Source of the DNA: Vicinamibacterales bacterium | GTDB lineage: Bacteria; Acidobacteriota; Vicinamibacteria; Vicinamibacterales; UBA8438 | Reading direction: 5' to 3' | DNA length: 64,000 bases | NCBI GenBank assembly: GCA_965262925.1 | Contig: CBDHGC010000004.1 | Span: 145,112-209,111, forward strand | Notes under the pieces: model-generated | The model's database searches: none | What the model saw: only the letters and a program-made list of their open reading frames with translations | Told to the model about the DNA's origin: nothing | Shown: piece by piece, positions 1-64,000 of the stretch | Position numbering within the stretch: position 1 is the first letter of the stretch | Layout of the letters: the number at the start of each line of letters is the position of its first letter | Position numbers and translations under genes: made by a program

Positions 1-47
1 GCTGCTTGGCACGCCTGGAACGCGGCAAGGTTATTCCCGTCAGTGTC
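1..47. mobile_element. Right-end fragment of a ~100-bp MITE, cut by the window edge
   Basis: Identical to 61502..61548 (right part of the MITE at 61449..61548) and again followed by CTAA(C). Confidence 0.6.
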
Positions 48-60
48 CTAACCCGGGTGG

Positions 61-214
61 GGTCGATCCCGTGAGTTCGGGGCAATCCGACCGTTCGATC
101 CCTCGAGGACTTCAGCGAAGGGTCCATCCCCGCCCGCGCGGGGATAGAGCGTCACCGAACCTAAAAGGAGGCGGTCGGATGCCGGGGGACCCCGCCCCGT
201 CGGGGACAGAACCG
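61..214 (+). CRISPR. Degenerate type I-E-like repeat mini-array A (3 repeat-like units, cas-less)
   Basis: Units GGTCGATCCCGTGAGTTCGGGGCAATCCGAC, GGTCCATCCCCGCCCGCGCGGGGATAGAGC and GGGGACCCCGCCCCGTCGGGGACAGAACCG. Stem starts at 68/128/190 give a 60 and 62 nt period. All have the same polarity. Confidence 0.4.
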
Positions 215-239
215 CGGCGACCGCGGTAGCATGGGCTGA

Positions 240-1025
240 ATGACGATTGAACAGCGGGTCAACGCCGCGGTGGACGAGATCGTCGCGGCGACCGCGCCGG
301 AGCAGATCGTGCTGTTCGGGTCGGTGGCGAAGGGGACCGCGGGCCCGAAAAGCGACATCGACCTGCTGGTGATCGGCGACCCTGCGCGGCACGCCGACGG
401 GAAGCACACCTGCACACGGACCGGTGACCAGGTCGACGTCTTCGTCACCGATCGCGCCAGTGCGGAGCGGTACCGCTACAGCGCGGCCTATCTGGAGGGG
501 ATCGCGCTGACGGAAGGCCGCACCGTCTACGCGAAGGATCCGGAGCGAGCGCTTGCGGCAGGAGAAGCCATGGTCAGACGCACGCTGTACGACCCCGACA
601 AGGCGGTCGAATGGGTCGAGGACGCCCGCGACCGACTCGAGCGCTTCGCGACGGACCAGAAGGACATCCACAAGTGCGAGTCCCTCGTCGATGCCCTGGA
701 GCGCGCGCTCAAGGCGCTGATCGTCGCCGGCGGACAGCGCGTGGCACACCGGCATGGACTCGACAAGCTCTGGACTCAGGCCGAGGCCATCGCCGGCCGG
801 TTGCCCCCGGGAATGACGGAAGCCAAGCTCAAGCACCTGACGAAGTACGCCGGCGAGTTCCTGTACCCGGCGCAGGGCGCTAGACAACTGAATGCGCACA
901 GGGTCTGGGAACAGTTCGAGGCCCCCATCGGCGACGTCGTGGAGTACGCCGAACGACGGGTACCGGAACTGGTGAAAGACACGCTGAGGCGTATCGAATC
1001 GGAGGGGAGGAACAATAACGGATAA
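240..1025 (+). CDS. Fused minimal nucleotidyltransferase (MNT) - HEPN protein, a single-chain toxin-antitoxin-like module
   Basis: 261-aa ORF. N-terminus has GSVAKGTAGPKSDIDLLV (Pol-beta NTase G-S...D-x-D). The C-terminal helical half has the R-x4-H motif (RVAHRH). Confidence 0.8.
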   Translation: MTIEQRVNAAVDEIVAATAPEQIVLFGSVAKGTAGPKSDIDLLVIGDPARHADGKHTCTRTGDQVDVFVTDRASAERYRYSAAYLEGIALTEGRTVYAKDPERALAAGEAMVRRTLYDPDKAVEWVEDARDRLERFATDQKDIHKCESLVDALERALKALIVAGGQRVAHRHGLDKLWTQAEAIAGRLPPGMTEAKLKHLTKYAGEFLYPAQGARQLNAHRVWEQFEAPIGDVVEYAERRVPELVKDTLRRIESEGRNNNG

Positions 1026-1038
1026 GCAAACAAGCAGA

Positions 1039-1509
1039 ATGCGACGAGCGGTGTCGGTGCTGCGAGTTGTCATCGTCGTCGGGCTGACGATGGCGTGCGG
1101 AGACGACGGGAGGCCGGTGGTGCCGACGTCGCCGACGCCGCAAATCCCACAAGTGGCTGGAACCTACAGGGGTCCGGTCACGATCTCATCGTCGACATTG
1201 GGCTCGGTCACAGGGTATGCCGAGATGCAGGTGGTACAGGCAGGAAGCCAAGTGACCCTGACCGGATCGCAGACGATTGCCGGTGATACGGTGCAACTCG
1301 CGGCCCTGACGGGAAGCATCAACACGACCGGGTTCTTCACGGTGAGCGCTGGGGGATCACACATCGACGGCGATGTTGAACCAACGTGCGGAAGATGGAA
1401 CATCACCACCGCGACTCGAACGTTCGTCGGGCGGACTCTGCAGATCGTAGTGAGCGCGATCACGACGTACTGTGGAGTGCTCGACTACTCGGCTACGCTG
1501 ACACGATGA
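1039..1509 (+). CDS. Secreted protein or possible lipoprotein of unknown function
   Basis: 156-aa ORF starting 14 nt after the previous stop. Hydrophobic signal peptide MRRAVSVLRVVIVVGLTMAC with Cys20; Thr/Gly/Ser-rich, beta-looking body. Confidence 0.55.
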   Translation: MRRAVSVLRVVIVVGLTMACGDDGRPVVPTSPTPQIPQVAGTYRGPVTISSSTLGSVTGYAEMQVVQAGSQVTLTGSQTIAGDTVQLAALTGSINTTGFFTVSAGGSHIDGDVEPTCGRWNITTATRTFVGRTLQIVVSAITTYCGVLDYSATLTR

Positions 1510-1530
1510 GATAGCCCGGCACGTGAGACG

Positions 1531-1885
1531 GTCGAGCCCCGCCGCGTCGCCGTTGCCGGCGCCGAACGACCGGCTAGTGCCTCGAAGCCTCTAGCTAGCT
1601 CCCCGCACTCACGGGGGCCTACCGCGGTATGCCATCTTCCGAATGCGCCAGCCACAGGCTACCCCGCACGCACGGGGAGCGACCACGGACACGGCCGCGA
1701 GAAAACGCGGAGGGTCAGCGCCGCTCCGCACACTCGGGGATGGAGACGAAGCCAGAACGTCCGCCAACAGCGCAAGCCGATCCAGAGAGCGGCAGCACGG
1801 GCCGTAGCCGCAGCATCCCGGCGTCGATATCCGAAAGACACAGACCGTGCCACCGGCCCCGTGTTGACGGGAATGGGCCCACCGA
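1531..1885 (+). CRISPR. Degenerate type I-E-like repeat array (3 clear plus 2-3 weak units, cas-less)
   Basis: Clear units have CCCCGC/CTCCGC stems starting at 1601, 1662 and 1724 (61 and 62 nt period): GCTCCCCGCACTCACGGGGGCCTACCG, GCTACCCCGCACGCACGGGGAGCGACCACG, GCCGCTCCGCACACTCGGGGATGGAGACG. Weaker units at ~1537, ~1787 and 1857 (CCCCGTGTTGACGGGAATGGGCCCACCG). Confidence 0.45.
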
Positions 1886-2020
1886 CAAGAATCCATTGGG
1901 ATCAGGATGACCACAAACACCGCCGAAGCGGGAGAGGACCGCGGCACTACGAGCTGCGTTTCGGCAACCTCAAAAGACGGCCGCAGGCCGCGGCGGCCAC
2001 CACCGACCGAAGAAGGAGCA

Positions 2021-2518
2021 ATGAACCCGATTGCGGCCGAAGTACGGCGACTGGCACGGCGCACCCGCCGCATGACGCTCGACGAGTGGGCGGAATACCG
2101 CACCGAGTACAAGCGCAAGACGCATCGGGATGCCGAGCCAGCGTGGCTCGGGCCATCAAGCGCATTCAGCGACCGCGAGGTGACGGCGGCGATGCGGCGG
2201 CAGTGGAGATACGAGGTCCCCGAGGCGCAGACCGGGCGCCAGAGCCAAGCCATCACGCACCGGCTGGCACTGGCTGGCGCAGGGTGGAAACGACCGCCGA
2301 GGGCCGCCGAATTCTACGACGCCGTGCGGGCGAAGCGACGAACGGCACGCCGGGCGTGCGTGATCGCCGCCTGGCTGCGCGAAGCGACCCTGCTCGAGTG
2401 GTGGTACGGCATCTTCGAAGGGGTCTACACATGGCGGCAGCTGGCCGAAGCCGTGCACGTCCAACGGCTAGGGCACTACCTGAACTGCGACCGACTGAAC
2501 GGGCGGAGCCAGGTATGA
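2021..2518 (+). CDS. Putative partner (antitoxin/regulator) of the downstream AbiEii-like NTase; member of a 3-paralog family
   Basis: ATG 5 nt after GAAGGAG. Stop overlaps the next start (ATGA). Shares the motif GW(K/R)xxPxxxEF(Y/C)xAVRA with the ORFs at 4155 and 4787. Confidence 0.6.
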   Translation: MNPIAAEVRRLARRTRRMTLDEWAEYRTEYKRKTHRDAEPAWLGPSSAFSDREVTAAMRRQWRYEVPEAQTGRQSQAITHRLALAGAGWKRPPRAAEFYDAVRAKRRTARRACVIAAWLREATLLEWWYGIFEGVYTWRQLAEAVHVQRLGHYLNCDRLNGRSQV

Positions 2519-3531
2519 ACAAGGACAAGGAACTGAAGCTGCACGGAACGCCAAAGGCGCTCTACGACCGCGTGCGCGCCGGACTTGAAGGCGAGACGCA
2601 GCGTGCCGGCCTGCCGCTGCACGTCGGCGGCGGCGGCGTGCTCGAAGCGCGCTGGGACCACCGCGAGAGCCTCGACATCGACGTCGTGATCCCGACAGAC
2701 AATCCGGACGCGGCGCGCAGCGCGCTGGACCGCGCGGCCGAGCAGAGCGGTGGATACCGGGTCCAGGGACCCGGATTCGACCGGATCGAGTTCCCGGACC
2801 GGCCGCAGGAAGAGCACGTCGACGTCGGCTTCAGCCAACCGACGCCCGCCAAGGGAGTCGAACACAGCAGCGTCAACGGGCGGCCAGCCGAGGTCCTGAC
2901 CTCGACACAGATCATGACGGCGAAGCTGACCCACCGCGGACTGAACGCGCCGGTGCGCGACGTCTTCGACGTGGCCGTGTGCGCGCGCATCGAACCGCGC
3001 GCTCTGGAGGCGGCCGTCAACGCCCAGGACGCCGAACGCCGGGGCGCAATCACCCGCATGTACGGCGTCATATCAGACGAACTCAAGGACCAAGCAAGCA
3101 GGGAACTCCGGAACGTCCGACCGACCTTCGCCGACATCGTCAAGGACCCGGCCGCTGCAGGCCAGAAGGCCATCGCCGACGCCACCTACCAGCGGGTCCA
3201 GATCCGATGCAAGGGAAAGACGGCGAGCATAACGACCGAGAGCAGGCTGGGGGAGTGGCAACGGACGTGCGGCTCGACAGCCGAGCTCGGGAAAGTGCTC
3301 GAGGAGCGGGGGCTGAAAGGGTTCTTCGAGGCCGAGAGCCAGCCGGTCGGACAATTGCTGGAGAGCGTCCGATCCGGCATGGAGCGCAACGAGACGGTGA
3401 CGATCGTGGACATGGGAGCGAGGCCAGCAGGGGTGCAGATGGCAGCGCCGACCCCAAGGCCAAGAAGCGCCCAGCAGGCGTTCGACGAGAGCCGGCGGCG
3501 CGAGACGCCGCCGCGCAAACGCAATCGGTAA
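2515..3531 (+). CDS. AbiEii/DUF1814-like nucleotidyltransferase (type IV TA / abortive-infection toxin family)
   Basis: N-terminal LHVGGGGVLEARWDHRESLDIDVVIP matches the GGTAL...R.S.DID signature of AbiEii-type NTases. Translationally coupled to the upstream ORF. Paralog at 5332. Confidence 0.7.
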   Translation: MNKDKELKLHGTPKALYDRVRAGLEGETQRAGLPLHVGGGGVLEARWDHRESLDIDVVIPTDNPDAARSALDRAAEQSGGYRVQGPGFDRIEFPDRPQEEHVDVGFSQPTPAKGVEHSSVNGRPAEVLTSTQIMTAKLTHRGLNAPVRDVFDVAVCARIEPRALEAAVNAQDAERRGAITRMYGVISDELKDQASRELRNVRPTFADIVKDPAAAGQKAIADATYQRVQIRCKGKTASITTESRLGEWQRTCGSTAELGKVLEERGLKGFFEAESQPVGQLLESVRSGMERNETVTIVDMGARPAGVQMAAPTPRPRSAQQAFDESRRRETPPRKRNR

Positions 3532-3584
3532 CCCGAATCAACGAAGGGGACGCGGGCGGGCGATGATCGCTTGGCCACAGCGAA

Positions 3585-3675
3585 AGGCAAGCGCCCTGGC
3601 GGGAAGACGTGCGACCAGAATGGCCCCGCCGGAAGGAGGTCATCCGCGCACCCCCGCATGCGCGGGGCAGCTGCG
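3585..3675 (+). repeat. Two CRISPR-repeat-like units directly upstream of the protease pseudogene
   Basis: GGTCATCCGCGCACCCCCGCATGCGCGGGGCAGC (stem start 3652), plus a weaker unit CGCCCTGGCGGGAAGACGTGCGACC (about 3594) 58 nt upstream. Confidence 0.35.
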
Positions 3676-3711
3676 CGAGACCAGGGGCGCCAGGGTCCTT
3701 ACGACCGGGAA

Positions 3712-4072
3712 ATGGTGGACCGAGGACACGGCCTCGAAGGCGAGGTCCGACGGACGACCGTCGACGGAATCGTGGACACCCTGGTGATTCCTGAAGAAGT
3801 CGCAAACGAGCTGGGGCTCCGGCGCAGAGGCACGAGGACGGTCGTGTACGCCGACGAACGCCGCGACCAACGGCCGGTCGGGAGAGGAGTGACGATCGAA
3901 ATCGGGAGCCTTCACCACAGAGAGCGAGTGCATGATCGGACCGGCGGGCAGCGAGGTGCTGATCGGCCAAGTAGTACTGGAGGCGCTGGACCTGATCGCC
4001 GATAGCACGAACCGAACAGTCACACCACGGCATCCCGAAGGACCAGTGCTGGCCCTCCGACGAGCGGGGTGA
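3712..4072 (+). pseudogene. Retropepsin-like (clan AA) aspartic protease, frameshifted
   Basis: N-part VDGIVDTLVIPEEVANELGL...VTIEIGS in frame 1. C-part ECMIGPAGSEVLIGQVVLEALDLIADSTNRTVTP continues in frame 2 from 3926 to the TGA at 4070. The frame change lies near 3905-3925. Confidence 0.65.
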
Positions 4073-4154
4073 GCAGCGACGACAGACGGCACAGCGGGTT
4101 CGCGAGTGGCGGGATCCGGCCCTGGAGCAATCCCCCACGCGGGACGTGCAAACG

Positions 4155-4790
4155 ATGAGCAAGGCGGAGCAAGCGAGGACGCAAAGGACCGCCAGCGAGT
4201 GGCGGCAGCGCAAGCTCGCACGCCGCCTGCGGGACGAGAACCCGCGACGCAACCGGACGCTGAAGGCGGCCACAGCGTTCGAGGACGAGAGGACGACCGG
4301 GGCGCGGCGCGCCGAGTGCGGCATCGAGCGCCAAGTGGACGAGCTTGGGCGAAACAGCCGGACAGTCGAGCGGCGGATCGCGAGCAGCTGCGCCGGTTGG
4401 AGACACGGGCCGAGCGCAGCGGAGTTCTGTGACGCAGTGCGCGCCGAAGGGCCGACACGACGGCAGATGTCTCTGATCGCGATGCGGGTACGCGGGGCGA
4501 GCGACGAAGAGCTGCTCCTGGCGTGGGCCGATGAGGTCTACAGCGACCGGATGCTGGTCGCAGCCATCCACGGCCGGAGCGGCCGATGCCAACCCGCAAC
4601 GCAACGCGGCACTGAACCGCTGGGCGAGAGGACGATGACCGAAGACGATACCGTCGAGGGGCTGCACCGCGTGTCGAGCATCGAGGAAGGCCTGGAGCGT
4701 CTCGTCGACGAGGGGCGAGTGGAAGCCCTGTGCATCGAGCGCGAGCGGGACGAGCCGGCCGCGCAGCTCGAAACGGAGCGGTCAGGATGA
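4155..4790 (+). CDS. Paralog of the 2021 partner family (GWRHGPSAAEFCDAVRA)
   Basis: ORF 4146..4790, with ATG at 4155 preferred. A repeat-like unit GGAGCAATCCCCCACGCGGGACGTGCAAACG (4124..4154) abuts the start. The stop overlaps the next ATG (ATGA at 4787). Confidence 0.55.
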   Translation: MSKAEQARTQRTASEWRQRKLARRLRDENPRRNRTLKAATAFEDERTTGARRAECGIERQVDELGRNSRTVERRIASSCAGWRHGPSAAEFCDAVRAEGPTRRQMSLIAMRVRGASDEELLLAWADEVYSDRMLVAAIHGRSGRCQPATQRGTEPLGERTMTEDDTVEGLHRVSSIEEGLERLVDEGRVEALCIERERDEPAAQLETERSG

Positions 4791-5329
4791 AGGTCCGACA
4801 GCTCCCGTACAGGGACTGCAACTCTCCAGGCATGCTCGAGCCGGACCGCGCCGAGCGCGACGACGAAGGCCCGCTGGAAGACATCGAGCTCGACGACGAC
4901 ACGCCGGCCGCCATCCTCGAGTACGCCCGCGAGCACGGGTACCGGCCGGCCTTCCCCCGGGTGCTGCCGCCCGAGCGCTTCAGCGACGCGCGAGCGACGC
5001 CGGACCAGTGCGCGATGGTCAACGCTCGGACGGGTCCGGACGACACCGGCCCGAAGAGCGAGATCATCCGGATGCGGCTGGCCTGCAGCTGCTCGGGTTG
5101 GAAGCGGCCGCCGACGAGCGAGGAGTTCTACGCCGCCGTGCGCGCCGAAACGCTGGACGAACGCCAGACGGCCATTCTCTACGCCTGGAGCAACGAGGCG
5201 AACGACGTCGAGATTCTGGACGGCTGGACCGAGGATGCCTACACGTTCCGGCAGCTGGCCGCCGCGCTCGAACGGGCCGGGATCGAACGCTGCGCGATCG
5301 CCGAGGCGCTGAACCGTCTGAGCATGTGA
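4787..5329 (+). CDS. Paralog of the 2021 partner family (GWKRPPTSEEFYAAVRA), upstream of the second AbiEii-like NTase
   Basis: Start coupled to the previous stop. The C-terminal half aligns by eye with 2021..2518. Confidence 0.6.
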   Translation: MKVRQLPYRDCNSPGMLEPDRAERDDEGPLEDIELDDDTPAAILEYAREHGYRPAFPRVLPPERFSDARATPDQCAMVNARTGPDDTGPKSEIIRMRLACSCSGWKRPPTSEEFYAAVRAETLDERQTAILYAWSNEANDVEILDGWTEDAYTFRQLAAALERAGIERCAIAEALNRLSM

Positions 5330-5331
5330 CG

Positions 5332-6390
5332 ATGGACGACCTCACACTGCCGAACCCGGCCCGTGGGTTCTGGCTCGAGACGCGCGACGCCGTGCGAAGG
5401 GCGCTGGAGCAACTGGAGCCGGGAATCGACTACCGGATCGGCGGCGGCACGATCCTCGCGGCCGGGTGGAAGCACCGCGGCAGCTTCGACATCGACATCC
5501 AGGTCGGCAAGGACACGAAGCTCGAGGAGCTGGAGAGCGGGGCCTACGGCTGGCTGCACGCCGAGATGGAAAGGCTCGGCGCAACAGCCCGGTACAACGC
5601 CGACCTGAACATGTACCGCATAAGGCGCGAGGAGGGAAGCGACACCAGCCGGGAAGTGCAGGTATGGGGCCACGAGCTGGAGATCGCAAAGGGCCACACA
5701 ACGGCGCGCGTCGAGGGGCGCGAGGAGACGGTGCTGTCGACGGCGCAGATCCTCCGCGGAAAGCTGGAGCGCGCGGGACGGCACCCGGCGCGCGACGTCT
5801 ACGACATCGACAGAGCAGCCGGGATCGAGCCGGTCAGCCTCGAGATCGCCGTCAACACGATGCGGCACGACCTGGTGGCAAAGGCGGCACTGACCTGGAA
5901 CGTCGCCTACTACGGGAGGATCGGCAACGAAGCGCGCCAACGCTTGGTGGGACTGGCGCCAGGAGAGGAACGACGCCACTACGAGATCGCGAAGACGGGT
6001 GCCAAGGCTCTGGTCGACGCGCGCTACGCCTACCTGCGACTGGGCGTCGAAGACGACCGGATCGTCGTCGAGGCGGTGACCCAGGCGAACAAGCACCGCC
6101 GGATAACGATGACGGCCAGCGGGGCCGACGAGCAGTTCGAGGCGAAGGGTATCAACGGCCACCTCCGGAACAAGGGGCCCGGCGCAAAGGCGCTACGCGA
6201 ATACGCCATCGAGCTGTGCCGCAAACGCGCCGGCGACATCCTCGTGTTCGAGGAAACCGGGGACAAAGAGACGCACTGGCGAACGGCCAGCAGCGGCAGG
6301 AACCTGACGATCATCGGACCGCAGAGGCCGGGGCGGATCACGGGCCCGGCCGGAGGCTGGGGCCGGCGCCGGGCGAGCTGGGGCCGATAG
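5332..6390 (+). CDS. AbiEii/DUF1814-like nucleotidyltransferase, second copy
   Basis: RIGGGTILAAGWKHRGSFDIDIQV near the N-terminus. Starts 2 nt after the previous stop. Same architecture as 2515..3531. Confidence 0.7.
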   Translation: MDDLTLPNPARGFWLETRDAVRRALEQLEPGIDYRIGGGTILAAGWKHRGSFDIDIQVGKDTKLEELESGAYGWLHAEMERLGATARYNADLNMYRIRREEGSDTSREVQVWGHELEIAKGHTTARVEGREETVLSTAQILRGKLERAGRHPARDVYDIDRAAGIEPVSLEIAVNTMRHDLVAKAALTWNVAYYGRIGNEARQRLVGLAPGEERRHYEIAKTGAKALVDARYAYLRLGVEDDRIVVEAVTQANKHRRITMTASGADEQFEAKGINGHLRNKGPGAKALREYAIELCRKRAGDILVFEETGDKETHWRTASSGRNLTIIGPQRPGRITGPAGGWGRRRASWGR

Positions 6391-6451
6391 CGCGACGCCG
6401 GCCGCCACGAGCGGCCTTGTAGGGAACCGCGAGAGAAGTAGAGTCGACGCA

Positions 6452-6792
6452 ATGAGCAAGGACACGAAGGCCATCATCGCGACGATCGTGGCGACGGCAG
6501 TAGCACTGGCCTGCTGATCAACCGCATCAGCAACGTGGGGAGCGAAGTCCGCGCCGTGGGGGAGGAGCTGAGCGGCCGCACCGACCGGCTCGACGACGAC
6601 CTGAGCGGCCGCACCGACCGGCGCGACGAGGAAATGGGCGGGCGCATCGAACGACTGCGGAGCGAGATGCTGGCCAACTACCACCGGCTGGACGAGCAGT
6701 TGCGGAGCGTCGAGCAGGGATTTGAGCGAATCGACCAGCGGCTGGAGATGCTGGAACGGGCGGTAATCCCGGCGGCCGAACCGGCGCAATAG
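6452..6792 (+). pseudogene. Small membrane-anchored coiled-coil protein, probably frameshifted near 6505
   Basis: ATG at 6452 gives MSKDTKAIIATIVATAVALAC then a stop. The next frame continues LLINRISNVGSEVRAVGEEL... with heptad-like RxD/L repeats to 6792. The ORF track begins at GTG 6535. Confidence 0.45.
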
Positions 6793-7020
6793 AACACACC
6801 CCGCCCACGCGAGGCGGAGCGGCAACCACCGCGAAACGCCGGCGAGCCGACGCAAAAGCCACCCGCGGGGACGGGAGCCGGCATCCGAGAACCAGAAACC
6901 TGCTTCGACGGAATCGCCCCGCACGCGCGGGGATGCACCGCGCGAACCCACCCAGGACGGACCGCAACTGGCAAGTAGTGGCCAGTTGGCGTGTTTTCCC
7001 CCGCACGTGCCGGGAACGCG
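6793..7020 (+). repeat. Degenerate type I-E-like repeat array B (4 units)
   Basis: Stems start at 6799, 6862, 6917 and 6999. Best units: GGAATCGCCCCGCACGCGCGGGGATGCACCG and GTGTTTTCCCCCGCACGTGCCGGGAACGCG. The latter resembles the classical I-E repeat GTGTTCCCCGCGCCAGCGGGGATAAACCG. Confidence 0.35.
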
Positions 7021-7168
7021 TCCGGACAAGGTGTGAGCCTGTCCGTGCTCGGAGCCGTGCGGGCTGCCGGAATTTACCCAGTGGCTCGATGGGCTCGATC
7101 CTGTCTGCGCATTCCGGTGAAACCGATCACCCGTTCCGGTGGCAAACCGATCACTCGTTCCGACGCAA

Positions 7169-8615
7169 GAGGGTGCCCCAGGCGTAGTGGAAAGTCGGTG
7201 GCGACTCCTGCCCGGCTGTGGTATCAGTCGGGTGTGTTCAAAAAGGAGGAGAGGCCACCGATGAAGAAACCGTACAAGATCGTTTCGGGCGCGTCCACGC
7301 CGAACCGCCGGGAACTGGCGGACTGGCTGGCGAAGGACGGGCAACTGCTGATCCCGCTGGTCGAACTGCTGGAGAAGGGCGAGCGAGCCATCGACGAGGT
7401 GATCGACGTGATGGGCCGGGCGACCATCGAGGCCGTCCTGCGGATGAGCGCCGAGCAGGTGGCGGGGCCGAAGGAGCAGGGACGGCGCGACGCCGACCGG
7501 GATCTGTACTGGCACGGGGTGCAGGCGGGGCGTGTGGCATTGAAGGAGCGGCAGTTGCGGGTCGACAAGCCGCGGCTGCGCAAGAAGCGGCCGCGGGCCG
7601 ATGAGCCGGGCGAGGTGGAGATTCCGGCGTATACGGCGTTGCAGGCGGATCAGCCACTGGCCGACCGGATGCTGGAGCTGGTGCTGCAGGGCGTGTCGAC
7701 GCGCAAGTACGAGAAGGTGCTGCCGGCGCTGGCCGACCAGGTGGGGGTGAGCAAGTCGGAGGTCTCGCGGGAGACCATCGAGGCGGGGACGCGCGTTCTG
7801 AAGGAGTTGGCCGAACGGGACCTGGGCAAGTTGGACGTGCTGGTCGTCTACCTCGACGGGATCGTGTTCGGGAACTACCACGTGCTGGCGGCGGTCGGTG
7901 TGGATGCGGATGGTCGTAAGCACGTGCTGGGGCTTTGCGGCGGGGCATCGGAGAACACGGAGGTCACCGCTGGCCTGCTCGAAGATCTGGTGGCGCGGGG
8001 CCTGCGGGCTGACCGGCGGCGTCTGTTCGTCATCGACGGCGCCAAGGCGCTGCGGCAGGCCATCGGGCGGGTGTTCGGGTCGGCGAACCTGGTGCAACGT
8101 TGTAGAAACCACAAGGTAAGGAACGTCTTGGGTCATCTGCCGAAAGAGCAGCATGAACAGGCGCGTTCGACGCTTCGGGCGGCGTGGAAGCTGGACGCCG
8201 ACGAGGGCATCCGGAAGCTGGAGCAGTGACGCCTCGTGGCTGGAGCGGGAGTGGCCGTCGGCGGCGGCGAGCCTGCGCGAAGGGTTGTCGGAGTTGTTCA
8301 CGGTCAATCGCCTTGGGCTGCCGAAGCCGCTGCGCCGCTGCCTGACGACGACGAACATCATCGACTCGTCGCACGCGGGCGTTCGCCAGCACACGAATCG
8401 GGTGAGTCGCTGGCAGAGCGAGGAGATGGCGGTACGGTGGGCCGCGGTGACGTTCCGAGAGACGGAGAAGCACTATCGCCGTATCACGGGCTATGAGCAT
8501 CTCTGGATGCTGAAGGCGCACCTCGACGAAGAGAATGGCGCCCTTGCCGAATTGCAGAAGGCGGGGTAATGTGTGTCTGTCGCTGCCGACTTTCAACTAC
8601 CGGCGGGACACCCTC
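7169..8615 (+). mobile_element. IS256-family insertion sequence, copy A
   Basis: Imperfect terminal inverted repeats GAGGGTGCCCCAGGCGTAGTGGAAAGTCGG / GAGGGTGTCCCGCCGGTAGTTGAAAGTCGG. 8-bp target duplication CGACGCAA (7161..7168 and 8616..8623). Near-identical to copy B at 59973..61418. Confidence 0.9.
7261..8569 (+). pseudogene. IS256-family (mutator-type) transposase, frameshifted
   Basis: One extra G at ~8227 (GAGCAGTGACGCC versus GAGCAGTACGCC in copy B) splits the 435-aa reading frame that is intact at 60065..61372. Confidence 0.9.
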
Positions 8616-8707
8616 CGACGCAAACCGATCACCTGTTCCGGCGCAAACCGATCACCCGTTCCGACGCAAACCGATCACCTGTCGGAGCGAAGCGACGCGG
8701 GACGAAA

Positions 8708-8868
8708 TCATGAGTCCCGGTTCTCCGTTCGGGTCGACGGTCGGCTTCGTTTCCGCATCGAGTCTCCTTTCAGGTCGAGCTTGTACGCATTGTGCACGAG
8801 ACGGTCGAGAATCGCGTTGGCCAGCGTCGGGTCGCCGATGACTTCATGCCACTTGAGGTTGCCCCCGA
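8708..8868 (-). pseudogene. istB: IstB (IS21 helper ATPase) C-terminal fragment
   Basis: [36 protein letters not shown]. Confidence 0.7.
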
Positions 8869-9267
8869 TCTCGCGGACGGGTTGACGCTGGCGATTCACA
8901 TCGTGACCTGTGCCTTGAGAAGCCACAGTCGGGCGCGTAGGGTGCGTCTGTCTGCAGACGCTCCCGGAGGCGTCCGAAACCGGCCGCCGCAAGTGGTCTG
9001 CGCTTGAACCGGACCGGTTCTCGGCGGTCGCCTCTCTGCGCCCGGATGGGCGCTGACGTAGTGAGCGGATGCGAACGGGGCGCGCCTGAGGGCGCATCAC
9101 CGCAACGCATCGCGGCCGGAAGGGAACCGGCGGTGGGGCGGACCGCACAGGAGGGTTTCGGGCGTCGTTGAAGTCGGCTGTCTCCAGCAGCGGCGGCTTG
9201 ACCCGGCGTGCAGTGTCGGTGTTGCAGCTATCGGCTTGAAGCTGAAGGTGAGACATGCGCCTGTTCG

Positions 9268-9534
9268 TCATCCTGCATCCTGGCTCTCGGTTCGAGTCGA
9301 CGGCCGGCTTCGTTTTCGCATCGAGTCTCCCTTCAGGTCGAGCTTGTAGGCATTGTGCACGAGACGGTCGAGGATCGCGTCGGCGAGCGTCGGGTCGCCG
9401 ACGATGTCATGCCACTTGTCGACGGGAACCTGGCTGGTCACGACCGTCGAGCGGACGCCGTGGCGGTCCTCGAGGACTTCGAGCAGGTCGTGGCGGTTCT
9501 CCGCGTTGAACGGGGCCAGCCCCCAGTCATCCAT
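9268..9534 (-). pseudogene. istB: IstB (IS21 helper ATPase) C-terminal fragment, second copy, 5-prime truncated by a RIT-like element end
   Basis: [74 protein letters not shown]. Confidence 0.75.
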
Positions 9535-9690
9535 TAATGTGGAGCTCCACGAGCCTCTTGCAAAAATCGGTAATCGGCCGGGTTTTCTTTGCCGGAAGCC
9601 GCAGGGCGAGGGACGGTCAGTGGGCGGGACGTAGCGTCTGAAGGATGGCGGTAGCGGTCACCGCCGCCGACGAGTCCGAGACGCGGGGGT

Positions 9691-10056
9691 TCATGGGGCC
9701 TCCCGGCCGGTTATGAAGGCAAGCACGCGCGAAGAGAGGCCGCGCATTTCCTTCACGAGCCGCTCCAATTCGCGGTTGTTCTCGATCCACTCCTGGTAGA
9801 GGACAAGTTCGTCTTCGGTGAGCCTCATCCCGACGGTTTTCCCGCGGTCCTTGCGTGTCCAGTAGTGGTAGGGACCGTGCCGGGCGTCCGGGTCGCGGTA
9901 GCAGCGGCAGGTGGTCTTCCCACACGCTATCCGGCGGGTCTGGAGGCTGCCCTGGAAGAGAAACCCAAGCGACTGCAGTTCCGCCTTGAGCGCGTCGTAT
10001 CGCTCCGTGTACTGGCGCATCTGGTCCGCACCGGCCATCGAACCGCAGCTTGACAT
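9691..10056 (-). CDS. IS-borne small Zn-ribbon protein, divergent from the transposase
   Basis: Conserved core MRQYTERYDALKAELQ...CGKTTCRCYRDPDARHGPYHYWT. A paralog (about 70 percent identity by eye) sits at the same position in copy 2 (13600..13977). Confidence 0.6.
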   Translation of the reverse strand: MSSCGSMAGADQMRQYTERYDALKAELQSLGFLFQGSLQTRRIACGKTTCRCYRDPDARHGPYHYWTRKDRGKTVGMRLTEDELVLYQEWIENNRELERLVKEMRGLSSRVLAFITGREAP

Positions 10057-10105
10057 TGCCCCTGCGCGTAAATATACAGTAGCTCGCAGGAGCGGTCAAC
10101 AAGCC

Positions 10106-11245
10106 ATGAATGCCCTGCGCGCCTCGTTCGCCCCCTACTGGGAGTCGATCCAGCGTACGCTGTTCCCGCGGTTGGAGCAGGCGTTGGGTCCACTGACCGA
10201 AAAACAGCAGCAGTTGGTGCAGACCCTGGAGGTCATCCGTATCGAGCGCCTGATTCCCCGGTACTTCCGGGCGCCGGGGCGGCCGCCCAAGGACCGCGCG
10301 GCGATGGCGCGGGCCTTCGTGGCCAAGGCGGTCTACGACCTGCCGTCGACGCGCGCACTGCTGGACCGGTTGGCCGCCGATGTGGCCCTGCGCCGGCTCT
10401 GCGGCTGGGAGCGGAAGTTCGAGGTGCCGAGCGAGTCGGTCTTCTCGCGCGCCTTTGCCGAGTTCGCCGACACGCAGTTGCCCCAGCGCGTGCACGAAGC
10501 GCTGATCCGGGAGACGCACCACGACCGGCTGGTGGGCCACCTCTCGCGCGACTCGACGGCCATCGAGGCCCGTGAGAAGCCGGCCACGAAGGAGAAGCCG
10601 CCCACGCCGCCCAAGCGCAAGCGCGGGCGGCCGAAGAAGGGCGAAGAACGGCCAAAGGTCCTGACACGTCTCGAACGGCAGCCGACCATGAACCTGCCGG
10701 CGATGCTGGACGATCTGCCGACCGCCTGCGATGTCGGCACGAAGAAGAACAGCAAGGGCTACAAGACCACCTGGGTCGGCTACAAGCTGCACATTGACGT
10801 GGCCGACGGCCAGATTCCGATCAGTTGCCTGTTGACGTCCGCCTCCCTGCATGACAGCCAGGCCGCCATTCCGCTGGCGACTCTGTCCGCCGAGCGGACG
10901 ACCAATCTGTATGACCTGATGGACGCCGCCTACGACGCGGAGCAGATCCGGGAGCACAGCCGCTCACTCGGCCACGTCCCGTTGATTGACGTCAACCCTC
11001 GTGGCGACAAGGCCCGGGCGGAGGAACTGCGAACCGAAGCCCGGCGCCTGAAAAATCTCGGCTTCCAGCGTGCCGAGCAGGTTCGCTACAACGAGCGTAC
11101 GGCGGGTGAGCGCGTCAATGGCCGTCTCAAGGACGAGTTCGGTGGTCGCCATGTCCGGGTCCGTGGCACCGCGAAGGTGATGTGCCACTGCATGTTCGGC
11201 ATGTTGGCGCTCACCGCCGACCAGCTCCTGCGTCTGGTGACATAG
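10106..11245 (+). CDS. IS4/IS5-type DDE transposase
   Basis: 379-aa ORF with GYKLHIDVADG, DAAYDA and YNERTAGERVNGRLKDEFG blocks typical of DDE_Tnp_1 transposases. Confidence 0.85.
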   Translation: MNALRASFAPYWESIQRTLFPRLEQALGPLTEKQQQLVQTLEVIRIERLIPRYFRAPGRPPKDRAAMARAFVAKAVYDLPSTRALLDRLAADVALRRLCGWERKFEVPSESVFSRAFAEFADTQLPQRVHEALIRETHHDRLVGHLSRDSTAIEAREKPATKEKPPTPPKRKRGRPKKGEERPKVLTRLERQPTMNLPAMLDDLPTACDVGTKKNSKGYKTTWVGYKLHIDVADGQIPISCLLTSASLHDSQAAIPLATLSAERTTNLYDLMDAAYDAEQIREHSRSLGHVPLIDVNPRGDKARAEELRTEARRLKNLGFQRAEQVRYNERTAGERVNGRLKDEFGGRHVRVRGTAKVMCHCMFGMLALTADQLLRLVT

Positions 11246-11590
11246 CCAACGCGCCGCCGGCAAACGCCCATCCAATCCCGGCGCTCAACCGGCGTCAGTC
11301 ACCCACCGGTGTCCCGACGCTCGGTGGAAAACACGTCGATCCCCTTGTTTTCCGCTTCCTGGCTGCCGCCGGCCCTTCAGGACCAGAACACGGAGTCAAA
11401 ATCCAGAACAATTGGGGTGTTCACCCCGAGAATCGGAGGACTGAGCCGAGCCGCGACCCCAAGAGTTTTGCAAGTGGCTCCCACATTAATGGATTAATGT
11501 GGAGCGATCAGTAATGTGGAGTTGCCGCGGAGAGCGGCGCTCACCCCAAGGCACGGAGAGTCTCCGGACTCCACATTACCGATCGCCTCC

Positions 11591-12609
11591 TCAGAGTGCC
11601 TCAAGCCATTCAAGCACCGACGCGTCTGTGCGCCACAGCGCCGGCCCCGCCGTGGCGCGGGCGGTGGGGCGGGCCTTCGCGAGTGCCTGACGCTTCATGT
11701 CGAGATCGACGGTCGCGTACCGGTGCGTGGTCGTGATGCTGGCGTGACCGAGCCACTGACTGATCGTGACGACGTCGACGCCGGCGCGGAGCAGGTGAAC
11801 AGCCGTGCTGTGCCGCATGCTGTGGGGATGGAGGCGCTTGGTGCGCAAGGCCGGGACGGTGGCCTGCGCGTGGGTGCAGTACTTCTGCAGCAGATAGCGG
11901 ACGCCGAATCGTGTCAGCCGGGTCCCGCGGTGATTACGGAAGACCGGCTCGTCGGATTGCAGCTCGCGGCCGCGTTCGGCCAGCAGGGCACGCAGCAGGT
12001 CGGCGGTCTGGGGCCACAACGGGCAGACCCGCTCCTTCCGCCCCTTGCCCTGCAGGCGGACCTGCGCGGGCGTGTCCAAGCGCAGGTCGGCGACGCCCAG
12101 GGGACGATTTCCTGGACCCGCGCGCCGGTGTTGAACATGGTCGCGAGGAGCGCGTAGTCGCGGCGGCCGTCGACGGTGCCGCGATCGACGACGCCGAGGA
12201 TGGCCTCGATCTCCTCGTGCTCGAGGTACTCCACGAGGCGGCTGCCGGTACGCTTGAACGGGACGGCGAGGACGCGTTGACAGTGTGCGAGTCGTGCTGG
12301 GTACTCCAGGGCGCAGTACCGGAAGAACGCGTGGATCGCGGCAAGGCGTACGTTGCGGGTGGCGACGCTGTTGTGCCGGTCGAGCTCCAGGTACTGGAGA
12401 AACGCGAGGACCGGCTGGGGGCCGAGGTCGTCCAGGTCCAGCCGGATGACGGACCGCCGCGTCTGGGTTGCGACGAAGCGCAGCAAGAGCACCAAGCTGT
12501 CCCGATAGCTCCGGATGGTGTGGGGACTCGTCCCTCGCACCCGGGGCAGGTGGTCGGCGAAGAACGCCCGGAGGGCTCGCGCCAGATCGTTCGGGCCGGC
12601 GGCGGTCAT
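11591..12609 (-). pseudogene. Tyrosine recombinase (third gene of a recombinase-in-trio type element), frameshifted
   Basis: N-part MTAAGPNDLARALRAFFADHLPRVRGTSPHTIRSYRDSL. C-part HPHSMRHSTAVHLLRAGVDVVTISQWLGHASITTTHRYATVD (H-x-x-R, catalytic Y). The frame breaks in a C-run near 12100. The start overlaps the upstream gene stop (ATGA). Confidence 0.75.
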
Positions 12610-12829
12610 CGCGCACCTCCCGCGCCGATGGGTCCGGTGATGAGGTCGCCGCAGTGGTCGGCGAATCGCGCGCTGGCCGCGACCGCGAGGGGTTCGACGA
12701 ACTGGAGGTAGTACGCGGTCGAGACGATCGAGACGTGCCCCATGTAGGCGGCCAGGAAGGGCAGCTTCGCCTGCACGTCGAGTCCGGCGCGATACCACCG
12801 GAGGAGCGCGTTCACGGCGAATCCATGGC
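12606..12829 (-). pseudogene. Tyrosine recombinase C-terminal fragment (upstream trio member), 5-prime truncated at the palindrome
   Basis: RHGFAVNALLRWYRAGLDVQAKLPFLAAYMGHVSIVSTAYYL. Confidence 0.65.
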
Positions 12830-12853
12830 GCTTATTCCGATATCGGAATAAGC
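12828..12853. repeat. 26-bp perfect palindrome at the junction of two opposed recombinase elements
   Basis: CGCTTATTCCGATATCGGAATAAGCG. More TTATTCCG/CGGAATAA copies occur at ~12857, ~12873 and ~12950. Confidence 0.9.
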
Positions 12854-13012
12854 GACATTATTCGGGGATCCGGATTATTCCGAGTCGACTCCGTGTCGAC
12901 GGCGGGAGTGCTCGTAGTTTCAACGTGTTGAGAGGAACCACAGTGTTCGATATTCCGGAATAATCCCGTCTGTCTTCTCCCTCCGTCTTTCCCTCTGCAT
13001 GTCATCAGGAGG

Positions 13013-13459
13013 ATGGAGAAGACCATGTCGATTGACCTCTTTTTCCCCACGTCAGAGAGCCGACAACGGTTACGCGCCGGCCCGCTGGCCCGCGATATCG
13101 ACGGGTTCGCCGCCTGGCTGTCAGTTGAGGGATATGCCCGCCGGTCAGCCCGGGAGAAGCTCCGATTCGTCGGGAAGCTCAGCCGTTGGCTCGAACACGA
13201 AGAGCTTGGCGTCGAGACCCTCGACAAGCAGAGAATCGAGGCTTTCCTGGTCGCTCGCGGGTCAAGGAGCAGCCGGCGTGGCCAGGCAATGACCGGCCGG
13301 CAACTGCTGTGCTACTTGCGCGGGAGCAGCCTCATCCCTGCCGCCGTTTCCTGCCCCGGCAGTGACACTCCGATCGGGCGGATCGAACGAACCTACGAAC
13401 GGTTTCTGGTCGACGAGCGTGGCGTCAGTCCGGCGACGGTGACCAACTATCTGCCCATC
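13013..13459 (+). pseudogene. Tyrosine recombinase N-terminal (SAM-like domain) fragment, cut by IS copy 2
   Basis: SRQRLRAGPLARDIDGFAAWLSVEGYARRSAREK... ends exactly at the IS end (GAGCCTCTTGCAAAA at 13460). Homologous to the N-terminus kept in the 0.9-kb elements at 59 and 62.6 kb. Confidence 0.65.
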
Positions 13460-13599
13460 GAGCCTCTTGCAAAACCCTTGGTCGGCCGGGTTTTCCTACC
13501 CGAGGCAGAGGGAACGGACGGTCAGCGGGGTGGGACGCAGCGTTCGTAGGATTAGGATAGCAGCCGTCACCGGCGCCGGGGAACCGGAGACACGGGGTC

Positions 13600-13977
13600 T
13601 CAAGGGACCTCTGGGACCTCCCGGTCGGTTATGAGGGCGAGCGCGCGCGACGAGACGTGGCGCATTTCCCTCACGACCCGTTCCAGTTCGCGGTTGTTCT
13701 CGAGCCACTCCTGGTAGAGGGCGAGTTCGTCTTCGGAGAGCAGCAGGCTGACCGTTTTTCCGCGCACCTTGTGTGTCCAGTAGCGGTACGGGCCGTGACG
13801 CGCGTCCGGGTCGCGGTGGCAGCGGCAGGCAGGCTTCCCGCACGTGAGACGGCGGGTCTGGATACTGCCCTGGCGGACAAACCCGAGCGTTTGCAACTCC
13901 GCCTTGAGCGCATCGTATTGTTCGCTGTACCGGCGCATCGGGTTCCGGCGGCCCATCGGTTCCCTCCTTGACCTCAC
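13600..13977 (-). CDS. IS-borne small Zn-ribbon protein, paralog of 9691..10056
   Basis: MRRYSEQYDALKAELQ...CGKPACRCHRDPDARHGPYRYWT. Confidence 0.6.
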   Translation of the reverse strand: MRSRREPMGRRNPMRRYSEQYDALKAELQTLGFVRQGSIQTRRLTCGKPACRCHRDPDARHGPYRYWTHKVRGKTVSLLLSEDELALYQEWLENNRELERVVREMRHVSSRALALITDREVPEVP

Positions 13978-14020
13978 TCCTACACTACTATATATAGTAG
14001 GCGCTGGGAGCAGTCAAGCC

Positions 14021-14742
14021 ATGCAGAACCTGCGCGCCTCGTTCGCCGCCTACTGGGAGTCAATCCAACAGGGCCTGTTTCCCCGGTTGGAGCAGGTGTT
14101 GGGTTCGCTGACCGAGAAACAGCAGCAGTTGGTGCAGACCCTCGAGGTGATCCGTATCGAGCAGATGATTCCCTCGCGCTTGCGGATGCCGGGCCGCCCC
14201 CGCAAGGACCGCGCGGCGGTGGCGCGCGCCTTCGTCGCCAAGGCGGTCTACGACATGCCGACCACGCGCCTGCTGCTGGACCGGTTGGCCACCGACGTGG
14301 TGCTGCGCCGCATCTGCGGCTGGGAGCGGCGGCGCGAGATGCCAAGCGAGTCGGTCTTCTCTCGCGCCTTCGCCGAATTCGCCCACTCCCAGTTGCCCCA
14401 GCGCGTGCATGAAGCGTTGCTCCGGAAGACGCACGGCGACCGTTTGGTGGGCCATCTGTCCCGAGACTCGACGGCCATCGAGGGGCGCGAGAAGCCGGCC
14501 GCGAAGGAGAAGTCGCCTCCGCCGCCCAAGCGCAAGCGGGGGCGGCCGAAGAAGGGTGAAGAACGGCCCAAGACACGCAAACGCCTCGACCGGCAACCGA
14601 GCATGACCCTGCAGGAGATGCTCGACGACCTGCCGGCCGAGTGCAGTGTGGGCACGAAGAAGAACAGCAAGGGCTACAGGGACACCTGGGTCGGCTACAA
14701 GTTGCACATCGACGTGGCCGACGGCCAGATTCCGGTCAGTTG
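14021..14742 (+). CDS. Transposase of IS copy 2, exon-like part 1
   Basis: Colinear with 10106..10827 of copy 1, up to ...GQIPVS then TG. Confidence 0.75.
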
Positions 14743-16449
14743 GTGCGCCGTGCGAAGGCGCCATTCCTCAGCGGGTGCGAATCCCGCCCGGCAACTGTCG
14801 CTCCAGCCGGTAGCAGTCGGAGCGGACGATGGAGGTAACGACATCGGCTGAAGCACTCTGATGACAAAGGGTCGCCTTGGGCGGCCCAGCGACCATGCGG
14901 GCGGTAGCGCGAGCGAACGCCGAGCAGGCCTCGAAACGATTGATGCGGAAGCCGACTCGCCCAATTGACGAGGAAGGCTGGCATGGGTCGGGAAGCGAGC
15001 GACGCAGACACCGACCGATTCCGCCGGGGTAGTGGCGACGGCACGCATGGAAGAGGGGAATGGACGCAACACGGGAAGCCCTGGCGGTGGCGTGGCACGC
15101 GCCAACCGACAGCCCGCGAGGGTCAGGTCGGGCCGTGCAGGGTGGCGGAGAGGCCCGTAGTGTGCGCCAGGCAGCGCACTGGTCAGGAGGGTTGAAGTCC
15201 CTCCGGCCCCCGGATGAGGGGGGCCGTATCCAAAGGCGGGGGTAATGCCTCGCCGGCCGCAGGTGGCAGGTATGGAGACACCTACACGGGCACGCAGGCG
15301 AAAGCTGGACACAGCCAAGGTGGACCTGGAGCCGCCACGACGGAACTGCGGAGGACAGGGCGCCCACCGTGAGGTGGGGTCCGAAGGGTTTGCGGAGCAG
15401 TACCGGGCCGTAGTCGAGGGGGCGACCCCATGACGAACCGGTCGGCCAAAGGTGGGGCAAGGTCGAGCCTGCACTACAGAGGCGAAGGCGATCTCATCCA
15501 CCCACCGCACCAAGGTGTTTGCGGGCGGCACGGTATGGAAGACCAGTGCGTGACCCTGGGAGACCTCGGCGGGTCCGCGGGTGGCGCCGCGGCAACTGAC
15601 CCTATAAGCGAGAGCGAAGTGGGAAGGGATGCTCGTCGAGGAGTCGGACGGCCGAATAGTACCTGAAGCGCGGTGAAAGCCGCGTGACCGTCAGGGGGCG
15701 GCAACCGAGTGGGTTGGGGAAGGCGGCCGGCGAAGACGGTCGGGACCAGACAGGACGGTGAGATGAGCAAGGGCGCTGAGGTGGACAGTTCCATGAGTGA
15801 AATACCCCAACATCAGCGACCGAGGAGACTTGCCGACTGGCTGAACCCGACGGGCCGGAGGAGGGTTCCACTCTTTGATTCCTCCATCGGTCCTCATCAC
15901 GCGAAGACGTCTTCGTGAAAGCGGTATGCGGGAAAACCGCACGTACCGTTTGAGCGGCGGACGGAGGCCAGCGCCCGCGGGGCGCGCCTCCTCCGACCCG
16001 ACACCGGGGAAACCGGGTAATGCCGGCGGAGGGAAGGGACCTCAGGTGGACAGCGATGGCGAAAGGGAGCAGGCTCACGGGAGTGGCCGACGGCCTAGTA
16101 CCCCGGAGATGAGCAGAAATGCCGGACGTCATCACATGCACAAGCGAAGGGGACGACCCGAACGGTCGCTGTCGCCAGGGCGTCAACAGGCCTGACGACG
16201 CACCGGCCGGCCTGCGCAAGGGTGCGAGCTTGGTGCCACGGCTCGCGAGACCCGCCCGCTGGTCGTGACCGGGAACTCGTGTGCGAGCCGCATGATTCCA
16301 CTGGAGAGCCCGGTGCCGGAAATCGGCACGCCGGGTTCGGAGAGCGGGGGGAGGAAACGTGTCCACGGGAATCGGCCTGCGGCCCGGCTGCGAAAGCACC
16401 GGATGTGCCACCGACCCCCTACCGGCTACGCGCCTCCCCTCGACTCTAC
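14743..16449 (+). ncRNA. ORF-less group II intron-like insert (1707 nt) with two canonical domain V hairpins, possibly nested or tandem introns
   Basis: Starts GTGCG and ends CTAC. DV-like AAGCGGTATGCGGGAAAACCGCACGTACCGTTT at 15919..15951 and GAGCCCGGTGCCGGAAATCGGCACGCCGGGTTC at 16306..16338 (AGC triad, 2-nt bulge, GAAA loop). No RT ORF. Removing it restores a 1140-nt ORF, the same length as copy 1. Confidence 0.6.
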
Positions 16450-16867
16450 CATCCTGACGTCCGCCTCGCTGCACGACAGCCAGGCCGCCGTTCCACTGGC
16501 CACCCTGTCGGCCCAGCGGGTGGACAATCTGTATGACCTGATGGATGCCGCCTACGACGCGGTGCAGATCCGCGAGCACAGCCGCGCACTCGGCCACGTC
16601 CCGCTGATCGATATCAACCCCCGCCGTGACACTGCGCTGGCCGAAGAACTGCAGACCGAAGCCCGGCGCCTGAAGCGTCTCGGCTTGCAGCTTCCCGAAC
16701 AGGTTCGGTACAACGAACGCACGGCGGGTGAGCGCGTCAATGGCCGACTCAAGGACGAGTTCGGCGGGCGCCACGTCCGAGTCCGCGGCAACGCGAAGGT
16801 GATGTGCCACTGCATGTTCGGCGTGCTGGCGCTCACCGCCGACCAGCTCCTGCGGCTGGTGACGTAA
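16450..16867 (+). CDS. Transposase of IS copy 2, exon-like part 2
   Basis: C then ILTSASLHDSQAAVPL... to the stop. Colinear with 10828..11245 of copy 1. Confidence 0.75.
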
Positions 16868-17806
16868 ACCAACGCCTCGCCGGCCAACGCGCATCCCCTT
16901 CCGGTCGCCCGACAGGCGTCAGTCACCAACCGGTGTCTCCAACGCCCGGTGGGAAAACCCTCGAACTCCCTGATTTCCGCCTCTTGGGTCGCCGCCGGTC
17001 CTCCCGCCCCGCATTCTCGGTCGGGATCCAGGCAAAACGATGTTCACCAGAAGAACTTGTGCTCCGAGCCGAGCTACGCCAAGAGTTTTGCAAGCGGCTC
17101 TGGCGTCTGGCGAATGTCTGGTCAGGCTGCTGCACACGTCCACGAACGGTTACATCCTCCAGCCATACAATCCGGCCCACCACGCGCGGTTGGTAGAGCA
17201 AGGAGAGATCGAAGCGATGCACGTAATCGTGTACTCGCGGAGCATCGGCCCGGACGACCACGCGATGTCGATGTCGGTTTGATGGCTACGGAGAAGATCC
17301 TCTGGACCCACGCATTGCGGACGCAGGAGGGAGAGCAAATGCGGGGACGGGCAAAGACGCCGGTCAGGTCTTGTGCTTGTGGTTCTTGAGGGACACTGAC
17401 TGGGAGGAAAGGATGGGGACCGGGCCGACGTAGTTCGCAAGACCCTGCGGCGTTTTGCCGCGGTTGAGATCCGGTTGCTGCTCGAGGAAGCCGAGCGTAT
17501 CAAGGACCACAAGCTGGTCGAGCACCTGCACGACGTGCTGCCTGGAGCTGCCGGCTGCCCGGCGCGTGCTGCACCAAACCTGCACTAAACCCTACGGCGC
17601 TTCGCCGGGGCGTTGATCGAGGAGCTGTCCACCGGTCGGGTGGCGTGCGGCTGGTCGGCCGCGGCAGTGGGTCTGGTTCGACGTTTCCCGTCGCTGGGTC
17701 TGGGCCGGTCCTACGGCACGGGGTTGCCGGCGACGGACCCTCCGAGGCGATCTTTTGCCGCCGGCTGGCGAAGGGGGGTTCGAGCGGCGGCGGGTTCCGC
17801 GCGGCG

Positions 17807-18302
17807 ATGGCGGCCGAGGTGGACGCGGCGCTGCGGCAGCGCGAGGAGTTGGACCGTCCGCTGCTGACGCGCCGCCGTGATCTCGAGCAGCTGTTCGGCG
17901 TCTCGCGGGGCCCGGGCGGCGACGCTGATGAGGCTGTTCGGCGCGGAGCTGACCGGCCACGCGCTGACGCGGCCGCGTGTCGAGTTGCTGCGGCAGCTGC
18001 GGACGTACCGGAAGCGGGGCGTCTTCCGCGCGGAGGAGCAGCGGCGCGCCCGTCTGCTGACCGAGCTGCGCAAGGCCCGTCTGACCGGTATTCGGGTGCC
18101 GGTTCCGGCCGAAGCGCTTCAGGCGCGGCTGTCGGGCCTGCCGGCGGGCGTGCTCGTCGAGCCGGGCCGGATTGAGGTTCGGTTCGCCGGGGCGAAGGAG
18201 GCCCTGACGCGGCTGTATGCGCTGGCCCAGGCGCTGGTGAATGATTTCGAGGACTTCGACGCGCTCGTCGGCGGGGAGAGGACTTCGAAAGATCGAGACT
18301 GA
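17807..18302 (+). pseudogene. Hypothetical HTH-like protein with an apparent frameshift near 17905
   Basis: MAAEVDAALRQREELDRPLLTRRRDLEQLFGVSRG continues in the next frame as RAATLMRLFGAELTGHALTRPRVELLRQL... to 18302. Confidence 0.4.
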
Positions 18303-18511
18303 AGGGGTCCGTGGATCGCGCTTGCGGGCAATGGCTTCCTTACGCTTTCCGCCGCCGCTCGATCATCACGACGATCGCGCGCGCCACATCGACGCCGGTC
18401 GCGGCCAACCTGGTGAGTCGCGTCGGGCTGGACGATCGCGATGACGATGTTCAAGGTTGGCATGACGGGTTCGGGGAGCTGAGGGTTGAGTGCGAAGAGG
18501 AGAACGGACTG

Positions 18512-18937
18512 ATGGCGCAACAGGAGAGGTCGAGTCGGGTCATGGCCGAGCCCGCCGTCGTTGACATCGGGGCGGCGGGACGTCGGCGACCGCCGGAGCA
18601 CGGCGGTGGGAGTCACGCGCCGGTGGCTGGGGGCACCATGATCGGGCGCGGGGTCGTCATCAAGGGTAATGTGAGCGGGAACGAGGACGTGGAGGTCGAA
18701 GGCGAGGTGCTCGGCACGATCGAGCTGCAGCAGCATGTGGTGACGGTCGGCCCTGGGGGCCGTGTCGAGGCGCAAGTGCTGGCGAAGTCGGTCGTGGTGC
18801 TCGGTACGGGGACCGGGCAGTTGACGGCGATCGAGCTGGTGCGCATCGGCGAGACCGGGTCGTTTGAAGGGGTGATTTCGGCTCCGCGCGTGGTGATTGC
18901 CGACGGTGCGCATTTCCAGGGACGTGTCCAGATGTAG
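18512..18937 (+). CDS. Bactofilin-domain protein
   Basis: IGRGVVIKGNVSGNEDVEVEGEVLGTIELQQHVVTVGPGGRVEAQVLAKSVVVLGTGTGQLTAIELVRIGETGSFEGVISAPRVVIADGAHFQGRVQM matches the beta-helical bactofilin repeat pattern. Confidence 0.8.
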   Translation: MAQQERSSRVMAEPAVVDIGAAGRRRPPEHGGGSHAPVAGGTMIGRGVVIKGNVSGNEDVEVEGEVLGTIELQQHVVTVGPGGRVEAQVLAKSVVVLGTGTGQLTAIELVRIGETGSFEGVISAPRVVIADGAHFQGRVQM

Positions 18938-19266
18938 CGCCGAGGCGGGCCAGCGCGTATCCATTCGATTCGGCGGCTGGTGGTGGTCGGCCAGACCGGG
19001 ATGGGAGTAGAACGAAACCGGTGAAACCGACGAAAGCCCGCCCTGGCGATGTGTTGGAACGCCGCGGCGAGCATGGCGAGGTGGTCACGACGCGCTCGAT
19101 GTGGCGTCGCCGGCCGGCGGGCTCCGGCGCTGAAGTCCAGCGGCGGCATCGACCGGGGTGTGCATGAGACTCGCGGTCCCCGGTCCGGGGCTTTCGCCGG
19201 CTGGGAAGAGTTCCGGCGGAGCCGACCGGCAGGTGGGGGGTGGGCCGGGATTGCGCGCTCGGAAGG

Positions 19267-19473
19267 ATGATGCCTGACCGTCGCTGGCGCGTGATGGGTC
19301 GCGGTCGCGGGCTGTTCGCGATCGAGGTGGACGACGGCGGTGGGTTCCGCCCGGCGACAACTGTCGAGGTCGATGCGGCACTGCGTCAGCGGGAGCTGTT
19401 CGGTGCGGCGGAGTACCCGGTGCAGCACGTCGACGCGGCCGAACGCACGGGCGACGACGTCGATGTCGGTTGA
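19267..19473 (+). CDS. Small hypothetical protein (shares the EVDAALRQRE motif with 17807)
   Basis: 68-aa ORF. The motif is also present at DNA level at 17817..17846. Confidence 0.35.
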   Translation: MMPDRRWRVMGRGRGLFAIEVDDGGGFRPATTVEVDAALRQRELFGAAEYPVQHVDAAERTGDDVDVG

Positions 19474-19488
19474 CGGCTCCGGAACCTG

Positions 19489-19734
19489 GTGGCGGTGATG
19501 GACGAGCTGTACGCGGTCGGGTGGCGGTCGGCGGGCCGGCCGCGGCAGTGGGTCTGGTCGGTGTTCCCGTCGCTGGGTGAGGCGGTTCGCGTGGCGCGCG
19601 GCTATGCGGCGTGCGACGGCGGCGGACGGTGGCGGGTCTACGGCACGCGGGTTGTCAGTGTCGGTGACGGCACGCTCGAAGCAGTCCTGGGCCACCGGCT
19701 GGCGGAGGGGCTCGAGACGCGCCGACAGGGCTGA
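19489..19734 (+). CDS. Small hypothetical protein
   Basis: 81-aa ORF. Its stop overlaps the next ATG. A decayed DNA copy of its 5-prime part lies at 17655..17740. Confidence 0.45.
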   Translation: MAVMDELYAVGWRSAGRPRQWVWSVFPSLGEAVRVARGYAACDGGGRWRVYGTRVVSVGDGTLEAVLGHRLAEGLETRRQG

Positions 19735-19934
19735 TGCCGGAGCAGAAGCTCGTGGTCCCGGCGTGCCCTCGCCGCGAGAACGGGCACCTGTGGCGGTTCG
19801 ACCGGGAGCGTTCGACTGGGGATTGTCAAGCAGATGTGTGCCAAGCCTGCGGGCTGGTGCGGTTGACGTCGTATCGGACGGGGCAGGTGGTGCGCTATGC
19901 GGGTTCGGGGGCGGCGACGGCGTATGAAAGGTGA
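19734..19934 (+). CDS. Small Cys-rich (Zn-ribbon-like) protein
   Basis: 66 aa, with C-x14-C...C-x2-C. Translationally coupled to 19489..19734. Confidence 0.45.
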   Translation: MPEQKLVVPACPRRENGHLWRFDRERSTGDCQADVCQACGLVRLTSYRTGQVVRYAGSGAATAYER

Positions 19935-20012
19935 GCAGGGTCGAGTGTTGCAACCTGATAGCGCGCGCGCACCGTTCGGTCGGCGGCGAATCTGAAGGCA
20001 AGGGACGGTATC

Positions 20013-20312
20013 GTGAGCGGCCAGCGTCTGATCGGGGCTCATCTTCCGACGACGCATCCCGAGCGTCGGGAGACGCGTCCTGGGCGGTGCTCTGGCTGCC
20101 TGACGCGCTTCGTGGTCGACGTGCGGCTGCCGTGGCCGTCGAGGTGTCCGGACTGCGGCGGCTCTGTGGTCTCCGAGGGGGATGTCGAGCCGGTGGCGCG
20201 CCGCCTGCCGTTCGAGGGTCCGCGGCGGCAGAGGCGCAGCCGGGGCGCCCCGCTCGGCGGCTCGGCCGCGGCGTCCGGCCTGGGGACCTCGATGGTGCGG
20301 GCCAGGCCGTGA
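20013..20312 (+). CDS. Small Zn-ribbon protein
   Basis: CSGC...CPDCGG pairs in a 99-aa ORF. Confidence 0.4.
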   Translation: MSGQRLIGAHLPTTHPERRETRPGRCSGCLTRFVVDVRLPWPSRCPDCGGSVVSEGDVEPVARRLPFEGPRRQRRSRGAPLGGSAAASGLGTSMVRARP

Positions 20313-20532
20313 TGCCCGCCGTTCGACGCGATGCGGATCCGGCCGGGTGAGCAGGATAAAGTCGGGGTGGTGGTCGAAGGCGACCTGCTGTGTGACGAGA
20401 CTCGTGGTCCTGGTCCGGGGCTGCCGGCTGGGCAATGTCCGGCAGTCCGAACGGTAGAAGGTGGGACGGGTCCGGGACCACGATCCCCTGCAGAACTTGT
20501 CGCTCGTCGAAGGCGACGCGGAAGGAAGTAAC

Positions 20533-20785
20533 GGTGGACGAGCCGACAAGCGCGGAATGGGTGATCGGCGAGTGGGTCACGCTCGACCGCGAGCTGCATC
20601 CATTCGAGGCGCTGGAGCTGGCGATGGTCATTGAGGCGGTGAAGCTGCATGTGCTGCACGGCTGGCCGCGCTGGTGGGCGTGGACGTTCGCGAGCTTGGT
20701 CGCGGAGATCGCCATCGGCATCTTGGAAGCAGCTGCCGGTGAGCTTGTGATCGTCGACCATGACGTCGGGGAGACGATCCATTGA
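20533..20785 (+). CDS. Small hypothetical protein
   Basis: GTG start after GGAAGGAAG. Balanced, W-rich composition unlike the surrounding shadow ORFs. Confidence 0.35.
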
Positions 20786-21029
20786 CCCGCCGTGTGTGCC
20801 GGGTCACTTTGGGTGGTCGAATGGGGGGACACGTACGACCATTCGCTGGCCGCCCGTCTGCGGCCGGCCAGCAGACCGGACCTTGATGGTGGAGCCCGAC
20901 TCCGCCGAACCCATCTGGAAAATCCGCGCAGCGTGTCGAGGAGTGGCGGCGTGCCCGGTGTCGTGGATCTCGGCGACGTTAGGCGTCGGTCGGTCCACCA
21001 GTCGGTCCTGCTGACTGGACGTTCGCTCG

Positions 21030-21192
21030 CGGTTGGGTAGCCGATCGCCTTGCCGATCTCGAAGCTGGTCGATCCCGGGTCGGCCGGGTCGCCGTCGGCC
21101 AGCACGACCAGCAGGTCGATGTCGCTGGTCTCGCCCAGCTCGCCGCGCGCTCCGGAGCCGAACAGCACGACCTCCACCCCCGCGATCATCAT
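21030..21192 (-). pseudogene. Nucleotidyltransferase (MNT-type) N-terminal segment; downstream frame unclear
   Basis: VEVVLFGSGARGELGETSDIDLLVVLADG at the start of the 859-aa shadow ORF. The rest of that ORF is not protein-like. Confidence 0.45.
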
Positions 21193-21229
21193 CTACTGGT
21201 GATCACCGGCTGGCGAGACCGACCGGTAC

Positions 21230-21258
21230 TTGACTTGCGTCTCAAGCGGTAATATGTT
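21230..21258 (+). promoter_or_regulatory. Candidate sigma70-type promoter for 21267..21599
   Basis: TTGACT (21230), 17-nt spacer, TATGTT (21253). An AT-rich island in GC-rich DNA, 9 nt before the ATG. Confidence 0.3.
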
Positions 21259-21266
21259 TATGCCTC

Positions 21267-21599
21267 ATGGCGCGGGCCACCAAGGCCGACAAGGCGCGCT
21301 TGCTCAACGCCGCGTACCGGCTGCTCGGGCAGCAGATGGAACGCGCCGAGGCGGCCCGCCATCTCGGTCGCGAGTTTGCATTGTCCCGCCGGCAAGCCTA
21401 CCGCTATCTCCAGGAAGCAGCCGGGCTGAGCGCTCCGCTGCCGGCGGTCGAGCCGACCGTCGCGATCACCTTCAAGCTGCCGGTCAGCACCGTACGCGCA
21501 ATCCGCGCCTATGCCCGCCAGAGCGGACTCTCCCTCGGACAAGTCGTCACCCAGGCGGTGACGGCGTTCCTGGACACCTTCCGTCAGCGACGTGGGTGA
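21267..21599 (+). CDS. Small DNA-binding regulator (HTH N-terminus, RHH-like C-terminus) upstream of the serine recombinase
   Basis: 110-aa ORF with LSRRQAYRYLQEA (HTH-like) and ITFKLPVSTVRAIRAYARQSGLSLGQVV (CopG/RHH-like). Confidence 0.55.
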   Translation: MARATKADKARLLNAAYRLLGQQMERAEAARHLGREFALSRRQAYRYLQEAAGLSAPLPAVEPTVAITFKLPVSTVRAIRAYARQSGLSLGQVVTQAVTAFLDTFRQRRG

Positions 21600-21742
21600 A
21601 CGACAACCACGGAATGCTCTGCGGCAGGTGCAGCTCGATTGCACGTTCGATCGACTTCGCGACAGCAAGATCGCCCAGGCGTACACGTTGTTGGTGCCGG
21701 CCCGTATGCGTCCGGTTGCAGCTTATGGAATGGAGCGTCCAC

Positions 21743-23395
21743 ATGCAGATGGCGGCGATTTACACGCGCGTGTCCTCGAACCAGCAGCGCGAAGCGCACA
21801 CGATCGCGAGCCAGACGGCGGCGCTGGTCGATTGGGCCGCGACGCTCGATCTGGAGGCGCCCCAGCAATGGATCTTCGAAGACGAAGGCTATAGCGGGGC
21901 GACTCTCGAACGGCCGGGATTGGAACAGGTGCGCGACCTCGCAGCCGCCGGCGACATCCAGGTGGTGCTCGTGCACAGTCCGGATCGGCTGAGTCGGAAG
22001 TACGCCTACCAGGTGCTGTTGATCGAAGAGTTCGGACGTCACGGGGTCGAGACCCGGTTCCTCAACGGCCCGTCGAACGCTACCGCCGAGGATCAGCTGC
22101 TGGTGCAGTTTCAGGGCATGATCGCCGAGTACGAACGCGCTCAGATTCTCGAACGGTCGCGTCGTGGCAAGCGCCACCGCGCGCGAGCCGGTGAGATCAG
22201 TGTCCTGGGCGGCGCTCCCTATGGTTATCGCTACATTCGCAAGCGTGAGGACAATCCCGCAGCGTACATCGTCATCGACGCCGAAGCGCGCGTTGTCCGC
22301 GACGTCTACGAGCACTACACCGTCACGGGCTGGAGCATCGCGGCGATCACCCGCTGGCTCAACGAGCAAGGCGTGCCCACGCGGAAGGTCGGCACCCGTT
22401 GGGAACGCTCCACCGTATGGGCGATGCTGCGCAACCCGGCCTATCGCGGCACGGCGTGCTTCGGCAAGACGCAACGAGCCCACCGGCAGCGCGTGACGCG
22501 CCCACTACGGCTGCGCGGCGGCGCCGCCAGTCGCGACAGTGCGAACCACGAACGGCCGCGCGAGGAATGGATCGAGATCCCGGTGCCGGTGATCGTGGAC
22601 GAGTCGACCTTCGCGCGCGCACAGGAACTGCTGCACGAGAACAAGGTGCACGCCCGGCGGCGCACGCTCGAACCGAGCCTCGTACAGGGGCTCGTGAGTT
22701 GCCAGAAATGTGGCTACGCGCTCTCTCGCGCGTCGGCCCGGTCGAGCGCCCGGAAGATTCACTACTACCGCTGCATCGGATCCGACGGGTGGCGGCACCT
22801 CGGCGGCCCCCGGTGCGACACGCGCCCCGTGCGGCAGGACCTGTTGGACGAGGTCGTCTGGACCGAAGTGATACGGTTGCTTGAGGAACCGGCACTGATC
22901 CAACAGGAACTGGACCGCCGGCTGGCCGCCGCTCAGGCTGCTGACCCCGCGAAGACCCGCACGCAGGCGGTGGAGCGGGACCTCGCGCGAGTCGGGAAGA
23001 GCATGGAACGGCTGCTCACCGCCTACCAGGAGGATCTGCTGTCGCTTGAGCAGCTACGCGAGCGGATGCCGTTGCTGCGTCAACGCGAGCAGACGCTACG
23101 CCACGAGTTGAACGCTTTGGTCGAGCAGACTCGCGAGCGCGCCGCGCATCTGCGCCTGGCCGAGACCCTGTCAGCGTTTCTCACGCGCCTGCGCGCCGCG
23201 GCCGCGGCGCTCGACATCGTGGAGCGGCAGCGAATCGTGCGCCTCGTCGTCAAAGAGGTCCTCGTCAATGACGACACGATCGTGATCCGCCACTGCATTC
23301 CCGTGCCCTCGGGACCACCGCCAACGAACGGTGGCGGACCGAACAAGGACGCCGACAACGCCGCGGACCCTCGAAGTTACCTTTTGCGTTCGGGG
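21743..23395 (+). pseudogene. Large serine recombinase, extreme 3-prime end replaced by a group II intron remnant
   Basis: AAIYTRVSSNQQ catalytic-Ser motif, resolvase domain, recombinase domain, Zn-ribbon CQKCGY...YYRC and a coiled coil. The frame runs into unrelated sequence after ...SYLLRSG. Confidence 0.85.
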
Positions 23396-24065
23396 AGTAG
23401 CGAGCCCGCTCCTGGCCAATATCTTCTTGCACCTCGCGTTCGACGACTGGATGCGGTCGACGCACCCGGACGTTCCGTTCGAGAGGTACGCGGACGATAT
23501 CGTCGCGCACTGTCGGACGGAGACGCAGGCGCAGCAGGTCCTGTCGCACATCAAACGTCGTCTGGCGCAATGCCGGCTGGACGTCCATCCGGAGAAGACG
23601 CACATCGTCTACTGTAAGGATGACGACCGGCCGGGGCAGTATCCCACGGAGCAGTTCACCTTCTTGGGATACACGTTTCGCTCGCGTCGGTCGAAGAATC
23701 GGTGGGGTAAGTACTTCATCAACTTCGCGCCGGCAGTGAGTAATGCGGCAGCGACGCGGATGCGACAAGCGCTGCGACGTCGGCACCTCCCTCGGCGCTG
23801 CGACAAGGCCATCGACGACCTGGCCCGCATGTGGAATCCTGTCCTTCGAGGGTGGATTCAATACTACGGCCGTTTCTACAAATCGGCCCTGTATCCGGTC
23901 TTTCGCCACTTCAATGGCCTGTTGGTTCGATGGGCCATGCGGAAATACAAGAGGCTACGGCGACATCGCCGTCGAGCCAGTCACTGGCTCGGTGGCCTTG
24001 CTCGTCGCGAGCCCCGGCTGTTCGCCCATTGGCATCTGCTGGGGGTGACGCCGGCGGCTGGATGA
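23385..24065 (+). pseudogene. Group II intron reverse transcriptase/maturase, 5-prime truncated
   Basis: SPLLANIFLH, RYADDIV (the YADD box) and maturase X-domain RGWIQYYGRFY. Confidence 0.8.
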
Positions 24066-24068
24066 TGG

Positions 24069-24145
24069 GAGCTGTATGAGCGGAGACGTTCACGTACAGT
24101 TCTGCGAGCGCCCGGGGGTGAGATTCCCCCGGGCGACTCACCTCG
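24069..24145 (+). ncRNA. Group II intron domains V-VI (3-prime end of the truncated intron)
   Basis: 34-nt DV GAGCTGTATGAGCGGAGACGTTCACGTACAGTTC right after the RT stop, followed by a GC hairpin with a bulged A. Confidence 0.6.
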
Positions 24146-24234
24146 GGGTGCACGACAAGAAAGTGAGGGTTTGCCGTAGGGGGGTATCGAGCGAGCGCTG
24201 ATCGTCCGATTCCTCGGGTAGGAGGACTCCGACC

Positions 24235-24465
24235 ATGCCCGAGGCGCAGTTGACGGAACCGCTCGCTGACGCGGCCGAAAAAGGGGGCTTCAAGGAGGAG
24301 ATGTTCGCCGCCTTGAAGTCGGCGGTCGAGGCCGATGTCGACGCGTTCCTCAGGCGGGGGAGCGTGAATGCGCAGGACTTCGAGACGCTCCTGCAGACGG
24401 TTCGCCGCCGCGCGCTCGCCACGGCGACCCGGGTCGTAGAAGCGGCTGGGGCGCAACGCTCGTAG
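24235..24465 (+). CDS. Short ORF upstream of the ISKra4-type transposase (possible N-terminal remnant or accessory ORF)
   Basis: AGGAGG 9 nt upstream. The motif DFETLLQTVRRRAL echoes DFEALEQAVRHQAL at the transposase N-terminus. Confidence 0.35.
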   Translation: MPEAQLTEPLADAAEKGGFKEEMFAALKSAVEADVDAFLRRGSVNAQDFETLLQTVRRRALATATRVVEAAGAQRS

Positions 24466-24515
24466 CCGCTATCGGGGCCGAAGTCGATGCGCTCGTCGGT
24501 CCCGGGCGCGCCGAG

Positions 24516-25781
24516 GTGGCGGACTTCGAGGCCCTCGAACAGGCGGTCCGTCACCAAGCCCTCGACATCGCCGCGCAGTGGATGGCGCAGCGCTTCAACG
24601 CAGACGATTCCGACCATTCGGGTTCGACCACAGCATGCGCCTGCGGCCGGCGGGCGCGCTACGCCGGCCGTCGCCCGAAGACGTTCACCACACTGTTGGG
24701 GCCGGTTACCCTGCAACGCGCCTACTACCACTGCGACGCCTGCCGCAGCGGGGTGTGTCCGCGCGACCAGGCCCTGGGTCTGCAAGGTAGCTCGCTGTCA
24801 CCGGCCATCACGCGGCTGGTGGGACTGACGGCGGCCGAGGGCAGCTTCGCCAAGGCGAGCGAGTGGTTGACCGCCCTGGCCGGGGTGAATGTCGAGACCC
24901 GGCAGGTCGAGCGCTGTGCCGAGGCGCTCGGACGCGACATCGCTGACGACGAGCGCTCGGTCACCGAGCAGCCCGCCGCGGCGCCCGCGCCGACGATGTA
25001 CCTGGGGCTGGACGGCACCGGCGTGCCGGTGCGCCCAACCGAGGTCGAAGGACGCCGCGGCAAGCAGCCCGACGGCTCGGCCAAGACCCGCGAGGTCAAG
25101 CTGGCCACCGTGTGGACGGCCGAAGGGCGCGACACACAAGGCCGCCCCGTGCGGGACCGCGGGTCGGTCAGCTACAACGCCGCAGTCGAAAGCGCGGCCA
25201 GCCGCGACACCGACCCGCAGCCGGCCGCCTTCGCACAACGGGCCTATCGCGAGGCAATACGGCGCGGTTTCGACTCTGCAGCCCAGCGCGTCGTCATCGG
25301 CGACGGCGCCGCGTGGATCTGGAACCTGGCCGCCGAGCACTTTCCCGGCGCCATCGAGATCGTTGATATCTACCACGCCAAGCAGCACCTGTGCGACGTC
25401 GCCAAGGCCATCTACGGCCCCGGAACCGACCTGGCCGACCGGTGGGCCAGGGACCGGCGTGCCGAACTGGACGCCGGCCGGCTGTGCGCCGTCGTCGCCG
25501 CGCTGCGCATCCATGTCGAGACCACGCCCGAGGCGCGAAAGTGCATTCACTACCTGTTCGGGAACCGCCACCGGATGCGCTATCCGCAGTTCCGCGCCAG
25601 GGGCCTGTGCGTCTCGTCGGGCGTCGTCGAGGCCGGATGCAAGCAGATCGGCGACCGGCTCAAGCGCGCCGGCATGCGCTGGACCGTCGCCGGGGCCAAC
25701 GCCATCATCGCGCTGCGCTGCTGCATCCTCAGCGGACGCTTCGAGGACTTCTGGGAGCGACGAGCCGCAAATGCCGCCTGA
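24516..25781 (+). CDS. ISKra4-family DDE transposase
   Basis: 421-aa ORF. Zn-ribbon CACG...YYHCDAC, LGLDGTGVP, IGDGAAWIW, VDIYHAKQHL and GVVEAGCKQI blocks. Confidence 0.7.
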   Translation: MADFEALEQAVRHQALDIAAQWMAQRFNADDSDHSGSTTACACGRRARYAGRRPKTFTTLLGPVTLQRAYYHCDACRSGVCPRDQALGLQGSSLSPAITRLVGLTAAEGSFAKASEWLTALAGVNVETRQVERCAEALGRDIADDERSVTEQPAAAPAPTMYLGLDGTGVPVRPTEVEGRRGKQPDGSAKTREVKLATVWTAEGRDTQGRPVRDRGSVSYNAAVESAASRDTDPQPAAFAQRAYREAIRRGFDSAAQRVVIGDGAAWIWNLAAEHFPGAIEIVDIYHAKQHLCDVAKAIYGPGTDLADRWARDRRAELDAGRLCAVVAALRIHVETTPEARKCIHYLFGNRHRMRYPQFRARGLCVSSGVVEAGCKQIGDRLKRAGMRWTVAGANAIIALRCCILSGRFEDFWERRAANAA

Positions 25782-25807
25782 CGCTCATCTCACAATGATG
25801 TCGTGCA

Positions 25808-26191
25808 CCCCTCACCTCGTCGTTGGTTGCCAACGCAAGGAGGATGCGGAACAGTTTCTCCGCGACCTCAAGGAGCGCCTGGGCCAATTCGCGCTTGATC
25901 TGCACCCCGACAAGACGCGCCTCATCGAGTTCGGCCGATTCGCGATGGTGGACCGCCGAGCACGGGGGGCACGCCGACCGGAGACCTTCGATTTCCTCGG
26001 ATTCACGCACTACTGCCGGAAGACGAGGAACGGCGGCTTTGGTTTGGGGCGTAAACCGATTGCGAAGCGGGTCAAGCGAACCTTGAAACGGCTCAAGGAG
26101 CGACTTCGCGCGCGGATGCACGAAGACGTCCACGATACGGCGCAATGGTTGGGGAAGGTGGTCAACGGCTGGCTGAACTACTATGCCGTAC
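25808..26191 (+). pseudogene. Second group II intron RT/maturase fragment, part 1 (cut on both sides)
   Basis: ...LDLHPDKTRLIEFGRF...FDFLGFTHY...GWLNYYAV. Continues in frame at 30471 once the IS nest and one target-duplication copy are removed. Confidence 0.75.
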
Positions 26192-27062
26192 CACTACTGT
26201 CCCACATTTTCAGCGCCACAGCAGTATCTGAGGGTCTGGGGAACCCGGTGGCGAGGGCGTCGTGAACAGCTCCACCAGTGGACGGCGGTCGAACAGGTTG
26301 AGCTGGAGAACTCGTAGCATCTGGTGCAGGCTCCAGCTCAGTCGCAGGACGAACTTCAGGTAGGCCAACAGCAGGTACATACACGTCGCCACCCACAGTT
26401 GCGACAGAACCGCGTTCTTCGTCCGCCCGACGAAGCGTTTCACCTTCAGATGCTGCTTGATCCACTTGAAAAACAGCTCGATTTGCCACCGCGACTTGTA
26501 CAGGTTGGCAATCGTCTTCCCAACGGGCGCATTCCCGATTTCCCGGAGCAGTGTGTAGGCAAAGATGGACTGTGAGGCTGGGGGAGGTTGAGCCGGTCTT
26601 CGGACAGACGGGGAGGGTGGTACTGGACATTACGGCTCGGACTGCCCATGATGGTGCGTTGAAATGGACAAGAGCGCCATCGACACCCCGAGCCGCGAGG
26701 TCGATCTTGGCAACATTCCCGTCCACCTGCGCACTGCCCTCCGGCGGGCGCTGGAGTTTGAGGCGCGTGCTCCAGCGCCCAGGTCGGCAGAGGAAGCGGA
26801 GCAGTGCGAAGAGCAGCTGCGGGCCATCGCGGACGAGTTCTTCGGCGCCCTCCTCACCCCCGTGCTGCAACGCGCGGTGCGCTCCGCCGCGGTTGGCGAC
26901 GCGGCGAGCGCCCTCGTGCGCCACCTGCCCCGGCGGATGCGGAGCGACGGCCTGGAGACCGTCAACGTTCGCACCTCCCGGGGCACGACGGTGCCGGTCA
27001 CGACGCCGTACTACCGCGAGAAACACGCCCGTCGGGCGAAGCGGAGGCCGGGACTCTACCCC

Positions 27063-28459
27063 ATAGGCGCTAACTTGTTAAGGCCACATGGTCCTCCGGC
27101 AGCTCAGTTCAGCCGAAGTACGTGGAGAGTTGCGGCTGTCGGCGACGTGGCGGCTCCGCCAGCTCGCCGGAGATCGTTCGCCAGTCGCTGATCATGCGCG
27201 CCAGCGGGAGCGGCGGTTCGATGGCGCGCGTGACCTGGTTGAGCACGAACTTGAAGTCACGCCACGCGCTCGGGGGGCGCCGGCGCCGGCACGTCGTAGC
27301 CCCAGGGGGAAATCGCGCGGGCGTGGTGGATCAGCTTCTCCACCAGCAGCGCCACGAACAGTTTCCCGTAGAGCCACGCCTTGGCGCTGTCGTCGTCGTA
27401 CTTCGGCACGTGCCCCAACTGGGCCAGCGACTTGAAGCGCTTGAACACCAATTCGACCTGCCAGCGCAGGCGATACCACTCCAGCACGTCCGCGGCGGAA
27501 AAGGGTGGCTCGGGAAAGGTCGTGAAGACGATCACGTACTCAGCAAAGCGCAGCGTGGCCGGTTGCACCTGGTTGCCCTTGCGGGCGGCGTCTCGGCGGA
27601 CTTTCAGGTGCGCCAAGCGGATGGCTTCCGCCGACTTGCGGAGCACGCAGACCCGGCCCGCAATCTTGCCGGCCGGGCCGCCATCGTCGCCCGGGACCGC
27701 GACCGTGATCGCCCAGGACCGGCCGGCGCCCGGACGCGTGACCGACCCCACCGCCGCAAGCAGGTCGAACGGCCGCCCGGCCGTCGTGCACAGCGGCAGC
27801 GACCCCGTGTTGACACGCACAATCAGCCGCCCGCCCGCGTCGACCACGTGGCGAATGCCCCGGGCCGTCGAATAGCCGCGGTCGGCCAGCACATGGTCGC
27901 CGGCGCGGATCGGGAACTGCGCCAACGATTCTCCCGTGCCCGGCCCCTCGGTCCCCGTCAGCTTGAAGAAGTCGCACGCCAGCGACGGCAGGCCCACGCT
28001 GTAGTGCAGGCGCCACAGCGACCCGCTCGGGCCCGGTTCCTTCACCGTCGTCGCATCCACGGCCCGGACCTGGAACGCGCCTCCGGGGATGACCGCCAGA
28101 CCCTGCTCCTCGAACAGGCGGACACACAGCGCGTGCAACCAACCCTTTGGATTTCTTCAGCCGCTTCAACAGCGCCACGTCGGACAGGTCCGCCAGATGC
28201 GCCTGCCGGGCCCGAACCACCGTTTCCCGCAACGAGTGTCCGCAGCCGAGGTGCAGCAGGAGGGTCCGCAGGAGGTTGTCGACCGTCTTGTCCTTGCGCA
28301 GCCCCTTCAACGCCCCGGTGTCCTGCGCCAACTCGCGCCAGTCCTGAGGGAAGAACGACACCAGCACATCCCAGTCCTCGTCCACCGTGCCGGCCTCCGT
28401 GTCATGCATCCACATGCCAGGATACGCCGGCCATGCCGCGAAAACAAGTTAGCGCCTAT
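27063..28459 (-). mobile_element. IS4-family insertion sequence nested inside the ISKra4-like transposase gene
   Basis: Perfect 17-bp inverted repeats ATAGGCGCTAACTTGTT. Flanking direct repeat GGGACTCTACCCC, giving a 9-13 bp duplication depending on the exact end. Confidence 0.85.
27257..28415 (-). pseudogene. IS4-family transposase, frameshifted near 28140
   Basis: N-part to ...LKRLKKSKG, then WLHALCVRLFEEQG... in another frame. The C-terminus has YRLRWQVELVFKRFKS (the Y-R-E-K signature). Confidence 0.8.
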
Positions 28460-30470
28460 GGGACTCTACCCCGCCTTGGTGGTGCTGGGCATCTACGACC
28501 GGTGCACGCCGAAGCTGGCCTCCGATGCAAGCCGCGCGGTCGCCATGCTCAGCTCGCTGGCCGAAGCGCAGGCGCAGCTCCGCTCCGACGGCATCGCCCT
28601 GGATATCAAGACCCTCCGCTCGACCGCCTATCGCTACGCTGCGCGGGCCCGAGCGGCCCAGCAGAGCGCGGCGTGCGGTCTGCTGGACCGCGTGACCGGG
28701 AAGCGGGTGGTCGTCTCCCTCGACGGGGGCCGCGTCCGTGTGAGGCGCAAGAAGCGTGGCCCCAAGACGAAGAAGGGGCGCAACCGATTCCATACCGACT
28801 GGAAGGAACCGAAGCTCCTCATCCTGTACGTCGTCGGCGACGACGGGCGACCGTCTCAGACGGGGGCCCCGATCATCGACGGCACGCTCCGGGGACCGGA
28901 GGCGGTCTTCGCCCTGCTGTTGTCGTACGCGCGGCAGATCGGCCTCAACGCCGCTGACAAGGTGCTCTTCATCGCCGACGGCGCGCCCTGGATCTGGCAA
29001 CGCATCCCGCGCCTCATCGCCGCGCTCGGGCTCTCGCCGACACAGGTGCTGGGGCTGATCGACTTCTATCATGCCGCGAAGCAACTCTCCGACGCGGTCA
29101 AGCTGCGCCGCTGGAGCGCGACGCAACGCACCCGCTGGCTCAACCGCACGCGGGGGCTGCTCAAGCGAGCACGGGTGGACGAGGTGATCACGGCCCTGCG
29201 GGAGCTGTGCCGCGGGCGCACGGCCGGCAAGATCCGCACGCACCTCAACTACTTCCTGAAGAACCGTCATCGTTTCGCCTACACCACAATGGTCGGGCTC
29301 GGGCTTCCGCGGGGCAGCGGTGCCGTCGAAAGCGCCATCCGTCGCGTCATCAATCTCCGCATCAAGGGCGCCTCCATCTATTGGCTACCGGAGAGCGTCG
29401 ACGCGATTCTTCTCCTGCGGTCTTTCTATAAGTCCGGCAGATGGAACTGTTTGCAGCGGATGGCCATGACGCCGGTGGGTGTGAGCGCGTGACCGGGAAA
29501 TCGGGAATGCGCCCTTCCCAACCCACGTCGTGTTGTTCGTCACGAACACGTAGCTCCGCCGCGTTTCCTCGTCCCAGTAGCCGACCCGCCGCAGCGTGCC
29601 CGGATAGGCCTTGCGGCTACGCGCACTGGTCAACTCGATCGTCTGGTCGCTCAACACCCCGGTCCGGATGTCGACGTCGTGCTCACGCACCACCTGATAG
29701 CGCACGTTCCGCTTCAGGCGGGTCACAAAGGTCACCCCCCCGTTGCTGCAACTGATGGAGCCACCCGAAATCAAGATACGCGCGGTCGGCCACCACCACG
29801 CTGCCGGCCGGGAACGTCCACGTGCGGGCCACCGTGACGTCGCCGGTCTTGCCGTCGGTCACGCTGATGAACGTTGGCAGATGTCCCGCCAGGTCCACGC
29901 CGACGTGCAGCTTGATCGCGCCTTTCGTGCGCCGGAACGACGCCCACGGGAAGGCCGCCAGACACAAGTCGATGGTCGACGCGTCCACCGCGTACAGCTT
30001 GTTCTTGAACCGGAAGCCATGCCGCGGAGCCCGCTGCTGGCAGCGGGCCAGCAGGCGTCCGAAGAGCGCTTCGTAGAGCGTGTACGGCTGCTGTGCGTTC
30101 ACCCGCGCCAACGAGGAACGACTGACGAACGCTCGCACACCCAAGTGATAGAGCTTGTGGGGTTGGGCGCGCAGGTTGCCGACGATGTCGCGCAGGCTCT
30201 GCAGGCCGCCCAGTTGTCCCAGGCCGAGGGCGACGAACTGCGCCCAGCGGCTCATCACGCGGAGTCTCTGGCCCTCCTGGTGCTGTCGAGCCTCGGCGTC
30301 GAATTCATGTCGGGGAAGCAAGTCGAGAAGCTGCCGGAAGACTGTGGTATTATGGGCCACGGCTTGGATCTCCTGTCTTTTGAACGATTTGGAGCAAAGT
30401 CATTCTATCAGACACGGAGGTTTCAAGCCGCCCTAATTTGAAGGTCTATGGGACAGTAGTGATGCCGTAC

Positions 30471-30664
30471 CGACCAGCGCCCAGACCCTTCGCGGCTTCA
30501 TACGGCGTCTTGAGTGGATTTGGCTCACGACCTTGCGTCGACGGTCACAAAAGACACGGACGACGATAGCTCATGTAAGGCGCCTCGCAACGGTATATTG
30601 GCCCTCCGTGAGGGTTCGGCACCCTTGGCCTGACACGCGGTTTGCCGTCAACCACCCGAGGTAG
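30471..30664 (+). pseudogene. Second group II intron RT/maturase fragment, part 2 (C-terminus)
   Basis: (P)TSAQTLRGFIRRLEWIWLTTLRRRSQKTRTT...HPWPDTRFAV then stop; in frame with 25808..26191. Confidence 0.7.
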
Positions 30665-30736
30665 GAGCCGTATGCGTTAGCGCGCACGTACGGATCTGTG
30701 CGGGGGGACCGGGGCAACCCGGCTCCCTACCGCAAC
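30665..30736 (+). ncRNA. Group II intron domains V-VI of the second intron remnant
   Basis: DV GAGCCGTATGCGTTAGCGCGCACGTACGGATC immediately after the RT stop, followed by a GC hairpin with a bulged A. The end near 30736 is approximate. Confidence 0.6.
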
Positions 30737-31222
30737 CGGACGAGAGGAAGCCGTACGTCCGCACGAAGGCCTTGGCCTTGCCCTTGAAGTCCACCTGCGC
30801 GTCCTCGTCCAGGTCGTGCACGTAGACCGCAGCACAGACGTCGAGGATCGGATCGAGCTGGTCGCGGTCGGCCCCACCGAGGTAGCGCTGGACGAGGTCT
30901 TCGATCTGCGCGGGTGAATAGACCTGGGCGGCATCGAGGTCCGCCTGCAGGTCGTGCAGCTTGTCGGGATCGCTCTCGCCGGCGAGGATCGTCGCGCGGT
31001 AATAGTCAGCGAAGGCGTCGCGGATGGTGTCGGCGTCGTTGAGGAGGTCGAGCACGAAGACGTCGTGCTTCTTCGGGTGTGCACGGTTGAGGCCTTGTCG
31101 GCGCAGATCAGGAAGCGGTACGGGTCCTCCCGGAGCTTCTGGGCGATCTCGTCATCCAGCGTTCTCATCAGTCGCGCCGTGATGCGTTCGTGTTTCTCCG
31201 GGATCGGGGTCGCAGAAAGCAC
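30737..31222 (-). pseudogene. hsdR: Type I restriction enzyme R-subunit (HsdR) C-terminal fragment, frameshifted and truncated
   Basis: VFVLDLLNDADTIRDAFADYYRATILAGESDPDKLHDLQADLDAAQVY...FKGKAKAFVRTYGFLS resembles the C-terminal region of HsdR. The upstream piece ERITARLMRTLDDEIAQKLREDPYRFLICADK is in another frame. Confidence 0.6.
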
Positions 31223-31943
31223 GCTGCACCCATTGAGCCCGCGGCACGACCTGCCGGACGGTCACCGCTCGACCCCGCAGCAACACGCGCCGGACAACCG
31301 GCCAGCACGCCGGACAAACGAAAACCGGCGGCCCACAGTCCGGCTCGACCAGGCGCAAGCGCCCGGTCGGCTCTACGAGGTAGAGACCCACGGTGTCATC
31401 CCCGGCACCAGTGGACGTCGACCCCGAAACACGTCGACGACGAGAAGCCAGCCGTGCCCGGGCAGGCGCTACCACGCTACGAGATGGTCGACGAAGGGAG
31501 GAGAAGAGCGAGAGGACTCGACGGGGAAAAAACACGAAGAACATGACAGGCACCCGGGACGAAACGAGTCGAGCTGGAGCGGGCCAGCCGCGGCCCGGGA
31601 GTACTGAACCACCAGCCGACTGAACCGGCCGGCCTCGTCCCACGCCGGGCAGCCGGGGCTCCTGCGCGGGAGCTACAGCCTGACCCGCGAGGCAAGTGGC
31701 GGCCAAGGCGCCTCACCGCGGCCGGTACGACCGCAGGGCCTTTGTCGGCCGTATGCTTGGCGAGACCTGCTGAAGAGGACGCCGCCCGCGTACATCGCGG
31801 CGGCTTCACGGCGGTGAGGTGCCGAGCGACGCCACCGTCTTCGACAGAAGGGGCCGGGGCGTAAGAGAGCACTATTAGGGGGCTGTCCGAGCCGGGCGGC
31901 CGAAGTGAGTCCATTTTCCTGGACGCAGATCGTGGAGGCTCCA

Positions 31944-34442
31944 ATGCCGAAGAGAACCCGGATGCTCATTGTCCTGCTGATGCTTCTGCCCTTGCCGGCG
32001 GCTGCGCAGGAAGTCGATACGGGCGAACCGCGCCGACAGGCCGAATCGAACGAGGAAGCCGGCCAACCGCCGGAGTTCACCGAGGAGGTGACCGTCAGGG
32101 TGACCGCGCGCAAGCGCGAGGAGGACCTGCAATCAGTGCCCTTCTCGATGGTTGCGCCGACGGAGGGGACGCTGCGCAACCGTGGCGCCGACAACATCGA
32201 GGACGTGTCGGCCAACGTCGCCGGCTTCTCGGTCCAGAACCTCGGTCCCGGCCAGAGCCAGATCGCGATGCGCGGCGTCTCGGCCGGGCAGATCGTGCGC
32301 GACCAGCCGGGCGTCAAGGAGCAGGTCGGCGTCTATCTCGACGAATCGGTCATCTCGCTGTCGCTGTTCACCCCGGACCTCGACCTGTTCGACATGTCGC
32401 GCATCGAGGTCCTGCGCGGCCCCCAGGGGACTCTGTTCGGGTCGGGGTCGCTGTCGGGCACGGTGCGCTACATCACGAACCAGCCGGCGCTCGGCGTCAC
32501 CGAGGCGGCGGGCGAGATCGGCTTCAGCTCCCTCCGCGGCGGCGGGCTCGGCAACAATGCGAAGTTCGCGGTCAACGTGCCGCTCGGGCCGGCCGCGGCG
32601 GCCCGGGTCACCGCCTACAACACCGCCATCGGCGGCTTCATCGACGCGGTGCAGCCGGACCTGAGCGTCAGGGAGAACGTCGACAGCGGCCGGCGCACCG
32701 GCGCCCGCGTGGCGCTGCGGGTGCAGCCGAACGAGCGGTTCGCCTTCACGCCACGGATCATCTACCAGGATGTGGCGATGGACGGCTGGAACCGGATCGA
32801 CGCTTACAACATCCTGGCCAACCCGTTCACCACCACGCGATCCGCCGTCACGCTGGGCGAACGCGAGCAGTTCACGCAGCTCGACGAGCCCTACACCGAC
32901 CAGTTCCTGTTGGGGGACTTCACGCTGGAGTACGACTTCGGCGGCGCGGCGCTGACTTCGGTCACCTCGCTCACCAACCGCAACGTGCAGGTGGTACGCG
33001 ATGCCTCGGCGCTCGGCGGCAGCGTCGCGTTCAGCCCCTTCGGCGTGCCGGAGGCGGCCTACTCGCTCGACTTCCCGCTGGTCGACGCCACCACTGCGAA
33101 GGGCGTCACGCAGGAGTTCCGGGTCGCGGGCGCCGGCGAGCGGGCGGACTGGGTGCTCGGCGCCTTCTACAGCAGGTCCGCGCGCCGGTACGGGCAGAGC
33201 GCGTACGCCGAAAACTTCGTGGCGGCCGGCGGTGCCGCGGTCACCGATTTCCTGCGCGTCGTGACCGGCGTCCCGGCTCTCGTCTGGTCGGGGACGCGCT
33301 CGCTGGCCGGTCATCCCGACACGGAAGAGCTGTTCTTCTCGGACCTGCGCTACGACTTCGACCAGCTCGCCCTGTTCGGCGAGGTGTCTCTGGCCGTCAC
33401 CGATCGGTTCAGCCTGACCGGCGGCCTCCGCTGGTACGACTTCGACGAGGAGCGCACCCAGGTGTTCGACGGGCTGTTCGCCGACCCGCTCGACAGCGAG
33501 GGGACTACGACCGCCACCGGCGGCGCGCCGCGGATCATTGCCAGCTACGACGTCACCGCGGCGACGCAGGTGAACGCGCAGGTCTCGAAGGGCTTCCGTC
33601 TCGGCGGCATCAACGATCCGCTCAACACGCCGATCTGCTCTCCGGCGGATCTCGCCACCTTCGGCGACCGCGGGACCTGGCAGGACGAGGAGCTGTGGAA
33701 CTACGAGGCGGGCGTCAAGTCGACCTTCCTCGGCGGACGTGGCACGTTCAACGCGTCCGGCTTCTACATGGACATCCGCAACCTGCAGGCGACGGTGACC
33801 GCCGGCACCTGCTCGTCGCGCATCATCTTCAACGTGCCGGATGCGCGTAGCGCCGGCGTAGAACTGGAGCTGGCCGCGCAGCCGACGAGCTTCTTCGACT
33901 TCGCCGTCTCGGCCAGCGTAACCGACGCCCGGCTGCAGTCGACCATCACGTCCACCGCCGCGGGCGGCGCGGTCGACATCGTGTCGGGTATCGAGGCGGG
34001 GCGGCGCCTGCCGACCACACCCCGCTTCCAGACCGCGGCGGCGGCCACCTGGCGCTGGCTGGCCGGCGGCGGCTGGGTGGGCTACGTCAGCGGCACCTTC
34101 CAGCACGTCGGCTCCCGCTTCACGCAGGTGGGCGACCAGGCCGAGGGCTTCGGCGCGGTCAACCTGATGGCGCTGTCTCCGGCCCTGCACCCGGGCGCGT
34201 TCATCGGCGGCCCGCTGACGCAGAGCACGTTCACGTTCAATCCGGAGCTGCCGGCCTACAACATCCTCAATACGCGGGTCGGCTTTCTCAACGGCCGCTG
34301 GGACGTCGCCTTCTTCGTCGACAACGCGACCGACGCGCGGGCCTTCCTGGCCCTCGACCAGGAGCGGGGCACGCTGGCCCGGGTCGGCTACTTGACGAAC
34401 CCGCCGCGGAGCTTCGGCGTCAGTACGCGCATCGACTTCTAA
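31944..34442 (+). CDS. TonB-dependent outer-membrane receptor
   Basis: GGAGG then ATG. Signal peptide MPKRTRMLIVLLMLLPLPAAAQE. Plug region VTARKREEDLQSVPFSM...EVLRGPQGTLFGSGS, a long beta-barrel and a terminal aromatic F. Confidence 0.9.
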   Translation: MPKRTRMLIVLLMLLPLPAAAQEVDTGEPRRQAESNEEAGQPPEFTEEVTVRVTARKREEDLQSVPFSMVAPTEGTLRNRGADNIEDVSANVAGFSVQNLGPGQSQIAMRGVSAGQIVRDQPGVKEQVGVYLDESVISLSLFTPDLDLFDMSRIEVLRGPQGTLFGSGSLSGTVRYITNQPALGVTEAAGEIGFSSLRGGGLGNNAKFAVNVPLGPAAAARVTAYNTAIGGFIDAVQPDLSVRENVDSGRRTGARVALRVQPNERFAFTPRIIYQDVAMDGWNRIDAYNILANPFTTTRSAVTLGEREQFTQLDEPYTDQFLLGDFTLEYDFGGAALTSVTSLTNRNVQVVRDASALGGSVAFSPFGVPEAAYSLDFPLVDATTAKGVTQEFRVAGAGERADWVLGAFYSRSARRYGQSAYAENFVAAGGAAVTDFLRVVTGVPALVWSGTRSLAGHPDTEELFFSDLRYDFDQLALFGEVSLAVTDRFSLTGGLRWYDFDEERTQVFDGLFADPLDSEGTTTATGGAPRIIASYDVTAATQVNAQVSKGFRLGGINDPLNTPICSPADLATFGDRGTWQDEELWNYEAGVKSTFLGGRGTFNASGFYMDIRNLQATVTAGTCSSRIIFNVPDARSAGVELELAAQPTSFFDFAVSASVTDARLQSTITSTAAGGAVDIVSGIEAGRRLPTTPRFQTAAAATWRWLAGGGWVGYVSGTFQHVGSRFTQVGDQAEGFGAVNLMALSPALHPGAFIGGPLTQSTFTFNPELPAYNILNTRVGFLNGRWDVAFFVDNATDARAFLALDQERGTLARVGYLTNPPRSFGVSTRIDF

Positions 34443-34846
34443 GGAGTCCTTCAACGTAACGTTCGACGGCGGCGCCTGACGAGCAACCGAAGAGCACAAC
34501 CAACACCGCAGCGAGCAGCGACCCGGCGAACCGGAACCAAAAACGCCGCTGACGGCCGACGGCGACGACAGACGGCGCCGCCGGCGCCGGGCGGCCGCAA
34601 CGCAGCAGCAACCCCGAGATCGGGGATAGAAGCACCTGCCCCGCGGCCCGCCCCTTTGGCCCCCCCCGGAATCGCGACCCGGCAGCACCTGAAGCACGAG
34701 CCGACTGAACCGGCCGGGCTGGTGCAACGCCAGGCAGCAGCGCCACCGTACCCGGAGTCCAGGAAAGAGGCTCATCCAGCCGGGACCCGGAACGGTCCCG
34801 AGCGGAACGAACACGAGCAGCATGGGAGCCGCCTGAGAGCACCCGG

Positions 34847-34964
34847 CTAACGCTTCCGCACACCGCCCCGCACGAGCCACGCCTCGACCGCGGGGCGGCT
34901 GAAGCGCGGCCGCTTGTCCACCCCCGGCAGCGTGGGGATGTGCCTGAACGGCTCGATCGAGTAC
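34847..34964 (-). pseudogene. Excisionase/AlpA-type HTH C-terminal fragment
   Basis: RYSIEPFRHIPTLPGVDKRPRFSRPAVEAWLVRGG. The upstream part of the listed ORF is the antisense of the capsid gene. Confidence 0.4.
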
Positions 34965-34973
34965 CTGGCCGGA

Positions 34974-36237
34974 ATGGTCGAGGATCCGCGGTCCGCGCGA
35001 GAGATGTTGGCCGAAATCGACTCCAAGAGCGCCGAGATCCGCGGGATCAAGAAGGCCTACGCAGACAGCGAGGACATCAGCATCACTCGGCGCCGAGTAC
35101 CAGAACGTCGAGACTCGCCACCGGGCCGCGATGGTGGCCGAAGACGCCGAGCTGCGCGCGGCCGAGACCGGCCGCGGCGGTGCCGACGAAGACGCCGAGA
35201 CACGCGCGCTGCGCGACTTGCAAGGGCGCGTGTCGCTCGGGCGCTACCTGACCGCGTTCGCCGATGGCGGACAAGTGGACGGCGCCGAAAAGGAGCTGGC
35301 CGAGCATCGCGGGCTTGCGGCGAATGCCGTCCTGTGGGACACGCTGCTACCGCCCGCGCCGGCCGCGGCCGAGCTGCGCGACGATGCCGTGACGCCGGCC
35401 CCGGCGAGCGGGAACCCGACCAATCAGGCGGCGATTCTCCAGCGGGTTTTCGCCCGTTCGGGCGTGGCCCGACTCGGTGTCATGATGCCGAGCGTCCCGG
35501 TTGGCGTGGCGAGCTACCCGATCATAACGACCGGGCAGACCGCCGCGTTTCTCGCCGCCGACGGCGAGAAGGACGCCGCGGCCGGTGTCATCGGGCCGAA
35601 TGTGCTCCTGCCCAAGCGCCTACAGGCGCGCGTTCAGTTTCGTCTCGAAGACGAGATGACGACGGCGGGACTTGACGCGGCGCTTACCGAAGACTTGCGA
35701 CTGACCATCGCCGATCAGCTCGACAAGCAACTGATCGGCGCCGGCAGCGCGCAGGTTCGCGGATTCCTGGCGACGGCGGCGAACGGCGGGATTCCCGACT
35801 ATGCCGATCCAACCGCCGTGGTCGACTTCGCCGCCGCGGCCGAACAGGCCGCCCGCGGTGTCGATGGCATCTTTGCCGGCGGTGAAAATGAGTGCGCATG
35901 GATCATCGGGACGGAGAGCTACGCGAAGCTGGCGAGCCTGATCCAAGCGAACGACAGCACGTCGGCCACGGAACGGTTGCGGCGCATTCTGGCGGACTTC
36001 ATGGCGTCGGCCAACATTCCCGACGCGGCGAGCAACATTCAACAGGGCATTCTCGCGAAGATGGGCGCCGCGGATGCCATGTCCGCCGTTTGTCCTGTAT
36101 GGGAAGGGCTCAAGCTGATCCGGGACGAAGTGACGAATGCCGACAAGGGCCAAGTGCAAGTAACGGCCGTCGCGTTGCACAACTTCAAGGTGCTGCGCCC
36201 GGCCGGTTTCGTTCGTACCAAGGTCAAAATCGCGTAA
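34974..36237 (+). pseudogene. HK97-family phage major capsid protein with an N-terminal frameshift (~35080)
   Basis: MVEDPRSAREMLAEIDSKSAEIRGIKKAYADSEDIS continues in the next frame as SLGAEYQNVETRHRAAMVAED... The body (35131..36237) shows the typical HK97 MCP pattern. Confidence 0.85.
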
Positions 36238-36259
36238 CCGGACGGCGGGAGCTGGCGCA

Positions 36260-36778
36260 ATGAAGACGACTTTCCGCGCCGCTGTCGAGCTACGGGACGG
36301 CGGCGCCGACTCGCCGGGACGCTTGACGGGACGCTTGATGCGCTACGGCGCGTCAGGCCAGTACGGCGGTGAGACGTTCGCACCTGGCGCGCTCAAGTGG
36401 CCCGACAACGGCATCCGGATCGACCTGGAGCACGCGAGCAGCCCGGCCCGCGGCAGCGTGCAGCCGCCCATCCTGCGCGCCGTGCCGGTGGTTTCGGATG
36501 ACGGGCTGGAAGTGCGCATCGACGCGCCCCTGCCGAACACGACCGCCGCGCGGGACCTGGCCGAATTGATGCGCGCCGACCCGCCCGTCTATTCCGGGCT
36601 GTCTGTCGAGTTTCACAGCGTCAGAGAACACCGGGCCGGCGGACAGCGTGTCATCGCAGAGGCGCGCCTAGACGGCGCCGCGTTGACCGACAATCCGAGC
36701 TACCCGGATACCGCCGTCGAAGTGCGGACCGGCGCATCGAACCGCCCGCCCCTGCGCGGTATCTTCCGATGGCTGTAG
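36260..36778 (+). CDS. HK97-family prohead protease
   Basis: GETFAPGALKW...IRIDLEHA...GLEVRIDAPLPNTTAARDLAELM...GLSVEF...LDGAALTDNPSYPDTAV fits the prohead protease pattern. Confidence 0.75.
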   Translation: MKTTFRAAVELRDGGADSPGRLTGRLMRYGASGQYGGETFAPGALKWPDNGIRIDLEHASSPARGSVQPPILRAVPVVSDDGLEVRIDAPLPNTTAARDLAELMRADPPVYSGLSVEFHSVREHRAGGQRVIAEARLDGAALTDNPSYPDTAVEVRTGASNRPPLRGIFRWL

Positions 36779-37113
36779 ACGCTGCCGGACTCGCCGCGGC
36801 GCTCGGCATCGAAGTGACCGACGCGGCCGACGACACGGACACCGGCATCATTGAAGCTGCCCGGTTGCTGTCGATTGCCGGCGAATTGGTGGACGCCTAC
36901 CTGCGCGGATCGACAAGCTGTCCGAACACCATCGTTGACGAGGCGGTGATTCGGACTGCCGGGCACGTCAAGGATCGGCGGACGTTCGGCGTACAGGAAG
37001 GGCGACTCAAGACGGGCGCCGTGCAGATGGACTTGTCGCCGGCCGCCGCGGGCGCGGTTCGCCAGTCCGGCGCCGGGGCGCTCCTGGCACCGTGGGTGAG
37101 GAGAACAGCATGA
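36769..37113 (+). CDS. Putative head-tail connector (gp6-like) protein
   Basis: 114-aa ORF overlapping the protease stop. Typical position and size, acidic N-terminus. Confidence 0.45.
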   Translation: MAVDAAGLAAALGIEVTDAADDTDTGIIEAARLLSIAGELVDAYLRGSTSCPNTIVDEAVIRTAGHVKDRRTFGVQEGRLKTGAVQMDLSPAAAGAVRQSGAGALLAPWVRRTA

Positions 37114-37337
37114 TCGAACCGAAACACCCGACCGTCCGAGTCGTCGTAACCGCGACCGATTCGGTCCGGGCTGTCATCGGCCGGATTGCCCGTGCGATGC
37201 CGACAGACGAGGCGGCCGGTGAATGGACCGCCGCGGCATGGTCGACGCGGCCGGGACCGGACAACGAGACACCGGCCGGGGCGATGACCGCGTTACTGCG
37301 GACCGCGGCCGGGTTCGTGGTCGTAGAGCAAGCCTGA
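37110..37337 (+). CDS. Small hypothetical phage protein
   Basis: GAGGAG then ATG. Overlaps the neighbouring genes at both ends (ATGA / TGATG). Confidence 0.35.
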   Translation: MIEPKHPTVRVVVTATDSVRAVIGRIARAMPTDEAAGEWTAAAWSTRPGPDNETPAGAMTALLRTAAGFVVVEQA

Positions 37338-38297
37338 TGATCAGCTTCGCCGAGTTTCGCCCGGCGCCGGCGCCGCGCCCCGAGATTCGGAGCGACGCTA
37401 CGTCGCTGGCAATCAACCTGCTCACGGCCGCGGTTGGCGCGTCGACGGCGCAGACCTGGGCCGCCGGCGCCGTCGAAGTCGCCGCGGGGCTGTGGGCGCG
37501 GTCGCTGAGCACGGCAACCGTGCCGGACGGCATACCCGTGGGGCCGCGCTGGCTGGCTGAGGTTGGGCGCGACCTGGCGCGCACTGGTCAGGCCGTCTAT
37601 CTGGTCGACGTGGCGCTACGGGGCCGGCTGAGGCTTCTGAGGGCCACGATAACGGACGTGTGGGGCGACGGTCCCGATCCGGCGGATTGGTGGTATCGAC
37701 TAACCGTCACGGGACCGCGCACCACGAACACCGTCACGGCGCCGGCCGCCTCAGTCGTTCACATCCGTTACGCAACCGAATCGCACAGCCCGGCCCGCGG
37801 TGTCTCGCCGCTCCAATACGCCGCCCTTACCGGCACCTTGACCGCGAACTTGGAGCAATCGCTTGGGTTCGAGGCGGGCGGTGCTGTGGCGAATCTGATC
37901 GCGCTGCCGGCCAGTTACAACGGGCAGCAGCCGACCGAGACCGGCGACGATGGCGAACCGTTGCCGCAGGACAATCCGCTGCCGTCCGACAACCTGGCGG
38001 AAGTCATACGGACCGCGAAGGGCCGCACCCTGCTACCAGAGACCACGGCGGACAACTGGAATGGAGACCCGAACGCCCGACCGCCGCGGCGAGACTTCGA
38101 GCCGCAACGGCTCGGCGCCGATCCGCCGCAAGCGCTGATCCAACTTCGCCGGCACGTCGAAGACAGCGTGCTCGGCTGCTTCGGTGTCCCGGCCCCGCTC
38201 GGACCGGGCGGACTAACAGACGGGACCGCGTCGCGAGAGGGCGCCCGCCGTCTGTGGACTCTGACCGTTCAACCGCTCGCCGCCGTCATCGCCGAAG
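37337..38297 (+). pseudogene. HK97-family phage portal protein, 3-prime truncated by an IS1182-type element
   Basis: VVHIRYATESHSPARGVSPLQ, VLGCFGVPAPL and EGARRLWTLTVQPLAAVIAE blocks. The reading frame runs into the IS at ~38298. Confidence 0.7.
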
Positions 38298-39850
38298 ACG
38301 GAAGGACTCGATGTCGACCACATTCCGCCCCTACGTGCCTGACCAGTCGCTGCTGTTGCCGCCCGACGTTCGGGAGTGGCTGCCCGAGGGCCACTTGGCG
38401 CACCATGTCAGCGATCTGGTGGACGGTCTGGATCTGACGGCGTTCTACGCTCTGTACGAGGGGGACGGCCGTCGCAACGCGCCGTATGAGCCTCGGATGA
38501 TGGTGAAGGTGCTGCTCTACGCCTACGCGACGGGGGTATTCTCGTCGCGCCGGGTCGCTCGGAAGCTGGAAGAGGACGTTGGTTTCCGGGTGCTGGCGGC
38601 GGGCAACTTTCCGCAACACCGGACGCTGTGCGAGTTTCGGCGTCGGCACCTGGAGGATTTCCAGGCGCTGTTCGTGGAGGTGGTCCGTCTGGCGCAGGAG
38701 TTGGGTCTGGCGCGCTTGGGGAAGCTGTCGATCGACGGTACGAAGGTGCGCGCGAACGCGAGTAAGCGCAAGGCGATGAGCTACGACCGGATGCAGGAAG
38801 AGGAACAGCGCCTGGAAAGCGAGGTCGAGGCGCTGTTGCGTCAGGCGGATGCGGTTGACGAGGCCGAGGACTCGCGCTTGGGCGCGGAGGTTCGGGGCGA
38901 CGATCTGCCGGCGGAGTTGCGTCGGCGAGAAGAGCGTCTGGCGGCGATCCGGGAAGCGAAGGCGCGTCTGGAAGCGGCGGCTCGGGCGGCGGACGACGCG
39001 CGGGGTCGGCAGCCGGGGCAGGATCGGAACCCGAAGGGCGGTCGGCCGTACAAGCGGGCGTATGGCGAGCCGGACGAGAAAGCGCAGAGCAACTTCACGG
39101 ACCCGGAAAGCTCGATCATGAAGACGAGCAACGAGGGATTCCAGCAGTGCTACAACGCGCAGGTGACGGTGGACGCGGAGCACCAGTTGGTGGTGGCGAC
39201 GGACCTGACGGCGAACGCGAGCGACCAGGGTGAGTTGCCGGTGTTGCTCGACGCGGTAAAGGAGACGTTCGCCGCGCAGCCGGAGACGGTGCTGGCCGAT
39301 GCGGGGTACTGCAACGAGCGGGACCTGACCGACCTGGAAAAGCGGGGCATTGACGGGTATGTGGCGCCGGGCCGGGAGGGCAAGCAGACGGCTACCCGTG
39401 ATCTGAAGGCCCATCCGGCGACGGGTCGTATGGTGGAGAAGCTGGCGACGCCCGCGGGCCGGACGGCGTATGCGGAGCGCAAGTGGTTGTCGGAGGCTCC
39501 CAACGGCTGGATCAAGCACGTGCTGGGCTTCCGGCGCTTCAGCCTGCGCGGGCTGGCGAAGGTGCGGTGCGAGTGGGACTTGGTGTGCCTGGCGTTGAAC
39601 GTCAAGCGCCTGCAGCCGCTGATGGCGGCGTAGAAGGCGGGATATGAGGCTCACAACGGCGACAAATCGATGCGCATCGCGGTCTCTGGCGGGCCATGCG
39701 GCCCGCGAGGACCGAATTTTGTCATCTGTTCGCCAACTACCGAAAATCCACCCCGCCCCGCTGACCGGCGAAGTCGCCCCGACACGTGACTCAGGTCGTG
39801 GGCCGGCGACCCGTTGCGTGCCGCAAATCTCCTGCGGCGCAGACTCCTAG
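38298..39850 (+). mobile_element. IS1182-type (IS5 superfamily) element, copy A, lacking its left inverted repeat
   Basis: Identical to copy B from ~13 nt upstream of the ATG to the right end ...CTGCGGCGCAGACTCCTAG. The ~50-bp left end with the IR CTAGGAGTCTGCGCCGCAG is absent. Confidence 0.8.
38311..39633 (+). CDS. IS1182-type DDE transposase
   Basis: 440 aa. N-terminal MSTTFRPYVPDQSLLLPPDVREWLPEGHLAHHV, a central coiled coil and C-terminal DDE with NGWIKHVLGFRRFSLRGL. Confidence 0.85.
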   Translation: MSTTFRPYVPDQSLLLPPDVREWLPEGHLAHHVSDLVDGLDLTAFYALYEGDGRRNAPYEPRMMVKVLLYAYATGVFSSRRVARKLEEDVGFRVLAAGNFPQHRTLCEFRRRHLEDFQALFVEVVRLAQELGLARLGKLSIDGTKVRANASKRKAMSYDRMQEEEQRLESEVEALLRQADAVDEAEDSRLGAEVRGDDLPAELRRREERLAAIREAKARLEAAARAADDARGRQPGQDRNPKGGRPYKRAYGEPDEKAQSNFTDPESSIMKTSNEGFQQCYNAQVTVDAEHQLVVATDLTANASDQGELPVLLDAVKETFAAQPETVLADAGYCNERDLTDLEKRGIDGYVAPGREGKQTATRDLKAHPATGRMVEKLATPAGRTAYAERKWLSEAPNGWIKHVLGFRRFSLRGLAKVRCEWDLVCLALNVKRLQPLMAA

Positions 39851-41583
39851 GGAGCAACCAGAAGGTCGGCCGCAAGATCGACCAGCTCCAGGAAGTCGGC
39901 TACTCGACCCGAAGCCGACAGACCCGAACGGCGCGCCCGATCCGAGGCTGCCTGGAGCGAGACATCCGGGCGGGTCGGCGACCGGCGAAGAGCAAAACCG
40001 AACTCCGCCACCGCGCTGGCGAGCAGGAGCTGGGGCACCGGATCGGCACCGGCATCGTCGGCCGTAAAGACGGGCACCGACAACAGGTGGGAATCGGCGG
40101 CGCCGGGAGTACGGTAGCGGACCGAGACACGCAGAAGCTCGTCCGTCGCAGCGAGGTCCGTCAGAGCTCGCTGCTGGTAACGGAGAGGCTGTCGTGTGAC
40201 CAGATTGACAGCGCCCGGAACGATCTCGTAGAGGGCCGTCACCGAATGCCCGGCGCCGACGTCGCCCGCGTCGACGTCGGGGTCGGCGAACTGTTCGGGA
40301 GCCAGGCGCCGGTTCATGTAGCCGAGCAGGCGATAGCGCTCCACACGGGCCGGATTGAACTCTATCTGCAGCTTGAGGTCATCGGCGACAGGAGACAAAG
40401 CCGAGCCGAGCTGTTCCAGGAGCGCCCGCCGGGCCTCGGCCGGCGAATCCAGATAGTGATAGGCGCCGTTGCCCGAATCCGCGAGCCGGCCCAGCGTCTG
40501 GTCCTGAAGATTCCCCAGACCGACGCCGAAAACGCTGAGATATATCCCTGAGTCGACCTGACTCGCAACGAGGTCGACGGTCTCGCCAGGGCTGGACGGC
40601 CCGACGTTGAAGTCGCCATCGGTAACGAGAATGACCCGGTTGTGACCGTCGGTCACGAACTGCTGGCGAGCCAGCTGGTAGGCGAGCTCGATGCCCTCGG
40701 CGCCGGCGGTCGAACCGCCCGCCTCGAGCGCGGAAAGAGCACGATGCGCCTCCGCCTTCTGATCGCCAGAAACCGTTTCGAGCACCACACCGGCAGCACC
40801 GGCGTACACGACGATGGAAAGACGGTCCTGCGGGCGGAGCTGGTCTACAAGAAGCGCCATGCCACGGCGGACGAGCGGGAGCCTGTCGTCGCCGCTCATC
40901 GACCCTGAGACGTCGATCAGGAACACGAGGCTGGCCGGTAGACGGTCTTCACCGGGAATAGGCTCGGTGGAGAGACCAATCTGTAGCAACAGACCCTGGG
41001 GAGCCCAGGGTACAGGCGCAAGCGCCGTAAAGAGCGACACGGGATCGTCACCCTCAACCGGCGGATAATCGTAATCGAAGTAGTTCAGCAGCTCCTCGAT
41101 GCGAACTGCATCCGGCGGCGGAAGCCGGCCGCTGGTGAGCATCCGGCGAACCAGCGTATACGACGCAGTGTCGACATCCGCCGAAAAGGTGGACAGGGGA
41201 GCCAGAGCCACCGAAGAGAAGCCCGCCTCGTCGACGAAACCGAAGTCGTCCGTCGTGAACGGACCAGGCGAACCGGGCGAAGGCGCCATGATGCCCGACA
41301 CCGTTCTGGAGAACGCACGAGAGGCGCCACCAGGCATGGTGAGCGTTTCGGCGGCCGCAAGCGACAGGTCAGCGGGAGATGGGCGAGCCTCGGGCGCTCC
41401 GGAAGACTGCGGAGAAGGCTCCGGAGCAGTCACCGGTGGATCCGGGTCGGGCGACAGGGGCGCACCCGCAGGCGAAGACAGAACCGTGTCCTGCCCAACG
41501 GGCGCGAGCTCGGAAGGAGCCGGCTGACAACCCAGGGCCACGAGCAGGACACCTGGAACGACGAACGACCAGGATAGAGACAT
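39847..41583 (-). CDS. von Willebrand factor type A (vWA) domain lipoprotein
   Basis: Lipobox LVALGC, MIDAS motif DVSGSMSG, and YfbK-like N- and C-terminal extensions. The stop TAG lies in the CTAG at the IS junction. Confidence 0.85.
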   Translation of the reverse strand: MSLSWSFVVPGVLLVALGCQPAPSELAPVGQDTVLSSPAGAPLSPDPDPPVTAPEPSPQSSGAPEARPSPADLSLAAAETLTMPGGASRAFSRTVSGIMAPSPGSPGPFTTDDFGFVDEAGFSSVALAPLSTFSADVDTASYTLVRRMLTSGRLPPPDAVRIEELLNYFDYDYPPVEGDDPVSLFTALAPVPWAPQGLLLQIGLSTEPIPGEDRLPASLVFLIDVSGSMSGDDRLPLVRRGMALLVDQLRPQDRLSIVVYAGAAGVVLETVSGDQKAEAHRALSALEAGGSTAGAEGIELAYQLARQQFVTDGHNRVILVTDGDFNVGPSSPGETVDLVASQVDSGIYLSVFGVGLGNLQDQTLGRLADSGNGAYHYLDSPAEARRALLEQLGSALSPVADDLKLQIEFNPARVERYRLLGYMNRRLAPEQFADPDVDAGDVGAGHSVTALYEIVPGAVNLVTRQPLRYQQRALTDLAATDELLRVSVRYRTPGAADSHLLSVPVFTADDAGADPVPQLLLASAVAEFGFALRRSPTRPDVSLQAASDRARRSGLSASGRVADFLELVDLAADLLVAP

Positions 41584-41634
41584 TTGGGTCCTCCGAAAGA
41601 AGATGGAGCCACGCAGACGAGGAGAAAACGAAGC

Positions 41635-43240
41635 CTAGGAGTCTGCGCCGCAGAAAAACAGATGCGACAATTGTAGGCGAGCCGACGACGAAAGGACTCG
41701 ATGTCGACCACATTCCGCCCCTATGTGCCTGACCAGTCGCTGCTGTTGCCGCCCGACGTGCGGGAGTGGCTGCCCGAGGGCCACTTGGCGCACCATGTCA
41801 GCGATCTGGTGGACGGTCTGGATCTGACGGCGTTCTACGCTCTGTACGAGGGGGACGGCCGTCGCAACGCGCCGTATGAGCCTCGGATGATGGTGAAGGT
41901 GCTGCTCTACGCCTACGCGACGGGGGTATTCTCGTCGCGCCGGGTCGCTCGGAAGCTGGAAGAGGACGTTGGTTTCCGGGTGCTGGCGGCGGGCAACTTT
42001 CCGCAACACCGGACGCTGTGCGAGTTTCGGCGGCGGCACCTGGAGGATTTCCAGGCGCTGTTCGTGGAGGTGGTCCGTCTGGCGCAGGAGTTGGGTCTGG
42101 CGCGCTTGGGGAAGCTGTCGATTGACGGGACGAAGGTGCGCGCGAACGCGAGTAAGCGCAAGGCGATGAGCTACGACCGGATGCAGGAAGAGGAACAGCG
42201 CCTGGAAAGCGAGATCGAGGCGCTGTTGCGTCAGGCGGATGCGGTTGACGAGGCCGAGGACTCGCGCTTGGGCGCGGAGGTTCGGGGCGACGATCTGCCG
42301 GCGGAGTTGCGTCGGCGAGAAGAGCGTCTGGCGGCGATCCGGGAAGCGAAGGCGCGTCTGGAAGCGGCGGCTCGGGCGGCGGACGACGCGCGGGGTCGGC
42401 AGCCGGGGCAGGATCGGAACCCGAAGGGCGGTCGGCCGTACAAGCGGGCGTATGGCGAGCCGGACGAGAAAGCGCAGAGCAACTTCACGGACCCGGAAAG
42501 CTCGATCATGAAGACGAGCAACGAGGGATTCCAGCAGTGCTACAACGCGCAGGTGACGGTGGACGCGGAGCACCAGTTGGTGGTGGCGACGGACCTGACG
42601 GCGAACGCGAGCGACCAGGGTGAGTTGCCGGTGTTGCTCGACGCGGTAAAGGAGACGTTCGCCGCGCAGCCGGAGACGGTGCTGGCCGATGCGGGGTACT
42701 GCAACGAGCGGGACCTGACGGACCTGGAAAAGCGGGGCATTGACGGGTATGTGGCGCTGGGCCGGGAGGGTAAGCAGACGGCTACCCGTGATCGGGAGGC
42801 CCATCCGGCGACGGGTCGCATGGTGGAGAAGCTGGCGACGCCGGCGGGCCGCACGGCGTATGCGGAGCGCAAGTGGTTGTCGGAGGCTCCCAACGGTTGG
42901 ATCAAGCACGTGCTGGGATTTCGGCGCTTCAGCCTGCGCGGACTCGCGAAGGTGCGGTGCGAGTGGGACCTGGTGTGCCTGGCGTTGAACGTCAAACGCC
43001 TGCAGCCGCTGATGGCGGCGTAGAAGGCAGGAGATGAGGCTCCCAACGGCGACAAATCGATGCGCATCGCGGTCTCTGGCGGGCCATGCGGCCCGCGAGG
43101 ACCGAATTTCGTCATCTGTTCGCCAACTACCGAAAATCCACCCCGCCCCGCTGACCGGCGAAGTCGCCCCGACACGTGACTCAGGTCGTGGGCCGGCGAC
43201 CCGTTGCGTGCCGCAAATCTCCTGCGGCGCAGACTCCTAG
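41635..43240 (+). mobile_element. IS1182-type element, copy B, complete
   Basis: Inverted repeats CTAGGAGTCTGCGCCGCAG / CTGCGGCGCAGACTCCTAG, with CTAG at both ends as the likely target. Confidence 0.85.
41701..43023 (+). CDS. IS1182-type DDE transposase
   Basis: 440 aa, with a few substitutions relative to copy A. Confidence 0.85.
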   Translation: MSTTFRPYVPDQSLLLPPDVREWLPEGHLAHHVSDLVDGLDLTAFYALYEGDGRRNAPYEPRMMVKVLLYAYATGVFSSRRVARKLEEDVGFRVLAAGNFPQHRTLCEFRRRHLEDFQALFVEVVRLAQELGLARLGKLSIDGTKVRANASKRKAMSYDRMQEEEQRLESEIEALLRQADAVDEAEDSRLGAEVRGDDLPAELRRREERLAAIREAKARLEAAARAADDARGRQPGQDRNPKGGRPYKRAYGEPDEKAQSNFTDPESSIMKTSNEGFQQCYNAQVTVDAEHQLVVATDLTANASDQGELPVLLDAVKETFAAQPETVLADAGYCNERDLTDLEKRGIDGYVALGREGKQTATRDREAHPATGRMVEKLATPAGRTAYAERKWLSEAPNGWIKHVLGFRRFSLRGLAKVRCEWDLVCLALNVKRLQPLMAA

Positions 43241-43346
43241 CACGCGGCCGGGAATCGAGGCGGATAGCACGGATGCTACAGGACACCGCGAGCTCAAGGC
43301 ACCCGGGTACGATCGCCGGCAGGAACAGAGAGAGCAGAAAGCCAAA

Positions 43347-44225
43347 ATGAGTCCAGACAGCATCAGCGGCGGAGCCGGCCGATTGGTGAAACTGGCCGAA
43401 CGGGCCGAAACGGCCGAGAAGACCGGTGCCGGCGGAAGGACGCAACAGGCCGAAGCCTTCGCACGGCTGCTGGCTCACGGGATCGCCGCGGGAAACGGCC
43501 CCGGCGGCCACGGGGCATTCATACAGGCGCTGGCCGAGCAGGGCCCCCCACTCACACTAGGATGGATCCAGGGCCGACTCCACGTCCGAAACCCGAAGGC
43601 GGTATATCGGGACCCCATGAAGTGGCGGACGCGAGGCGTGCGAGAACGAGCGGTCGAAGGGGACGCCCCTGAGATACGAATCGCCAGGTGCCTGCAGACA
43701 TGGAGCAGGATGCGGCGCTGGAACGAAACGAACACGTGCGGAATCGGGATCGAGGGATGGTACGAAATCCTGGAGGCCGTGACGGCCACGGCCGCCCGAT
43801 TGAAGGCCAACGCCAAGACACTGCGGACGATAGCCGGCAGCGGCCGGCTGTACACGCCCGGAAGTGAAGGCACCGGGACCACGATCGAGCTTGACAACCG
43901 CAAGGAAAGCATCGAGCTATGGCTGCGGACGACGAGACGAGCGGTACTGGCGCCCGAGACGACGCCGCACGGCCACGGCAATAACGTCCTGCGACTGAAA
44001 TGGACCAGCGAGAACGGGCTTGTACTGGGCCCTGCCGAAGCCGCAACGATCATGGCAGGACGGATCATCGCCGACGCCAGGCGAAGGTACGCCAACATGC
44101 CAAACACCGCCGGCTGGCACCAGCTGCTGCGGGAGCTCGCCGCACGGACGAGCATCTCGAGCCAACATGCGGACGACGCTACCGACTGGGTGGCGGTCGA
44201 CACGGAGAGCAACCGACAGAGCTGA
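43347..44225 (+). CDS. Hypothetical protein
   Basis: 292-aa ORF with protein-like composition on the purine-rich coding strand. No motif recognised. Confidence 0.5.
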   Translation: MSPDSISGGAGRLVKLAERAETAEKTGAGGRTQQAEAFARLLAHGIAAGNGPGGHGAFIQALAEQGPPLTLGWIQGRLHVRNPKAVYRDPMKWRTRGVRERAVEGDAPEIRIARCLQTWSRMRRWNETNTCGIGIEGWYEILEAVTATAARLKANAKTLRTIAGSGRLYTPGSEGTGTTIELDNRKESIELWLRTTRRAVLAPETTPHGHGNNVLRLKWTSENGLVLGPAEAATIMAGRIIADARRRYANMPNTAGWHQLLRELAARTSISSQHADDATDWVAVDTESNRQS

Positions 44226-44237
44226 GGGGGCGAAGCA

Positions 44238-44966
44238 ATGACCACAAGAGGCATGGGCGAGACGCCCCGGAGGGGAACGCACACACGGCGCCAATGGCGC
44301 TTGATCCTAGTACGGATCGGCCTGATGCTTGACGCGAACCACAGGACGGAGTCCTGGATCGAGCCGGGCTGCCGGCTAGGAGGCGCCTATCTGGGAACCA
44401 AGAGCTCGCGAGCCCTGCTGATCGGGGCCGTAGCCGTAACGACCGGAGCCCGGCCCGAACACGTAGCACACCAGACACGACAGCAATACTGGCCGAAGAA
44501 CGTGAGCGGAACAGCCAGCAGCGGGAAAACGTTCGCTACGGGGTGGCGGATCGGGATACGCGAGGCGGTCTGGAGACCGGGCCGGTGGACGAGCGAGAGC
44601 TTGCAGCCGAAGGCAGGCATGCGCCTGGCAACCATCAGCTACGAACGCAGCAGGAACGGAATGAGCACCGGTTTCGCGGACCCGGCGACAACCGAAACGG
44701 CAGCGTACTCGGTAGAGACCGTCAAACCGATGATCAAGAGAGCAGCACTCGGACTGGACTGGAAAAACGACGTGCCGAGCCTGCAAGAGCTGTTGGCCAC
44801 AGTAGCCGGCTGGACGAACGGCGACACGGGACCGATCACGGCAAGCGCAACGAACGACAACGACACCTTGAGAGTCGAGCAGCTCGAGGTGCGCGAAGGA
44901 AGCGAGACCGCCCGGAAGGTGGACGAGTACCTCAGAGGCCGGCCAGCAACAGCCCGGCCGCAATGA
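44238..44966 (+). CDS. Hypothetical protein
   Basis: 242-aa ORF starting 13 nt after the previous stop. No motif recognised. Confidence 0.45.
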   Translation: MTTRGMGETPRRGTHTRRQWRLILVRIGLMLDANHRTESWIEPGCRLGGAYLGTKSSRALLIGAVAVTTGARPEHVAHQTRQQYWPKNVSGTASSGKTFATGWRIGIREAVWRPGRWTSESLQPKAGMRLATISYERSRNGMSTGFADPATTETAAYSVETVKPMIKRAALGLDWKNDVPSLQELLATVAGWTNGDTGPITASATNDNDTLRVEQLEVREGSETARKVDEYLRGRPATARPQ

Positions 44967-45161
44967 CAACCGCGGCTACCCCACCGTAGCAGACCCACAG
45001 CGCCGGGGAGCCGTGGATCAGCACGGAGCCCCGCCTGAAGTCCCGAATCACCAGCACGGTGGCAACGAGCAGGCAACTCAGCGCTACGACGAGGAAGACG
45101 CCCGAGAACGCAGCGAACCGCAGGGGCGGTGCCGCCGCCTGCAACGCAAGAAACAGCAACA

Positions 45162-45854
45162 TCATGACCGCGCTCCGGAAAGCGCCGCCTCGAGTGCGCG
45201 CCCGGCCGGGTCGAGGCCGCGCGAGAAGGAACGGCAGGCCGAGAAGAAGAACTGCGGGTCCGACGCCAAGCGAGCCAGATCGAGACCACGCCCGGCCAGG
45301 CCGACGATCAGGGCAAGGGCGTAGGCCGACGAGAGGCGAGAGAACATCAGCCGCGGAACGAACACCGCAGAATACGAACGAGCCGGCAGCGCCCACGCCA
45401 AACCAGGCCCCAGATCCAGCAGGTGCAGGACGAGAAACGCATAGACCCAGTGCACGGGCGCCGGACCGACTATCAGGCCGCCGTGCGGTGCGCCAAGACC
45501 GATTACCGCAAGAGGCTGGCCGGTATGCGGATCCGGCGGAAGCAGATCGAGCGGAGCGCCGGCCAGAACGTGCGCCACCGCCAGCGGGAGCGGGAGAACG
45601 ACACCATCGACCAGGGTAAGAGAAGGCAGGACGGGAACCGGAACCGCCCCGACGAACGGGCCCAGTTCGAGAGCCGACACATCGAGAAGCGGCCCACGGC
45701 CGGCCATTCTGGCAGCGCGCGCAAGCCGGCGCAGGACGGTGGCGGGCGCCGCGGAGAGCACGGGTCCGATGAGACACGAGACCGTACTGTCGACCAGGAG
45801 CGAGTCCGAGTCCGTGCCGGGTTGCCAGAGAACGCACGAGAGGTCGTCAGCCAC
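45162..45854 (-). CDS. Hydrophobic (membrane) protein, possibly frameshifted near 45200
   Basis: Multiple hydrophobic segments. A further TM-rich tail (to ~44963) lies in another frame of the same strand. Confidence 0.35.
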   Translation of the reverse strand: MADDLSCVLWQPGTDSDSLLVDSTVSCLIGPVLSAAPATVLRRLARAARMAGRGPLLDVSALELGPFVGAVPVPVLPSLTLVDGVVLPLPLAVAHVLAGAPLDLLPPDPHTGQPLAVIGLGAPHGGLIVGPAPVHWVYAFLVLHLLDLGPGLAWALPARSYSAVFVPRLMFSRLSSAYALALIVGLAGRGLDLARLASDPQFFFSACRSFSRGLDPAGRALEAALSGARS

Positions 45855-47374
45855 GCCGGCGACCCTTCCTGGATGAATCGCCGGTGGCAGCCGGCTTGGC
45901 CGCCTGCAGCAGGTAGCCCGAACACAACGGCCACGCCTGGCACAGATGAAGATGTCCGCCGGTCGACAGCTTCCAGCGGGTCATGGAGCCGTGGCACGTC
46001 GAACAACGGTCCTGGAGACGCTGGTCCGCAGCCGCCTGCTCCTCGGCGCCCTTGCGGTCCGACTCAACCTTCGGCGTCTTGCGCCGAGCGCGCTTCGGAG
46101 CCCAGCTGAGCTCGACCGGATCCGGACAGTGGCGGCAGGCGACGACAAGCTGCCTGTCGACGAACACCAGCGCACGGGGCCCGCCGCACGCCGGGCACGG
46201 GTACCCGTCGACCAGAGTGACATCCGGTCGCCGGAAGGCTGCATCGGCGCCAGCGCTCTCCACATCCGGGTGGAAACGCGCATAGAACGCGTCGAGGAAC
46301 TCGATGTGATCCTGCTTGCCTTGCGCGATCTGATCGAACGACGCCTCCACGGACGCGGTGAAACCTAGATCGCAGACAGCGGGAAAGTGCCGGACGAGCC
46401 TGTCACAGACCAGGCGTCCAAGGGGAGTGACGACGAACACGCGCGCGTCGAGAAAGGCGTACGCGCGGTCGATGAGCGTCCGCAGCGTGTTGGCGTAGGT
46501 GGACGGTCGACCGACCCCCTCGGCTTCAAGCTGCGCAACCAGCGATGCTTCCGTGAAACGGGGCGGTGGCTTGGTCCAGCCTTCCGCCAGCTTCACATCC
46601 GCGGTGCCTTCGCGAACCGACCAGGTCGCGCCGACGTCGACAGGCGGAACGACCGGCGCATCGTCCGCCGCCGACTCCGGAGGAAGCACCCGGTAGTAGC
46701 CCGGACTGACGAGGACGCGCCCCTTGGCGACGAGCGAATCGCCGGTGGACGCAGCCACCGTCCAGGTAACGCGCTCGATGAGCGCAGGATGCATCTGCGA
46801 CGCGAGCAACCGTCGGCGGATGAGATCGTACAGACGCGCCTGAAGCGGGTCCTGAATAGCCAGGTCGGCCGCCGAGGCCGCCGAATTGGTCGGCCGGATG
46901 GCCTCATGAGCCTCCTGCGCACCGGACTTGGCCGCATACGAAGGCGGGGCGTCAGGTACCGCGTCGGCACCGAACGCCTGCTGCAGATAGCTGCGGGCCG
47001 CAGCCTGCGCATCCGGGGCGACGAAAACCGCGTCGGTCCGCATGTACGTGATCGCGCCGGCCTCGTACAGCTTCTGGGCAGCCGCCATCGTGTCCGACAC
47101 CGACGCCTTCAGCCGGGACGAGGCCGCCTGCTGGAGCATCGACGTGGTGAACGGCGCCTTCGGCTTCTGACGCACACGCGTACGGTCGACGTCGGCAAGC
47201 GTGAAGACGCTGGCGGCCAGACGCTCCACGTGGGCTTCCACGTCGCCGCGCTCGTCGTAACGGAGCACGGCGCCGTCGCCATCGACCAGCTGCGCGACAA
47301 CAGGATCAGTTTGGCCGGAGACCGTAAGATGCACATCCACGCCATAGAACGCCCGGGCGGAGAAGATACGGATA

Positions 47375-48959
47375 GGGCGCATTCCCGATTTCCCGGTCAC
47401 GCGCTCACACCCACCGGCGTCATGGCCATCCGCTGCAAACAGTTCCATCTGCCGGACTTATAGAAAGACCGCAGGAGAAGAATCGCGTCGACGCTCTCCG
47501 GTAGCCAATAGATGGAGGCGCCCTTGATGCGGAGATTGATGACGCGACGGATGGCGCTTTCGACGGCACCGCTGCCCCGCGGAAGCCCGAGCCCGACCAT
47601 TGTGGTGTAGGCGAAACGATGACGGTTCTTCAGGAAGTAGTTGAGGTGCGTGCGGATCTTGCCGGCCGTGCGCCCGCGGCACAGCTCCCGCAGGGCCGTG
47701 ATCACCTCGTCCACCCGTGCTCGCTTGAGCAGCCCCCGCGTGCGGTTGAGCCAGCGGGTGCGTTGCGTCGCGCTCCAGCGGCGCAGCTTGACCGCGTCGG
47801 AGAGTTGCTTCGCGGCATGATAGAAGTCGATCAGCCCCAGCACCTGTGTCGGCGAGAGCCCGAGCGCGGCGATGAGGCGCGGGATGCGTTGCCAGATCCA
47901 GGGCGCGCCGTCGGCGATGAAGAGCACCTTGTCAGCGGCGTTGAGGCCGATCTGCCGCGCGTACGACAACAGCAGGGCGAAGACCGCCTCCGGTCCCCGG
48001 AGCGTGCCGTCGATGATCGGGGCCCCCGTCTGAGACGGTCGCCCGTCGTCGCCGACGACGTACAGGATGAGGAGCTTCGGTTCCTTCCAGTCGGTATGGA
48101 ATCGGTTGCGCCCCTTCTTCGTCTTGGGGCCACGCTTCTTGCGCCTCACACGGACGCGGCCCCCGTCGAGGGAGACGACCACCCGCTTCCCGGTCACGCG
48201 GTCCAGCAGGCCGCACGCCGCGCTCTGCTGGGCCGCTCGGGCCCGCGCAGCGTAGCGATAGGCGGTCGAGCGGAGGGTCTTGATATCCAGGGCGATGCCG
48301 TCGGAGCGGAGCTGCGCCTGCGCTTCGGCCAGCGAGCTGAGCATGGCGACCGCGCGGCTTGCATCCGAGGCCAGCTTCGGCGTGCACCGGTCGTAGATGC
48401 CCAGCACCACCAAGGCGGGGTAGAGTCCCGGCCTCCGCTTCGCCCGACGGGCGTGTTTCTCGCGGTAATACGGCGTCGTGACCGGCACCGTCGTGCCCCG
48501 GGAGGTGCGAACGTTGACGGTCTCCAGGCCGTCGCTCCGCATCCGCCGGGGCAGGTGGCGCACGAGGGCGCTCGCCGCGTCGCCAACCGCGGCGGAGCGC
48601 ACCGCGCGTTGCAGCACGGGGGTGAGGAGGGCGCCGAAGAACTCGTCCGCGATGGCCCGCAGCTGCTCTTCGCACTGCTCCGCTTCCTCTGCCGACCTGG
48701 GCGCTCGAGCACGCGCCTCAAACTCCAGCGCCCGCCGGAGGGCAGTGCGCAGGTGGACGGGAATGTTGCCAAGATCGATCTCGCGGCTCGGGGTGTCGAT
48801 GGCGCTCTTGTCCATTTCAACGCACCATCATGGGCAGTCCGAGCCGTAATGTCCAGTACCACCCTCCCCGTCTGTCCGAAGACCGGCTCAACCTCCCCCA
48901 GCCTCACAGTCCATCTTTGCCTACACACTGCACTGCTCCGGGAAATCGGGAATGCGCCC
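47375..48959 (-). mobile_element. ISKra4-like insertion sequence, copy 2, intact
   Basis: Same 22-bp inverted repeats as copy 1. 8-bp duplication TACGGATA (47367..47374 and 48960..48967). Confidence 0.9.
47397..48815 (-). CDS. ISKra4-like DDE transposase
   Basis: 472-aa intact ORF with LSLDGGRVRV, IADGAPWIW, LIDFYHAAKQL and GSGAVESAIRRV blocks. Confidence 0.8.
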   Translation of the reverse strand: MDKSAIDTPSREIDLGNIPVHLRTALRRALEFEARARAPRSAEEAEQCEEQLRAIADEFFGALLTPVLQRAVRSAAVGDAASALVRHLPRRMRSDGLETVNVRTSRGTTVPVTTPYYREKHARRAKRRPGLYPALVVLGIYDRCTPKLASDASRAVAMLSSLAEAQAQLRSDGIALDIKTLRSTAYRYAARARAAQQSAACGLLDRVTGKRVVVSLDGGRVRVRRKKRGPKTKKGRNRFHTDWKEPKLLILYVVGDDGRPSQTGAPIIDGTLRGPEAVFALLLSYARQIGLNAADKVLFIADGAPWIWQRIPRLIAALGLSPTQVLGLIDFYHAAKQLSDAVKLRRWSATQRTRWLNRTRGLLKRARVDEVITALRELCRGRTAGKIRTHLNYFLKNRHRFAYTTMVGLGLPRGSGAVESAIRRVINLRIKGASIYWLPESVDAILLLRSFYKSGRWNCLQRMAMTPVGVSA

Positions 48960-49675
48960 TACGGATACGTTCGTCCCGGTCCACAAGGACCTTGAGGGCG
49001 GCAGACTGGACACGGCCGGCCGACAGCCCGGGCATCAGGCGTTGACAGAGCAGCGGAGACAGCTCATAGCCGACGATGCGATCCAGGAAACGCCGCGCCA
49101 TCTGGGCACGCACGAGCGCCTGGTCGACCGTGCGGGGCTTCTCGAACGCGGCAAGCACGGCCGGAGCTGTAATCTCCGAAAAGGTGACGCGCCGAAACCG
49201 GGAAGGGTCGCCGCCCAGGATGTCCGCCAGGTGCCAGGCAATGGCCTCGCCCTCGCGGTCGAGGTCGGTGGCCAGATAGACGGTGCCGGTACTGCCGGCC
49301 GCCTCAAGCTGACGAACAACGTCTTCCTTGCCGGGAATGATCTGCCACGACGGCCGCCAGCCGTCGGAGACATCGAGGCCCACGCCGGAGCCGGCCGGGG
49401 CACGGGCACCGGACGCCGGCGTCCTCGATGCAGACTTGCCCTTGCCTCCTGCAGCCTTGGTCGGAAGGTCTCTGACATGTCCGAGCGAAGCCCGTACGGT
49501 ATAGGCGTCACCCAGGATCTTGTTGATCTTGCGGGTCTTGCCGGGACTCTCTACGATGACAAGCGTGCGTTGCGCCATGATTTGAACGGCTGCAACGGAC
49601 AGACAGCGGTGAACCGGTCCGCGGGACGACCGAAGAACAGCCGGCGAAAGGGTATCTACGACTAACCTGCAGCGC

Positions 49676-50776
49676 ATGACGCAACGAACGCTCAATCCCG
49701 CCAGCCGGCACCACGAACAGCTGCACCGGATCGCGCTGCTGGCCGCCGCCCACCAATGGCTGAACTCGGACCGGAGCAAAGCGCCGGCCTACCCGGAAAT
49801 CGAACCTGTAGACACCGGCAACGGCCACAGGGACCTGTTAATCCGGAGCACGGCGATCGAGACCGCCGAAAACGGGACCCTGCGCCTGAGCGATACAGCA
49901 GCCGCGCTCCAGCTGCTTCGCGAAGAGGCCGGACACGCCGACGCACGCCATCCAGAGTGGGACACCATGAACCCGGAGAAGGGCCAATGGCACCTGCGCC
50001 CCAGCGAGATGCGGATCGTGCTGGCCAGCCAACCCGGAACGTTGAACCAGATCGTCTACCCCACACGGCGGGCAGCCGACGGAACCGAACGCAACATCCG
50101 GATCGAGTACCAGGCGGACAGGGACGGCAAGGCAGAGGCCAACGATACAAGAGGAGAACCAGCCTGGACAGGACACCTGACACTAGGCGTGCGCCTGCTG
50201 CGCCTGAGCGCTCCCGACGCACGCGCAATCTGGGAGAACCTGGCCCGGGCGCCCGAAAACGACCACAGAACGCCGCCGCAACTACCGGAACCAGGCGGCT
50301 ACGGACGGCTGGCCGGGACCTACGCGGCCTGCCAATGGATGAGCGGAGCCTGGAGCACGCCGCCGCCGGACGAGGTCCTCAAGGAGATCGAGACCACACT
50401 GGGGACAGATCCGAAACGGGCATGGGGTGGCGTCGGCGACCGGAAATGGCGTTACGAGAGCGAATCCGACGCCGTGGCTGCAATGCGCACGGAAGCCGCG
50501 AGATCACTGGCCATCCGCCGGATCGGATGGACACGGCCCGAGCCTTCGGCCGGAGCGCCAGTGCGGGCCGATCAGGCCCGAGTGGTGATAGGTGGAGGCG
50601 AGCTGATATGCCGCATAGCGATGAACGGCCAGCTGACCGACCCGCAGCCACCGGGAATCGAAGAAGACGACTGGAGAGGCCGCTGGACGCCTGACACGAC
50701 GAATGCCGTCGAGCACCTGCACATGCTCGCCGCGCACTGGCTCGCAGGACTACTGCACCTGACGCGGCCCGCTTGA
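49676..50776 (+). CDS. Hypothetical protein
   Basis: 366-aa ORF divergent from topA. Its stop overlaps the next start. No motif recognised. Confidence 0.5.
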   Translation: MTQRTLNPASRHHEQLHRIALLAAAHQWLNSDRSKAPAYPEIEPVDTGNGHRDLLIRSTAIETAENGTLRLSDTAAALQLLREEAGHADARHPEWDTMNPEKGQWHLRPSEMRIVLASQPGTLNQIVYPTRRAADGTERNIRIEYQADRDGKAEANDTRGEPAWTGHLTLGVRLLRLSAPDARAIWENLARAPENDHRTPPQLPEPGGYGRLAGTYAACQWMSGAWSTPPPDEVLKEIETTLGTDPKRAWGGVGDRKWRYESESDAVAAMRTEAARSLAIRRIGWTRPEPSAGAPVRADQARVVIGGGELICRIAMNGQLTDPQPPGIEEDDWRGRWTPDTTNAVEHLHMLAAHWLAGLLHLTRPA

Positions 50777-51915
50777 ATGAAGACGGCCCCCCAACGAGCC
50801 CCGGGAGCGACGAAACAACGAGCATCGTCCAAACTGAAAGGAGCCGAACAAACAACAAAGCCGAACGGCACAGGCCGCCGGCGGAGCGAGCGGACACGAC
50901 GGTGGAACAGAGCGAGTCGCGAACGAAACCGAATGATCCGCCCCGGAATCCGGCGACGACGTGGCGACGACGGCAAGTCGAATGGAAGCAGCCCGAGTGG
51001 GCAGAGCTCATCCGGGCGCTGCCGAGCGTGAGCGCACGGGCCATCACCAACCGGAGCGGGATGCAGCACCCATTCGAGTGCGACATAGTACTGGCCTGGC
51101 CACAGCGCGGGATGTTCTCCACGAAGGATCGACGCGAATGGAACGGGGTGTCAATCGGCTCGGGACGAGTCACGAACCGACTGATCCAGCCGGCGGAAGC
51201 CGCCGAAGCCTTGCGCCGGACACTGGACGCCAACCACTTCCCGGCACCCGAGTGGTGGGAAACCGGAATCAGCCAGCTCGGAGAATGGTGGACGCTGCGC
51301 GGTTGCTGGAAGTGGCCCAACGGACAACCCGACTCGAACAACCAGGAAGTGACACGGGTCGTCTGGATCGAGCACGACGTCCGGTGGTCATCCATCGCAA
51401 TCGGCGGAGGCCTGCGCCGAGCCGACGGAGCGGTAATCACGGCGACCTATGAAGGGGCGGCGCTGACCGGACCCCTGATCACGGGAATGCGGCCCAACCG
51501 GGCACTAAGCCACGCGGTGTGGCTGCGGATCGACCGAGACGCGAGAACGCTGGCGGACTGGCGCGGACAGCAGATCCTGGCCAATCTGCTCAACACGTGG
51601 ACCCGGGACTACATCGACTACAGCTGGGGCCCGGAGACCGGACCCAGACTGCTGCTGCGCAACGGAGTATCCGCGCGGCGAAGCAACGAGAGCCACATCG
51701 AGAGCGAATCGATGCGCACAGTCACCGACGACCTCAACCAGGTCGCATGGCAACTGGGACTGTCAGCGCTTTGCGTCACCGACGTGATCGAGCGGGCGGA
51801 GCTGACCACCCGCATCATGGAAACGGTAGGCAAGCTCAACGAGTACCAGAACGGTCTGAGTCCGAGCGAGACCGACCGGTCGAGGCCGAACGGCGCGCCC
51901 GACCAGATCCATTGA
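50773..51915 (+). CDS. Hypothetical protein (W-rich)
   Basis: 380-aa ORF coupled to the upstream gene. No motif recognised. Confidence 0.5.
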   Translation: MNEDGPPTSPGSDETTSIVQTERSRTNNKAERHRPPAERADTTVEQSESRTKPNDPPRNPATTWRRRQVEWKQPEWAELIRALPSVSARAITNRSGMQHPFECDIVLAWPQRGMFSTKDRREWNGVSIGSGRVTNRLIQPAEAAEALRRTLDANHFPAPEWWETGISQLGEWWTLRGCWKWPNGQPDSNNQEVTRVVWIEHDVRWSSIAIGGGLRRADGAVITATYEGAALTGPLITGMRPNRALSHAVWLRIDRDARTLADWRGQQILANLLNTWTRDYIDYSWGPETGPRLLLRNGVSARRSNESHIESESMRTVTDDLNQVAWQLGLSALCVTDVIERAELTTRIMETVGKLNEYQNGLSPSETDRSRPNGAPDQIH

Positions 51916-51971
51916 CCCCGCAAGAAGCGGCGCCGGTCTACGCAACCGGTCGCCGTGACAGGGCTGCGAAC

Positions 51972-53393
51972 ATGGACTCGACAACGAAAACAGGCACACA
52001 CGAGAGCGCACTCTCTCCGACGCGCGCTTGGACAATCCTGGCGGCCGAAGGTTTCGCCTCGCTGAGTGTCGAGATTCTGGGACTGCGAGCCATGGTGCCG
52101 TACGCGGGAACCCCCGTGCCGGTGACCTCCATCCTGTTGGCCGCCTACCTGGGAGCACTGGCCCTGGGATACCACCGAGGCGAACAGGCCGCAACCAGAC
52201 TGGGAGGACTCAGCGGAGCCACCGCGAAACTGCGCGAGGCCGCTGGGAACCGTCTGATGAAGGCCACCATCTGGACCGTTGTCGCCACCGGCCACGGGCT
52301 GCCGCTGGTCGTCTTCAACCTGACGCAGGAACACGTGGCCGTCGGCGTCGTGCTGTATTCGACGCTCGGAATCGCTCCAATAGGAATGTGGCTGGCCGAA
52401 TCGATCATGCTGATCGACCGGGCACGCAGGAGATCCGCGAACGAGCACGGAACCGGCAGCACGCTCGCGATGTCGACCGCGGGGAACGTGGCCGGCGCGC
52501 TTCTGACCGCGTGGGTAATCCTGAGCACGCTGGGAATGGCCGGCGCCACAGCGCTGGTGGCACTGGTGAGCGGCGGCGCCGCGGTCGCCGCGCACCGCCG
52601 GGCATGGGGCTGGGAGACCGCCCTGTTCATCGTCGCCCTACTGGGAATCTACGGATACCACGAACAGACCGAGTACAGAGCTCGGACAGCCTACGCCGAC
52701 TACCAGCTCGTCGAGAACAAGACCAACGGGACACGCGAGCTGATCATCAACCGCAGCCGGGCGTCTACGGACGACGGAAGCGGGACCGGACACCCGTACA
52801 TCGAAGCAATCGAGACGGCGCTATGCAGCCTGGAGATAAAACAGGTCGCCGTGCTCGGAGCCGCAGGGCGAACGCTGGGGGAAGGAGCCGACTGCGACAT
52901 CCAGCCTACTTTCGTCGACATCGACCCGGCGCAGGCGGAGATGTCGCAGGAGCTGCTCGAAAGACCACCACAGGGAACGCTGCAGATCGCTGACGCACGC
53001 GCCTGGCTGCGCAACAACGAGGTGCTGTGGCCAGCTATCGTCGCCGACGCCTACTCGCACCGCGCGTCGCTGCCGACGCACCTGGCGACAGTCGAGGCAT
53101 TCAAAGCAATGCGCGACGACCTGGCAGCCGACGGCCTGCTGTTCGTGAACATCCTGGGCAGCGAGAACGAAGCCAAGTTCCGGACACGCATCGACCGCAC
53201 GATTCGCAGAGTGTTCGCCGACTGCGAAACATGGTCGAGGAGCGCGAACGCCGAACCGGCAGCCTGGGCGGCCGACGACGACGAGCAGCACGACAACCTG
53301 CTCTACCGCTGCCGTCGATCCGAACTGGACGGAGACGAAGCGGTATACGTCGACGACAGACAGAGCATCGACATCGACCGGGGCCTGCAGTAA
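51972..53393 (+). CDS. Membrane protein fused to a spermidine synthase-like (class I methyltransferase-fold) domain
   Basis: About 7 hydrophobic segments, then VAVLGAAGRTLGEG and IVADAYS resembling the PABS-fold nucleotide-binding and acidic loops. Confidence 0.5.
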   Translation: MDSTTKTGTHESALSPTRAWTILAAEGFASLSVEILGLRAMVPYAGTPVPVTSILLAAYLGALALGYHRGEQAATRLGGLSGATAKLREAAGNRLMKATIWTVVATGHGLPLVVFNLTQEHVAVGVVLYSTLGIAPIGMWLAESIMLIDRARRRSANEHGTGSTLAMSTAGNVAGALLTAWVILSTLGMAGATALVALVSGGAAVAAHRRAWGWETALFIVALLGIYGYHEQTEYRARTAYADYQLVENKTNGTRELIINRSRASTDDGSGTGHPYIEAIETALCSLEIKQVAVLGAAGRTLGEGADCDIQPTFVDIDPAQAEMSQELLERPPQGTLQIADARAWLRNNEVLWPAIVADAYSHRASLPTHLATVEAFKAMRDDLAADGLLFVNILGSENEAKFRTRIDRTIRRVFADCETWSRSANAEPAAWAADDDEQHDNLLYRCRRSELDGDEAVYVDDRQSIDIDRGLQ

Positions 53394-53907
53394 GCACCTG
53401 CAGCCGGCATCGGATGCAACCGGATAAAACACTCCAGGCCGCGGCGCAAAGCACGCACCGGCAGCAGCAGCAACAACCGGTGATCCGTACACTCACCCTG
53501 CGGCTCCACTCCGGCCCGGGAGCCGTACCCGACCTTACCGCCGGCCAGCTCGCAGCCCGGAAACGAAGAAGCCGGCCGCGACTACAACCAGCGATCGACC
53601 AGGAGCGAGAGAGAAAATGCACGAGGCAGCACGACGAAGCACCCAACCCCAGAGGCCGGGCGGCAGACAGCCGCACTGGCGGGAACACAGCCCTAGCCAG
53701 ACACACTCACCCGGCCCGGGAAACCAGCGGCCGAAGGACGGAGCGCCCAGCCTCGGACCCGCGCAACGGATGCAGACCGACTCGAACGGTCAACCGGTAG
53801 GACCATCGAAGGCCCGGCGGCTGGCCGGCCCGAGCAGGCACTGGCTCGTACGGGACGCCGCCGGCAGCGACGGCAACTAGTTCCACCCGCCGACAAGGAG
53901 CCGGGAA

Positions 53908-54357
53908 GTGCGAATTTCCAACGAGCCGCAGCAAACCGAAGTACCACACCTGAGTGGCAACACTCGGGTGAACGTCTGGGTCGCGCTACTCGTGATGGAC
54001 GACGAGCAGGACACGAGCCTGACAACGGGCTGGTACTGGCGCCTGGCCGACATGGGCGCCGCCGAGAACGAGCGTCACGACCTGGAGGCATGGCGCAAGG
54101 CGGCGCTCAACGAACAGGGACCGTACCGCAACGCGGACAACGCGATGCAGGGCGTTGCCTACTACTCGGTCGAGCGGGCGACACTGGCCGGAAGGCTCAA
54201 CGAAGCCAACGAATTGATGCGGATGGGCCAGCTGGACGCCACCATCGAACAGATCAGCGAATGGCTGTCGAAGGCGGACGAAATGGACAGGGCGTTGCGC
54301 AACGAGAGCAGGGCGCCGCAGACGCAACCTGCCAACGACGACGGGCAACCGGTGTAG
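53908..54357 (+). CDS. Hypothetical protein
   Basis: GTG start after AAGGAG. 149 aa with a helical, acidic C-terminal half. Confidence 0.4.
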   Translation: MRISNEPQQTEVPHLSGNTRVNVWVALLVMDDEQDTSLTTGWYWRLADMGAAENERHDLEAWRKAALNEQGPYRNADNAMQGVAYYSVERATLAGRLNEANELMRMGQLDATIEQISEWLSKADEMDRALRNESRAPQTQPANDDGQPV

Positions 54358-54365
54358 GCCCGGGG

Positions 54366-55550
54366 ATGCAGGACAAGCGCCTGGCGTGGCTTGACGCGAG
54401 CAGAGGGATCGGCCTGTTGCTCATGATCCCGGCGATCGTGCGCCTGGCGCTACACCCAATCGGAGAGAGCTGGGCTCCGAAGGCCGGCGCAGCCTGGTGG
54501 AGCTACTGGCTCGCGGTCGAGACGGTGAGCGACGAGACCGGTATCTGGATCCTGGCGATCTGTGCCGGCGCCGGGCTCGCGATCCACCGAAGCACCTTCG
54601 ACGACGAGCAACTGTGGACGGCGACGCACCGGGCACGATACCTGATCCTGATGCCGGTGGCACTCGCGCACGCGTACTACTTCGCACCCTGGTCCGTGCT
54701 CGCTTCCGGATGCCTGGCAGCGCTGATGATGACGCAGGCGATACGGGAAACGACGGCCCGGCCTGTCCGGACCGGGATCGCCGTGGCAGCAGTGCCTGTG
54801 CTCCTGATCATCGGGCACATGGTCCTGTGGAACGCGTACGTGGAACGAAGCGGAGAAGCCTGGGACGACCGGTTCCAGATGAGCAACAGGGAATACGAGC
54901 GCTGGGAGAGCGCGAGCTACACGGGTGACTGGGAATCGCAGACGAGGGTGCGCAGGGAGACGTGGTGGCAAAGAACCACCACGCTGGGACCCGCCCGCCA
55001 CCTGTGGCAGATGGCCGGCGGGATCCTGATCGGACTCTGGTGGCATCGGGCCGGGCGGCACCGAAGCCGCGCGGGACGGGACGCATGGAGGCTGACGACA
55101 GGGGGACTGACTGCGAACGCCCTCGGGGCGCTGCTGGTGTGGAGCGAACTGCAACCGGGCACGACCGCACGCCTGGCGGACATGGTCAACTACGTCGGCG
55201 GGGGAATGCTCGCCGTCGGGATCGTCGCGCTCGCGACTACCGCGAATACGGACTTCTGGTCGAACTCGGCAACCAGCACACTGAGGAGCATCGGACGCCA
55301 CAGCCTGACGCTGTACGCCTTGCTGACTACGGCCCTGGCCGCGACCGCCCACGGGTGGGGAGCCGGACTTCACGGGGCGCTGGACGCGCAGCAGACATTC
55401 TCGGTTTGCGTAATCAGCGCCGCGGCAATGAGCGCCGGAGCGGCCCTGCGATCCGGCAATCGGCGGGGTCCAGCCGAAAAATGGTGGCGCCGAAGCGCCG
55501 ACAGACTGGTGAAGAAAGCCAACCAGCCAACCGACAGCACAGAACCGTAG
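54366..55550 (+). CDS. Polytopic membrane protein (DUF418/acyltransferase-3-like)
   Basis: N-terminal RLAWLDASRGIGLLLM motif and more than 8 hydrophobic segments. Confidence 0.5.
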   Translation: MQDKRLAWLDASRGIGLLLMIPAIVRLALHPIGESWAPKAGAAWWSYWLAVETVSDETGIWILAICAGAGLAIHRSTFDDEQLWTATHRARYLILMPVALAHAYYFAPWSVLASGCLAALMMTQAIRETTARPVRTGIAVAAVPVLLIIGHMVLWNAYVERSGEAWDDRFQMSNREYERWESASYTGDWESQTRVRRETWWQRTTTLGPARHLWQMAGGILIGLWWHRAGRHRSRAGRDAWRLTTGGLTANALGALLVWSELQPGTTARLADMVNYVGGGMLAVGIVALATTANTDFWSNSATSTLRSIGRHSLTLYALLTTALAATAHGWGAGLHGALDAQQTFSVCVISAAAMSAGAALRSGNRRGPAEKWWRRSADRLVKKANQPTDSTEP

Positions 55551-55649
55551 TCTGGAAAGACCGACGACGGACAGGCGATACACTGCGCGCCGATGAAACG
55601 CCGCAACGGCTGAACCACCCCCGATCGCCAGCCGAAGGACTCCCAGACG

Positions 55650-55940
55650 ATGAACAACCGAGATGCAATCGCTCCGACGACCACCGGAGCCGCACACAGA
55701 AGTGAAGACGACGCGGGCGGCGAGTTCTGGCTATGCCCGGGGCCTCAATGGGGTACCGAGCAGGAGACGTGCGGGCGGATGCTGCGGGAGAAGAACCGCC
55801 GCTGCGCCGAATGCAGCTCCAGGCGCACGGCGCTGCGAAAGCACGAACGAGCACTGGGGAAGCGGGAAGCCGAGCACGAGCTGGCCGCGGTGAGGGTGGA
55901 CGCCAACGACCAGCAGCAGCCCTGGAACATGTGGACGTAA
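55650..55940 (+). CDS. Small Cys-containing protein
   Basis: 96-aa ORF with C-x13-C...C-x2-C. Confidence 0.35.
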   Translation: MNNRDAIAPTTTGAAHRSEDDAGGEFWLCPGPQWGTEQETCGRMLREKNRRCAECSSRRTALRKHERALGKREAEHELAAVRVDANDQQQPWNMWT

Positions 55941-56010
55941 CCTCGCATGGCTCCACGACGCCAACGTGGTCAGGGTCTGGAAACAGGTTACCGAAGAAAG
56001 AAGGACACCT

Positions 56011-56403
56011 GTGAAACTCCCATCAGCACTACAGCGGTTCGTGGCCGAGGATGACCACGGCGTCGCAACACTGAGCGCCGCCGACGCCGCCGCTCTGCTG
56101 GCCAGCGCGGTGGTCCAGCGTGCGGTCAATCAGCAGCACGTCGCGAGGCTTACCGATGCGATCGAGGCAAACGAGTGGGCCGGGCCGCCGCTGCTCACGC
56201 TCGTCGTTCGTCCGGATTCCCGTCCGGTCCTGATCGACGGCAAGCACATCCTGAGTGCGCACGTCGAAGCCAGCCGACGCAACAGCGGCCTGCGGTCAGT
56301 CGACTATGTCGTACAGGTGATCCGAAACCTGTCGCCCACCGAGGCATCGAGCTTGTACTCGACGAAAACGGCAGTCTTCGAAGGCAGCCCGGCAGCAGGG
56401 TGA
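56011..56403 (+). CDS. ParB-like N-terminal domain protein, short paralog
   Basis: GTG after GAAAGAAGGA. LQRFVAEDDHGVATLS...QQHVARLTDAIEANEWAGPPLLTLVVRPDSRPVLIDGKHILSAH. Tandem paralog of 56432. Confidence 0.55.
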   Translation: MKLPSALQRFVAEDDHGVATLSAADAAALLASAVVQRAVNQQHVARLTDAIEANEWAGPPLLTLVVRPDSRPVLIDGKHILSAHVEASRRNSGLRSVDYVVQVIRNLSPTEASSLYSTKTAVFEGSPAAG

Positions 56404-56431
56404 GCCTGCCACAGGACAAGGAAGGTTGCCT

Positions 56432-57367
56432 GTGGAACTCCCGTCATCACTGCAGCGTTTCGTGGCCGAGGACGACCACGGGGTCGCAACACTGAGCACC
56501 GCCGACGCCGCCTCTCTGGTAGCCACGGCCACCGCCACGTTCCAGCGTCCGATCGATCTGCGCCACGTCGCTCACCTGGCAGGGGTGATCGAGGCAAACG
56601 AGTGGGTGGGCTGGCCGCTGCTGACGCTCGTGATTCCTCCGGATTCACCGCCGGTCGTGATCGACTGCACCCATCGTCTGAGCGCCCACGTCGAGGCCGG
56701 CCGACGCAACGGCGGCCGGCACTCGGTGGAGTACCTGGTACAGGTGGTCCGGAACCTGTCGCCCGCCGAGGCCTATGGGCGTCTGGACGCCGTAACAAAG
56801 CCTCGTTCGTCGGCCGATATCGCCAGCTCCATGAAGCTGCCGATCGCGCCACGCTTTCTGCGATCGGCGCTGAGCGTAGCCTTGAATGCGATCCGGTTCA
56901 GTACCGCGACGGACCGGACTGCGACCGTGGGGACCAAAACGGTGCGGGTCACCCCGCCGTACCGCGAGCGGCGGCAGTACGTGATGGAACGCACAGCGCA
57001 GTTCGCACGGATGGACACGTTCCTGGGACCCGAATACCCGAGCGCCACACCCGTAGTTCGGCAGCGGCTCCTCTCGGCGCCATTCCTGGCGGTGTGCCTG
57101 GAAACCCTGGCGCAGGCACCGCACGAGGCGTTTCACTTCTGGCCGATCGTGCTGCATGCCGAAGGCGCGAAGATCCAGCACATCTTCGCGCGCGAGCGAA
57201 TCGTGGAGGCATTGTCCGAGACGGTTCCAAACCGCGCATACCACCGTCTCTACGGGGTGGTCTCCGCGTGGAACGCGTTCCTCGCCGGGACGTCGCGGCC
57301 GGCCAAGATACGCGACATCATCCTGGGTCCACTGCACGTCAGGAACACTTCGATAACCATTCGATGA
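56432..57367 (+). CDS. ParB-like N-terminal domain protein, long paralog
   Basis: LQRFVAEDDHGVATLS...LRHVAHLAGVIEANEWVGWPLLTLVIPPDSPPVVIDCTHRLSAH, plus a ~200-aa unknown C-terminal domain. Confidence 0.6.
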   Translation: MELPSSLQRFVAEDDHGVATLSTADAASLVATATATFQRPIDLRHVAHLAGVIEANEWVGWPLLTLVIPPDSPPVVIDCTHRLSAHVEAGRRNGGRHSVEYLVQVVRNLSPAEAYGRLDAVTKPRSSADIASSMKLPIAPRFLRSALSVALNAIRFSTATDRTATVGTKTVRVTPPYRERRQYVMERTAQFARMDTFLGPEYPSATPVVRQRLLSAPFLAVCLETLAQAPHEAFHFWPIVLHAEGAKIQHIFARERIVEALSETVPNRAYHRLYGVVSAWNAFLAGTSRPAKIRDIILGPLHVRNTSITIR

Positions 57368-57876
57368 GTCCGCGCGTGAAGAGTGGCCGGGGTCTCGGGG
57401 GACGCCGAAACGCCGGACTCTGCCTGCGGTGCGGCGAGGCGGCCTCAGAGACCCAGGCCTATACCCGATCATTCATTCGGCGACTGGCGGAGGGTCACGG
57501 TACCGACGCCGAGTACACGCGGGTGCTCGGGCGACCGTGGTCCTACGGAGACCCGTTTCCGTCCGCGGCGCGTCTGGAACACGACCCCTGGTGCGGAAAA
57601 TGCCAGGTCGTTGTTGACCAGGCGTCGAAACAACGCAGCAAGACCCGGCGCCAAAAGGCGTTGAGGCGAGCAGGTCAGCGCGATCGATACTATCGGCGAT
57701 CCGCAAGCGGCATCTGCCCGCGTTGCTACCGTGAACGCGATACAGACCTGACCATCTGCTCCTCATGCCGCCACTATATTCGGTGTTACAGGCTCGGCTG
57801 CTGCCCAGGTTGCGGCGGCCGGCGAGGCGTCGAGGAACTCTGGTGCGCTTCGTGCCGTCGTGGAACTCAAACTTGA
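57364..57876 (+). CDS. Cys-rich multi-Zn-finger protein
   Basis: ATGA overlap with the upstream stop. At least six CxxC pairs, for example CLRCG, CGKC, CPRC, CSSC, CPGCGG and CASC. Confidence 0.55.
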   Translation: MSPRVKSGRGLGGRRNAGLCLRCGEAASETQAYTRSFIRRLAEGHGTDAEYTRVLGRPWSYGDPFPSAARLEHDPWCGKCQVVVDQASKQRSKTRRQKALRRAGQRDRYYRRSASGICPRCYRERDTDLTICSSCRHYIRCYRLGCCPGCGGRRGVEELWCASCRRGTQT

Positions 57877-58433
57877 CGCCCCTTCCCGTGGACAGGACCA
57901 TGGGCTTTGCGCACGCTTCGCGCGTACGCAGCCAGGGCATCGGGCCGCGGCGGCGGAAGCGCCGGAGCCGCTCTGGATGCACTGACGGCAGGAACCGCCG
58001 CCGGCCGGGGCGACTGGACCGGCGCGGGTGTTCGAGTTGCCGCCGCCGGCGCCTGCCGGGCCGCGGGTCGAAGGCACCTGAACAAGGAGCCGCGACGCCG
58101 CCCTCGCAGCCGCCGCCCGGGCGCCGGCCGGCCGTCCAGCGGACGCAGGAGCGGACTCCGGCCTGCTCGACGGCGGCGCCATCGTCGCCTTTTGCACCCC
58201 CGAGCGAACACTTGCACCACTTCGATCGAGGTTCTGCGGCTGAGCCGCCCGGACCGGCTCGCCGGCGCTGGCAGGCCGTCCAACTCGAGCAGCACCGGAG
58301 TCCGGCTTGCTAGACGGCAGGGAAGACGTCGGCTTTTCCGCACTGGAGCGAACACCCGAGGCAGTTCGATCCGGGCCGTGCTGCAACGCGCCGACGAAGA
58401 GACCGTGAGGACACCACAACACTCACGATCCAC

Positions 58434-58571
58434 GTGGATCGTGAACTGCACAACGACATCAAGAAACTCGCCTCGAAGATCGAACGACCAGCCGAGGTCA
58501 TGTTGCGACGAGCACTGCGCCGACTGGTCACCGACGCAATGAAGGGACGAGGGAACAAGTACATCGATTAG
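58434..58571 (+). CDS. Ribbon-helix-helix (CopG/Arc-like) domain ORF without a clear start
   Basis: LTIHVDRELHNDIKKLASKIERPAEVMLRRALRRLV. The only in-frame start candidate is GTG 58434. The frame is continuous with ORF 57765..58313 except for a TAG at 58311. Confidence 0.4.
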   Translation: MDRELHNDIKKLASKIERPAEVMLRRALRRLVTDAMKGRGNKYID

Positions 58572-58870
58572 CCCAAACCGAAGCCCGAACACAGGCGGCA
58601 ACGAGCACCGGCAGGACGGCCCAGGGCCGGCCGGTTACCGGCCCTGCGCCGGCCGGTTACCCGCGCCCACCTGAGGATTCATCCGGTACCGGAGAGCAAA
58701 GCGGCCTCCGGTTCAGACGTTCGCCCGGGGATTCCGCACCGAAAACCGCAGTAATCGGCTGAAAAGTCCGAGGACCGTACCCGGTCGTCAACAACGCACG
58801 GATCCGCCGGCCGGTACCAAGCGCCATTCCCGCCAAGCGCGCCAGGTCGACGCTGTTTACAGCGGGCAGT

Positions 58871-59771
58871 GTCAGCGGTCGCCCGAAAGAGCGTCATTCT
58901 GGACGGGACGTCGACCACAACATGTAGGGGGTGTATGAGTGAGCATCGTCGGCAAGAGCCAGTCTGGACGAGCGTGCGCGGAGCCGGCGTCAAGGCCGTC
59001 AGCCCCGCGGAGCGGGGGCGGAGCGAAGCGACGCGCCTTGACGTCGGTGAGCACACGCGCACGCTGTTGGCTTGACGATGCCGCCGGCGACCACAACATC
59101 TTGCGGTCGACCCGAGCCCAGTTTCTGTCAGTATGACCAGCATCGCGTTATGACAAGTGACCGTCGGCGAGACGGTGGCGGTCGGGGTCCAGCACGTCGT
59201 CTGCTTGTCATAATCAGAGGCTCGCCAGGAAGGCCAACAGCGAGGAGTCGGCCTTGAACCGCTGCGTTCGTTGACCGAGCGGCTCGAGTTTTCGCAGAGC
59301 GTCTTCCTTGAGTTGCAGGTCCGCCTCGCCGTATTGATGGGTGGTTTCGAGTCGCTCGTGGCCGAGCCACAGCGCGATGGTCGCCATGTCGACGCCGGCC
59401 TGGAGCAGGTGCATCGCGGTAGTGTGGCGGACGACATGCGGCGACACGCGCGCACGGTGCCCGTCGCGTACCCGCGCGTCATGAGTACGTCGACGAAGTC
59501 GTCGACCCAACGACCCAACGGCCCGGACCGGATCTGGTCGCAGATGCGTGGGCGAACGGAAAGCGTTTCAAGCATGGTCTCCTCCTTGGTCCCCTGACAC
59601 TGGGAACCCGCAGAGACCATGCGTACTATGTCAAGCTCGCGGTAGCGGGGATGCCCGCCACGCCAGGGGCAACGACGCTCGGCTGACCGTCACTTGTCAT
59701 AACGCGATGCTGGTCATACTGACAGGTATGACCAGCTGGTCATACCTGTCAGTTCCTCGCGCTCGGCAACA
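58871..59771. mobile_element. 0.9-kb non-autonomous element derived from a recombinase-in-trio type element, copy 1
   Basis: 6-bp duplication GGCAGT (58865..58870 and 59772..59777) inside an RHH-gene fragment. 37-bp perfect internal inverted repeats at 59125..59161 and 59689..59725. Carries out-of-frame N- and C-terminal tyrosine recombinase remnants. Confidence 0.75.
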
Positions 59772-59972
59772 GGCAGTAGCCCGCACTCCATAGCCCTGCG
59801 CAACGAGAGCGCACCGCTGACACCCTGCTCGAGACAGAACTCGACAACGTGTCAGTACGGCTCCCAATCAGGATCGTGGATTGGACGTGAACGAAATAGC
59901 CTGAATACAGGCGGCAACGACGAGCGGCCGGACAACCGTCAGCCGGCCGGTTGCCGGCCCTGGGCCGGCCGA

Positions 59973-61418
59973 TGAGGGTGCCCCAAGCGTAGTGGAAAGT
60001 CGGTGGCGACTCCTGCCCGGCTGTGGTATCAGTCGGGTGTGTTCAAAAGGAGGAGAGGCCACCGATGAAGAAACCGTACAAGATCGTTTCGGGCGCGTCC
60101 GCGCCGAACCGCCGGGAACTGGCGGACTGGCTGGCGAAGGACGGGCAACTGCTGATCCCGCTGGTCGAACTGCTGGAGAAGGGCGAGCGAGCCATCGACG
60201 AGGTGATCGACGTGATGGGCCGGGCGACCATCGAGGCCGTCCTGCGGATGAGCGCCGAGCAGGTGGCGGGGCCGAAGGAGCAGGGACGGCGCGACGCCGA
60301 CCGGGATCTGTACTGGCACGGGGTGCAGGCGGGACGTGTGGCATTGAAGGAGCGGCAGTTGCGGGTCGACAAGCCGCGGCTGCGCAAGAAGCGGCCGCGG
60401 GCCGATGAGCCGGGCGAGGTGGAGATTCCGGCGTATACGGCGTTGCAGGCGGATCAGCCACTGGCCGACCGGATGCTGGAGCTGGTGCTGCAGGGCGTGT
60501 CGACGCGCAAGTACGAGAAGGTGCTGCCGGCGCTGGCCGACCAGGTGGGGGTGAGCAAGTCGGAGGTCTCGCGGGAGACCATCGAGGCGGGGACGCGCGT
60601 TCTGAAGGAGTTGGCCGAACGGGACCTGGGCAAGTTGGACGTGCTGGTCGTCTACCTCGACGGGATCGTGTTCGGGAACTACCACGTGGTGGCGGCGGTC
60701 GGTGTGGATGCGGATGGTCGTAAGCACGTGCTGGGGCTTTGCGGCGGGGCATCGGAGAACACGGAGGTCACCGCTGGCCTGCTCGAAGATCTGGTGACGC
60801 GGGGCCTGCGGGCTGACCGGCGGCGTCTGTTCGTCATCGACGGCGCCAAGGCGCTGCGGCAGGCCATCGGGCGGGTGTTCGGGTCGGCGAACCTGGTGCA
60901 ACGTTGTAGAAACCACAAGGTAAGGAACGTCTTGGGTCATCTGCCGAAAGAGCAGCACGAGCAGGCGCGTTCGACGCTTCGGGCGGCGTGGAAGCTGGAC
61001 GCCGACGAGGGCATCCGGAAGCTGGAGCAGTACGCCTCGTGGCTGGAGCGGGAGTGGCCGTCGGCGGCGGCGAGCCTGCGCGAAGGGCTCTCGGAGTTGT
61101 TCACGGTCAATCGCCTTGGGCTGCCGAAGCCGCTGCGCCGCTGCCTGACGACGACGAACATCATCGACTCGTCGCACGCGGGCGTTCGCCAGCACACGAA
61201 TCGGGTGAGTCGCTGGCAGAGCGAGGAGATGGCGGTGCGGTGGGCCGCGGTGACGTTCCGAGAGACGGAGAAGCACTATCGCCGCATCACGGGCTATGAG
61301 CATCTCTGGATGCTGAAGGCGCACCTCGACGAAGAGAATGGCGCCCTTGCCGAATTGCAGAAGGCGGGGTAATGTGTGTCTGTCGCTGCCGACTTTCAAC
61401 TACTGGCGGGACACCCTC
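59973..61418 (+). mobile_element. IS256-family insertion sequence, copy B, intact
   Basis: Same inverted repeats as copy A. 8-bp duplication CGGCCGAT (59965..59972 and 61419..61426). Inserted in the GC hairpin site. Confidence 0.9.
60065..61372 (+). CDS. IS256-family (mutator-type) transposase
   Basis: 435-aa intact ORF starting MKKPYKIV... Confidence 0.9.
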   Translation: MKKPYKIVSGASAPNRRELADWLAKDGQLLIPLVELLEKGERAIDEVIDVMGRATIEAVLRMSAEQVAGPKEQGRRDADRDLYWHGVQAGRVALKERQLRVDKPRLRKKRPRADEPGEVEIPAYTALQADQPLADRMLELVLQGVSTRKYEKVLPALADQVGVSKSEVSRETIEAGTRVLKELAERDLGKLDVLVVYLDGIVFGNYHVVAAVGVDADGRKHVLGLCGGASENTEVTAGLLEDLVTRGLRADRRRLFVIDGAKALRQAIGRVFGSANLVQRCRNHKVRNVLGHLPKEQHEQARSTLRAAWKLDADEGIRKLEQYASWLEREWPSAAASLREGLSELFTVNRLGLPKPLRRCLTTTNIIDSSHAGVRQHTNRVSRWQSEEMAVRWAAVTFRETEKHYRRITGYEHLWMLKAHLDEENGALAELQKAG

Positions 61419-61448
61419 CGGCCGATGCCAGGCCCGCGCCTAACCTAA

Positions 61449-61548
61449 GGACAGTGATCGATATAGATTTGCCAACTCCACCAAGGCGCAGCCTCTCTTT
61501 CGCTGCTTGGCACGCCTGGAACGCGGCAAGGTTATTCCCGTCAGTGTC
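61449..61548. mobile_element. 100-bp MITE with CTAA target duplication
   Basis: Ends GGACAGTGATCG ... CGTCAGTGTC (inverted GACA(G/C)TGA). CTAA at 61445..61448 and 61549..61552. It splits the motif CCTAACCTAACGC that is intact at 61871, 63212 and (with one change) 63540. Confidence 0.7.
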
Positions 61549-61552
61549 CTAA

Positions 61553-62184
61553 CGCAAAACAGAACATCAGGACTCCTCAGGTACCGGATAGCGCAGCGAC
61601 CTCCGGTTCAGACGTTCGCCCGGGGATTCCGCACCGAAAACCGCAGTAATCGGCTGAAAAGTCCGAGGACCGTACCCGGTCGTCAACAACGCACGGATCC
61701 GCCGGCCGGTACCAAGCGCCATTCCCGCCAAGCGCGCCAGGTCGACGCTGTCTACAGCGGGCAGTAGCCCGCACTCCATAGCCCTGCGCAACGAGGCGGC
61801 AACGACGAACGGCCGGACAACCGTCAGCCGGCCGGTTGCCGGCCCTGGGCCGGCCGATGCCAGGCCCGCGCCTAACCTAACGCAAAACAGAACATCAGGA
61901 CTCCTCAGGTACCGGATAGCGCAGCGACCTCCGGTTCAGACGTTCGCCCGGGGATTCCGCACCGAAAACCGCAGTAATCGGCTGAAAAGTCCGAGGACCG
62001 TACCTGGTCGTCAACAACGCACGGATCCGCCGGCCGGTACCAAGCGCCATTCCCGCCAAGCGCGCCAGGTCGACGCTGTCTACAGCGGGCAGTAGCCCGC
62101 ACTCCATAGCCCTGCGCAACGAGAGCGCACCGCTGACACCCTGCTCGAGACAGAACTCGACAACGTGTCAGTACGGCTCCCAAT
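61553..62184 (-). repeat. Tandem 328-bp units: 3-prime part of the RHH gene plus the GC hairpin site
   Basis: Units start at 61553 and 61881. The second runs on into a decayed, internally deleted 5-prime gene part and is cut by the 0.9-kb element at 62185. Confidence 0.85.
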
Positions 62185-63088
62185 GTCAGCGGTCGCCCGA
62201 AAGAGCGTCATTCTGGACGGGACGTCGACCACAACATGTAGGGGGTGTATGAGTGAGCATCGTCGGCAAGAGCCAGTTTGGACGAGCGTGCGCGGAGCCG
62301 GCGTCAAGGCCGTCAGCCCCGCGGAGCGGGGGCGGAGCGAAGCGACGCGCCTTGACGTCGGTGAGCACACGCGCACGCTGTTGGCTTGACGATGCCGCCG
62401 GCGACCACAACATCATCTTGCGGTCGACCCGAGTCCAGTTTCTGTCAGTATGACCAGCATCGCGTTATGACAAGTGACGGTCAGCCGAGCGTCGTTGCCC
62501 CTGGCGTGGCGGGCATCCCCGCTACCGCGAGCTTGACATAGTACGCATGGTCTCTGCGGGTTCCCAGTGTCAGGGGACCAAGGAGGAGACCATGCTTGAA
62601 ACGCTTTCCGTTCGCCCACGCATCTGCGACCAGATCCGGTCCGGGCCGTTGGGTCGTTGGGTCGACGACTTCGTCGACGTACTCATGACGCGCGGGTACG
62701 CGACGGGCACCGTGCGCGCGTGTCGCCGCATGTCGTCCGCCACACTACCGCGATGCACCTGCTCCAGGCCGGCGTCGACATGGCGACCATCGCGCTGTGG
62801 CTCGGCCACGAGCGACTCGAAACCACCCATCAATACGGCGAGGCGGACCTGCAACTCAAGGAAGACGCTCTGCGAAAACTCGAGCCGCTCGGTCAACGAA
62901 CGCAGCGGTTCAAGGCCGACTCCTCGCTGTTGGCCTTCCTGGCGAGCCTCTGATTATGACAAGCAGACGACGTGCTGGACCCCGACCGCCACCGTCTCGC
63001 CGACGGTCACTTGTCATAACGCGATGCTGGTCATACTGACAGGTATGACCAGCTGGTCATACCTGTCAGTTCCTCGCGCTCGGCAACA
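62185..63088. mobile_element. 0.9-kb non-autonomous recombinase-derived element, copy 2 (core inverted relative to copy 1)
   Basis: 6-bp duplication CCCAAT (62179..62184 and 63089..63094). 37-bp inverted repeats at 62442..62478 and 63006..63042. The 527-bp core 62479..63005 is the reverse complement of 59162..59688. Confidence 0.8.
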
Positions 63089-63221
63089 CCCAATCAGGAT
63101 CGTGGATTGGACGTGAACGAAATAGCCTGAATACAGGCGGCAACGACGAGCGGCCGGACAACCGTCAGCCGGCCGGTTGCCGGCCCTGGGCCGGCCGATG
63201 CCAGGCCCGCGCCTAACCTAA

Positions 63222-63549
63222 CGCAAAACAGAACATCAGGACTCCTCAGGTACCGGATAGCGCAGCGACCTCCGGTTCAGACGTTCGCCCGGGGATTCCG
63301 CACCGAAAACCGCAGTAATCGGCTGAAAAGTCCGAGGACCGTACCCGGTCGTCAACAACGCACGGATCCGCCGGCCGGTACCAAGCGCCATTCCCGCCAA
63401 GCGCGCCAGGTCGACGCTGTCTACAGCGGGCAGTAGCCCGCACTCCATAGCCCTGCGCAACGAGGCGGCAACGACGAACGGCCGGACAACCGTCAGCCGG
63501 CCGGTTGCCGGCCCTGGGCCGGCCGGTTCCAGGCCCGCGCCTAACCTAG
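63222..63549 (-). repeat. 328-bp unit (RHH gene 3-prime part plus hairpin site) directly downstream of the full-length gene
   Basis: Same unit as 61553..61880. The next unit start, at 63550, belongs to the intact gene. Confidence 0.85.
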
Positions 63550-63563
63550 CGCAAAACAGAACA

Positions 63564-63920
63564 TCAGGACTCCTCAGGTTCCGGATAGCGCAGCGACCTC
63601 CGGTTCAGACGTTGGCCCGGGGATTCCGCACCGCAAACCGCAGTAATCGGCTGAAGGGTCCGAGGACCGTACCGAGTCGTCTGCAAGGTACGGATGGGCC
63701 GCCCAGTACGAAGCGACATTCCCGCCGAGCGCGCCAGGTCAAGGCTGTCTACAGCGGGCGGTAGCCCGTACTCGATAGCCCTGCGCAACAAGAGCGCACG
63801 GCTGACACCGTGCTCGAGACAGAGCCGGTTGAGCTCGTTGAGCTCGGACGCCGCCAATCGCAACTTGACAACGTGTCGGTACGGCTCCCAATCAGGATCG
63901 TGGATTGGACGTGAACCCAT
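63564..63920 (-). CDS. Small ribbon-helix-helix protein (MobC/CopG-like), the only full-length copy
   Basis: 118 aa. VVKLRLAASELNELNRLCLEHGVSRALLLRRAIEYG is an RHH core. Four truncated or decayed copies lie at 58679, 61567, 61895 and 63236. Confidence 0.6.
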   Translation of the reverse strand: MGSRPIHDPDWEPYRHVVKLRLAASELNELNRLCLEHGVSRALLLRRAIEYGLPPAVDSLDLARSAGMSLRTGRPIRTLQTTRYGPRTLQPITAVCGAESPGQRLNRRSLRYPEPEES

Positions 63921-64000
63921 TTTCTACGTGAAGTCTACTAGGGCCTGTTATTAATAGGGTCATTGGTTGCCTGACAGCATACAGGTAATTTCCGGTTTGA

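Follow-up and report, generated by a model that had tools for sequence, protein, structure and literature searches.

Probable relic type I-E CRISPR arrays in mosaic with toxin-antitoxin and Abi cassettes in a Vicinamibacterales bacterium

The window (the whole 64-kb stretch of DNA analysed) begins with a row of same-strand genes interspersed with short G+C-rich hairpin units, which are named here by the coordinate of their stem start and scored in bits by a covariance model trained on 11 units and run unfiltered across all 64 kb. The features are as follows.

1..48, + strand: miniature transposon of 101 nt, right-hand portion (inverted ends GGACAGTGA/TCAGTGTCC; TAA duplicated at the target)
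61..93, + strand: u68, GGTCGAT-CCCG-loop-CGGGG-CAATCCGACCG, degenerate I-E-type repeat (20.2 bits)
121..157, + strand: u128, GGTCCAT-CCCCGC-CCGC-GCGGGG-ATAGAGCGTCACCG, recombination junction (34.8 bits)
144..1677, + strand: polymorphic segment missing from L013 (u128 tail, u190, genes 1-2, lattice unit 1537, u1601, u1662 hairpin)
183..214, + strand: u190, CCCCGC-CCCG-TCGGGG-ACAGAACCG, 34 nt before the gene 1 ATG (26 bits)
240..1025, + strand: gene 1, MNT + HEPN fusion (nucleotidyltransferase), toxin-antitoxin-like
1039..1509, + strand: gene 2, 156 aa, signal- or lipoprotein-like N-terminus, no family match
1530..1565, + strand: lattice position 1537, decayed unit
1594..1624, + strand: u1601, CCCCGC-ACTC-ACGGGG-GCCTACCG (25 bits)
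1655..1688, + strand: u1662, CCCCGC-ACGC-ACGGGG-AGCGACCACGG, right partner of the L013 deletion (31.2 bits)
1717..1750, + strand: u1724, CTCCGC-ACAC-TCGGGG-ATGGAGACG (26.9 bits)
1780-1815, 3587-3620, 4126-4154, 6792-6830 and 6855-6885, + strand: other decayed lattice positions, of the same status as 1537
1850..1884, + strand: u1857, CCCCGT-GTT-GACGGG-AATGGGCCCACCG (21.7 bits), overlapping a promoter-like site, TTGACG-17-AAGAAT, at 1864-1892
2021..3531, + strand: genes 3 and 4, 165-aa partner protein and 338-aa AbiEii-like nucleotidyltransferase (stop/start overlap 2515-2518)
3645..3680, + strand: u3652, CCCCGC-ATGC-GCGGGG-CAGCTGCG (30.7 bits)
3712..4072, + strand: gene 5, small ORF with an apparent frameshift near 3930, no family match
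4155..6390, + strand: genes 6 (211 aa) and 7 (180 aa), paralogues of gene 3, with gene 8 (352 aa), paralogous to the AbiEii-like gene 4
6453..6792, + strand: gene 9, small membrane-anchor and coiled-coil protein (85-aa ORF 6535-6792, upstream part frameshifted)
6910..6940, + strand: u6917, AATCG-CCCCGC-ACGC-GCGGGG-ATGCACCG, best-preserved I-E repeat of the window (33.7 bits)
6992..7024, + strand: u6999, CCCCGC-ACGT-GCCGGG-AACGCGTCCGG, last unit of the row (27.2 bits)
11591..12616, - strand: tyrosine recombinase, about 1.1 kb past the last unit with insertion sequences discounted

Gene 1 matched the Pfam families NTP_transf_2 (39.8 bits), Polbeta (33.6) and HEPN (23.7), scored under the cut-off of the NCBIfam MntA-like family, and was 82% identical to P0019, a protein from Vicinamibacterales MAGs. 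The AbiEii-like gene in the genes 3-4 segment reached 27.7 bits with Pfam AbiEii (cut-off 22.5), and blastp paired gene 3 with genes 7 (7e-19) and 6 (6e-16), and gene 4 with gene 8 (3e-18). Gene 9 stops 6 nt before lattice unit 6799, and small proteins resembling it adjoin repeats in L039, L041 and L082. An Asp_protease-like gene was seen in L003. The miniature transposon, of which a complete copy lies at 61449-61549, sits within the array, between L015:830 and u68, in L015 itself contains a group II intron, and once removed leaves u68 62 nt after L015:830. The region of the tyrosine recombinase is syntenic with L011; with 104 bits against NCBIfam XerC (cut-off 335) and 39.8 against the integron integrase TIGR02249 (cut-off 265), the protein is, on these profile scores, not an integron integrase.

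The exact hairpin CCCCGC-N3-8-GCGGGG occurred five times in the window (0.42 expected), and all six occurrences of the 16-nt form CCCCG-N6-CGGGG fell inside positions 1-7000 and read CCCCGC on the + strand. The covariance model matched only ten units in 64 kb (68, 128, 190, 1601, 1662, 1724, 1857, 3652, 6917 and 6999), all members of its training set, with 20-35 bits and a higher score on the + strand every time; the top non-unit match reached 15.9 bits. All ten are intergenic and run in the direction of the genes. The sequence-only reading had listed sixteen same-polarity units, and the claim stands for these ten, by model and orientation; the remaining six (1537, 1787, 3594, 4133, 6799 and 6862) gave no match at E<=10 and are mere positions on a 61-nt lattice, without independent support. 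Its statement that every intergenic gap carries a unit was not borne out, as none is present where genes overlap or in the gaps 1025-1039 and 6390-6453, nor was the placement of units immediately upstream of the starts at 240, 3712 and 4155, given that unit 4133 is weak and the two supported units stop 34 and 44 nt short of the ATG. The proposed 60-64 nt period did survive a chance check: four of the six within-gap spacings (60, 62, 61, 62, 133 and 82 nt) were 60-62 nt, and at least four spacings of 59-63 nt are expected under random placement with P of about 5e-5.

In a G+C-rich genome, short G+C-rich intergenic palindromes could be intrinsic terminators or repetitive extragenic palindromes of a generic kind, with a coincidental period and likeness to I-E repeats, and insertion sequences do land beside one hairpin (CTAGCTAG at 1589-1596, directly 5' of u1601, marks where two different ones have inserted in other contigs). 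This reading is nevertheless extremely improbable. The hairpins keep one strict orientation and are absent from the remaining 57 kb of the window, L018, L019 and the rest of L003, unlike the genome-wide, both-orientation behaviour that the sequence-only reading had named as a refutation; no unit is followed by a T-run, and a terminator scan found none of them on the + strand. Within the reach of these analyses, orientation, confinement, period and missing T-runs refute both forms of this reading, against which the identity of u6917 also speaks. This unit (AATCGCCCCGCACGCGCGGGGATGCACCG) is nearly identical to the I-E repeat of a Streptomyces albidoflavus plasmid (GTCGGCCCCGCACGCGCGGGGATGCTCC; 39 copies, 61-nt period), matching Streptomyces I-E repeats over 29 nt at 96.6%, and in L080 and L082 the same repeat form directly adjoins complete I-E cas operons. 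The suggested I-E resemblance is therefore upheld, as is the strong divergence of the units: across the window 108/120 stem positions are conserved, compared with 36/70 in the 7-nt handle, a difference that partly reflects ascertainment, since units were found via their stems. The claim of an I-E-like ACCG end holds less well, since this end lies at a variable 5-11 nt from the stem. As had been noted, no cas gene lies in the 64 kb (no Cas domain in about 50 coding-like ORFs); eight related contexts had none within 10 kb either, and a low-sensitivity search for Cas6e on the same contigs gave no match, so that membership in a working I-E system is putative.

Loci with the gene 1 homologue P0019, assigned to Vicinamibacterales MAGs (soil Acidobacteria), carry 30-60 well-kept I-E repeats at 60-62-nt spacing, of the form 5 nt + CCCCGC-N4-GCGGGG + ATGAACCG (ATGAACC handle) with a 61-nt period, in 8-9 arrays separated by VapBC, HicAB, AbiEii and MNT-HEPN genes. 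Handle-bearing repeats lie almost all on the gene strand (50:0, 46:0, 30:2, 29:0 and 30:0). An assembly artefact is unlikely as the source of these arrays because independent long-read assemblies of six or more samples show them again. Some genes occupy the exact position of a spacer; in L039 a repeat ending ATGAACC is followed by GGA and a 119-aa ORF (ATG to TAG) whose stop codon lies inside the loop of the next repeat, and then by AGAGACG and the ATG of a 151-aa ORF. Well-kept arrays interleaved with homologous TA/Abi cassettes support the suggestion of a decayed array invaded by cassettes, as does the kept position of the units upstream of gene 1: across genomes with 71-97% identical proteins these hairpins have a stem identity of 25/36, compared with 50/123 elsewhere, u190 travelling with gene 1 (window, L003, L008 and L084; degenerate counterpart in L047) and u68 having a positional counterpart in L047. 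Repeats within one CRISPR array are normally identical, and are so in the active control array L082. Among 124 units, for which stem conservation was imposed by unit selection, the loop and first 5 nt differ between neighbouring repeats while the handle is kept at 85-94%. Even good sister arrays thus vary in loop and 5' end, and simple decay fits only if stems and handle are under selection.

The hairpins are breakpoints of cassette gain and loss, a point missed by the sequence-only reading. In L013, a contig of the window's own species, a precise hairpin-to-hairpin deletion leaves a hybrid u128/u1662 hairpin at position 103 (aagggtccatCCCCGCCCGCGCGGGG joined to agcgaccacgg), with the crossover in CGGGGA. 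Homology of L003 and L008 to the window begins within the u128 hairpin, where left flank and loop differ and right arm and tail are the same, and the gene 1 segment was found joined to three different left halves. Between strain variants, 19 of 34 distinct homology-block edges fell within a repeat (repeats make up ~8% of the sequence); L037, L039 and L041 part ways exactly after the ATGAACC of one shared repeat, and L040 shows a repeat-to-repeat deletion leaving a hybrid repeat. When related spacers occur in different contexts, the downstream repeat is kept with them (loop 93%, 5' flank 87%) and the upstream repeat is not (57% and 64%). Cassette junctions are not always at hairpins: L024 joins the window at 3698/3699, 31 nt past the u3652 hairpin, and L018 has a 90% homologue of genes 3-4 that lacks hairpin units altogether.

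Tightly packed, same-strand, TA-rich cassettes with a precise cassette-sized deletion between two hairpins recall an integron-like platform, in which the hairpins would be attachment sites and the nearby tyrosine recombinase would cut between CGGGG and A at the 3' base of the hairpin, release cassettes as circles and place them behind other hairpins. Unrelated left halves before the gene 1 segment (in L003 a lone hairpin outside any array), tyrosine recombinases at one end of rows, and group II introns and insertion sequences clustering at the sites, as at attC sites, would agree with this doubtful alternative, yet it failed its tests. No recombinase is an integron integrase (TIGR02249 30-40 bits, cut-off 265), their side and orientation vary between loci, and by inspection neither a GTTRRRY core nor the R''/L''-L'/R' arrangement of attC sites is visible. 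Unique 32-nt inserts spaced regularly every 61 nt bear the signature of Cas1-Cas2 and not that of cassettes, some junctions lie away from hairpins, and homology alone predicts the crossover position, as the longest identical stretch lies there.

It is somewhat less doubtful, though still unlikely, that the hairpins were retained as functional sites for a type I-E system whose genes lie elsewhere in the genome, whether as Cas6e sites cutting the cassette transcript into stable monocistronic RNAs, as RNA anti-CRISPR-like repeat decoys, or as CreA/crlRNA-type guides for Cascade repression of toxin/Abi promoters. In I-E crRNA recognition, Cas6e and Cascade read the stem and 5'-handle. In the window, conservation is much higher in the stems than in flanks or handles, in sister arrays the drift of loop and 5' end spares handle and stems, the gene 1 upstream hairpins hold their position across genomes, every unit is co-directional with the genes, and the recombination unit equals the Cas6e-cut crRNA unit. 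CRISPR-supervised defence genes with solitary repeat units behind them are known for type I-C (bioRxiv 10.1101/2024.12.27.630466). Against such a role, cas genes are missing from the window and from 10 kb around related loci, the window handles are too diverged for Cascade loading, and the six lattice units are wholly decayed. Seed+PAM matches of spacers to local DNA were at chance level and lacked an AAG-type PAM, both in the window, where they numbered 4 (shuffled mean 1.6, maximum 6), and in L037, L039 and L044 (4, 4 and 1, compared with 5.0, 3.4 and 3.4). With chance-level seed matches, no AAG-type PAM and no cas operon around the units, CreA/CreR-type self-targeting, one of the originally suggested readings, was not supported; the solitary-repeat RNA anti-CRISPR reading is not favoured because what remains here are pieces of ordinary arrays with several spacers, and not lone repeats driven by a promoter.

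The row is probably explained by relic I-E arrays in mosaic with TA/Abi cassettes, which recombination between repeats shuffles. A genomic island of Vicinamibacterales type (Acidobacteriota) would have carried one or more long arrays, all on the same strand, that turned into a mosaic of repeat-spacer units and cassettes. This mosaic is rearranged by repeat-repeat recombination. Crossovers fall where the invariant sequence is longest, in the right arm of the stem and the 5'-handle (GCGGGGATGAACC), so that the mobile unit runs from the handle through a spacer or cassette into the next repeat, of which it takes the 5' flank, left arm and loop. The arrays of the window's species have decayed further, with handle and 5' flank mostly lost, six of 16 lattice positions unrecognisable and the G+C stem surviving in ten units, where it still serves as a breakpoint (as in the loss of 144-1677 in one strain). 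Recombination probably proceeds by homology or microhomology, not by a dedicated recombinase, and the stems may be kept by some selection, either by Cas6e elsewhere in the genome or in a Cas-independent RNA or DNA hairpin role. The absence of cas genes nearby, the lack of spacer matches to phages or viral contigs, the non-hairpin junctions and the loop and 5' end variation count against this explanation. In agreement with the remark that such punctuation of a TA/Abi row is not normally seen, no description of the arrangement was found in the literature searched. An analogy for the persistence of the cassettes is with chromosomal integrons, in which TA cassettes have been proposed to resist deletion; here, addictive TA cassettes could likewise persist by resisting the deletions that the repeats provoke.

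The first 7.2 kb of the window, which has an overall G+C content of 66.6%, contained nine closely packed genes on the + strand.

Cassette genes in the first 7.2 kb of the window
240-1025, + strand: gene 1, MNT-HEPN fusion
1039-1509, + strand: gene 2, 156-aa protein with no family match
2021-3531, + strand: genes 3-4, 165-aa partner and AbiEii-like nucleotidyltransferase
3712-4072, + strand: gene 5, small frameshifted ORF
4155-6390, + strand: genes 6-8, two more partner paralogues and a second AbiEii-like gene
6453-6792, + strand: gene 9, small coiled-coil protein

The description of this stretch as a toxin/Abi cassette row, made in the sequence-only reading, was a fair label for the first 7.2 kb, although curated Pfam cut-offs were reached by genes 1 and 4 only. 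PADLOC analysis of the nine cassette proteins gave nothing beyond weak nucleotidyltransferase candidate families for gene 1. The remainder of the window consisted mostly of insertion sequences, group II introns, and serine and tyrosine recombinases, with a few phage-like and housekeeping genes. In line with the earlier statement that the 64 kb holds no cas gene, a Cas domain was found in none of the approximately 50 window ORFs scanned, and no cas genes were present upstream of the window (890 nt seen through L015 and another context through L084, both contigs related to the window). Within the row, the 13-nt string CGCGGCGACCGCG occurred twice, at 213-225 in the interval separating u190 from gene 1 and at 284-296 within gene 1 itself, 44 nt in; the first of these copies belongs to a palindrome (CCGCGG-CGA-CCGCGG, 215-229) that could be an operator of the MNT-HEPN gene. 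Only one match to a sigma-70-like promoter was present in the first 7.2 kb: TTGACG-17-AAGAAT at 1864-1892, which overlapped u1857 and ended 15 nt before the ATG at 1907.

Exact hairpins of the form CCCCGC-N3-8-GCGGGG occurred five times in the window (0.42 expected), and all six copies of the 16-nt hairpin form lay in the first 7 kb with one polarity. A covariance model with 11 units as its training set, run unfiltered over the whole window, recovered only its ten window training units (20-35 bits, the + strand always scoring better; best other match, 15.9 bits), named here by stem start: u68, u128, u190, u1601, u1662, u1724, u1857, u3652, u6917 and u6999. Six weaker units proposed earlier (1537, 1787, 3594, 4133, 6799 and 6862) did not reach E=10 with this model, and sit on the 61-nt lattice without independent support. 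The proposed periodicity withstood comparison with chance: spacings within gaps were 60, 62, 61, 62, 133 and 82 nt, and the probability of at least four falling at 59-63 nt by random placement was P ~5e-5. The spacers were mutually unrelated. Resemblance to type I-E CRISPR repeats extended to the stem (CCCCGC-N4-GCGGGG) in most units, but little was common beyond it, and a match to the handle (the 7 nt directly 3' of the stem, ATGAACC type) was mostly absent beyond u6917; conservation was 36/70 for handles versus 108/120 for stems, in units that had been found by their stems. The units of the window were not near-identical within an array. Tandem Repeats Finder reported none of the window's arrays, and Rfam, at the gathering cut-off and at E<=10, gave nothing CRISPR-like in the window, the divergence and short length of the units putting them beyond the reach of such methods. 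Upstream of gene 1, u68, u128 and u190 had positional counterparts in L047 and L084 (contigs with related gene 1 contexts), and the stems were 69% identical, versus 41% for the remaining aligned non-coding DNA there. The stems appear to be under selection.

More ordinary hairpin classes were considered. REP or BIME elements would be expected as hundreds of copies scattered over the genome in both orientations; the units occurred in one orientation only, and neither the 57 kb of the window beyond the array nor unrelated loci had any copies. As intrinsic terminators the hairpins would need a T-run, which followed none of the ten units, and none was reported on the + strand by a terminator scan, whose only + strand site (6965-6988) lay between u6917 and u6999. 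That the hairpins are a fixed part of the AbiEii cassette was ruled out by the 90% homologue of genes 3-4 in L018 and the 58% homologue in L019, neither of which had any. All 21 kb of L018 (ENA ERZ26694896 ctg117555, circular, 526 kb) formed a long row of small genes on one strand, with A/C-rich, T-poor spacers between them and zero hairpin units, and is therefore another cassette-row architecture.

A similarity search with the concatenated gaps gave several unannotated matches on Streptomyces plasmids, one of which was an array of 39 copies of GTCGGCCCCGCACGCGCGGGGATGCTCC, strictly periodic at 61 nt. The unit u6917 (AATCGCCCCGCACGCGCGGGGATGCACCG) departed from this Streptomyces I-E repeat at only a few positions, with 96.6% identity across 29 nt. 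In two control loci, L080 and L082, arrays of CCCCGC-N4-GCGGGGATGAACC directly adjoined I-E cas genes: a Cas3-Cse1-Cse2-Cas7-Cas5-Cas6e module in L080 and, in L082, a full I-E operon with cas1-cas2 and approximately 80 identical repeats (CTGTTCCCCGCAGGCGCGGGGATGAACCG). Given the u6917 match, the 61-nt period and the cas-adjoining arrays of the controls, the repeat family is I-E by sequence, length, period and association. Among genes called up to 10 kb from eight related contexts, none had a Cas domain. A search for Cas6e homologues, which had supplied L082 as the active control, found none on the contigs of the loci, although with low sensitivity (only 732 candidates scored). An A+T-rich stretch at L015 400-600 lay upstream of the first recognisable units but approximately 170 nt off, and had no similarity to the L082 leader. 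The three arrays of the active locus (L082 11900-17600) were themselves split by - strand genes (229 aa, 281 aa and DUF29), so, in the same series of soil samples, I-E arrays interrupted by genes are also found where a complete cas operon is adjacent. I-E repeats, including those of the active L082 array, were repeatedly abutted by small proteins that combine a single membrane helix with a coiled coil built of short RxDxL-type repeats; these proteins were weakly similar to one another (blastp 6e-5 to 1e-3).

Membrane-helix/coiled-coil proteins beside I-E repeats
Window 6453-6792, + strand: gene 9
L039 11189-11548: membrane-helix/coiled-coil protein
L039 12175-12429: membrane-helix/coiled-coil protein
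L041 11429-11698: membrane-helix/coiled-coil protein
L082 ~17100-17330, - strand: membrane-helix/coiled-coil protein

Homologues of gene 1, 65-97% identical, were common. One of them, P0019 (82%), was present in many long-read contigs, including a circular one of 7.15 Mb, and in GTDB genomes named Vicinamibacterales (Acidobacteriota), and its loci gave hundreds of covariance-model matches, with long runs at exactly 61 nt. One of these sister loci, L037, carried 60 or more repeats over 20 kb, grouped into 8-9 arrays (repeats 60-62 nt apart) that alternated with + strand FitA-PIN (VapBC), HicAB and AbiEii pairs and an MNT-HEPN gene; a second contig of its MAG held 34 repeats, placing the locus type in two places in one MAG. 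In a more distant genome (71% homologue) the gene was flanked by six units, and in two further genomes by zero. All handle-bearing repeats were on the gene strand, and arrays and genes form a same-strand mosaic. At several places in the sister loci, the exact position of a spacer was occupied by a gene. In L039, the ATG of a 119-aa ORF followed three bases after the ATGAACC of the array's sixth repeat and its stop codon lay in the loop of the next; a 151-aa ORF began seven bases past the repeat holding that stop, and an 84-aa ORF crossed the following repeat. In the sister arrays, comparison of 124 distinct units showed 85-94% conservation of the handle ATG(A/G)ACC and 96-100% of the stems (partly through sample selection), while the four loop bases carried 0.4-0.8 bit only and the five bases before the stem were nearly random. 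The constant parts, stem and handle, are those read by Cas6e and Cascade in I-E crRNA recognition. No such loop or 5' variation was seen in the active L082 array; the sister arrays are therefore old, without ongoing renewal.

The differences in loops and 5' flanks between repeats made these parts usable as barcodes. Among seven strain variants of the P0019 locus, 34 distinct edges of homology blocks were found, 19 of them inside a repeat, although repeats made up approximately 8% of the DNA; the other edges were ends of insertion sequences or Tn3. Three variants (L037, L039 and L041) diverged exactly after the ATGAACC of one repeat, and L040 had a deletion from repeat 3 to repeat 9 that left a hybrid repeat. 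Where related spacers stood in different contexts, the loop and flank of the downstream repeat were kept (93% and 87%, respectively) and those of the upstream repeat were not (57% and 64%), which puts the crossover past the loop and before the spacer, within the right arm and handle; these form the longest invariant stretch of the repeat. The same was seen within the window's own species: L013 had a fused unit to which u128 contributed left flank, stem and loop and u1662 the tail (window 144-1677 absent), and the gene 1 segment of both L003 and L008 started at the right arm of u128 with an unrelated left half before it, in L003 following a single hairpin that belonged to no array. An exception was L024, whose junction with the window lay 31 nt after hairpin 3652 and not inside it. 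Breakpoints were concentrated in the 3' half of the repeat. The repeats demonstrably serve as points of gene gain, loss and exchange, and the recombination is probably homology-driven. The TA modules may persist because they counter repeat-mediated deletion. In superintegrons, TA modules plausibly shield the cassette row from deletion.

Other mobile elements were found in and around the arrays. Just before u68, the array was interrupted by a miniature transposon of 101 nt (inverted ends GGACAGTGA/TCAGTGTCC, target duplication TAA), the right part of which is window 1-48, and a second full copy lay at 61449-61549; in L015 (868-1800), an ORF-less group II intron of approximately 870 nt was inserted in this transposon. 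At CTAGCTAG (window 1589-1596), just 5' of u1601, six other contigs carried an IS3-family element and L005 an element with a different DDE transposase; in L002, several more insertion sequences were stacked at CTAG. The window itself contained two group II introns (14743-16449 and 23000-24145; Rfam RF02003 and RF00029), one of them inside an IS5-like transposase gene that itself interrupted a tyrosine-recombinase trio. Towards its end were a 328-nt tandem repeat of two copies (91% identical, 63135-63789; related copies at 58560-58900 and 61790-62100) and an inverted pair of segments of approximately 700 nt (59000-59720 versus 62300-63060) with tyrosine-recombinase fragments and the hairpin CCCCGCGGAGCGGGG. 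A further conserved element, X, of approximately 95 nt (..ATGTnGGACTCAATGT..GCCGGTGCG..GTTACAGCC) was present at L003 9795-9888 and L024 400-495, ending in both at the left arm of the hairpin directly before the cassette, and a similar core, GGACTCAAT, occurred at L015 550-570 in the A+T-rich stretch upstream of the array.

An integron was considered as an alternative. Sedentary chromosomal integrons likewise have long same-strand rows of small, mostly promoterless, TA-rich cassettes, structured repeats at cassette boundaries with gain and loss at those repeats, and sites occupied by group II introns and insertion sequences. The reading was rejected on its recombinase and its sites: the neighbouring tyrosine recombinases were generic Xer-like proteins far below the integron-integrase cut-off (TIGR02249, 39.8 and 30.4 bits for two versus a cut-off of 265, with no match for three others), and no attC (R''-L''...L'-R', GTTRRRY core) was seen at cassette 3' ends when the gaps were inspected by eye. 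Folding of whole gaps as single-stranded DNA gave no extended hairpin beyond the 6-bp stems and no attC-like structure (z = -2.2 and -0.35), and element X, a candidate for a common attI-like site, was found in two loci only and not in the window. Unlike integrons, the locus thus has neither IntI nor attC architecture; its boundary repeats are CRISPR repeats with 32-nt spacers, and its recombination looks homology-driven.

The spacers offered little on targets. No convincing match was found among 50,697 phage records, and exact IMG/VR scans with two spacers gave none, in sets holding no phages of this order; against local DNA (window and loci), the window's spacers gave only chance matches of 10-14 nt. 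Stretches resembling one to several I-E repeat units were present in Saccharomonospora phage PIS 136 (JX006077 15680-15885) and in Streptomyces phages of the AxeJC group near 34.6 kb, and could be phage-borne mini-arrays or repeat mimics. CreA/CreR-type mini-CRISPR regulators had been one of the suggested readings of the units. In type I-C, defence genes are followed by solitary repeat units with a pseudo-spacer matching a promoter (bioRxiv 10.1101/2024.12.27.630466), and CreTA and other CRISPR-supervised systems (Shu et al., bioRxiv 10.1101/2024.12.27.630466) share with the window degenerate repeat-like units directly beside toxin or defence genes. Their units, however, are single and lie inside cas operons, with a pseudo-spacer that matches the neighbouring promoter next to a PAM, whereas here the units are many, no cas operon surrounds them, and their matches do not rise above chance. 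No unit lay in or beside a cas operon in the window or within 10 kb of the related loci. Spacer seed matches to local DNA in the window and three sister loci did not exceed shuffled controls and had no PAM: the window gave four seed (10/10) matches versus a shuffled mean of 1.6 (maximum 6), with an AAG-type PAM at zero, and L037, L039 and L044 were at or below their shuffled means, so the suggestion was not borne out. Alternatively, the hairpins could be RNA anti-CRISPR decoys of a resident system. Racrs are solitary repeat units of phages and plasmids that closely match the host repeat and are expressed as small RNAs trapping Cas proteins (Nature 2023, PMC10651486), and the window resembles them in carrying cas-less repeat mimics on a mobile-looking, defence-rich island, but its units are remnants of multi-spacer arrays with diverged handles.

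The window locus is thus real, a decayed example of an unusual kind of locus in Vicinamibacterales in which I-E arrays are interleaved with TA/Abi cassettes and share breakpoints. A bolder reading, to which we attach a low probability, is that I-E repeats of Vicinamibacterales have been co-opted as a gene-cassette platform, with defence and TA genes as giant spacers that are exchanged via repeats and expressed from a Cas6e-cut array transcript, the window being a cas-independent, decaying copy in which the stems alone are still needed. Under such a platform, the repeats would be the route by which cassettes enter, leave and change places, either through homology or through enzymes (Cas proteins or others) that work at the hairpin's 3' base, and Cas6e would cut the array transcript at the conserved stems into individual mRNAs. 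CRISPR arrays are usually viewed as lists of short spacers, and here ordinary I-E repeats frame whole TA/Abi genes in several soil Acidobacteria. If general, this would be a second, integron-like route for assembling and diversifying defence islands. The loci are also a concrete example of arrays prone to recombination that addiction modules stabilise or parasitise. The retention of stem and handle with a free loop and 5' end makes it testable on defined genomes whether these are orphan arrays with Cas in trans or hairpins with a Cas-independent role. In genome annotation, such loci will be overlooked or mis-called by CRISPR finders whose criteria are identical repeats and short spacers.

Among known systems, a type I-E array (E. 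coli, Streptomyces, Thermus; L080 and L082) shares the CCCCGC-N4-GCGGGG stem, the 3' ATG(A/G)ACCG-type handle, the 61-nt period, unique 32-nt inserts in one orientation and repeat-to-repeat deletions. It differs in its adjoining cas genes, where here there are none and no clear leader; in addition, neighbouring repeats here differ in the loop and first 5 nt, in the window also in the handle, and protein-coding TA/Abi genes stand at spacer positions. Orphan or degenerate CRISPR arrays are likewise Cas-less, with mutated repeats, no evidence of recent spacer uptake, and variation by deletion, duplication and recombination only; unlike them, decay here is uneven, with stems kept and in relatives also the handle, and the locus type recurs across several genomes, densely interleaved with defence cassettes. 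The arrangement had been called one not normally seen, and no description of genes at spacer positions of CRISPR arrays was found in the literature. The nearest published parallel is that of vapBC pairs interwoven with cas genes in Sulfolobales (Life 2015, PMC4390879), where TA pairs in the cas gene cassettes are likewise interwoven with CRISPR loci and have been proposed to help maintain them; there, however, the archaeal TA genes lie among cas genes and not at spacer positions, and the arrays are regular.

Follow-up and report, generated by a model that had tools for sequence, protein, structure and literature searches.

The closest precedent for the locus analysed here is the group of TeI3/TeI4 twintrons of Thermosynechococcus elongatus, in which ORF-less group II introns derive from an ancestor encoding a reverse transcriptase (RT), through deletions in domain IV (DIV) that left N- and C-terminal ORF remnants (Mohr, Ghanem and Lambowitz 2010, PMC2882425). 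Their inner intron is inserted within DIV, where it separates the first two ATGs of the RT ORF; these introns insert site-specifically into other group II introns, some are located in insertion sequence (IS) elements and their RTs mobilise in trans (PMC2882425). Multi-level nests are also described in Methanosarcina acetivorans, where introns home into the ORFs of related introns and where, in the account given in PMC4424553, coding exons do not surround the nests (Dai and Zimmerly 2003, via PMC4424553). The T.e.I7/I8 twintron of Trichodesmium erythraeum interrupts a conserved cellular gene; its inner intron lies in domain I, a functional domain of the outer one, which calls for sequential splicing, and this order has been demonstrated; both introns encode proteins (PMC4649490). 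Bacterial twintrons are rare, with one known inside a protein-coding gene as of 2015 (PMC4649490), and so are ORF-less bacterial group II introns (PMC4424553).

The window (i.e. the whole 64,000-nt stretch of DNA that was analysed, from a Vicinamibacterales bacterium of the Acidobacteriota) holds a locus that combines a twintron with ORF-less introns inside a transposase gene. We consider it very likely (probability about 0.88) that this locus is a three-level nest: an IS carries an 866-nt ORF-less outer intron in its transposase gene, in the sense orientation, and domain III of this intron carries an 841-nt ORF-less inner intron (hereafter IN). The locus resembles TeI3/TeI4 in its ORF-less DIV-deletion derivatives, intron-in-intron site specificity, near-identical inner versus diverged outer copies, IS location and putative mobilisation by trans-acting RTs. 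By contrast, (i) the inner intron here interrupts a catalytic-effector domain, domain III, in its internal loop; (ii) both partners are ORF-less and the entire nest lies within the transposase reading frame; and (iii) the host belongs to the Vicinamibacterales, and the IN lineage occupies at least three host-intron types in many soil metagenomes.

As in M. acetivorans, ORF-less and RT-encoding introns home repeatedly into group II introns, and two related loci (L110 and L119) show 3–4 levels; the target here, however, is an RNA-structural motif of domain III, and the outermost exon is a gene. The locus shares with T.e.I7/I8 the placement of a bacterial twintron in a protein-coding gene and of the inner intron in a functional domain of the outer one, but both introns are ORF-less and the host gene encodes a transposase. 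Homing of a sense-orientation group II intron in an IS transposase gene also has a counterpart in RmInt1 of Sinorhizobium meliloti, an endonuclease-less, RT-encoding intron with a natural homing site inside the transposase gene of ISRm2011-2. RmInt1 is a single RT-encoding intron, whereas the present locus is a nested ORF-less pair.

The host insertion sequence

The window contains two copies of the IS, with the following features:

9551-11480, forward strand: IS copy 1, intact, with its transposase gene at 10106-11245
13460-17100, forward strand: IS copy 2, 1934 bp plus the 1707-nt twintron (ends from alignment with copy 1)
13460-13481 and 17079-17100: terminal inverted repeats of IS copy 2, 22 bp, GAGCCNCTTGCAAAACYCTTGG
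13600-13977, reverse strand: DUF6788 gene inside IS copy 2 (Pfam)
14021-14742, forward strand: transposase 5' exon, which ends in the 8-nt IBS1 of the outer intron, GTCAGTTG (14735-14742)
16450-16867, forward strand: transposase 3' exon, stop codon included

The element is an insertion sequence with a DDE transposase (Pfam DDE_Tnp_1 and DUF772), terminal inverted repeats and copies in several different flanks. Independent insertions with differing flanks back its ends: L116 and L117 support those of copy 1, and L118 the left one of copy 2. The copy-1 protein is present on at least nine contigs. The name IS1182/IS5-like is approximate because the NCBIfam IS1182 and IS5 models match the transposase below their cut-offs. 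L118 contains the same intron-bearing IS, 99.94% identical, at a second genomic site.

Copies 1 and 2 are colinear at about 81% identity apart from 14743-16449, a 1707-nt insert that begins with GTGCG, finishes with CTAC and falls exactly between copy-1 positions 10827 and 10828. When 14742 is joined to 16450, an unbroken 379-aa ORF of copy-1 length results (junction SCIL versus SCLL). A preliminary description had claimed that this insert is the only break in colinearity and that its removal restores a transposase ORF of copy-1 length; the alignment bears out both points. The equivalent homing site in copy 1 (GATCAGTTG/CCTG, the slash marking the insertion point here and below) is unoccupied. 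Since this near-identical site is empty, homing of the outer intron is not saturating and may have ceased.

An ORF-less intron within an ORF-less intron

The outer intron belongs to group II, is ORF-less and measures 866 nt in two parts, 14743-15161 and 16003-16449, with the following features:

14743-15161, forward strand: outer intron, 5' part (intron positions 1-419)
14748-15074, forward strand: outer D1 (Rfam RF02003; consensus fold)
14934-14944, forward strand: candidate EBS2 internal loop
14962-14969, forward strand: EBS1 loop CAATTGAC, covarying with the 5' exon
15078-15143, forward strand: outer D2
15144-15151, forward strand: invariant J2/3 motif GGCGGAGA
15150-15161, forward strand: outer D3, 5' strand
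16003-16449, forward strand: outer intron, 3' part, 92-94% identical to uninterrupted ORF-less copies
16003-16043, forward strand: outer D3, 3' strand
16044-16303, forward strand: outer D4, ORF-less
16306-16338, forward strand: outer DV (RF00029)
16341-16447, forward strand: outer DVI, long, with a bulged A at 16443, 7 nt from the 3' end (MFE fold)

Its assignment as a group II intron relies on GUGYG and AY at the 5' and 3' ends, a DV above threshold, covariation in D1-D3 and EBS1-IBS1 pairing. The Rfam scan proposed in the preliminary description matched the D1 motif beyond the hairpins (RF02003 at 14769-14912, 80.3 bits, cut-off 49, E = 6e-16), and RF00029 matches the outer DV/DVI at 16304-16420 (46.5 bits, cut-off 40). 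In the consensus fold of 23 relatives, 66 of 123 pairs show compensatory changes, and the IN site falls in the D3 internal loop of this structure; the window copy has one C.A mismatch in its D3 stem (position 412 with 456). MFE folding, applied either to the complete insert or to the outer intron after splicing, gave implausible long-range pairs and was replaced by alignment-based folds.

The EBS1 loop CAATTGAC forms 8 bp with the IS exon GTCAGTTG, including one G.U, in line with the earlier proposal to look for such pairing. Among 62 copies, the mean contiguous pairing is 5.6 bp with the intron's own exon versus 3.2 bp with the exons of others. The outer intron arrived at the IS site through pairing between its EBS1 loop and the terminal 8 nt of the 5' exon. 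A second candidate EBS1, CAACTG at 14792, was ruled out: its sequence does not vary among the copies, even where their exons differ.

The outer family includes RT-encoding members of about 2 kb (L021 and others), with which the window copy shares the DVI end CGACTCTAC, and a proliferated lineage of ORF-less deletion derivatives; copies without the inner intron occur in other Vicinamibacterales genomes. The best plasmid matches of its RT have 50-57% identity, lie in other taxa and are not decisive for a named intron class. The outer D1 is RF02003-like and the inner D1 weakly RF02001-like; the RTs lack an endonuclease domain and match TIGR04416.

IN occupies the remainder of the insert and has these features:

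15162-16002, forward strand: IN, ORF-less, 841 nt (bounds from empty sites and other copies)
15167-15559, forward strand: IN D1
15473-15477, forward strand: IN EBS1 loop ACTAC; retargeting covaries with the exon
15564-15641, forward strand: IN D2
15650-15728, forward strand: IN D3
15730-15916, forward strand: IN D4; contains an RT-ORF remnant (15763-15867) and, at 15874/15875, the deletion junction
15919-15951, forward strand: IN DV (Rfam 39.4 bits)
about 15955-15997, forward strand: IN DVI, with a predicted branch A at 15996

IN is a six-domain group II intron with GUGCG and AC at its ends and EBS1-IBS1 pairing (ACUAC with GUAGU, 5 bp). The second GTGCGCC noted earlier at 15162 is its real 5' end. 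The family consensus fold of D1-D3 (58 sequences) contains 161 pairs, of which 93 are compensatory; D4-D6 were assigned from the MFE fold. RF00029 matches the IN DV/DVI at 15917-16002 with 39.4 bits, 0.6 bit under the cut-off of 40, and a related copy in L119 (hereafter IN') with 44.1 bits. Both DV hairpins had been described as having an AGC triad, a 2-nt bulge and a GAAA loop; the triad and bulge stand (AC in the outer intron, CG in IN), but both loops are 5 nt long (GAAAU and GAAAA, respectively) rather than tetraloops. No convincing covarying partner was found for an EBS2 of IN. A perfect 9-nt complement between IN (CAACTGACC, 15593-15601) and the IS exon (GGTCAGTTG) was rejected as evidence of IS targeting by IN or by an intron nested in another way: the 9-mer also occurs in IN copies whose outer introns occupy unrelated exons (L106 and L110), its counterpart in L033 reads CAACCGACC, and it is homologous to a conserved D2 motif, CAACYGAC, also found at 15103 in the outer intron.

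IN is inserted into the outer intron at GUAGU/ACC, within the domain III internal loop. In six relatives (L002, L040, L049, L055, L093 and L003) the outer sequence 14743-15161 is joined directly to 16003-16449, and IN occurs elsewhere as a discrete unit of 840-841 nt at the same D3 site (L033, L106 and twice in L110). The five copies have identical ends; they are 99.4-99.5% identical (L033 96.7%) within outer introns that are 87-91% identical (L033 99%). These outer introns occupy unrelated exons and have differing EBS1 loops, except that the window and L033 have the twintron at the same IS site. IN is found in intron M as well, an intron with an RT that shares only 28% identity with the RT of the outer family. 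An nhmmer search of all loci with an IN profile returned nothing beyond the five known copies, and a metagenome scan with the IN 5' DNA pattern gave no matches. The insert had been proposed to hold two ORF-less introns, nested or tandem; the empty-site relatives and the discrete IN unit exclude the tandem arrangement, and the nested one is a twintron in the usual sense, i.e. the outer intron is contiguous without the inner one in relatives and the inner one is discrete elsewhere.

As previously claimed, the insert lacks an RT ORF: its ORFs match no Pfam family, and tblastn finds no RT. The sole vestige is an N-terminal remnant (15763-15867) that corresponds to the first 35 codons of the RT gene (E = 3e-14). 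The RT genes of the window are all truncated (23331-24065; 25792-26193 plus 30449-30661), also in agreement with the preliminary description. Its suggested search for a cognate full-length intron yielded RT-encoding relatives of both the outer intron (L021 and others) and IN (L119). L119, a metagenome contig, has the same IS/outer allele with an RT-encoding inner form. Its outer positions 183-419, the 3' part of its outer intron and the right-hand part of its IS all match the window at 100% identity. At junction 15874/15875 it contains a 1182-nt segment that is absent from the window IN, and its inner RT, of which the window IN keeps the first 35 codons, has YADD and domain X. The L119 locus has 4x long-read coverage; its RT shows a single frameshift, and the 3' junction of IN' a 5-nt gap. 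IN is a D4-deletion derivative of an RT-encoding intron of about 2.0 kb. With its DIV deletion, RT remnant and cognate form, it would be an ORF-less derivative of the TeI3 type. The window IN also carries a private extra T at 15866. A further candidate for an RT-encoding IN, L066, was discarded because it matches the first 31 nt of IN and then continues into unrelated DNA.

Probable homing of the IN lineage to domain III

We then focused on the RT-encoding relatives of IN. Of the 64 with a readable 5' flank, 53 occupy this same place in domain III of another group II intron, as judged by a J2/3-like motif in the flank. At target positions -4 to -1, UAGU is found in 54-60 of 64, and position +1 is A in 63 of 69. 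The host introns are confirmed as group II by Rfam and represent at least three D1 types (D1D4-3, D1D4-4 and D1D4-6). Pairing follows a site-specific EBS1/IBS1 rule (ACUAU with RUAGU), with matching double changes at other targets (L143, L163, L167, L180, L181 and L156). These data indicate that the IN lineage homes, in other group II introns, to the base of domain III, where it targets a conserved RUAGU/A internal loop. The lineage is spread over many soil metagenomes and, in L119, IN' lies inside IN. We lean towards the view that IN belongs to a widespread group II lineage parasitising other group II introns, with RUAGU/A as its natural homing site in several unrelated host lineages and in its own kind. 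The literature searched contains no description of a domain-III-homing group II lineage.

Alternative readings and significance

In Clostridium tetani, C.te.I1 has repeated DV/DVI modules that provide alternative 3' splice sites. The present insert holds two DV/DVI modules as well as two GTGCG motifs, and these could likewise reflect a single group II intron with duplicated DV/DVI, or tandem introns, with alternative 3' splice sites. This is very improbable: the segment 15162-16002 has its own full, covariation-supported D1-D3; each DV/DVI has its own D1-D4 instead of several sharing one; the inner unit is discrete in five places and its flanks are contiguous in six uninterrupted relatives; and, as read from the sequence, a splice that removes 14743-16002 would leave behind 447 nt running into a stop codon. 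Spread of the twintron as a composite unit, rather than independent invasion of resident outer introns by IN, would fit the twintron at the same IS site in the window and L033 and the intron-bearing IS at a second locus in L118. We consider it improbable, given copies of IN that are 99.4-99.5% identical inside outer introns only 87-91% identical, in unrelated exons and with different EBS1 loops, its presence in intron M with so distant an RT, and the occupation of D3 by IN-family introns in three host types. The near-identity of IN (99.4%) inside diverged hosts is indirect support for mobilisation in trans by an RT.

The locus could also be a dead relic, in which neither intron splices any longer and this copy of the IS is a pseudogene whose mobility, if any, would come from the transposase of other copies. 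Neither intron contains an RT gene and none is intact in the window, which is a graveyard of nested, truncated mobile elements, and the C.A mismatch in outer D3 is consistent with a mosaic origin. We nevertheless regard this as unlikely, though to be taken seriously, because the spliced transposase ORF is intact; every helix conserved in the families is retained, as are EBS1/IBS1, the two DVs and the bulged A of each DVI; IN and its copies in other genomes share 99.4% identity; and at a second site (L118) the intron-bearing IS recurs with 99.94% identity.

Under the three-level nest, IN probably splices first and rebuilds outer domain III, an order suggested by its position in the D3 internal loop; the outer intron would then splice and rejoin the transposase reading frame. 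Domain III might still form around IN, and strict sequential splicing would then be unneeded. Both steps probably require a trans-acting maturase/RT, provided by relatives that encode an RT and lie elsewhere in the genome, and both introns would rely on the same proteins for movement. Transposase expression is likely to depend on splicing because the intron lies between segments of the catalytic domain. Expression of the transposase would thus depend on outer splicing, this on inner splicing and this on a trans-acting maturase, a chain that could couple three kinds of mobile elements.

If the IN lineage does parasitise other group II introns, IN, by splitting a catalytic-effector domain, would tie the splicing and mobility of its host intron to its own splicing, and its lineage has spawned non-autonomous ORF-less derivatives that are still spreading. 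With a whole RT lineage at one domain III motif, a conserved ribozyme sequence would be a renewable, harmless safe harbour for retroelements, and the ACUAU with RUAGU rule makes this idea directly testable. The locus may also offer a natural system of introns accumulating in introns with shared dependence on splicing proteins, which bears on models of spliceosome origin.

Insertion sequence and its intron-bearing copy

The window contains two copies of an insertion sequence (IS), as follows:

9551..11480, IS copy 1, with 22-bp inverted repeats GAGCCNCTTGCAAAACYCTTGG at both ends
13460..17100, IS copy 2, with the same 22-bp repeats at both ends

These ends are corroborated by independent insertions with differing flanks in public assemblies (L116, L117 and L118). 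The IS carries a minus-strand DUF6788 gene and a gene for a 379-aa DDE transposase, which matches Pfam DUF772 and DDE_Tnp_1 and, with scores under their cut-offs, the NCBIfam IS1182/IS5 models. The DUF6788 gene (13600-13977 and its copy-1 equivalent; zinc-ribbon-like, 113 bits) is divergent from the transposase gene and is an integral part of the IS, present in every copy seen.

The two copies share ∼81% identity and are colinear throughout except for a 1707-nt insert in copy 2 (14743..16449), which falls precisely at copy-1 10827|10828. Its removal leaves a stop-free 379-aa ORF, with the split point after ...HIDVADGQIPVSC and before ILTSASLHDSQ... in the DDE domain. This bears out the preliminary description, which had the insert splitting the transposase gene exactly in frame, with GTGCG at its 5' end and CTAC at its 3' end. 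IS copy 1 has the same IBS1 (i.e. CAGTTG, the 5' exon end) and a similar 3' exon at 10827|10828, yet is intron-free.

Rfam covariance models recognize a group II D1 motif (RF02003) at 14769-14912 (80.3 bits, cut-off 49), DV/DVI at 16304-16420 (46.5 bits, cut-off 40) and at 15917-16002 (39.4 bits, slightly under the cut-off of 40), and further partial D1 motifs at 14928-15030 and 15363-15549. No ORF of the insert matches a Pfam family, which agrees with the earlier remark that it lacks a reverse transcriptase (RT) ORF. Two introns, nested or tandem, had been proposed. The outer 5' motif was scanned against one genome per species, yielding 115 loci (many of them MAGs of the Vicinamibacterales, Acidobacteriota), and architecture was read from BLAST comparison of the insert with these loci. 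In six of them (L002, L040, L049, L055, L093 and L003), 14743-15161 is directly joined to 16003-16449, forming 865-nt ORF-less introns with 88-94% identity, while 15162-16002 is a discrete 840-841-nt unit with identical ends in L033, L106 and L110 (twice). The uninterrupted outer copies and the separate inner unit rule out a tandem arrangement and define an inner intron (IN; 15162..16002) nested in an outer intron of 866 nt (14743..15161 + 16003..16449). The observation is thereby confirmed, and its original interpretation is supported.

L118 (ENA ERZ25068966 ctg562443) also encodes the exact 276-aa product (5' exon plus read-through) found in the window. Its positions 3440-5000 are 99.94% identical to 13460-15020 and represent a copy-2-type IS with the outer intron, within which the contig stops; the IS neighbours are PQQ and ankyrin-repeat protein genes, unlike the upstream genes of the window. 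This identity, together with the different upstream genes, shows the intron-bearing IS to be present at two or more genomic sites, reached either by movement of the IS with its intron aboard or by homing of the intron into another, identical IS.

Structure, targeting and relatives of the outer intron

From 23 non-redundant relatives, a consensus fold with 123 pairs was obtained, 66 of them with compensatory changes. The outer intron is organized as follows:

14748-15074, D1 (consensus fold)
15078-15143, D2 (consensus fold)
15144-15151, J2/3 motif GGCGGAGA, invariant
15150-15161 + 16003-16043, D3 (consensus fold)
16044-16303, D4, ORF-less
16306-16338, DV
16341-16447, DVI, of unusual length; A16443, 7 nt from the end, is bulged

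The long DVI and the end CGACTCTAC are common to RT-encoding relatives (L021, L023, L078, L035, L001 and others), which supply the cognate full-length form of the outer intron. They are ∼1.97 kb long (e.g. L021 4518-6481) and show homology over 14743-15161 + 16003-16054, followed by an RT gene whose product matches TIGR04416 at 290 bits and is without an endonuclease domain.

EBS1 of the outer intron is a variable hairpin loop (14962-14969). Its sequence, CAATTGAC, pairs with the whole 8-nt end of the IS exon (GTCAGTTG), one of the pairs being G.U. Among 62 distinct copies, contiguous EBS1 pairing averages 5.6 bp with a copy's own exon against 3.2 bp with the exons of others. This indicates that the outer family varied its targets through EBS1 change and that the window copy fits this IS site.

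The same IS site is occupied by an outer intron in L033, another Vicinamibacterales genome; the first 419 nt of this intron show 99% identity, and it contains IN too and encodes an RT 81-92% identical to that of L021. The window outer intron resembles L033 in its 5' part (99%) and the ORF-less lineage in its 3' part (92-94%), and the D3 stem pair 15154/16039 (intron positions 412/456) reads C.A in the window where L033-type relatives have C-G and ORF-less-type relatives U-A. These differing affinities and the C.A mismatch suggest that the window outer intron may be a mosaic from recombination between intron copies.

Other arrangements were seen among relatives. In L093 (1-1153), the 3' end of one outer-type intron (...CTCTAC) adjoins the next GTGCG in a head-to-tail tandem, and an IN-family intron in L147 (∼3399) is likewise immediately followed by another 5' end. 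Outer-type introns of L043 and L073 contain other sequence straight after the invariant GGCGGAGAGG (∼position 410), one running on into a GGUGAAAGUCC-type hairpin; this insertion at the J2/3-D3 border may be another kind of intron.

Origin and spread of the inner intron

IN is organized as follows:

15167-15559, D1
15564-15641, D2
15650-15728, D3
15730-15916, D4
15919-15951, DV, with AGC triad, CG bulge and GAAAA loop
ending at 16002, DVI, with A15996 7 nt from the end

It lies between outer U419 and A420 (...GGCCCGUAGU|ACCGGGG...), on the 5' strand of the internal loop right above the basal stem of outer domain III. IN copies are mutually 99.4-99.5% identical (L033: 96.7%), whereas the outer introns hosting them share only 87-91% identity (L033: 99%) and have unrelated exons and different EBS1 loops. 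Near-identical IN copies in diverged hosts are the signature of recent independent invasions. L110 has IN in another kind of intron as well, M, at the homologous D3 site; the RT of M is only 28% identical to the outer-family RT.

CAACTGACC (15593-15601, IN D2) perfectly complements, over 9 nt, the IS 5' exon end GGTCAGTTG, a match that exceeds the true EBS1 pairing of 8 bp. IN copies with unrelated exons keep this sequence too, and it was therefore rejected as a chance match, although it could rival EBS1 for the exon in this transcript before IN removal.

ENA contig ERZ25071132:ctg617462 (L119) likewise encodes the 200-aa product of 16265-16867. It shares 100% identity with the window across outer positions 183-419, the entire 3' part of the outer intron and the right-hand part of the IS. 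The inner intron of L119, the cognate RT-encoding form of IN, has an extra 1182-nt segment at window 15874|15875 that completes an RT/maturase ORF (start MSKGAEVDSSMSERP..., YADD, domain X motif); the ORF holds one frameshift, which may be a read error (coverage 4x). The window IN keeps RT codons 1-35 (15763-15867; 88.6% identity, E = 3e-14) as well as the final dozen. Judging from these remnants and the L119 segment, IN is a DIV deletion derivative of an RT-encoding intron. L119 also has a 752-nt ORF-less IN-like intron (90.8% identity, DV 44.1 bits) inside IN's own domain III, at GAGUAGU| (corresponding to window 15660|15661).

With the L119 RT as query, JGI metagenome contigs yielded 581 relatives. 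Among these, the 79 best loci have full-length RTs (67-77% identity) in introns of ∼2.0 kb, whose ends were placed using the IN 5' and 3' parts. A J2/3-like motif (AGUCRGA or GGCGGA) lies 6-13 nt upstream in 53 of the 64 readable 5' flanks, positions -4 to -1 are U, A, G and U in 56, 58, 54 and 60 of the 64, and position +1 is A in 63/69, followed by (C/G)C..GAAGC. The IN-family insertion site is the D3 site that IN occupies in the window. Rfam confirms group II introns as the hosts, with three types seen (D1D4-3, D1D4-4 and D1D4-6), D1 motifs ∼100-400 nt upstream of the insertion and DV downstream wherever the contig reaches far enough. Fifty-eight family members with 75-84% identity to IN give a consensus fold of 161 pairs, 93 of them compensatory, and the window IN retains every helix.

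The IN-family EBS1 loop is GCACUAUGG (window: ACUAC), with RUAGU as partner. Members with other targets show matching double changes (L143 GUACU/AGUAC, L163 AUAUU/AAUAU, L167 AUCUC/GAGAU, L180 CUAUU/AAUAG, L181 AAAUU/AAUUU and L156 GAAGU/ACUUC). The IN-family introns of L167, L169, L180, L181 and L156 lie outside domain III, with EBS1 changes that fit their new 5' exons; these are natural retargeting events.

Deeper nests and remnants also occur. L110 (1470-5928, minus strand) is a four-intron nest, in which an outer-type intron has the 1.9-kb RT-encoding M in D1 (∼position 165), one IN in M's D3 and, in its own D3, another IN; a comparable insertion of 3.5 kb occupies that D1 position in L003. 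L119 (732-4836), the same allele as the window, is a four-level nest (IS > ORF-less outer > RT-encoding IN > 752-nt ORF-less IN-like intron), with outer D1 broken at position 183 beside a TnpB (OrfB_IS605) gene. In the window, a 5'-truncated group II intron (23331-24142) right after a large serine recombinase gene (21230-23617) retains the RT C-terminal part, the maturase domain and a DV (24067-24142, 55.7 bits) that recurs with 99% identity within the outer-intron RT gene of L033. Positions 24516-25781 hold a UPF0236 transposase-like ORF. An M-like intron is represented by its 3' part (RT residues 383-579 + DV), in two halves (25792-26196 and 30449-30738) ∼4.3 kb apart; the intervening 26197-30461 contains a repeat (26525-27062 + 28460-29514; intact copy at 47375-48959) interrupted by an IS of 1.4 kb (27063-28459) that has a DDE transposase.

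Splicing, mobility and comparison with known systems

Our results establish the anatomy of the twintron, the base-pairing rules of both homing sites, the origin of IN through RT-gene deletion and the existence of RT-encoding relatives of both introns. We propose that IN would splice first, as needed to rebuild outer domain III, and that the outer intron would splice next, restoring the transposase frame. Both steps would need maturases supplied in trans, and both introns would be mobile only with RTs supplied in trans.

RmInt1 in ISRm2011-2 is an intron within an IS transposase gene. The nearest precedent for the nest is Thermosynechococcus elongatus, in which ORF-less TeI3 introns insert into TeI4 introns and TeI3h, inner copies are identical and outer ones diverged, IS elements harbour some of the introns and "driver" RTs work in trans (PMC2882425). 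The DIV deletion origin of IN matches that described for the ORF-less TeI3 introns (PMC2882425). Methanosarcina acetivorans has nested introns homing into intron ORFs (summary in PMC4424553), and sequential splicing is proven for a Trichodesmium twintron in a protein-coding gene (PMC4649490). The window twintron differs from these cases in its target, which is domain III and neither DIV nor an ORF, in the lack of an ORF in either partner, in the location of the nest within a transposase reading frame, and in the breadth of the inner lineage, which uses one and the same structural site across several host-intron types. The literature searched, which included only some of the key papers, yielded no account of an intron lineage that homes to domain III.

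Follow-up and report, generated by a model that had tools for sequence, protein, structure and literature searches.

Two copies of a gutted recombinase-in-trio element, nested in a MITE-like carrier and with cores in opposite orientation, in a Vicinamibacterales genome

The window (the whole 64-kb stretch of Vicinamibacterales DNA that was analysed) contains two copies of a 0.9-kb structure, set in a decayed repeat array of RHH genes (Table 1). The initial annotation had described the copies as near-identical, with cores lying in opposite orientation between inverted repeats, and both points were borne out by BLAST and global alignment: the left arms (58871-59124 and 62185-62441) are two substitutions and one 3-bp indel apart, the middles (59125-59725 and 62442-63042; 601 nt) are 100% reverse-complementary, and the right arms (59726-59771 and 63043-63088; 46 bp) have no differences. 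The 37-bp inverted repeat that bounds the core is found exactly four times in the window versus zero expected in shuffles, and it reaches 44 bp if two mismatches are allowed. Each copy is a nest, with a gutted RIT (recombinase-in-trio) element inside a hairpin transposon (MITE), and has three layers: a MITE-like carrier, a mini-RIT and a satellite palindrome. The mini-RIT of copy 2 has the same layout as three full-length RITs (L091, L093 and L017).

Table 1. Positions of the layers of the two composite copies and of neighbouring features in the window
Feature	Position	Strand	Remarks
Copy 1	58871-59771		whole composite
Target-site duplication GGCAGT, copy 1	58865-58870 and 59772-59777		5 bp (GGCAG) if T is the first carrier base
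Carrier left arm, copy 1	58870-59124	+	MITE-like; terminus TGTCAGCGGTCGCC; long hairpin; same arm in empty carriers elsewhere
Mini-RIT, copy 1	59125-59725	-	inverted relative to copy 2
Junction hexamers of mini-RIT, copy 1	59125-59130 and 59720-59725		CTGTCA and TGACAG, respectively
37-bp terminal inverted repeats, copy 1	59125-59161 and 59689-59725		two direct TATGAC boxes in each
ritC' fragment, copy 1	59214-59447	-	codons 256-332 and stop; out of frame with ritA'
ritA' fragment, copy 1	59447-59575	-	codons 1-43; mapped from copy 2 via the perfect reverse complement
Satellite palindrome, copy 1	59726-59745	.	GTATGACCAGCTGGTCATAC; two inverted end boxes
Hexamer CTGTCA, right side, copy 1	59746-59751	+	
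Carrier right terminus, copy 1	59752-59771	+	GTTCCTCGCGCTCGGCAACA
IS256-like insertion sequence	59974-61418	+	between the two copies; Transposase_mut ORF 60065-61372
Copy 2	62185-63088		
Target-site duplication CCCAAT, copy 2	62179-62184 and 63089-63094		
Carrier left arm, copy 2	62184-62441	+	
Mini-RIT, copy 2	62442-63042	+	ritA' on left-arm side, ritC' beside palindrome
37-bp terminal inverted repeats, copy 2	62442-62478 and 63006-63042		
ritA' fragment, copy 2	62592-62720	+	MLETLSVRPRICDQIRSGPLGRWVDDFVDVLMTRGYATGTVRA
ritC' fragment, copy 2	62720-62953	+	VSPHVVRHTT...LAFLASL*
Satellite palindrome, copy 2	63043-63062	.	
Hexamer CTGTCA and carrier right terminus, copy 2	63063-63088	+	

The core is a RIT from which 2.8 kb have been deleted, with ritA codons 1-43 fused out of frame to ritC codons 256-332, in agreement with its earlier reading as the remnant of a recombinase trio (N-terminus of the first gene, C-terminus of the last). 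Positions 4-276 and 275-598 of the mini-RIT correspond to opposite ends of 3.4-kb RITs from Vicinamibacterales MAGs, and the deletion junction has a 2-bp microhomology. In the translated core, RitA is represented by residues 1-42 (100% identical to the parent) and RitC by residues 256-332 (98.7%), each in a frame of its own. An autonomous parent sharing these termini had been suggested, and a search for it found L087 and L091-L097. L087, from a public metagenome assembly, is 98.5-99.3% identical; its three genes (417/312/332 aa) are all intact and overlap by 4 bp, and it has the CTGTCA hexamers of the window copies; the trio genes are also present in another full-length parent, L001 (417/312-318/332 aa for the two parents together). 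Three co-directional genes in the order ritA-ritB-ritC with overlaps (4-8 bp being the criterion) are present in the parents and absent from the window copies, in which only ritA codons 1-43 and ritC codons 256-332 remain, which marks the window element as a deletion derivative rather than an autonomous RIT.

RitA, RitB and RitC form separate subfamilies and RitA has two core-binding domains (PMC8138268). The same is found in the parent: each of its three proteins has as its best match the protein at the same position of a Paraburkholderia trio (L050), and the parental RitA has Pfam SAM-like matches at 24-78 and 126-207, plus a catalytic domain. RitC proteins are described as having an extra conserved C-terminal helix (PMC8138268); the C-terminal tail of RitC in this family (...LLAFLASL) is conserved with that of the Paraburkholderia RitC (...LLAFLQSL). 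No full-length RIT of the mini-RIT's family was found within the 64-kb window. The genes at 13013 and 11591, with which the core had been compared, do encode trio-type recombinases, but belong to a different, decayed RIT that is only 40-46% identical to the mini-RIT at the protein level.

Each copy has its own matched target duplication, and excising each element together with one repeat restores ~300 bp of ~99% identical host units; the proposed independent insertions are supported, and the two insertion points are 109 bp apart in paralogous host units. Since the duplications are matched at both copies, the copies have not recombined with each other. The IS256-like insertion sequence is outside the element, yet is flanked by the 601-bp inverted repeats. 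The duplications belong to the carrier, not to the recombinases, because empty carriers without a RIT have 4-6-bp duplications of their own; they may be 5 bp long instead of 6 bp, the terminal T being part of a TGT...ACA element. The 6-bp duplications are thus no sign of recombinase-driven movement, as had been assumed (a related RIT, described below, was inserted with no duplication at all). The core cannot act on itself, as had been noted. Annotators should be aware that target duplications flanking a recombinase remnant can stem from a second, carrying element.

The carrier is about 285-300 bp long and non-coding, with TGT...ACA ends (terminus pattern TGTCRACGG) long imperfect terminal inverted repeats and a large hairpin (z = -3.25 for the fold of the arm); in the window copies it makes up the outer 254+20 bp. 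Empty carriers, with neither RIT nor palindrome, are found in many Vicinamibacterales genomes at no fewer than 10 loci, each with its own duplication of 4-6 bp (e.g. TAGAAG, CTTGAG, AGGGC and CACTC). Full-length composites have their own duplications as well (ATCGAG in L091, CTTAC in L093 and CACAG in L017). The carrier is a mobile unit separate from the RIT, and the 0.9 kb can no longer be regarded as one recombinase-derived element. The carrier resembles MITEs in its small size, lack of coding sequence, hairpin, terminal inverted repeats, short duplications, many copies at unrelated sites and empty versions. It differs from them in its variable duplication length (4-6 bp), in the repeated use of its right terminal repeat as a landing site by RIT plus palindrome, and in that no autonomous partner was found in terminus-pattern scans, which gave non-autonomous copies only; the transposase genes of the window and of the fetched loci have no such termini nearby.

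A palindrome overlapping one end of RIT elements was noted previously (Van Houdt 2012, PMC3414803), and we observed satellite palindromes beside RITs in several phyla. In the window copies it accompanies inverted repeats that are perfect over 37 bp and imperfect over 44 bp; the layout, with two direct boxes per repeat, is shared by RITs of four other lineages. The satellite palindrome is a normal RIT feature: the palindrome that the initial annotation had taken as a 34-bp third arm is present and perfect, but it is 36 bp long (59718-59753 and 63035-63070) and is no extra arm. Solo palindromes are found at other places. The proposed end site consists of an 11-bp box, GTATGACCAGC, adjoining a hexamer; at the right junction, GCTGGTCATAC-TGACAG-GTATGACCAGC, two 11-bp arms lie inverted on either side of a 6-bp spacer. 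As the window has a single hexamer allele at all three positions, these two copies do not reveal where the crossover took place; the breakpoints once proposed at GTGAC(C/G)GTC merely mark the end of repeat identity. An insertion event can be seen by comparing the RIT of L102 with its empty site at 12327-12329 of the window: RIT and palindrome are both missing from the empty site, which means that the two arrive together, and they were inserted without duplication, with the element's hexamer kept on one side and the target's hexamer on the other.

Full-length relatives in the same carrier, compared at separate loci in consensus assemblies, are found in both orientations: ritA is beside the left arm in L091, L093 and L017, and the RIT is reversed in L092, L096 and L097. 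L011 and L012 likewise show both orientations, in a different carrier. The RIT bodies of L091, L092, L093 and L097 are identical over 3411 bp, but their junction hexamers have been reassorted (CTGTCA, CCTTCA and CCGTCA), and whichever way the RIT points, its ritA-end box adjoins the same hexamer. Since the hexamers follow the RIT ends, exchange took place at the hexamers or farther out, past the homology of the repeats. Judged from these alignments, the exchange looks site-specific, and the pattern suggests that RitABC, supplied in trans, inverted the segment at specific sites.

The locus is a nested composite, a MITE-like carrier with a mini-RIT, and we consider it probable that the core was flipped by RitABC in trans. 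The carrier moves with target duplications of 4-6 bp, for which a DDE-type transposase acting in trans is presumably responsible. A RIT insertion unit (RIT plus 20-bp satellite palindrome, joined by the 6-bp junction hexamers) is seated inside the carrier's right terminal repeat, and the RIT of this lineage has lost 2.8 kb by illegitimate deletion at the microhomology, leaving 601 bp with both 37-bp termini and a dead ritA'-ritC' fusion. Carrier and mini-RIT would have been copied as one unit into two sites of the repeated RHH-gene array, which would account for the two different duplications. RitA, RitB and RitC, presumably from a full-length RIT elsewhere in the genome of the same cell, would have recombined two inverted end sites (11-bp box and hexamer), and the segment would have flipped in one lineage of the composite, giving the opposite directions of the two copies.

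It is also conceivable, if rather unlikely, that carriers already provided with a palindrome or RIT each gained the mini-RIT later, in a Rit-driven reaction with no flip in place, either by integration beside the palindrome or through exchange of the cassette at both end sites; the near-symmetry of the boxes and of the CTGWCAG junctions would make the orientation random. The window cores have no differences in 601 bp versus three events in 254 bp for the left arms (about p = 0.02, assuming evenly spread events), a contrast that later re-insertion, cassette exchange or gene conversion fits as well as a simple flip does. Similarly, the carriers of the identical 3411-bp bodies have left arms that differ by up to 17 positions, the RITs of L011 and L012 are 100% identical with flanks only 93.5-98% identical, and the solo palindromes also agree with a late arrival. 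However, no palindrome-only carrier was found at this site among about 20 carriers or in a JGI metagenome scan, the left-arm differences are confined to the distal ~120 bp with no sharp boundary at the RIT ends, L102 indicates that RIT and palindrome come together, and a rare defective element would have had to hit its target precisely on two occasions.

A flip in place may have needed no site-specific recombinase, if it was caused by homologous (RecA-type) recombination at the 37-44-bp repeats or by replication template switching. Perfect 37-bp repeats suffice for rare RecA-dependent or slippage events, and a helper RIT is not visible in the window; this route is nevertheless improbable, as the hexamers outside the boxes travel with the RIT ends (which a crossover within the repeats would not bring about) and both orientations recur in three unrelated flanking contexts, suggesting a frequent, dedicated reaction. 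We give very little weight to the whole 0.9 kb being a single non-autonomous element, with trio recombinases responsible both for transposition (with 6-bp duplications) and for inversion. The outer right terminus is always ~20 bp past the palindrome, even across diverged RIT subfamilies, some RITs (L009, L010 and L026) have terminus-plus-palindrome modules on both sides, and terminus scans and the surroundings of the fetched loci revealed no carrier transposase; but carriers empty of any RIT box still have clean 4-6-bp duplications, insertion of RIT plus palindrome yields none (L102), and the two-sided structures lack matching duplications and are explained by recombination between composites with opposed RITs, as in L087. 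Finally, a collapsed or mis-joined repeat is hardly credible as the source of the second copy or the inversion: the region is repeat-rich and the related contigs were assembled from long-read metagenomes, partly at low coverage (names ending 4x-8x), but each copy has its own matched duplication and host-unit position, the two-orientation pattern recurs in many independent assemblies and MAGs, and single long reads would span a 0.6-kb inversion within 3.3 kb.

The inverted core had been proposed to be an invertible switch, but nothing points to a switch function: the array that hosts the copies is decayed, both orientations were not observed at one locus, no orientation-controlled promoter or coding sequence was recognized, and a simple-consensus scan of 62100-63200, which is weak negative evidence, found no sigma-70-like site.

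We compared the element with published RITs (Van Houdt et al. 2009 and 2012, PMC3414803; Ricker et al. 2013). The parent shares with them the ritA-ritB-ritC order, the 4-bp overlaps and a RitA with two SAM-like core-binding domains, and this family shares a length of ~3.4 kb, terminal inverted repeats of 33-44 bp and many identical copies per genome. The window copies differ in being 601-bp deletion derivatives with no working gene, housed in another mobile element, and, together with their full-length relatives, in showing both orientations and reassorted junction hexamers. Although RITs are common across bacterial phyla, no study has reproduced their movement or tested their target specificity (PMC10214605, Table 1), and what their three recombinases do is unknown (PMC3414803, PMC10214605). 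We found no description of RIT inversion in the searchable literature.

Known inversion systems based on tyrosine recombinases include the fim switch (FimB/FimE), the R64 shufflon (Rci) and the invertible promoters of Bacteroides. The mini-RIT is similar to these in that an inverted-repeat-bounded segment is found in both orientations and tyrosine recombinases are implicated; as in the shufflon, permutation among several sites (RIT ends and palindrome) is conceivable. It differs in that no gene or promoter under its control is apparent, that what inverts is the mobile element itself, that the mini copy depends on a recombinase acting in trans, and that the orientations come from different loci. 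Tn554, SE and GInt use several tyrosine recombinases and insert without duplication, with 6-bp 'coupling' sequences that travel along (PMC10214605; PMC5385486). The L102 hexamer pattern is alike, with the element's hexamer on one side and the target's on the other, but the protein families differ, and RITs have symmetric end boxes and a satellite palindrome and lack a Tfp/GinC or TnpC-like fourth protein. The dif sites of XerC/D have two inverted 11-bp arms around a 6-bp spacer, and lox sites with symmetric spacers give Cre weakened directionality. By analogy, and in layout only (11-6-11), the RIT right junction is a candidate site of this kind, and its nearly palindromic spacer (CTGWCAG, TGATCA) would weaken directionality as in lox; three recombinases are found in RITs, in contrast to one or two for dif/lox.

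More tentatively, RITs may be self-inverting cassettes, with RitABC acting on dif-like sites (11-bp end boxes, 6-bp exchange hexamer and satellite palindrome) to bring about inversion, exchange and duplication-free insertion, and spreading inside a DDE-type MITE. Insertion would take place next to box-like sequences, and RITs would target the terminal repeat of their carrier MITE. If this is true, the 601-bp mini-RIT would be a natural minimal substrate with everything needed in cis, and we would have a first sequence-level definition of RIT recombination sites and reactions. The locus and its relatives offer a 601-bp minimal substrate in which both ends are preserved, a candidate box-hexamer-palindrome site layout, opposite-orientation pairs with reassorted hexamers, and one clean pair of empty and filled sites with no duplication. 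The RIT mechanism thereby becomes testable by simple plasmid inversion and integration assays, and the opposed cores provide a rare view of how these poorly understood elements recombine.

The 0.9-kb repeat found twice in the window is a three-layer nest: a MITE-like carrier, within it a 601-bp derivative (mini-RIT) of a recombinase-in-trio (RIT) element together with a palindrome, and 6-bp sequences (hexamers) at the junctions. The left arms of copies 1 and 2 (254 and 257 bp) differ by two substitutions and one 3-bp indel, their 601-bp middles are perfect reverse complements and the 46-bp right parts show no difference, confirming the initial annotation of two near-identical copies with an inverted core. 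A 37-bp inverted repeat, which extends to 44 bp when two mismatches are allowed, is found at four places in the window, all of them in the two copies (shuffled sequences are expected to have none), and the palindrome is perfect over 36 bp. Excising the element with one flanking repeat rejoins ~300 bp of host sequence, in units that are ~99% identical, and the insertion points are 109 bp apart within these units; the copies are therefore two real, independent insertions, as had been proposed, each with a flanking repeat of its own. Both inserted into a tandem array whose five units stem from an RHH (CopG-like) gene together with the GC-rich hairpin upstream of it; this array is the landing zone for both composites and for an IS256-like element.

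Positions of features in the window and of related structures in retrieved loci
Feature	Position	Strand	Remarks
Copy 1	58871-59771		flanking repeat GGCAGT
Copy 2	62185-63088		flanking repeat CCCAAT
Middle (mini-RIT), copy 1	59125-59725
Middle (mini-RIT), copy 2	62442-63042
Palindrome, copy 1	59718-59753
Palindrome, copy 2	63035-63070
RHH array	58582-63920		five ~328-bp units
Last RHH copy	63564-63920	minus	118 a.a.; sole complete-looking copy
IS256-like copy	59974-61418
IS256-like copy	7169-8615
Second RIT	11470-13550		decayed; subfamily different from mini-RIT
RitC-like gene, second RIT	11591-12616	minus	frameshifted
RitB-like tail, second RIT	12606-12815
RitA-like N-terminus, second RIT	13013-13549		cut off by IS5-like (DUF772) element
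TAATGTGGAG boxes, second RIT	about 11480-11590
Repeated IS-type segments	28822-29514 and 47375-48067
Repeated IS-type segments	38291-38840 and 41630-42230
Deleted RIT, another MAG	L019:5169-6317
Solo palindrome, long carrier	L082:2520-2590
Palindrome between carrier termini	L076:215-290

Positions 4-276 and 275-598 of the mini-RIT correspond, at 94-99% identity, to both ends of ~3415-bp elements that are bounded by the same inverted repeats and encode three tyrosine recombinases. The autonomous parent, which the initial annotation had proposed to look for, was found in a public metagenome assembly (L087): it is 98.5-99.3% identical to the mini-RIT, and its three genes (encoding 417, 312 and 332 a.a.) overlap by 4 bp. 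RitA has two SAM-like domains, as already described for this protein (PMC8138268), and the best match of each of RitA, RitB and RitC is the protein at the same position of a Paraburkholderia trio. Of the parent proteins, the window copy retains residues 1-42 of RitA, at 100% identity, and residues 256-332 of RitC, at 98.7%, in different reading frames, with a 2-bp microhomology at the join of the 2.8-kb deletion; the recombinase-trio content first read from the core thus stands. The trio fragments at 11.5-13.5 kb, to which the core had been compared, come from another, decayed RIT, and with merely 40-46% protein identity they are ruled out as the parent. No helper RIT is found inside the 64-kb window. 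The L087 RIT has the window's hexamers and its left-arm type (2 differences from copy 1), and adjoins an IS256-like copy 99.7% identical to that of the window.

A scan with the C-terminal fragment retrieved 69 loci, mostly from metagenome-assembled genomes (MAGs) of Vicinamibacterales (Acidobacteriota). An exact-pattern scan of genome contigs with the window repeat, including its CTGT junction, gave no match, and the family was found later by a protein-based scan. The deletion junction of the mini-RIT is absent from the GTDB representative genomes and JGI metagenomes searched. Exact look-ups of the element ORFs (189 and 98 a.a.), the RHH protein and the 486-a.a. ORF at 54090 returned no record, so these look-ups did not yield the same locus in other assemblies. 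Another Vicinamibacterales MAG has an independent, internally deleted RIT of 1.15 kb (L019) that keeps both inverted repeats, a palindrome and a right terminus of the carrier type; miniaturization of RITs is thus a recurrent event.

Each 37-bp repeat contains a box, GTATGACCAGC, and a second box in the same direction, TTATGACAAGT, 17 bp towards the inside. This two-box layout is shared by the 33-40-bp repeats of RITs from Paraburkholderia, Arenicellales, Bryobacterales and Thermodesulfovibrionales, and beside one end of those RITs there is a palindrome of two inverted boxes. What had been described as a third arm of the motif is hence standard RIT anatomy. The right junction in the window is GCTGGTCATAC-TGACAG-GTATGACCAGC, inverted 11-bp boxes flanking a 6-bp hexamer, a layout that we take to resemble dif. 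Rfam gave only sub-threshold miRNA-type matches for the palindrome, and there are no tRNA genes in the window.

A long carrier (L082) has a solo 20-bp palindrome (GTATGATCAGCTGGTCATAC) in its left terminal repeat, at a position mirroring the RIT site of the right terminal repeat; the palindrome's flanks are CGCGTC and CGGGTC where a related carrier (L079) has a single CGTGTC, which suggests that the palindrome can insert by itself. A ~72-bp element in locus L076 has the palindrome between a left terminus of TGT type and a right terminus of ACA type, and nothing else; it may have remained after a RIT flanked by two palindromes was lost, or may serve as a minimal landing pad. The sequences just outside RIT ends (L001-L034) group into a few recurring families (e.g. 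GCGGTTTAGTCCAAT, TTCAGAAAT and GTCCACTAAT) with a loose likeness to the inverted end box GGTCATAC; the same families join different partners across these loci, as if RIT/palindrome sites reshuffle their neighbours.

The outer 254+20 bp of the window copies are a mobile element distinct from the RIT. A scan for a conserved left-arm motif gave 16 loci and a terminus-pattern scan gave nine, two of them new. At most carrier loci the element is ~285 bp long and has the window's termini (TGTCRACGG...GCGAACA), terminal repeats that are long and imperfect, and a hairpin in the centre (fold z = -3.25), with neither RIT nor palindrome; the sites are unrelated, and each copy is flanked by a 4-6-bp direct repeat of its own (e.g. 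TAGAAG, CTTGAG, AGGGC, CACTC and CACAG). Such MITE-like behaviour of RIT-free carriers accounts for the window repeats GGCAG(T) and CCCAA(T), which had been read as target duplications of a recombinase-derived element; the T common to both may belong to the TGT...ACA element as its first base, which would shorten the duplication to 5 bp. The most similar empty carriers read CAGTTT-CGATCA-GATCCTCG at the RIT site, where the window reads CAGTTT-CTGTCA-[RIT]-TGACAG-[palindrome]-CTGTCA-GTTCCTCG. An autonomous partner of the carrier was not recovered by terminus-pattern scans or termini checks (the IS21-like genes close to some of the loci lack matching termini), and no palindrome-only carrier was found in the JGI metagenomes, from which that lineage may be missing.

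Comparison of a filled site with its empty counterpart indicates that RIT insertion itself produces no duplication. In locus L102, the palindrome and RIT interrupt a ritC-like gene that belongs to the other RIT subfamily; the matching site in the window (position 12328) has neither, L102:1-159 corresponding to 12169-12327 and L102:3604-4164 to 12329-12888. The filled site reads GAAGAA-TGATCA-[palindrome]-TGATCA-[RIT]-TGCGTG-GATCG and the empty site GAAGAA-CGCGTG-GATCG: the target hexamer is not repeated, one junction having the element hexamer and the other a near-target hexamer. Tn554 and SE elements are reported to behave in a similar way at their 6-bp junctions (PMC10214605).

At different loci of one metagenome assembly, the same carrier contains full-length RITs, including composites with their own duplications (L091, ATCGAG; L093, CTTAC; L097, CCTG). 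ritA is beside the left arm in L091, L093 and a MAG copy (L017), as in window copy 2, and the orientation is reversed in L092, L096 and L097, as in window copy 1; the RITs of L011 and L012, from another genome and set in another flanking context, are 100% identical and likewise point in opposite directions. Over 3411 bp there is no difference between the bodies of L091, L092, L093 and L097, yet their junction hexamers vary (CTGTCA, CCTTCA, CCGTCA). In pairs of opposite orientation, matched after data inspection, the ritA-end hexamer is constant (CCTTCA in L091 and the reversed L092 and L096; CCGTCA in L093 and the reversed L097; CTGTCA in window copy 2 and the reversed copy 1), while the hexamer at a fixed carrier position changes. 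As the hexamers follow the RIT ends, the exchanged segment takes in the hexamers, and the exchange points are beyond the repeat homology. This pattern argues against a RecA-type crossover within the repeats and for a dedicated recombinase; it is suggestive rather than proof because the copies were paired after seeing the data. Most likely, the inverted core reflects Rit-mediated recombination at RIT end sites, in trans. L087 has the left arm on both flanks, in inverted orientation and without a duplication, the product expected from two composites recombining with oppositely pointing RITs; the two-sided palindrome structures of three other loci (L009, L010 and L026) fit the reciprocal product.

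For the window copies, the crossover cannot be located because all three hexamers of both are CTGTCA/TGACAG, and instead of a simple flip, the copies may have undergone later re-insertion, cassette exchange or gene conversion involving the 601-bp inverted repeats: the cores show no differences while the left arms carry three events (p about 0.02 if spread evenly, (254/901)^3). Among the full-length relatives, the left arms differ within the distal ~120 bp alone; the RIT ends therefore do not mark an abrupt change in age, which weakens the idea that a RIT body is invariably younger than the carrier around it. The matched duplications on each copy rule out that the present arrangement arose when the 2.7 kb separating the cores inverted. 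The cores form a 601-bp perfect inverted repeat with a spacing of 2716 bp; if they recombined, the IS256-like element and RHH units lying between them would be inverted, with left-arm/core/left-arm and right-arm/core/right-arm hybrids, like L087, as products. The invertible regulatory switch suggested in the initial annotation is unsupported, because no promoter-like site was found in the element and the host array looks decayed.

Mobile elements are dense throughout the window. The two IS256-like (Transposase_mut) copies share 99% identity, and identical or near-identical copies on contigs of assemblies ERZ25068833 and ERZ25071132 suggest that the window stems from the same study or population. 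ENA assemblies ERZ25067264 and ERZ25072670 are likewise related. The repeated IS-type segments, in direct or inverted pairs, are 97-99% identical to parts of two retrieved loci (L086 and L088).

RIT movement has had no experimental reproduction (PMC3414803, PMC10214605). Known kinds of element, RIT and MITE, are combined here as a nested variant, and the main value of the composite is as a natural minimal substrate, together with natural recombinants, for studying RIT recombination.
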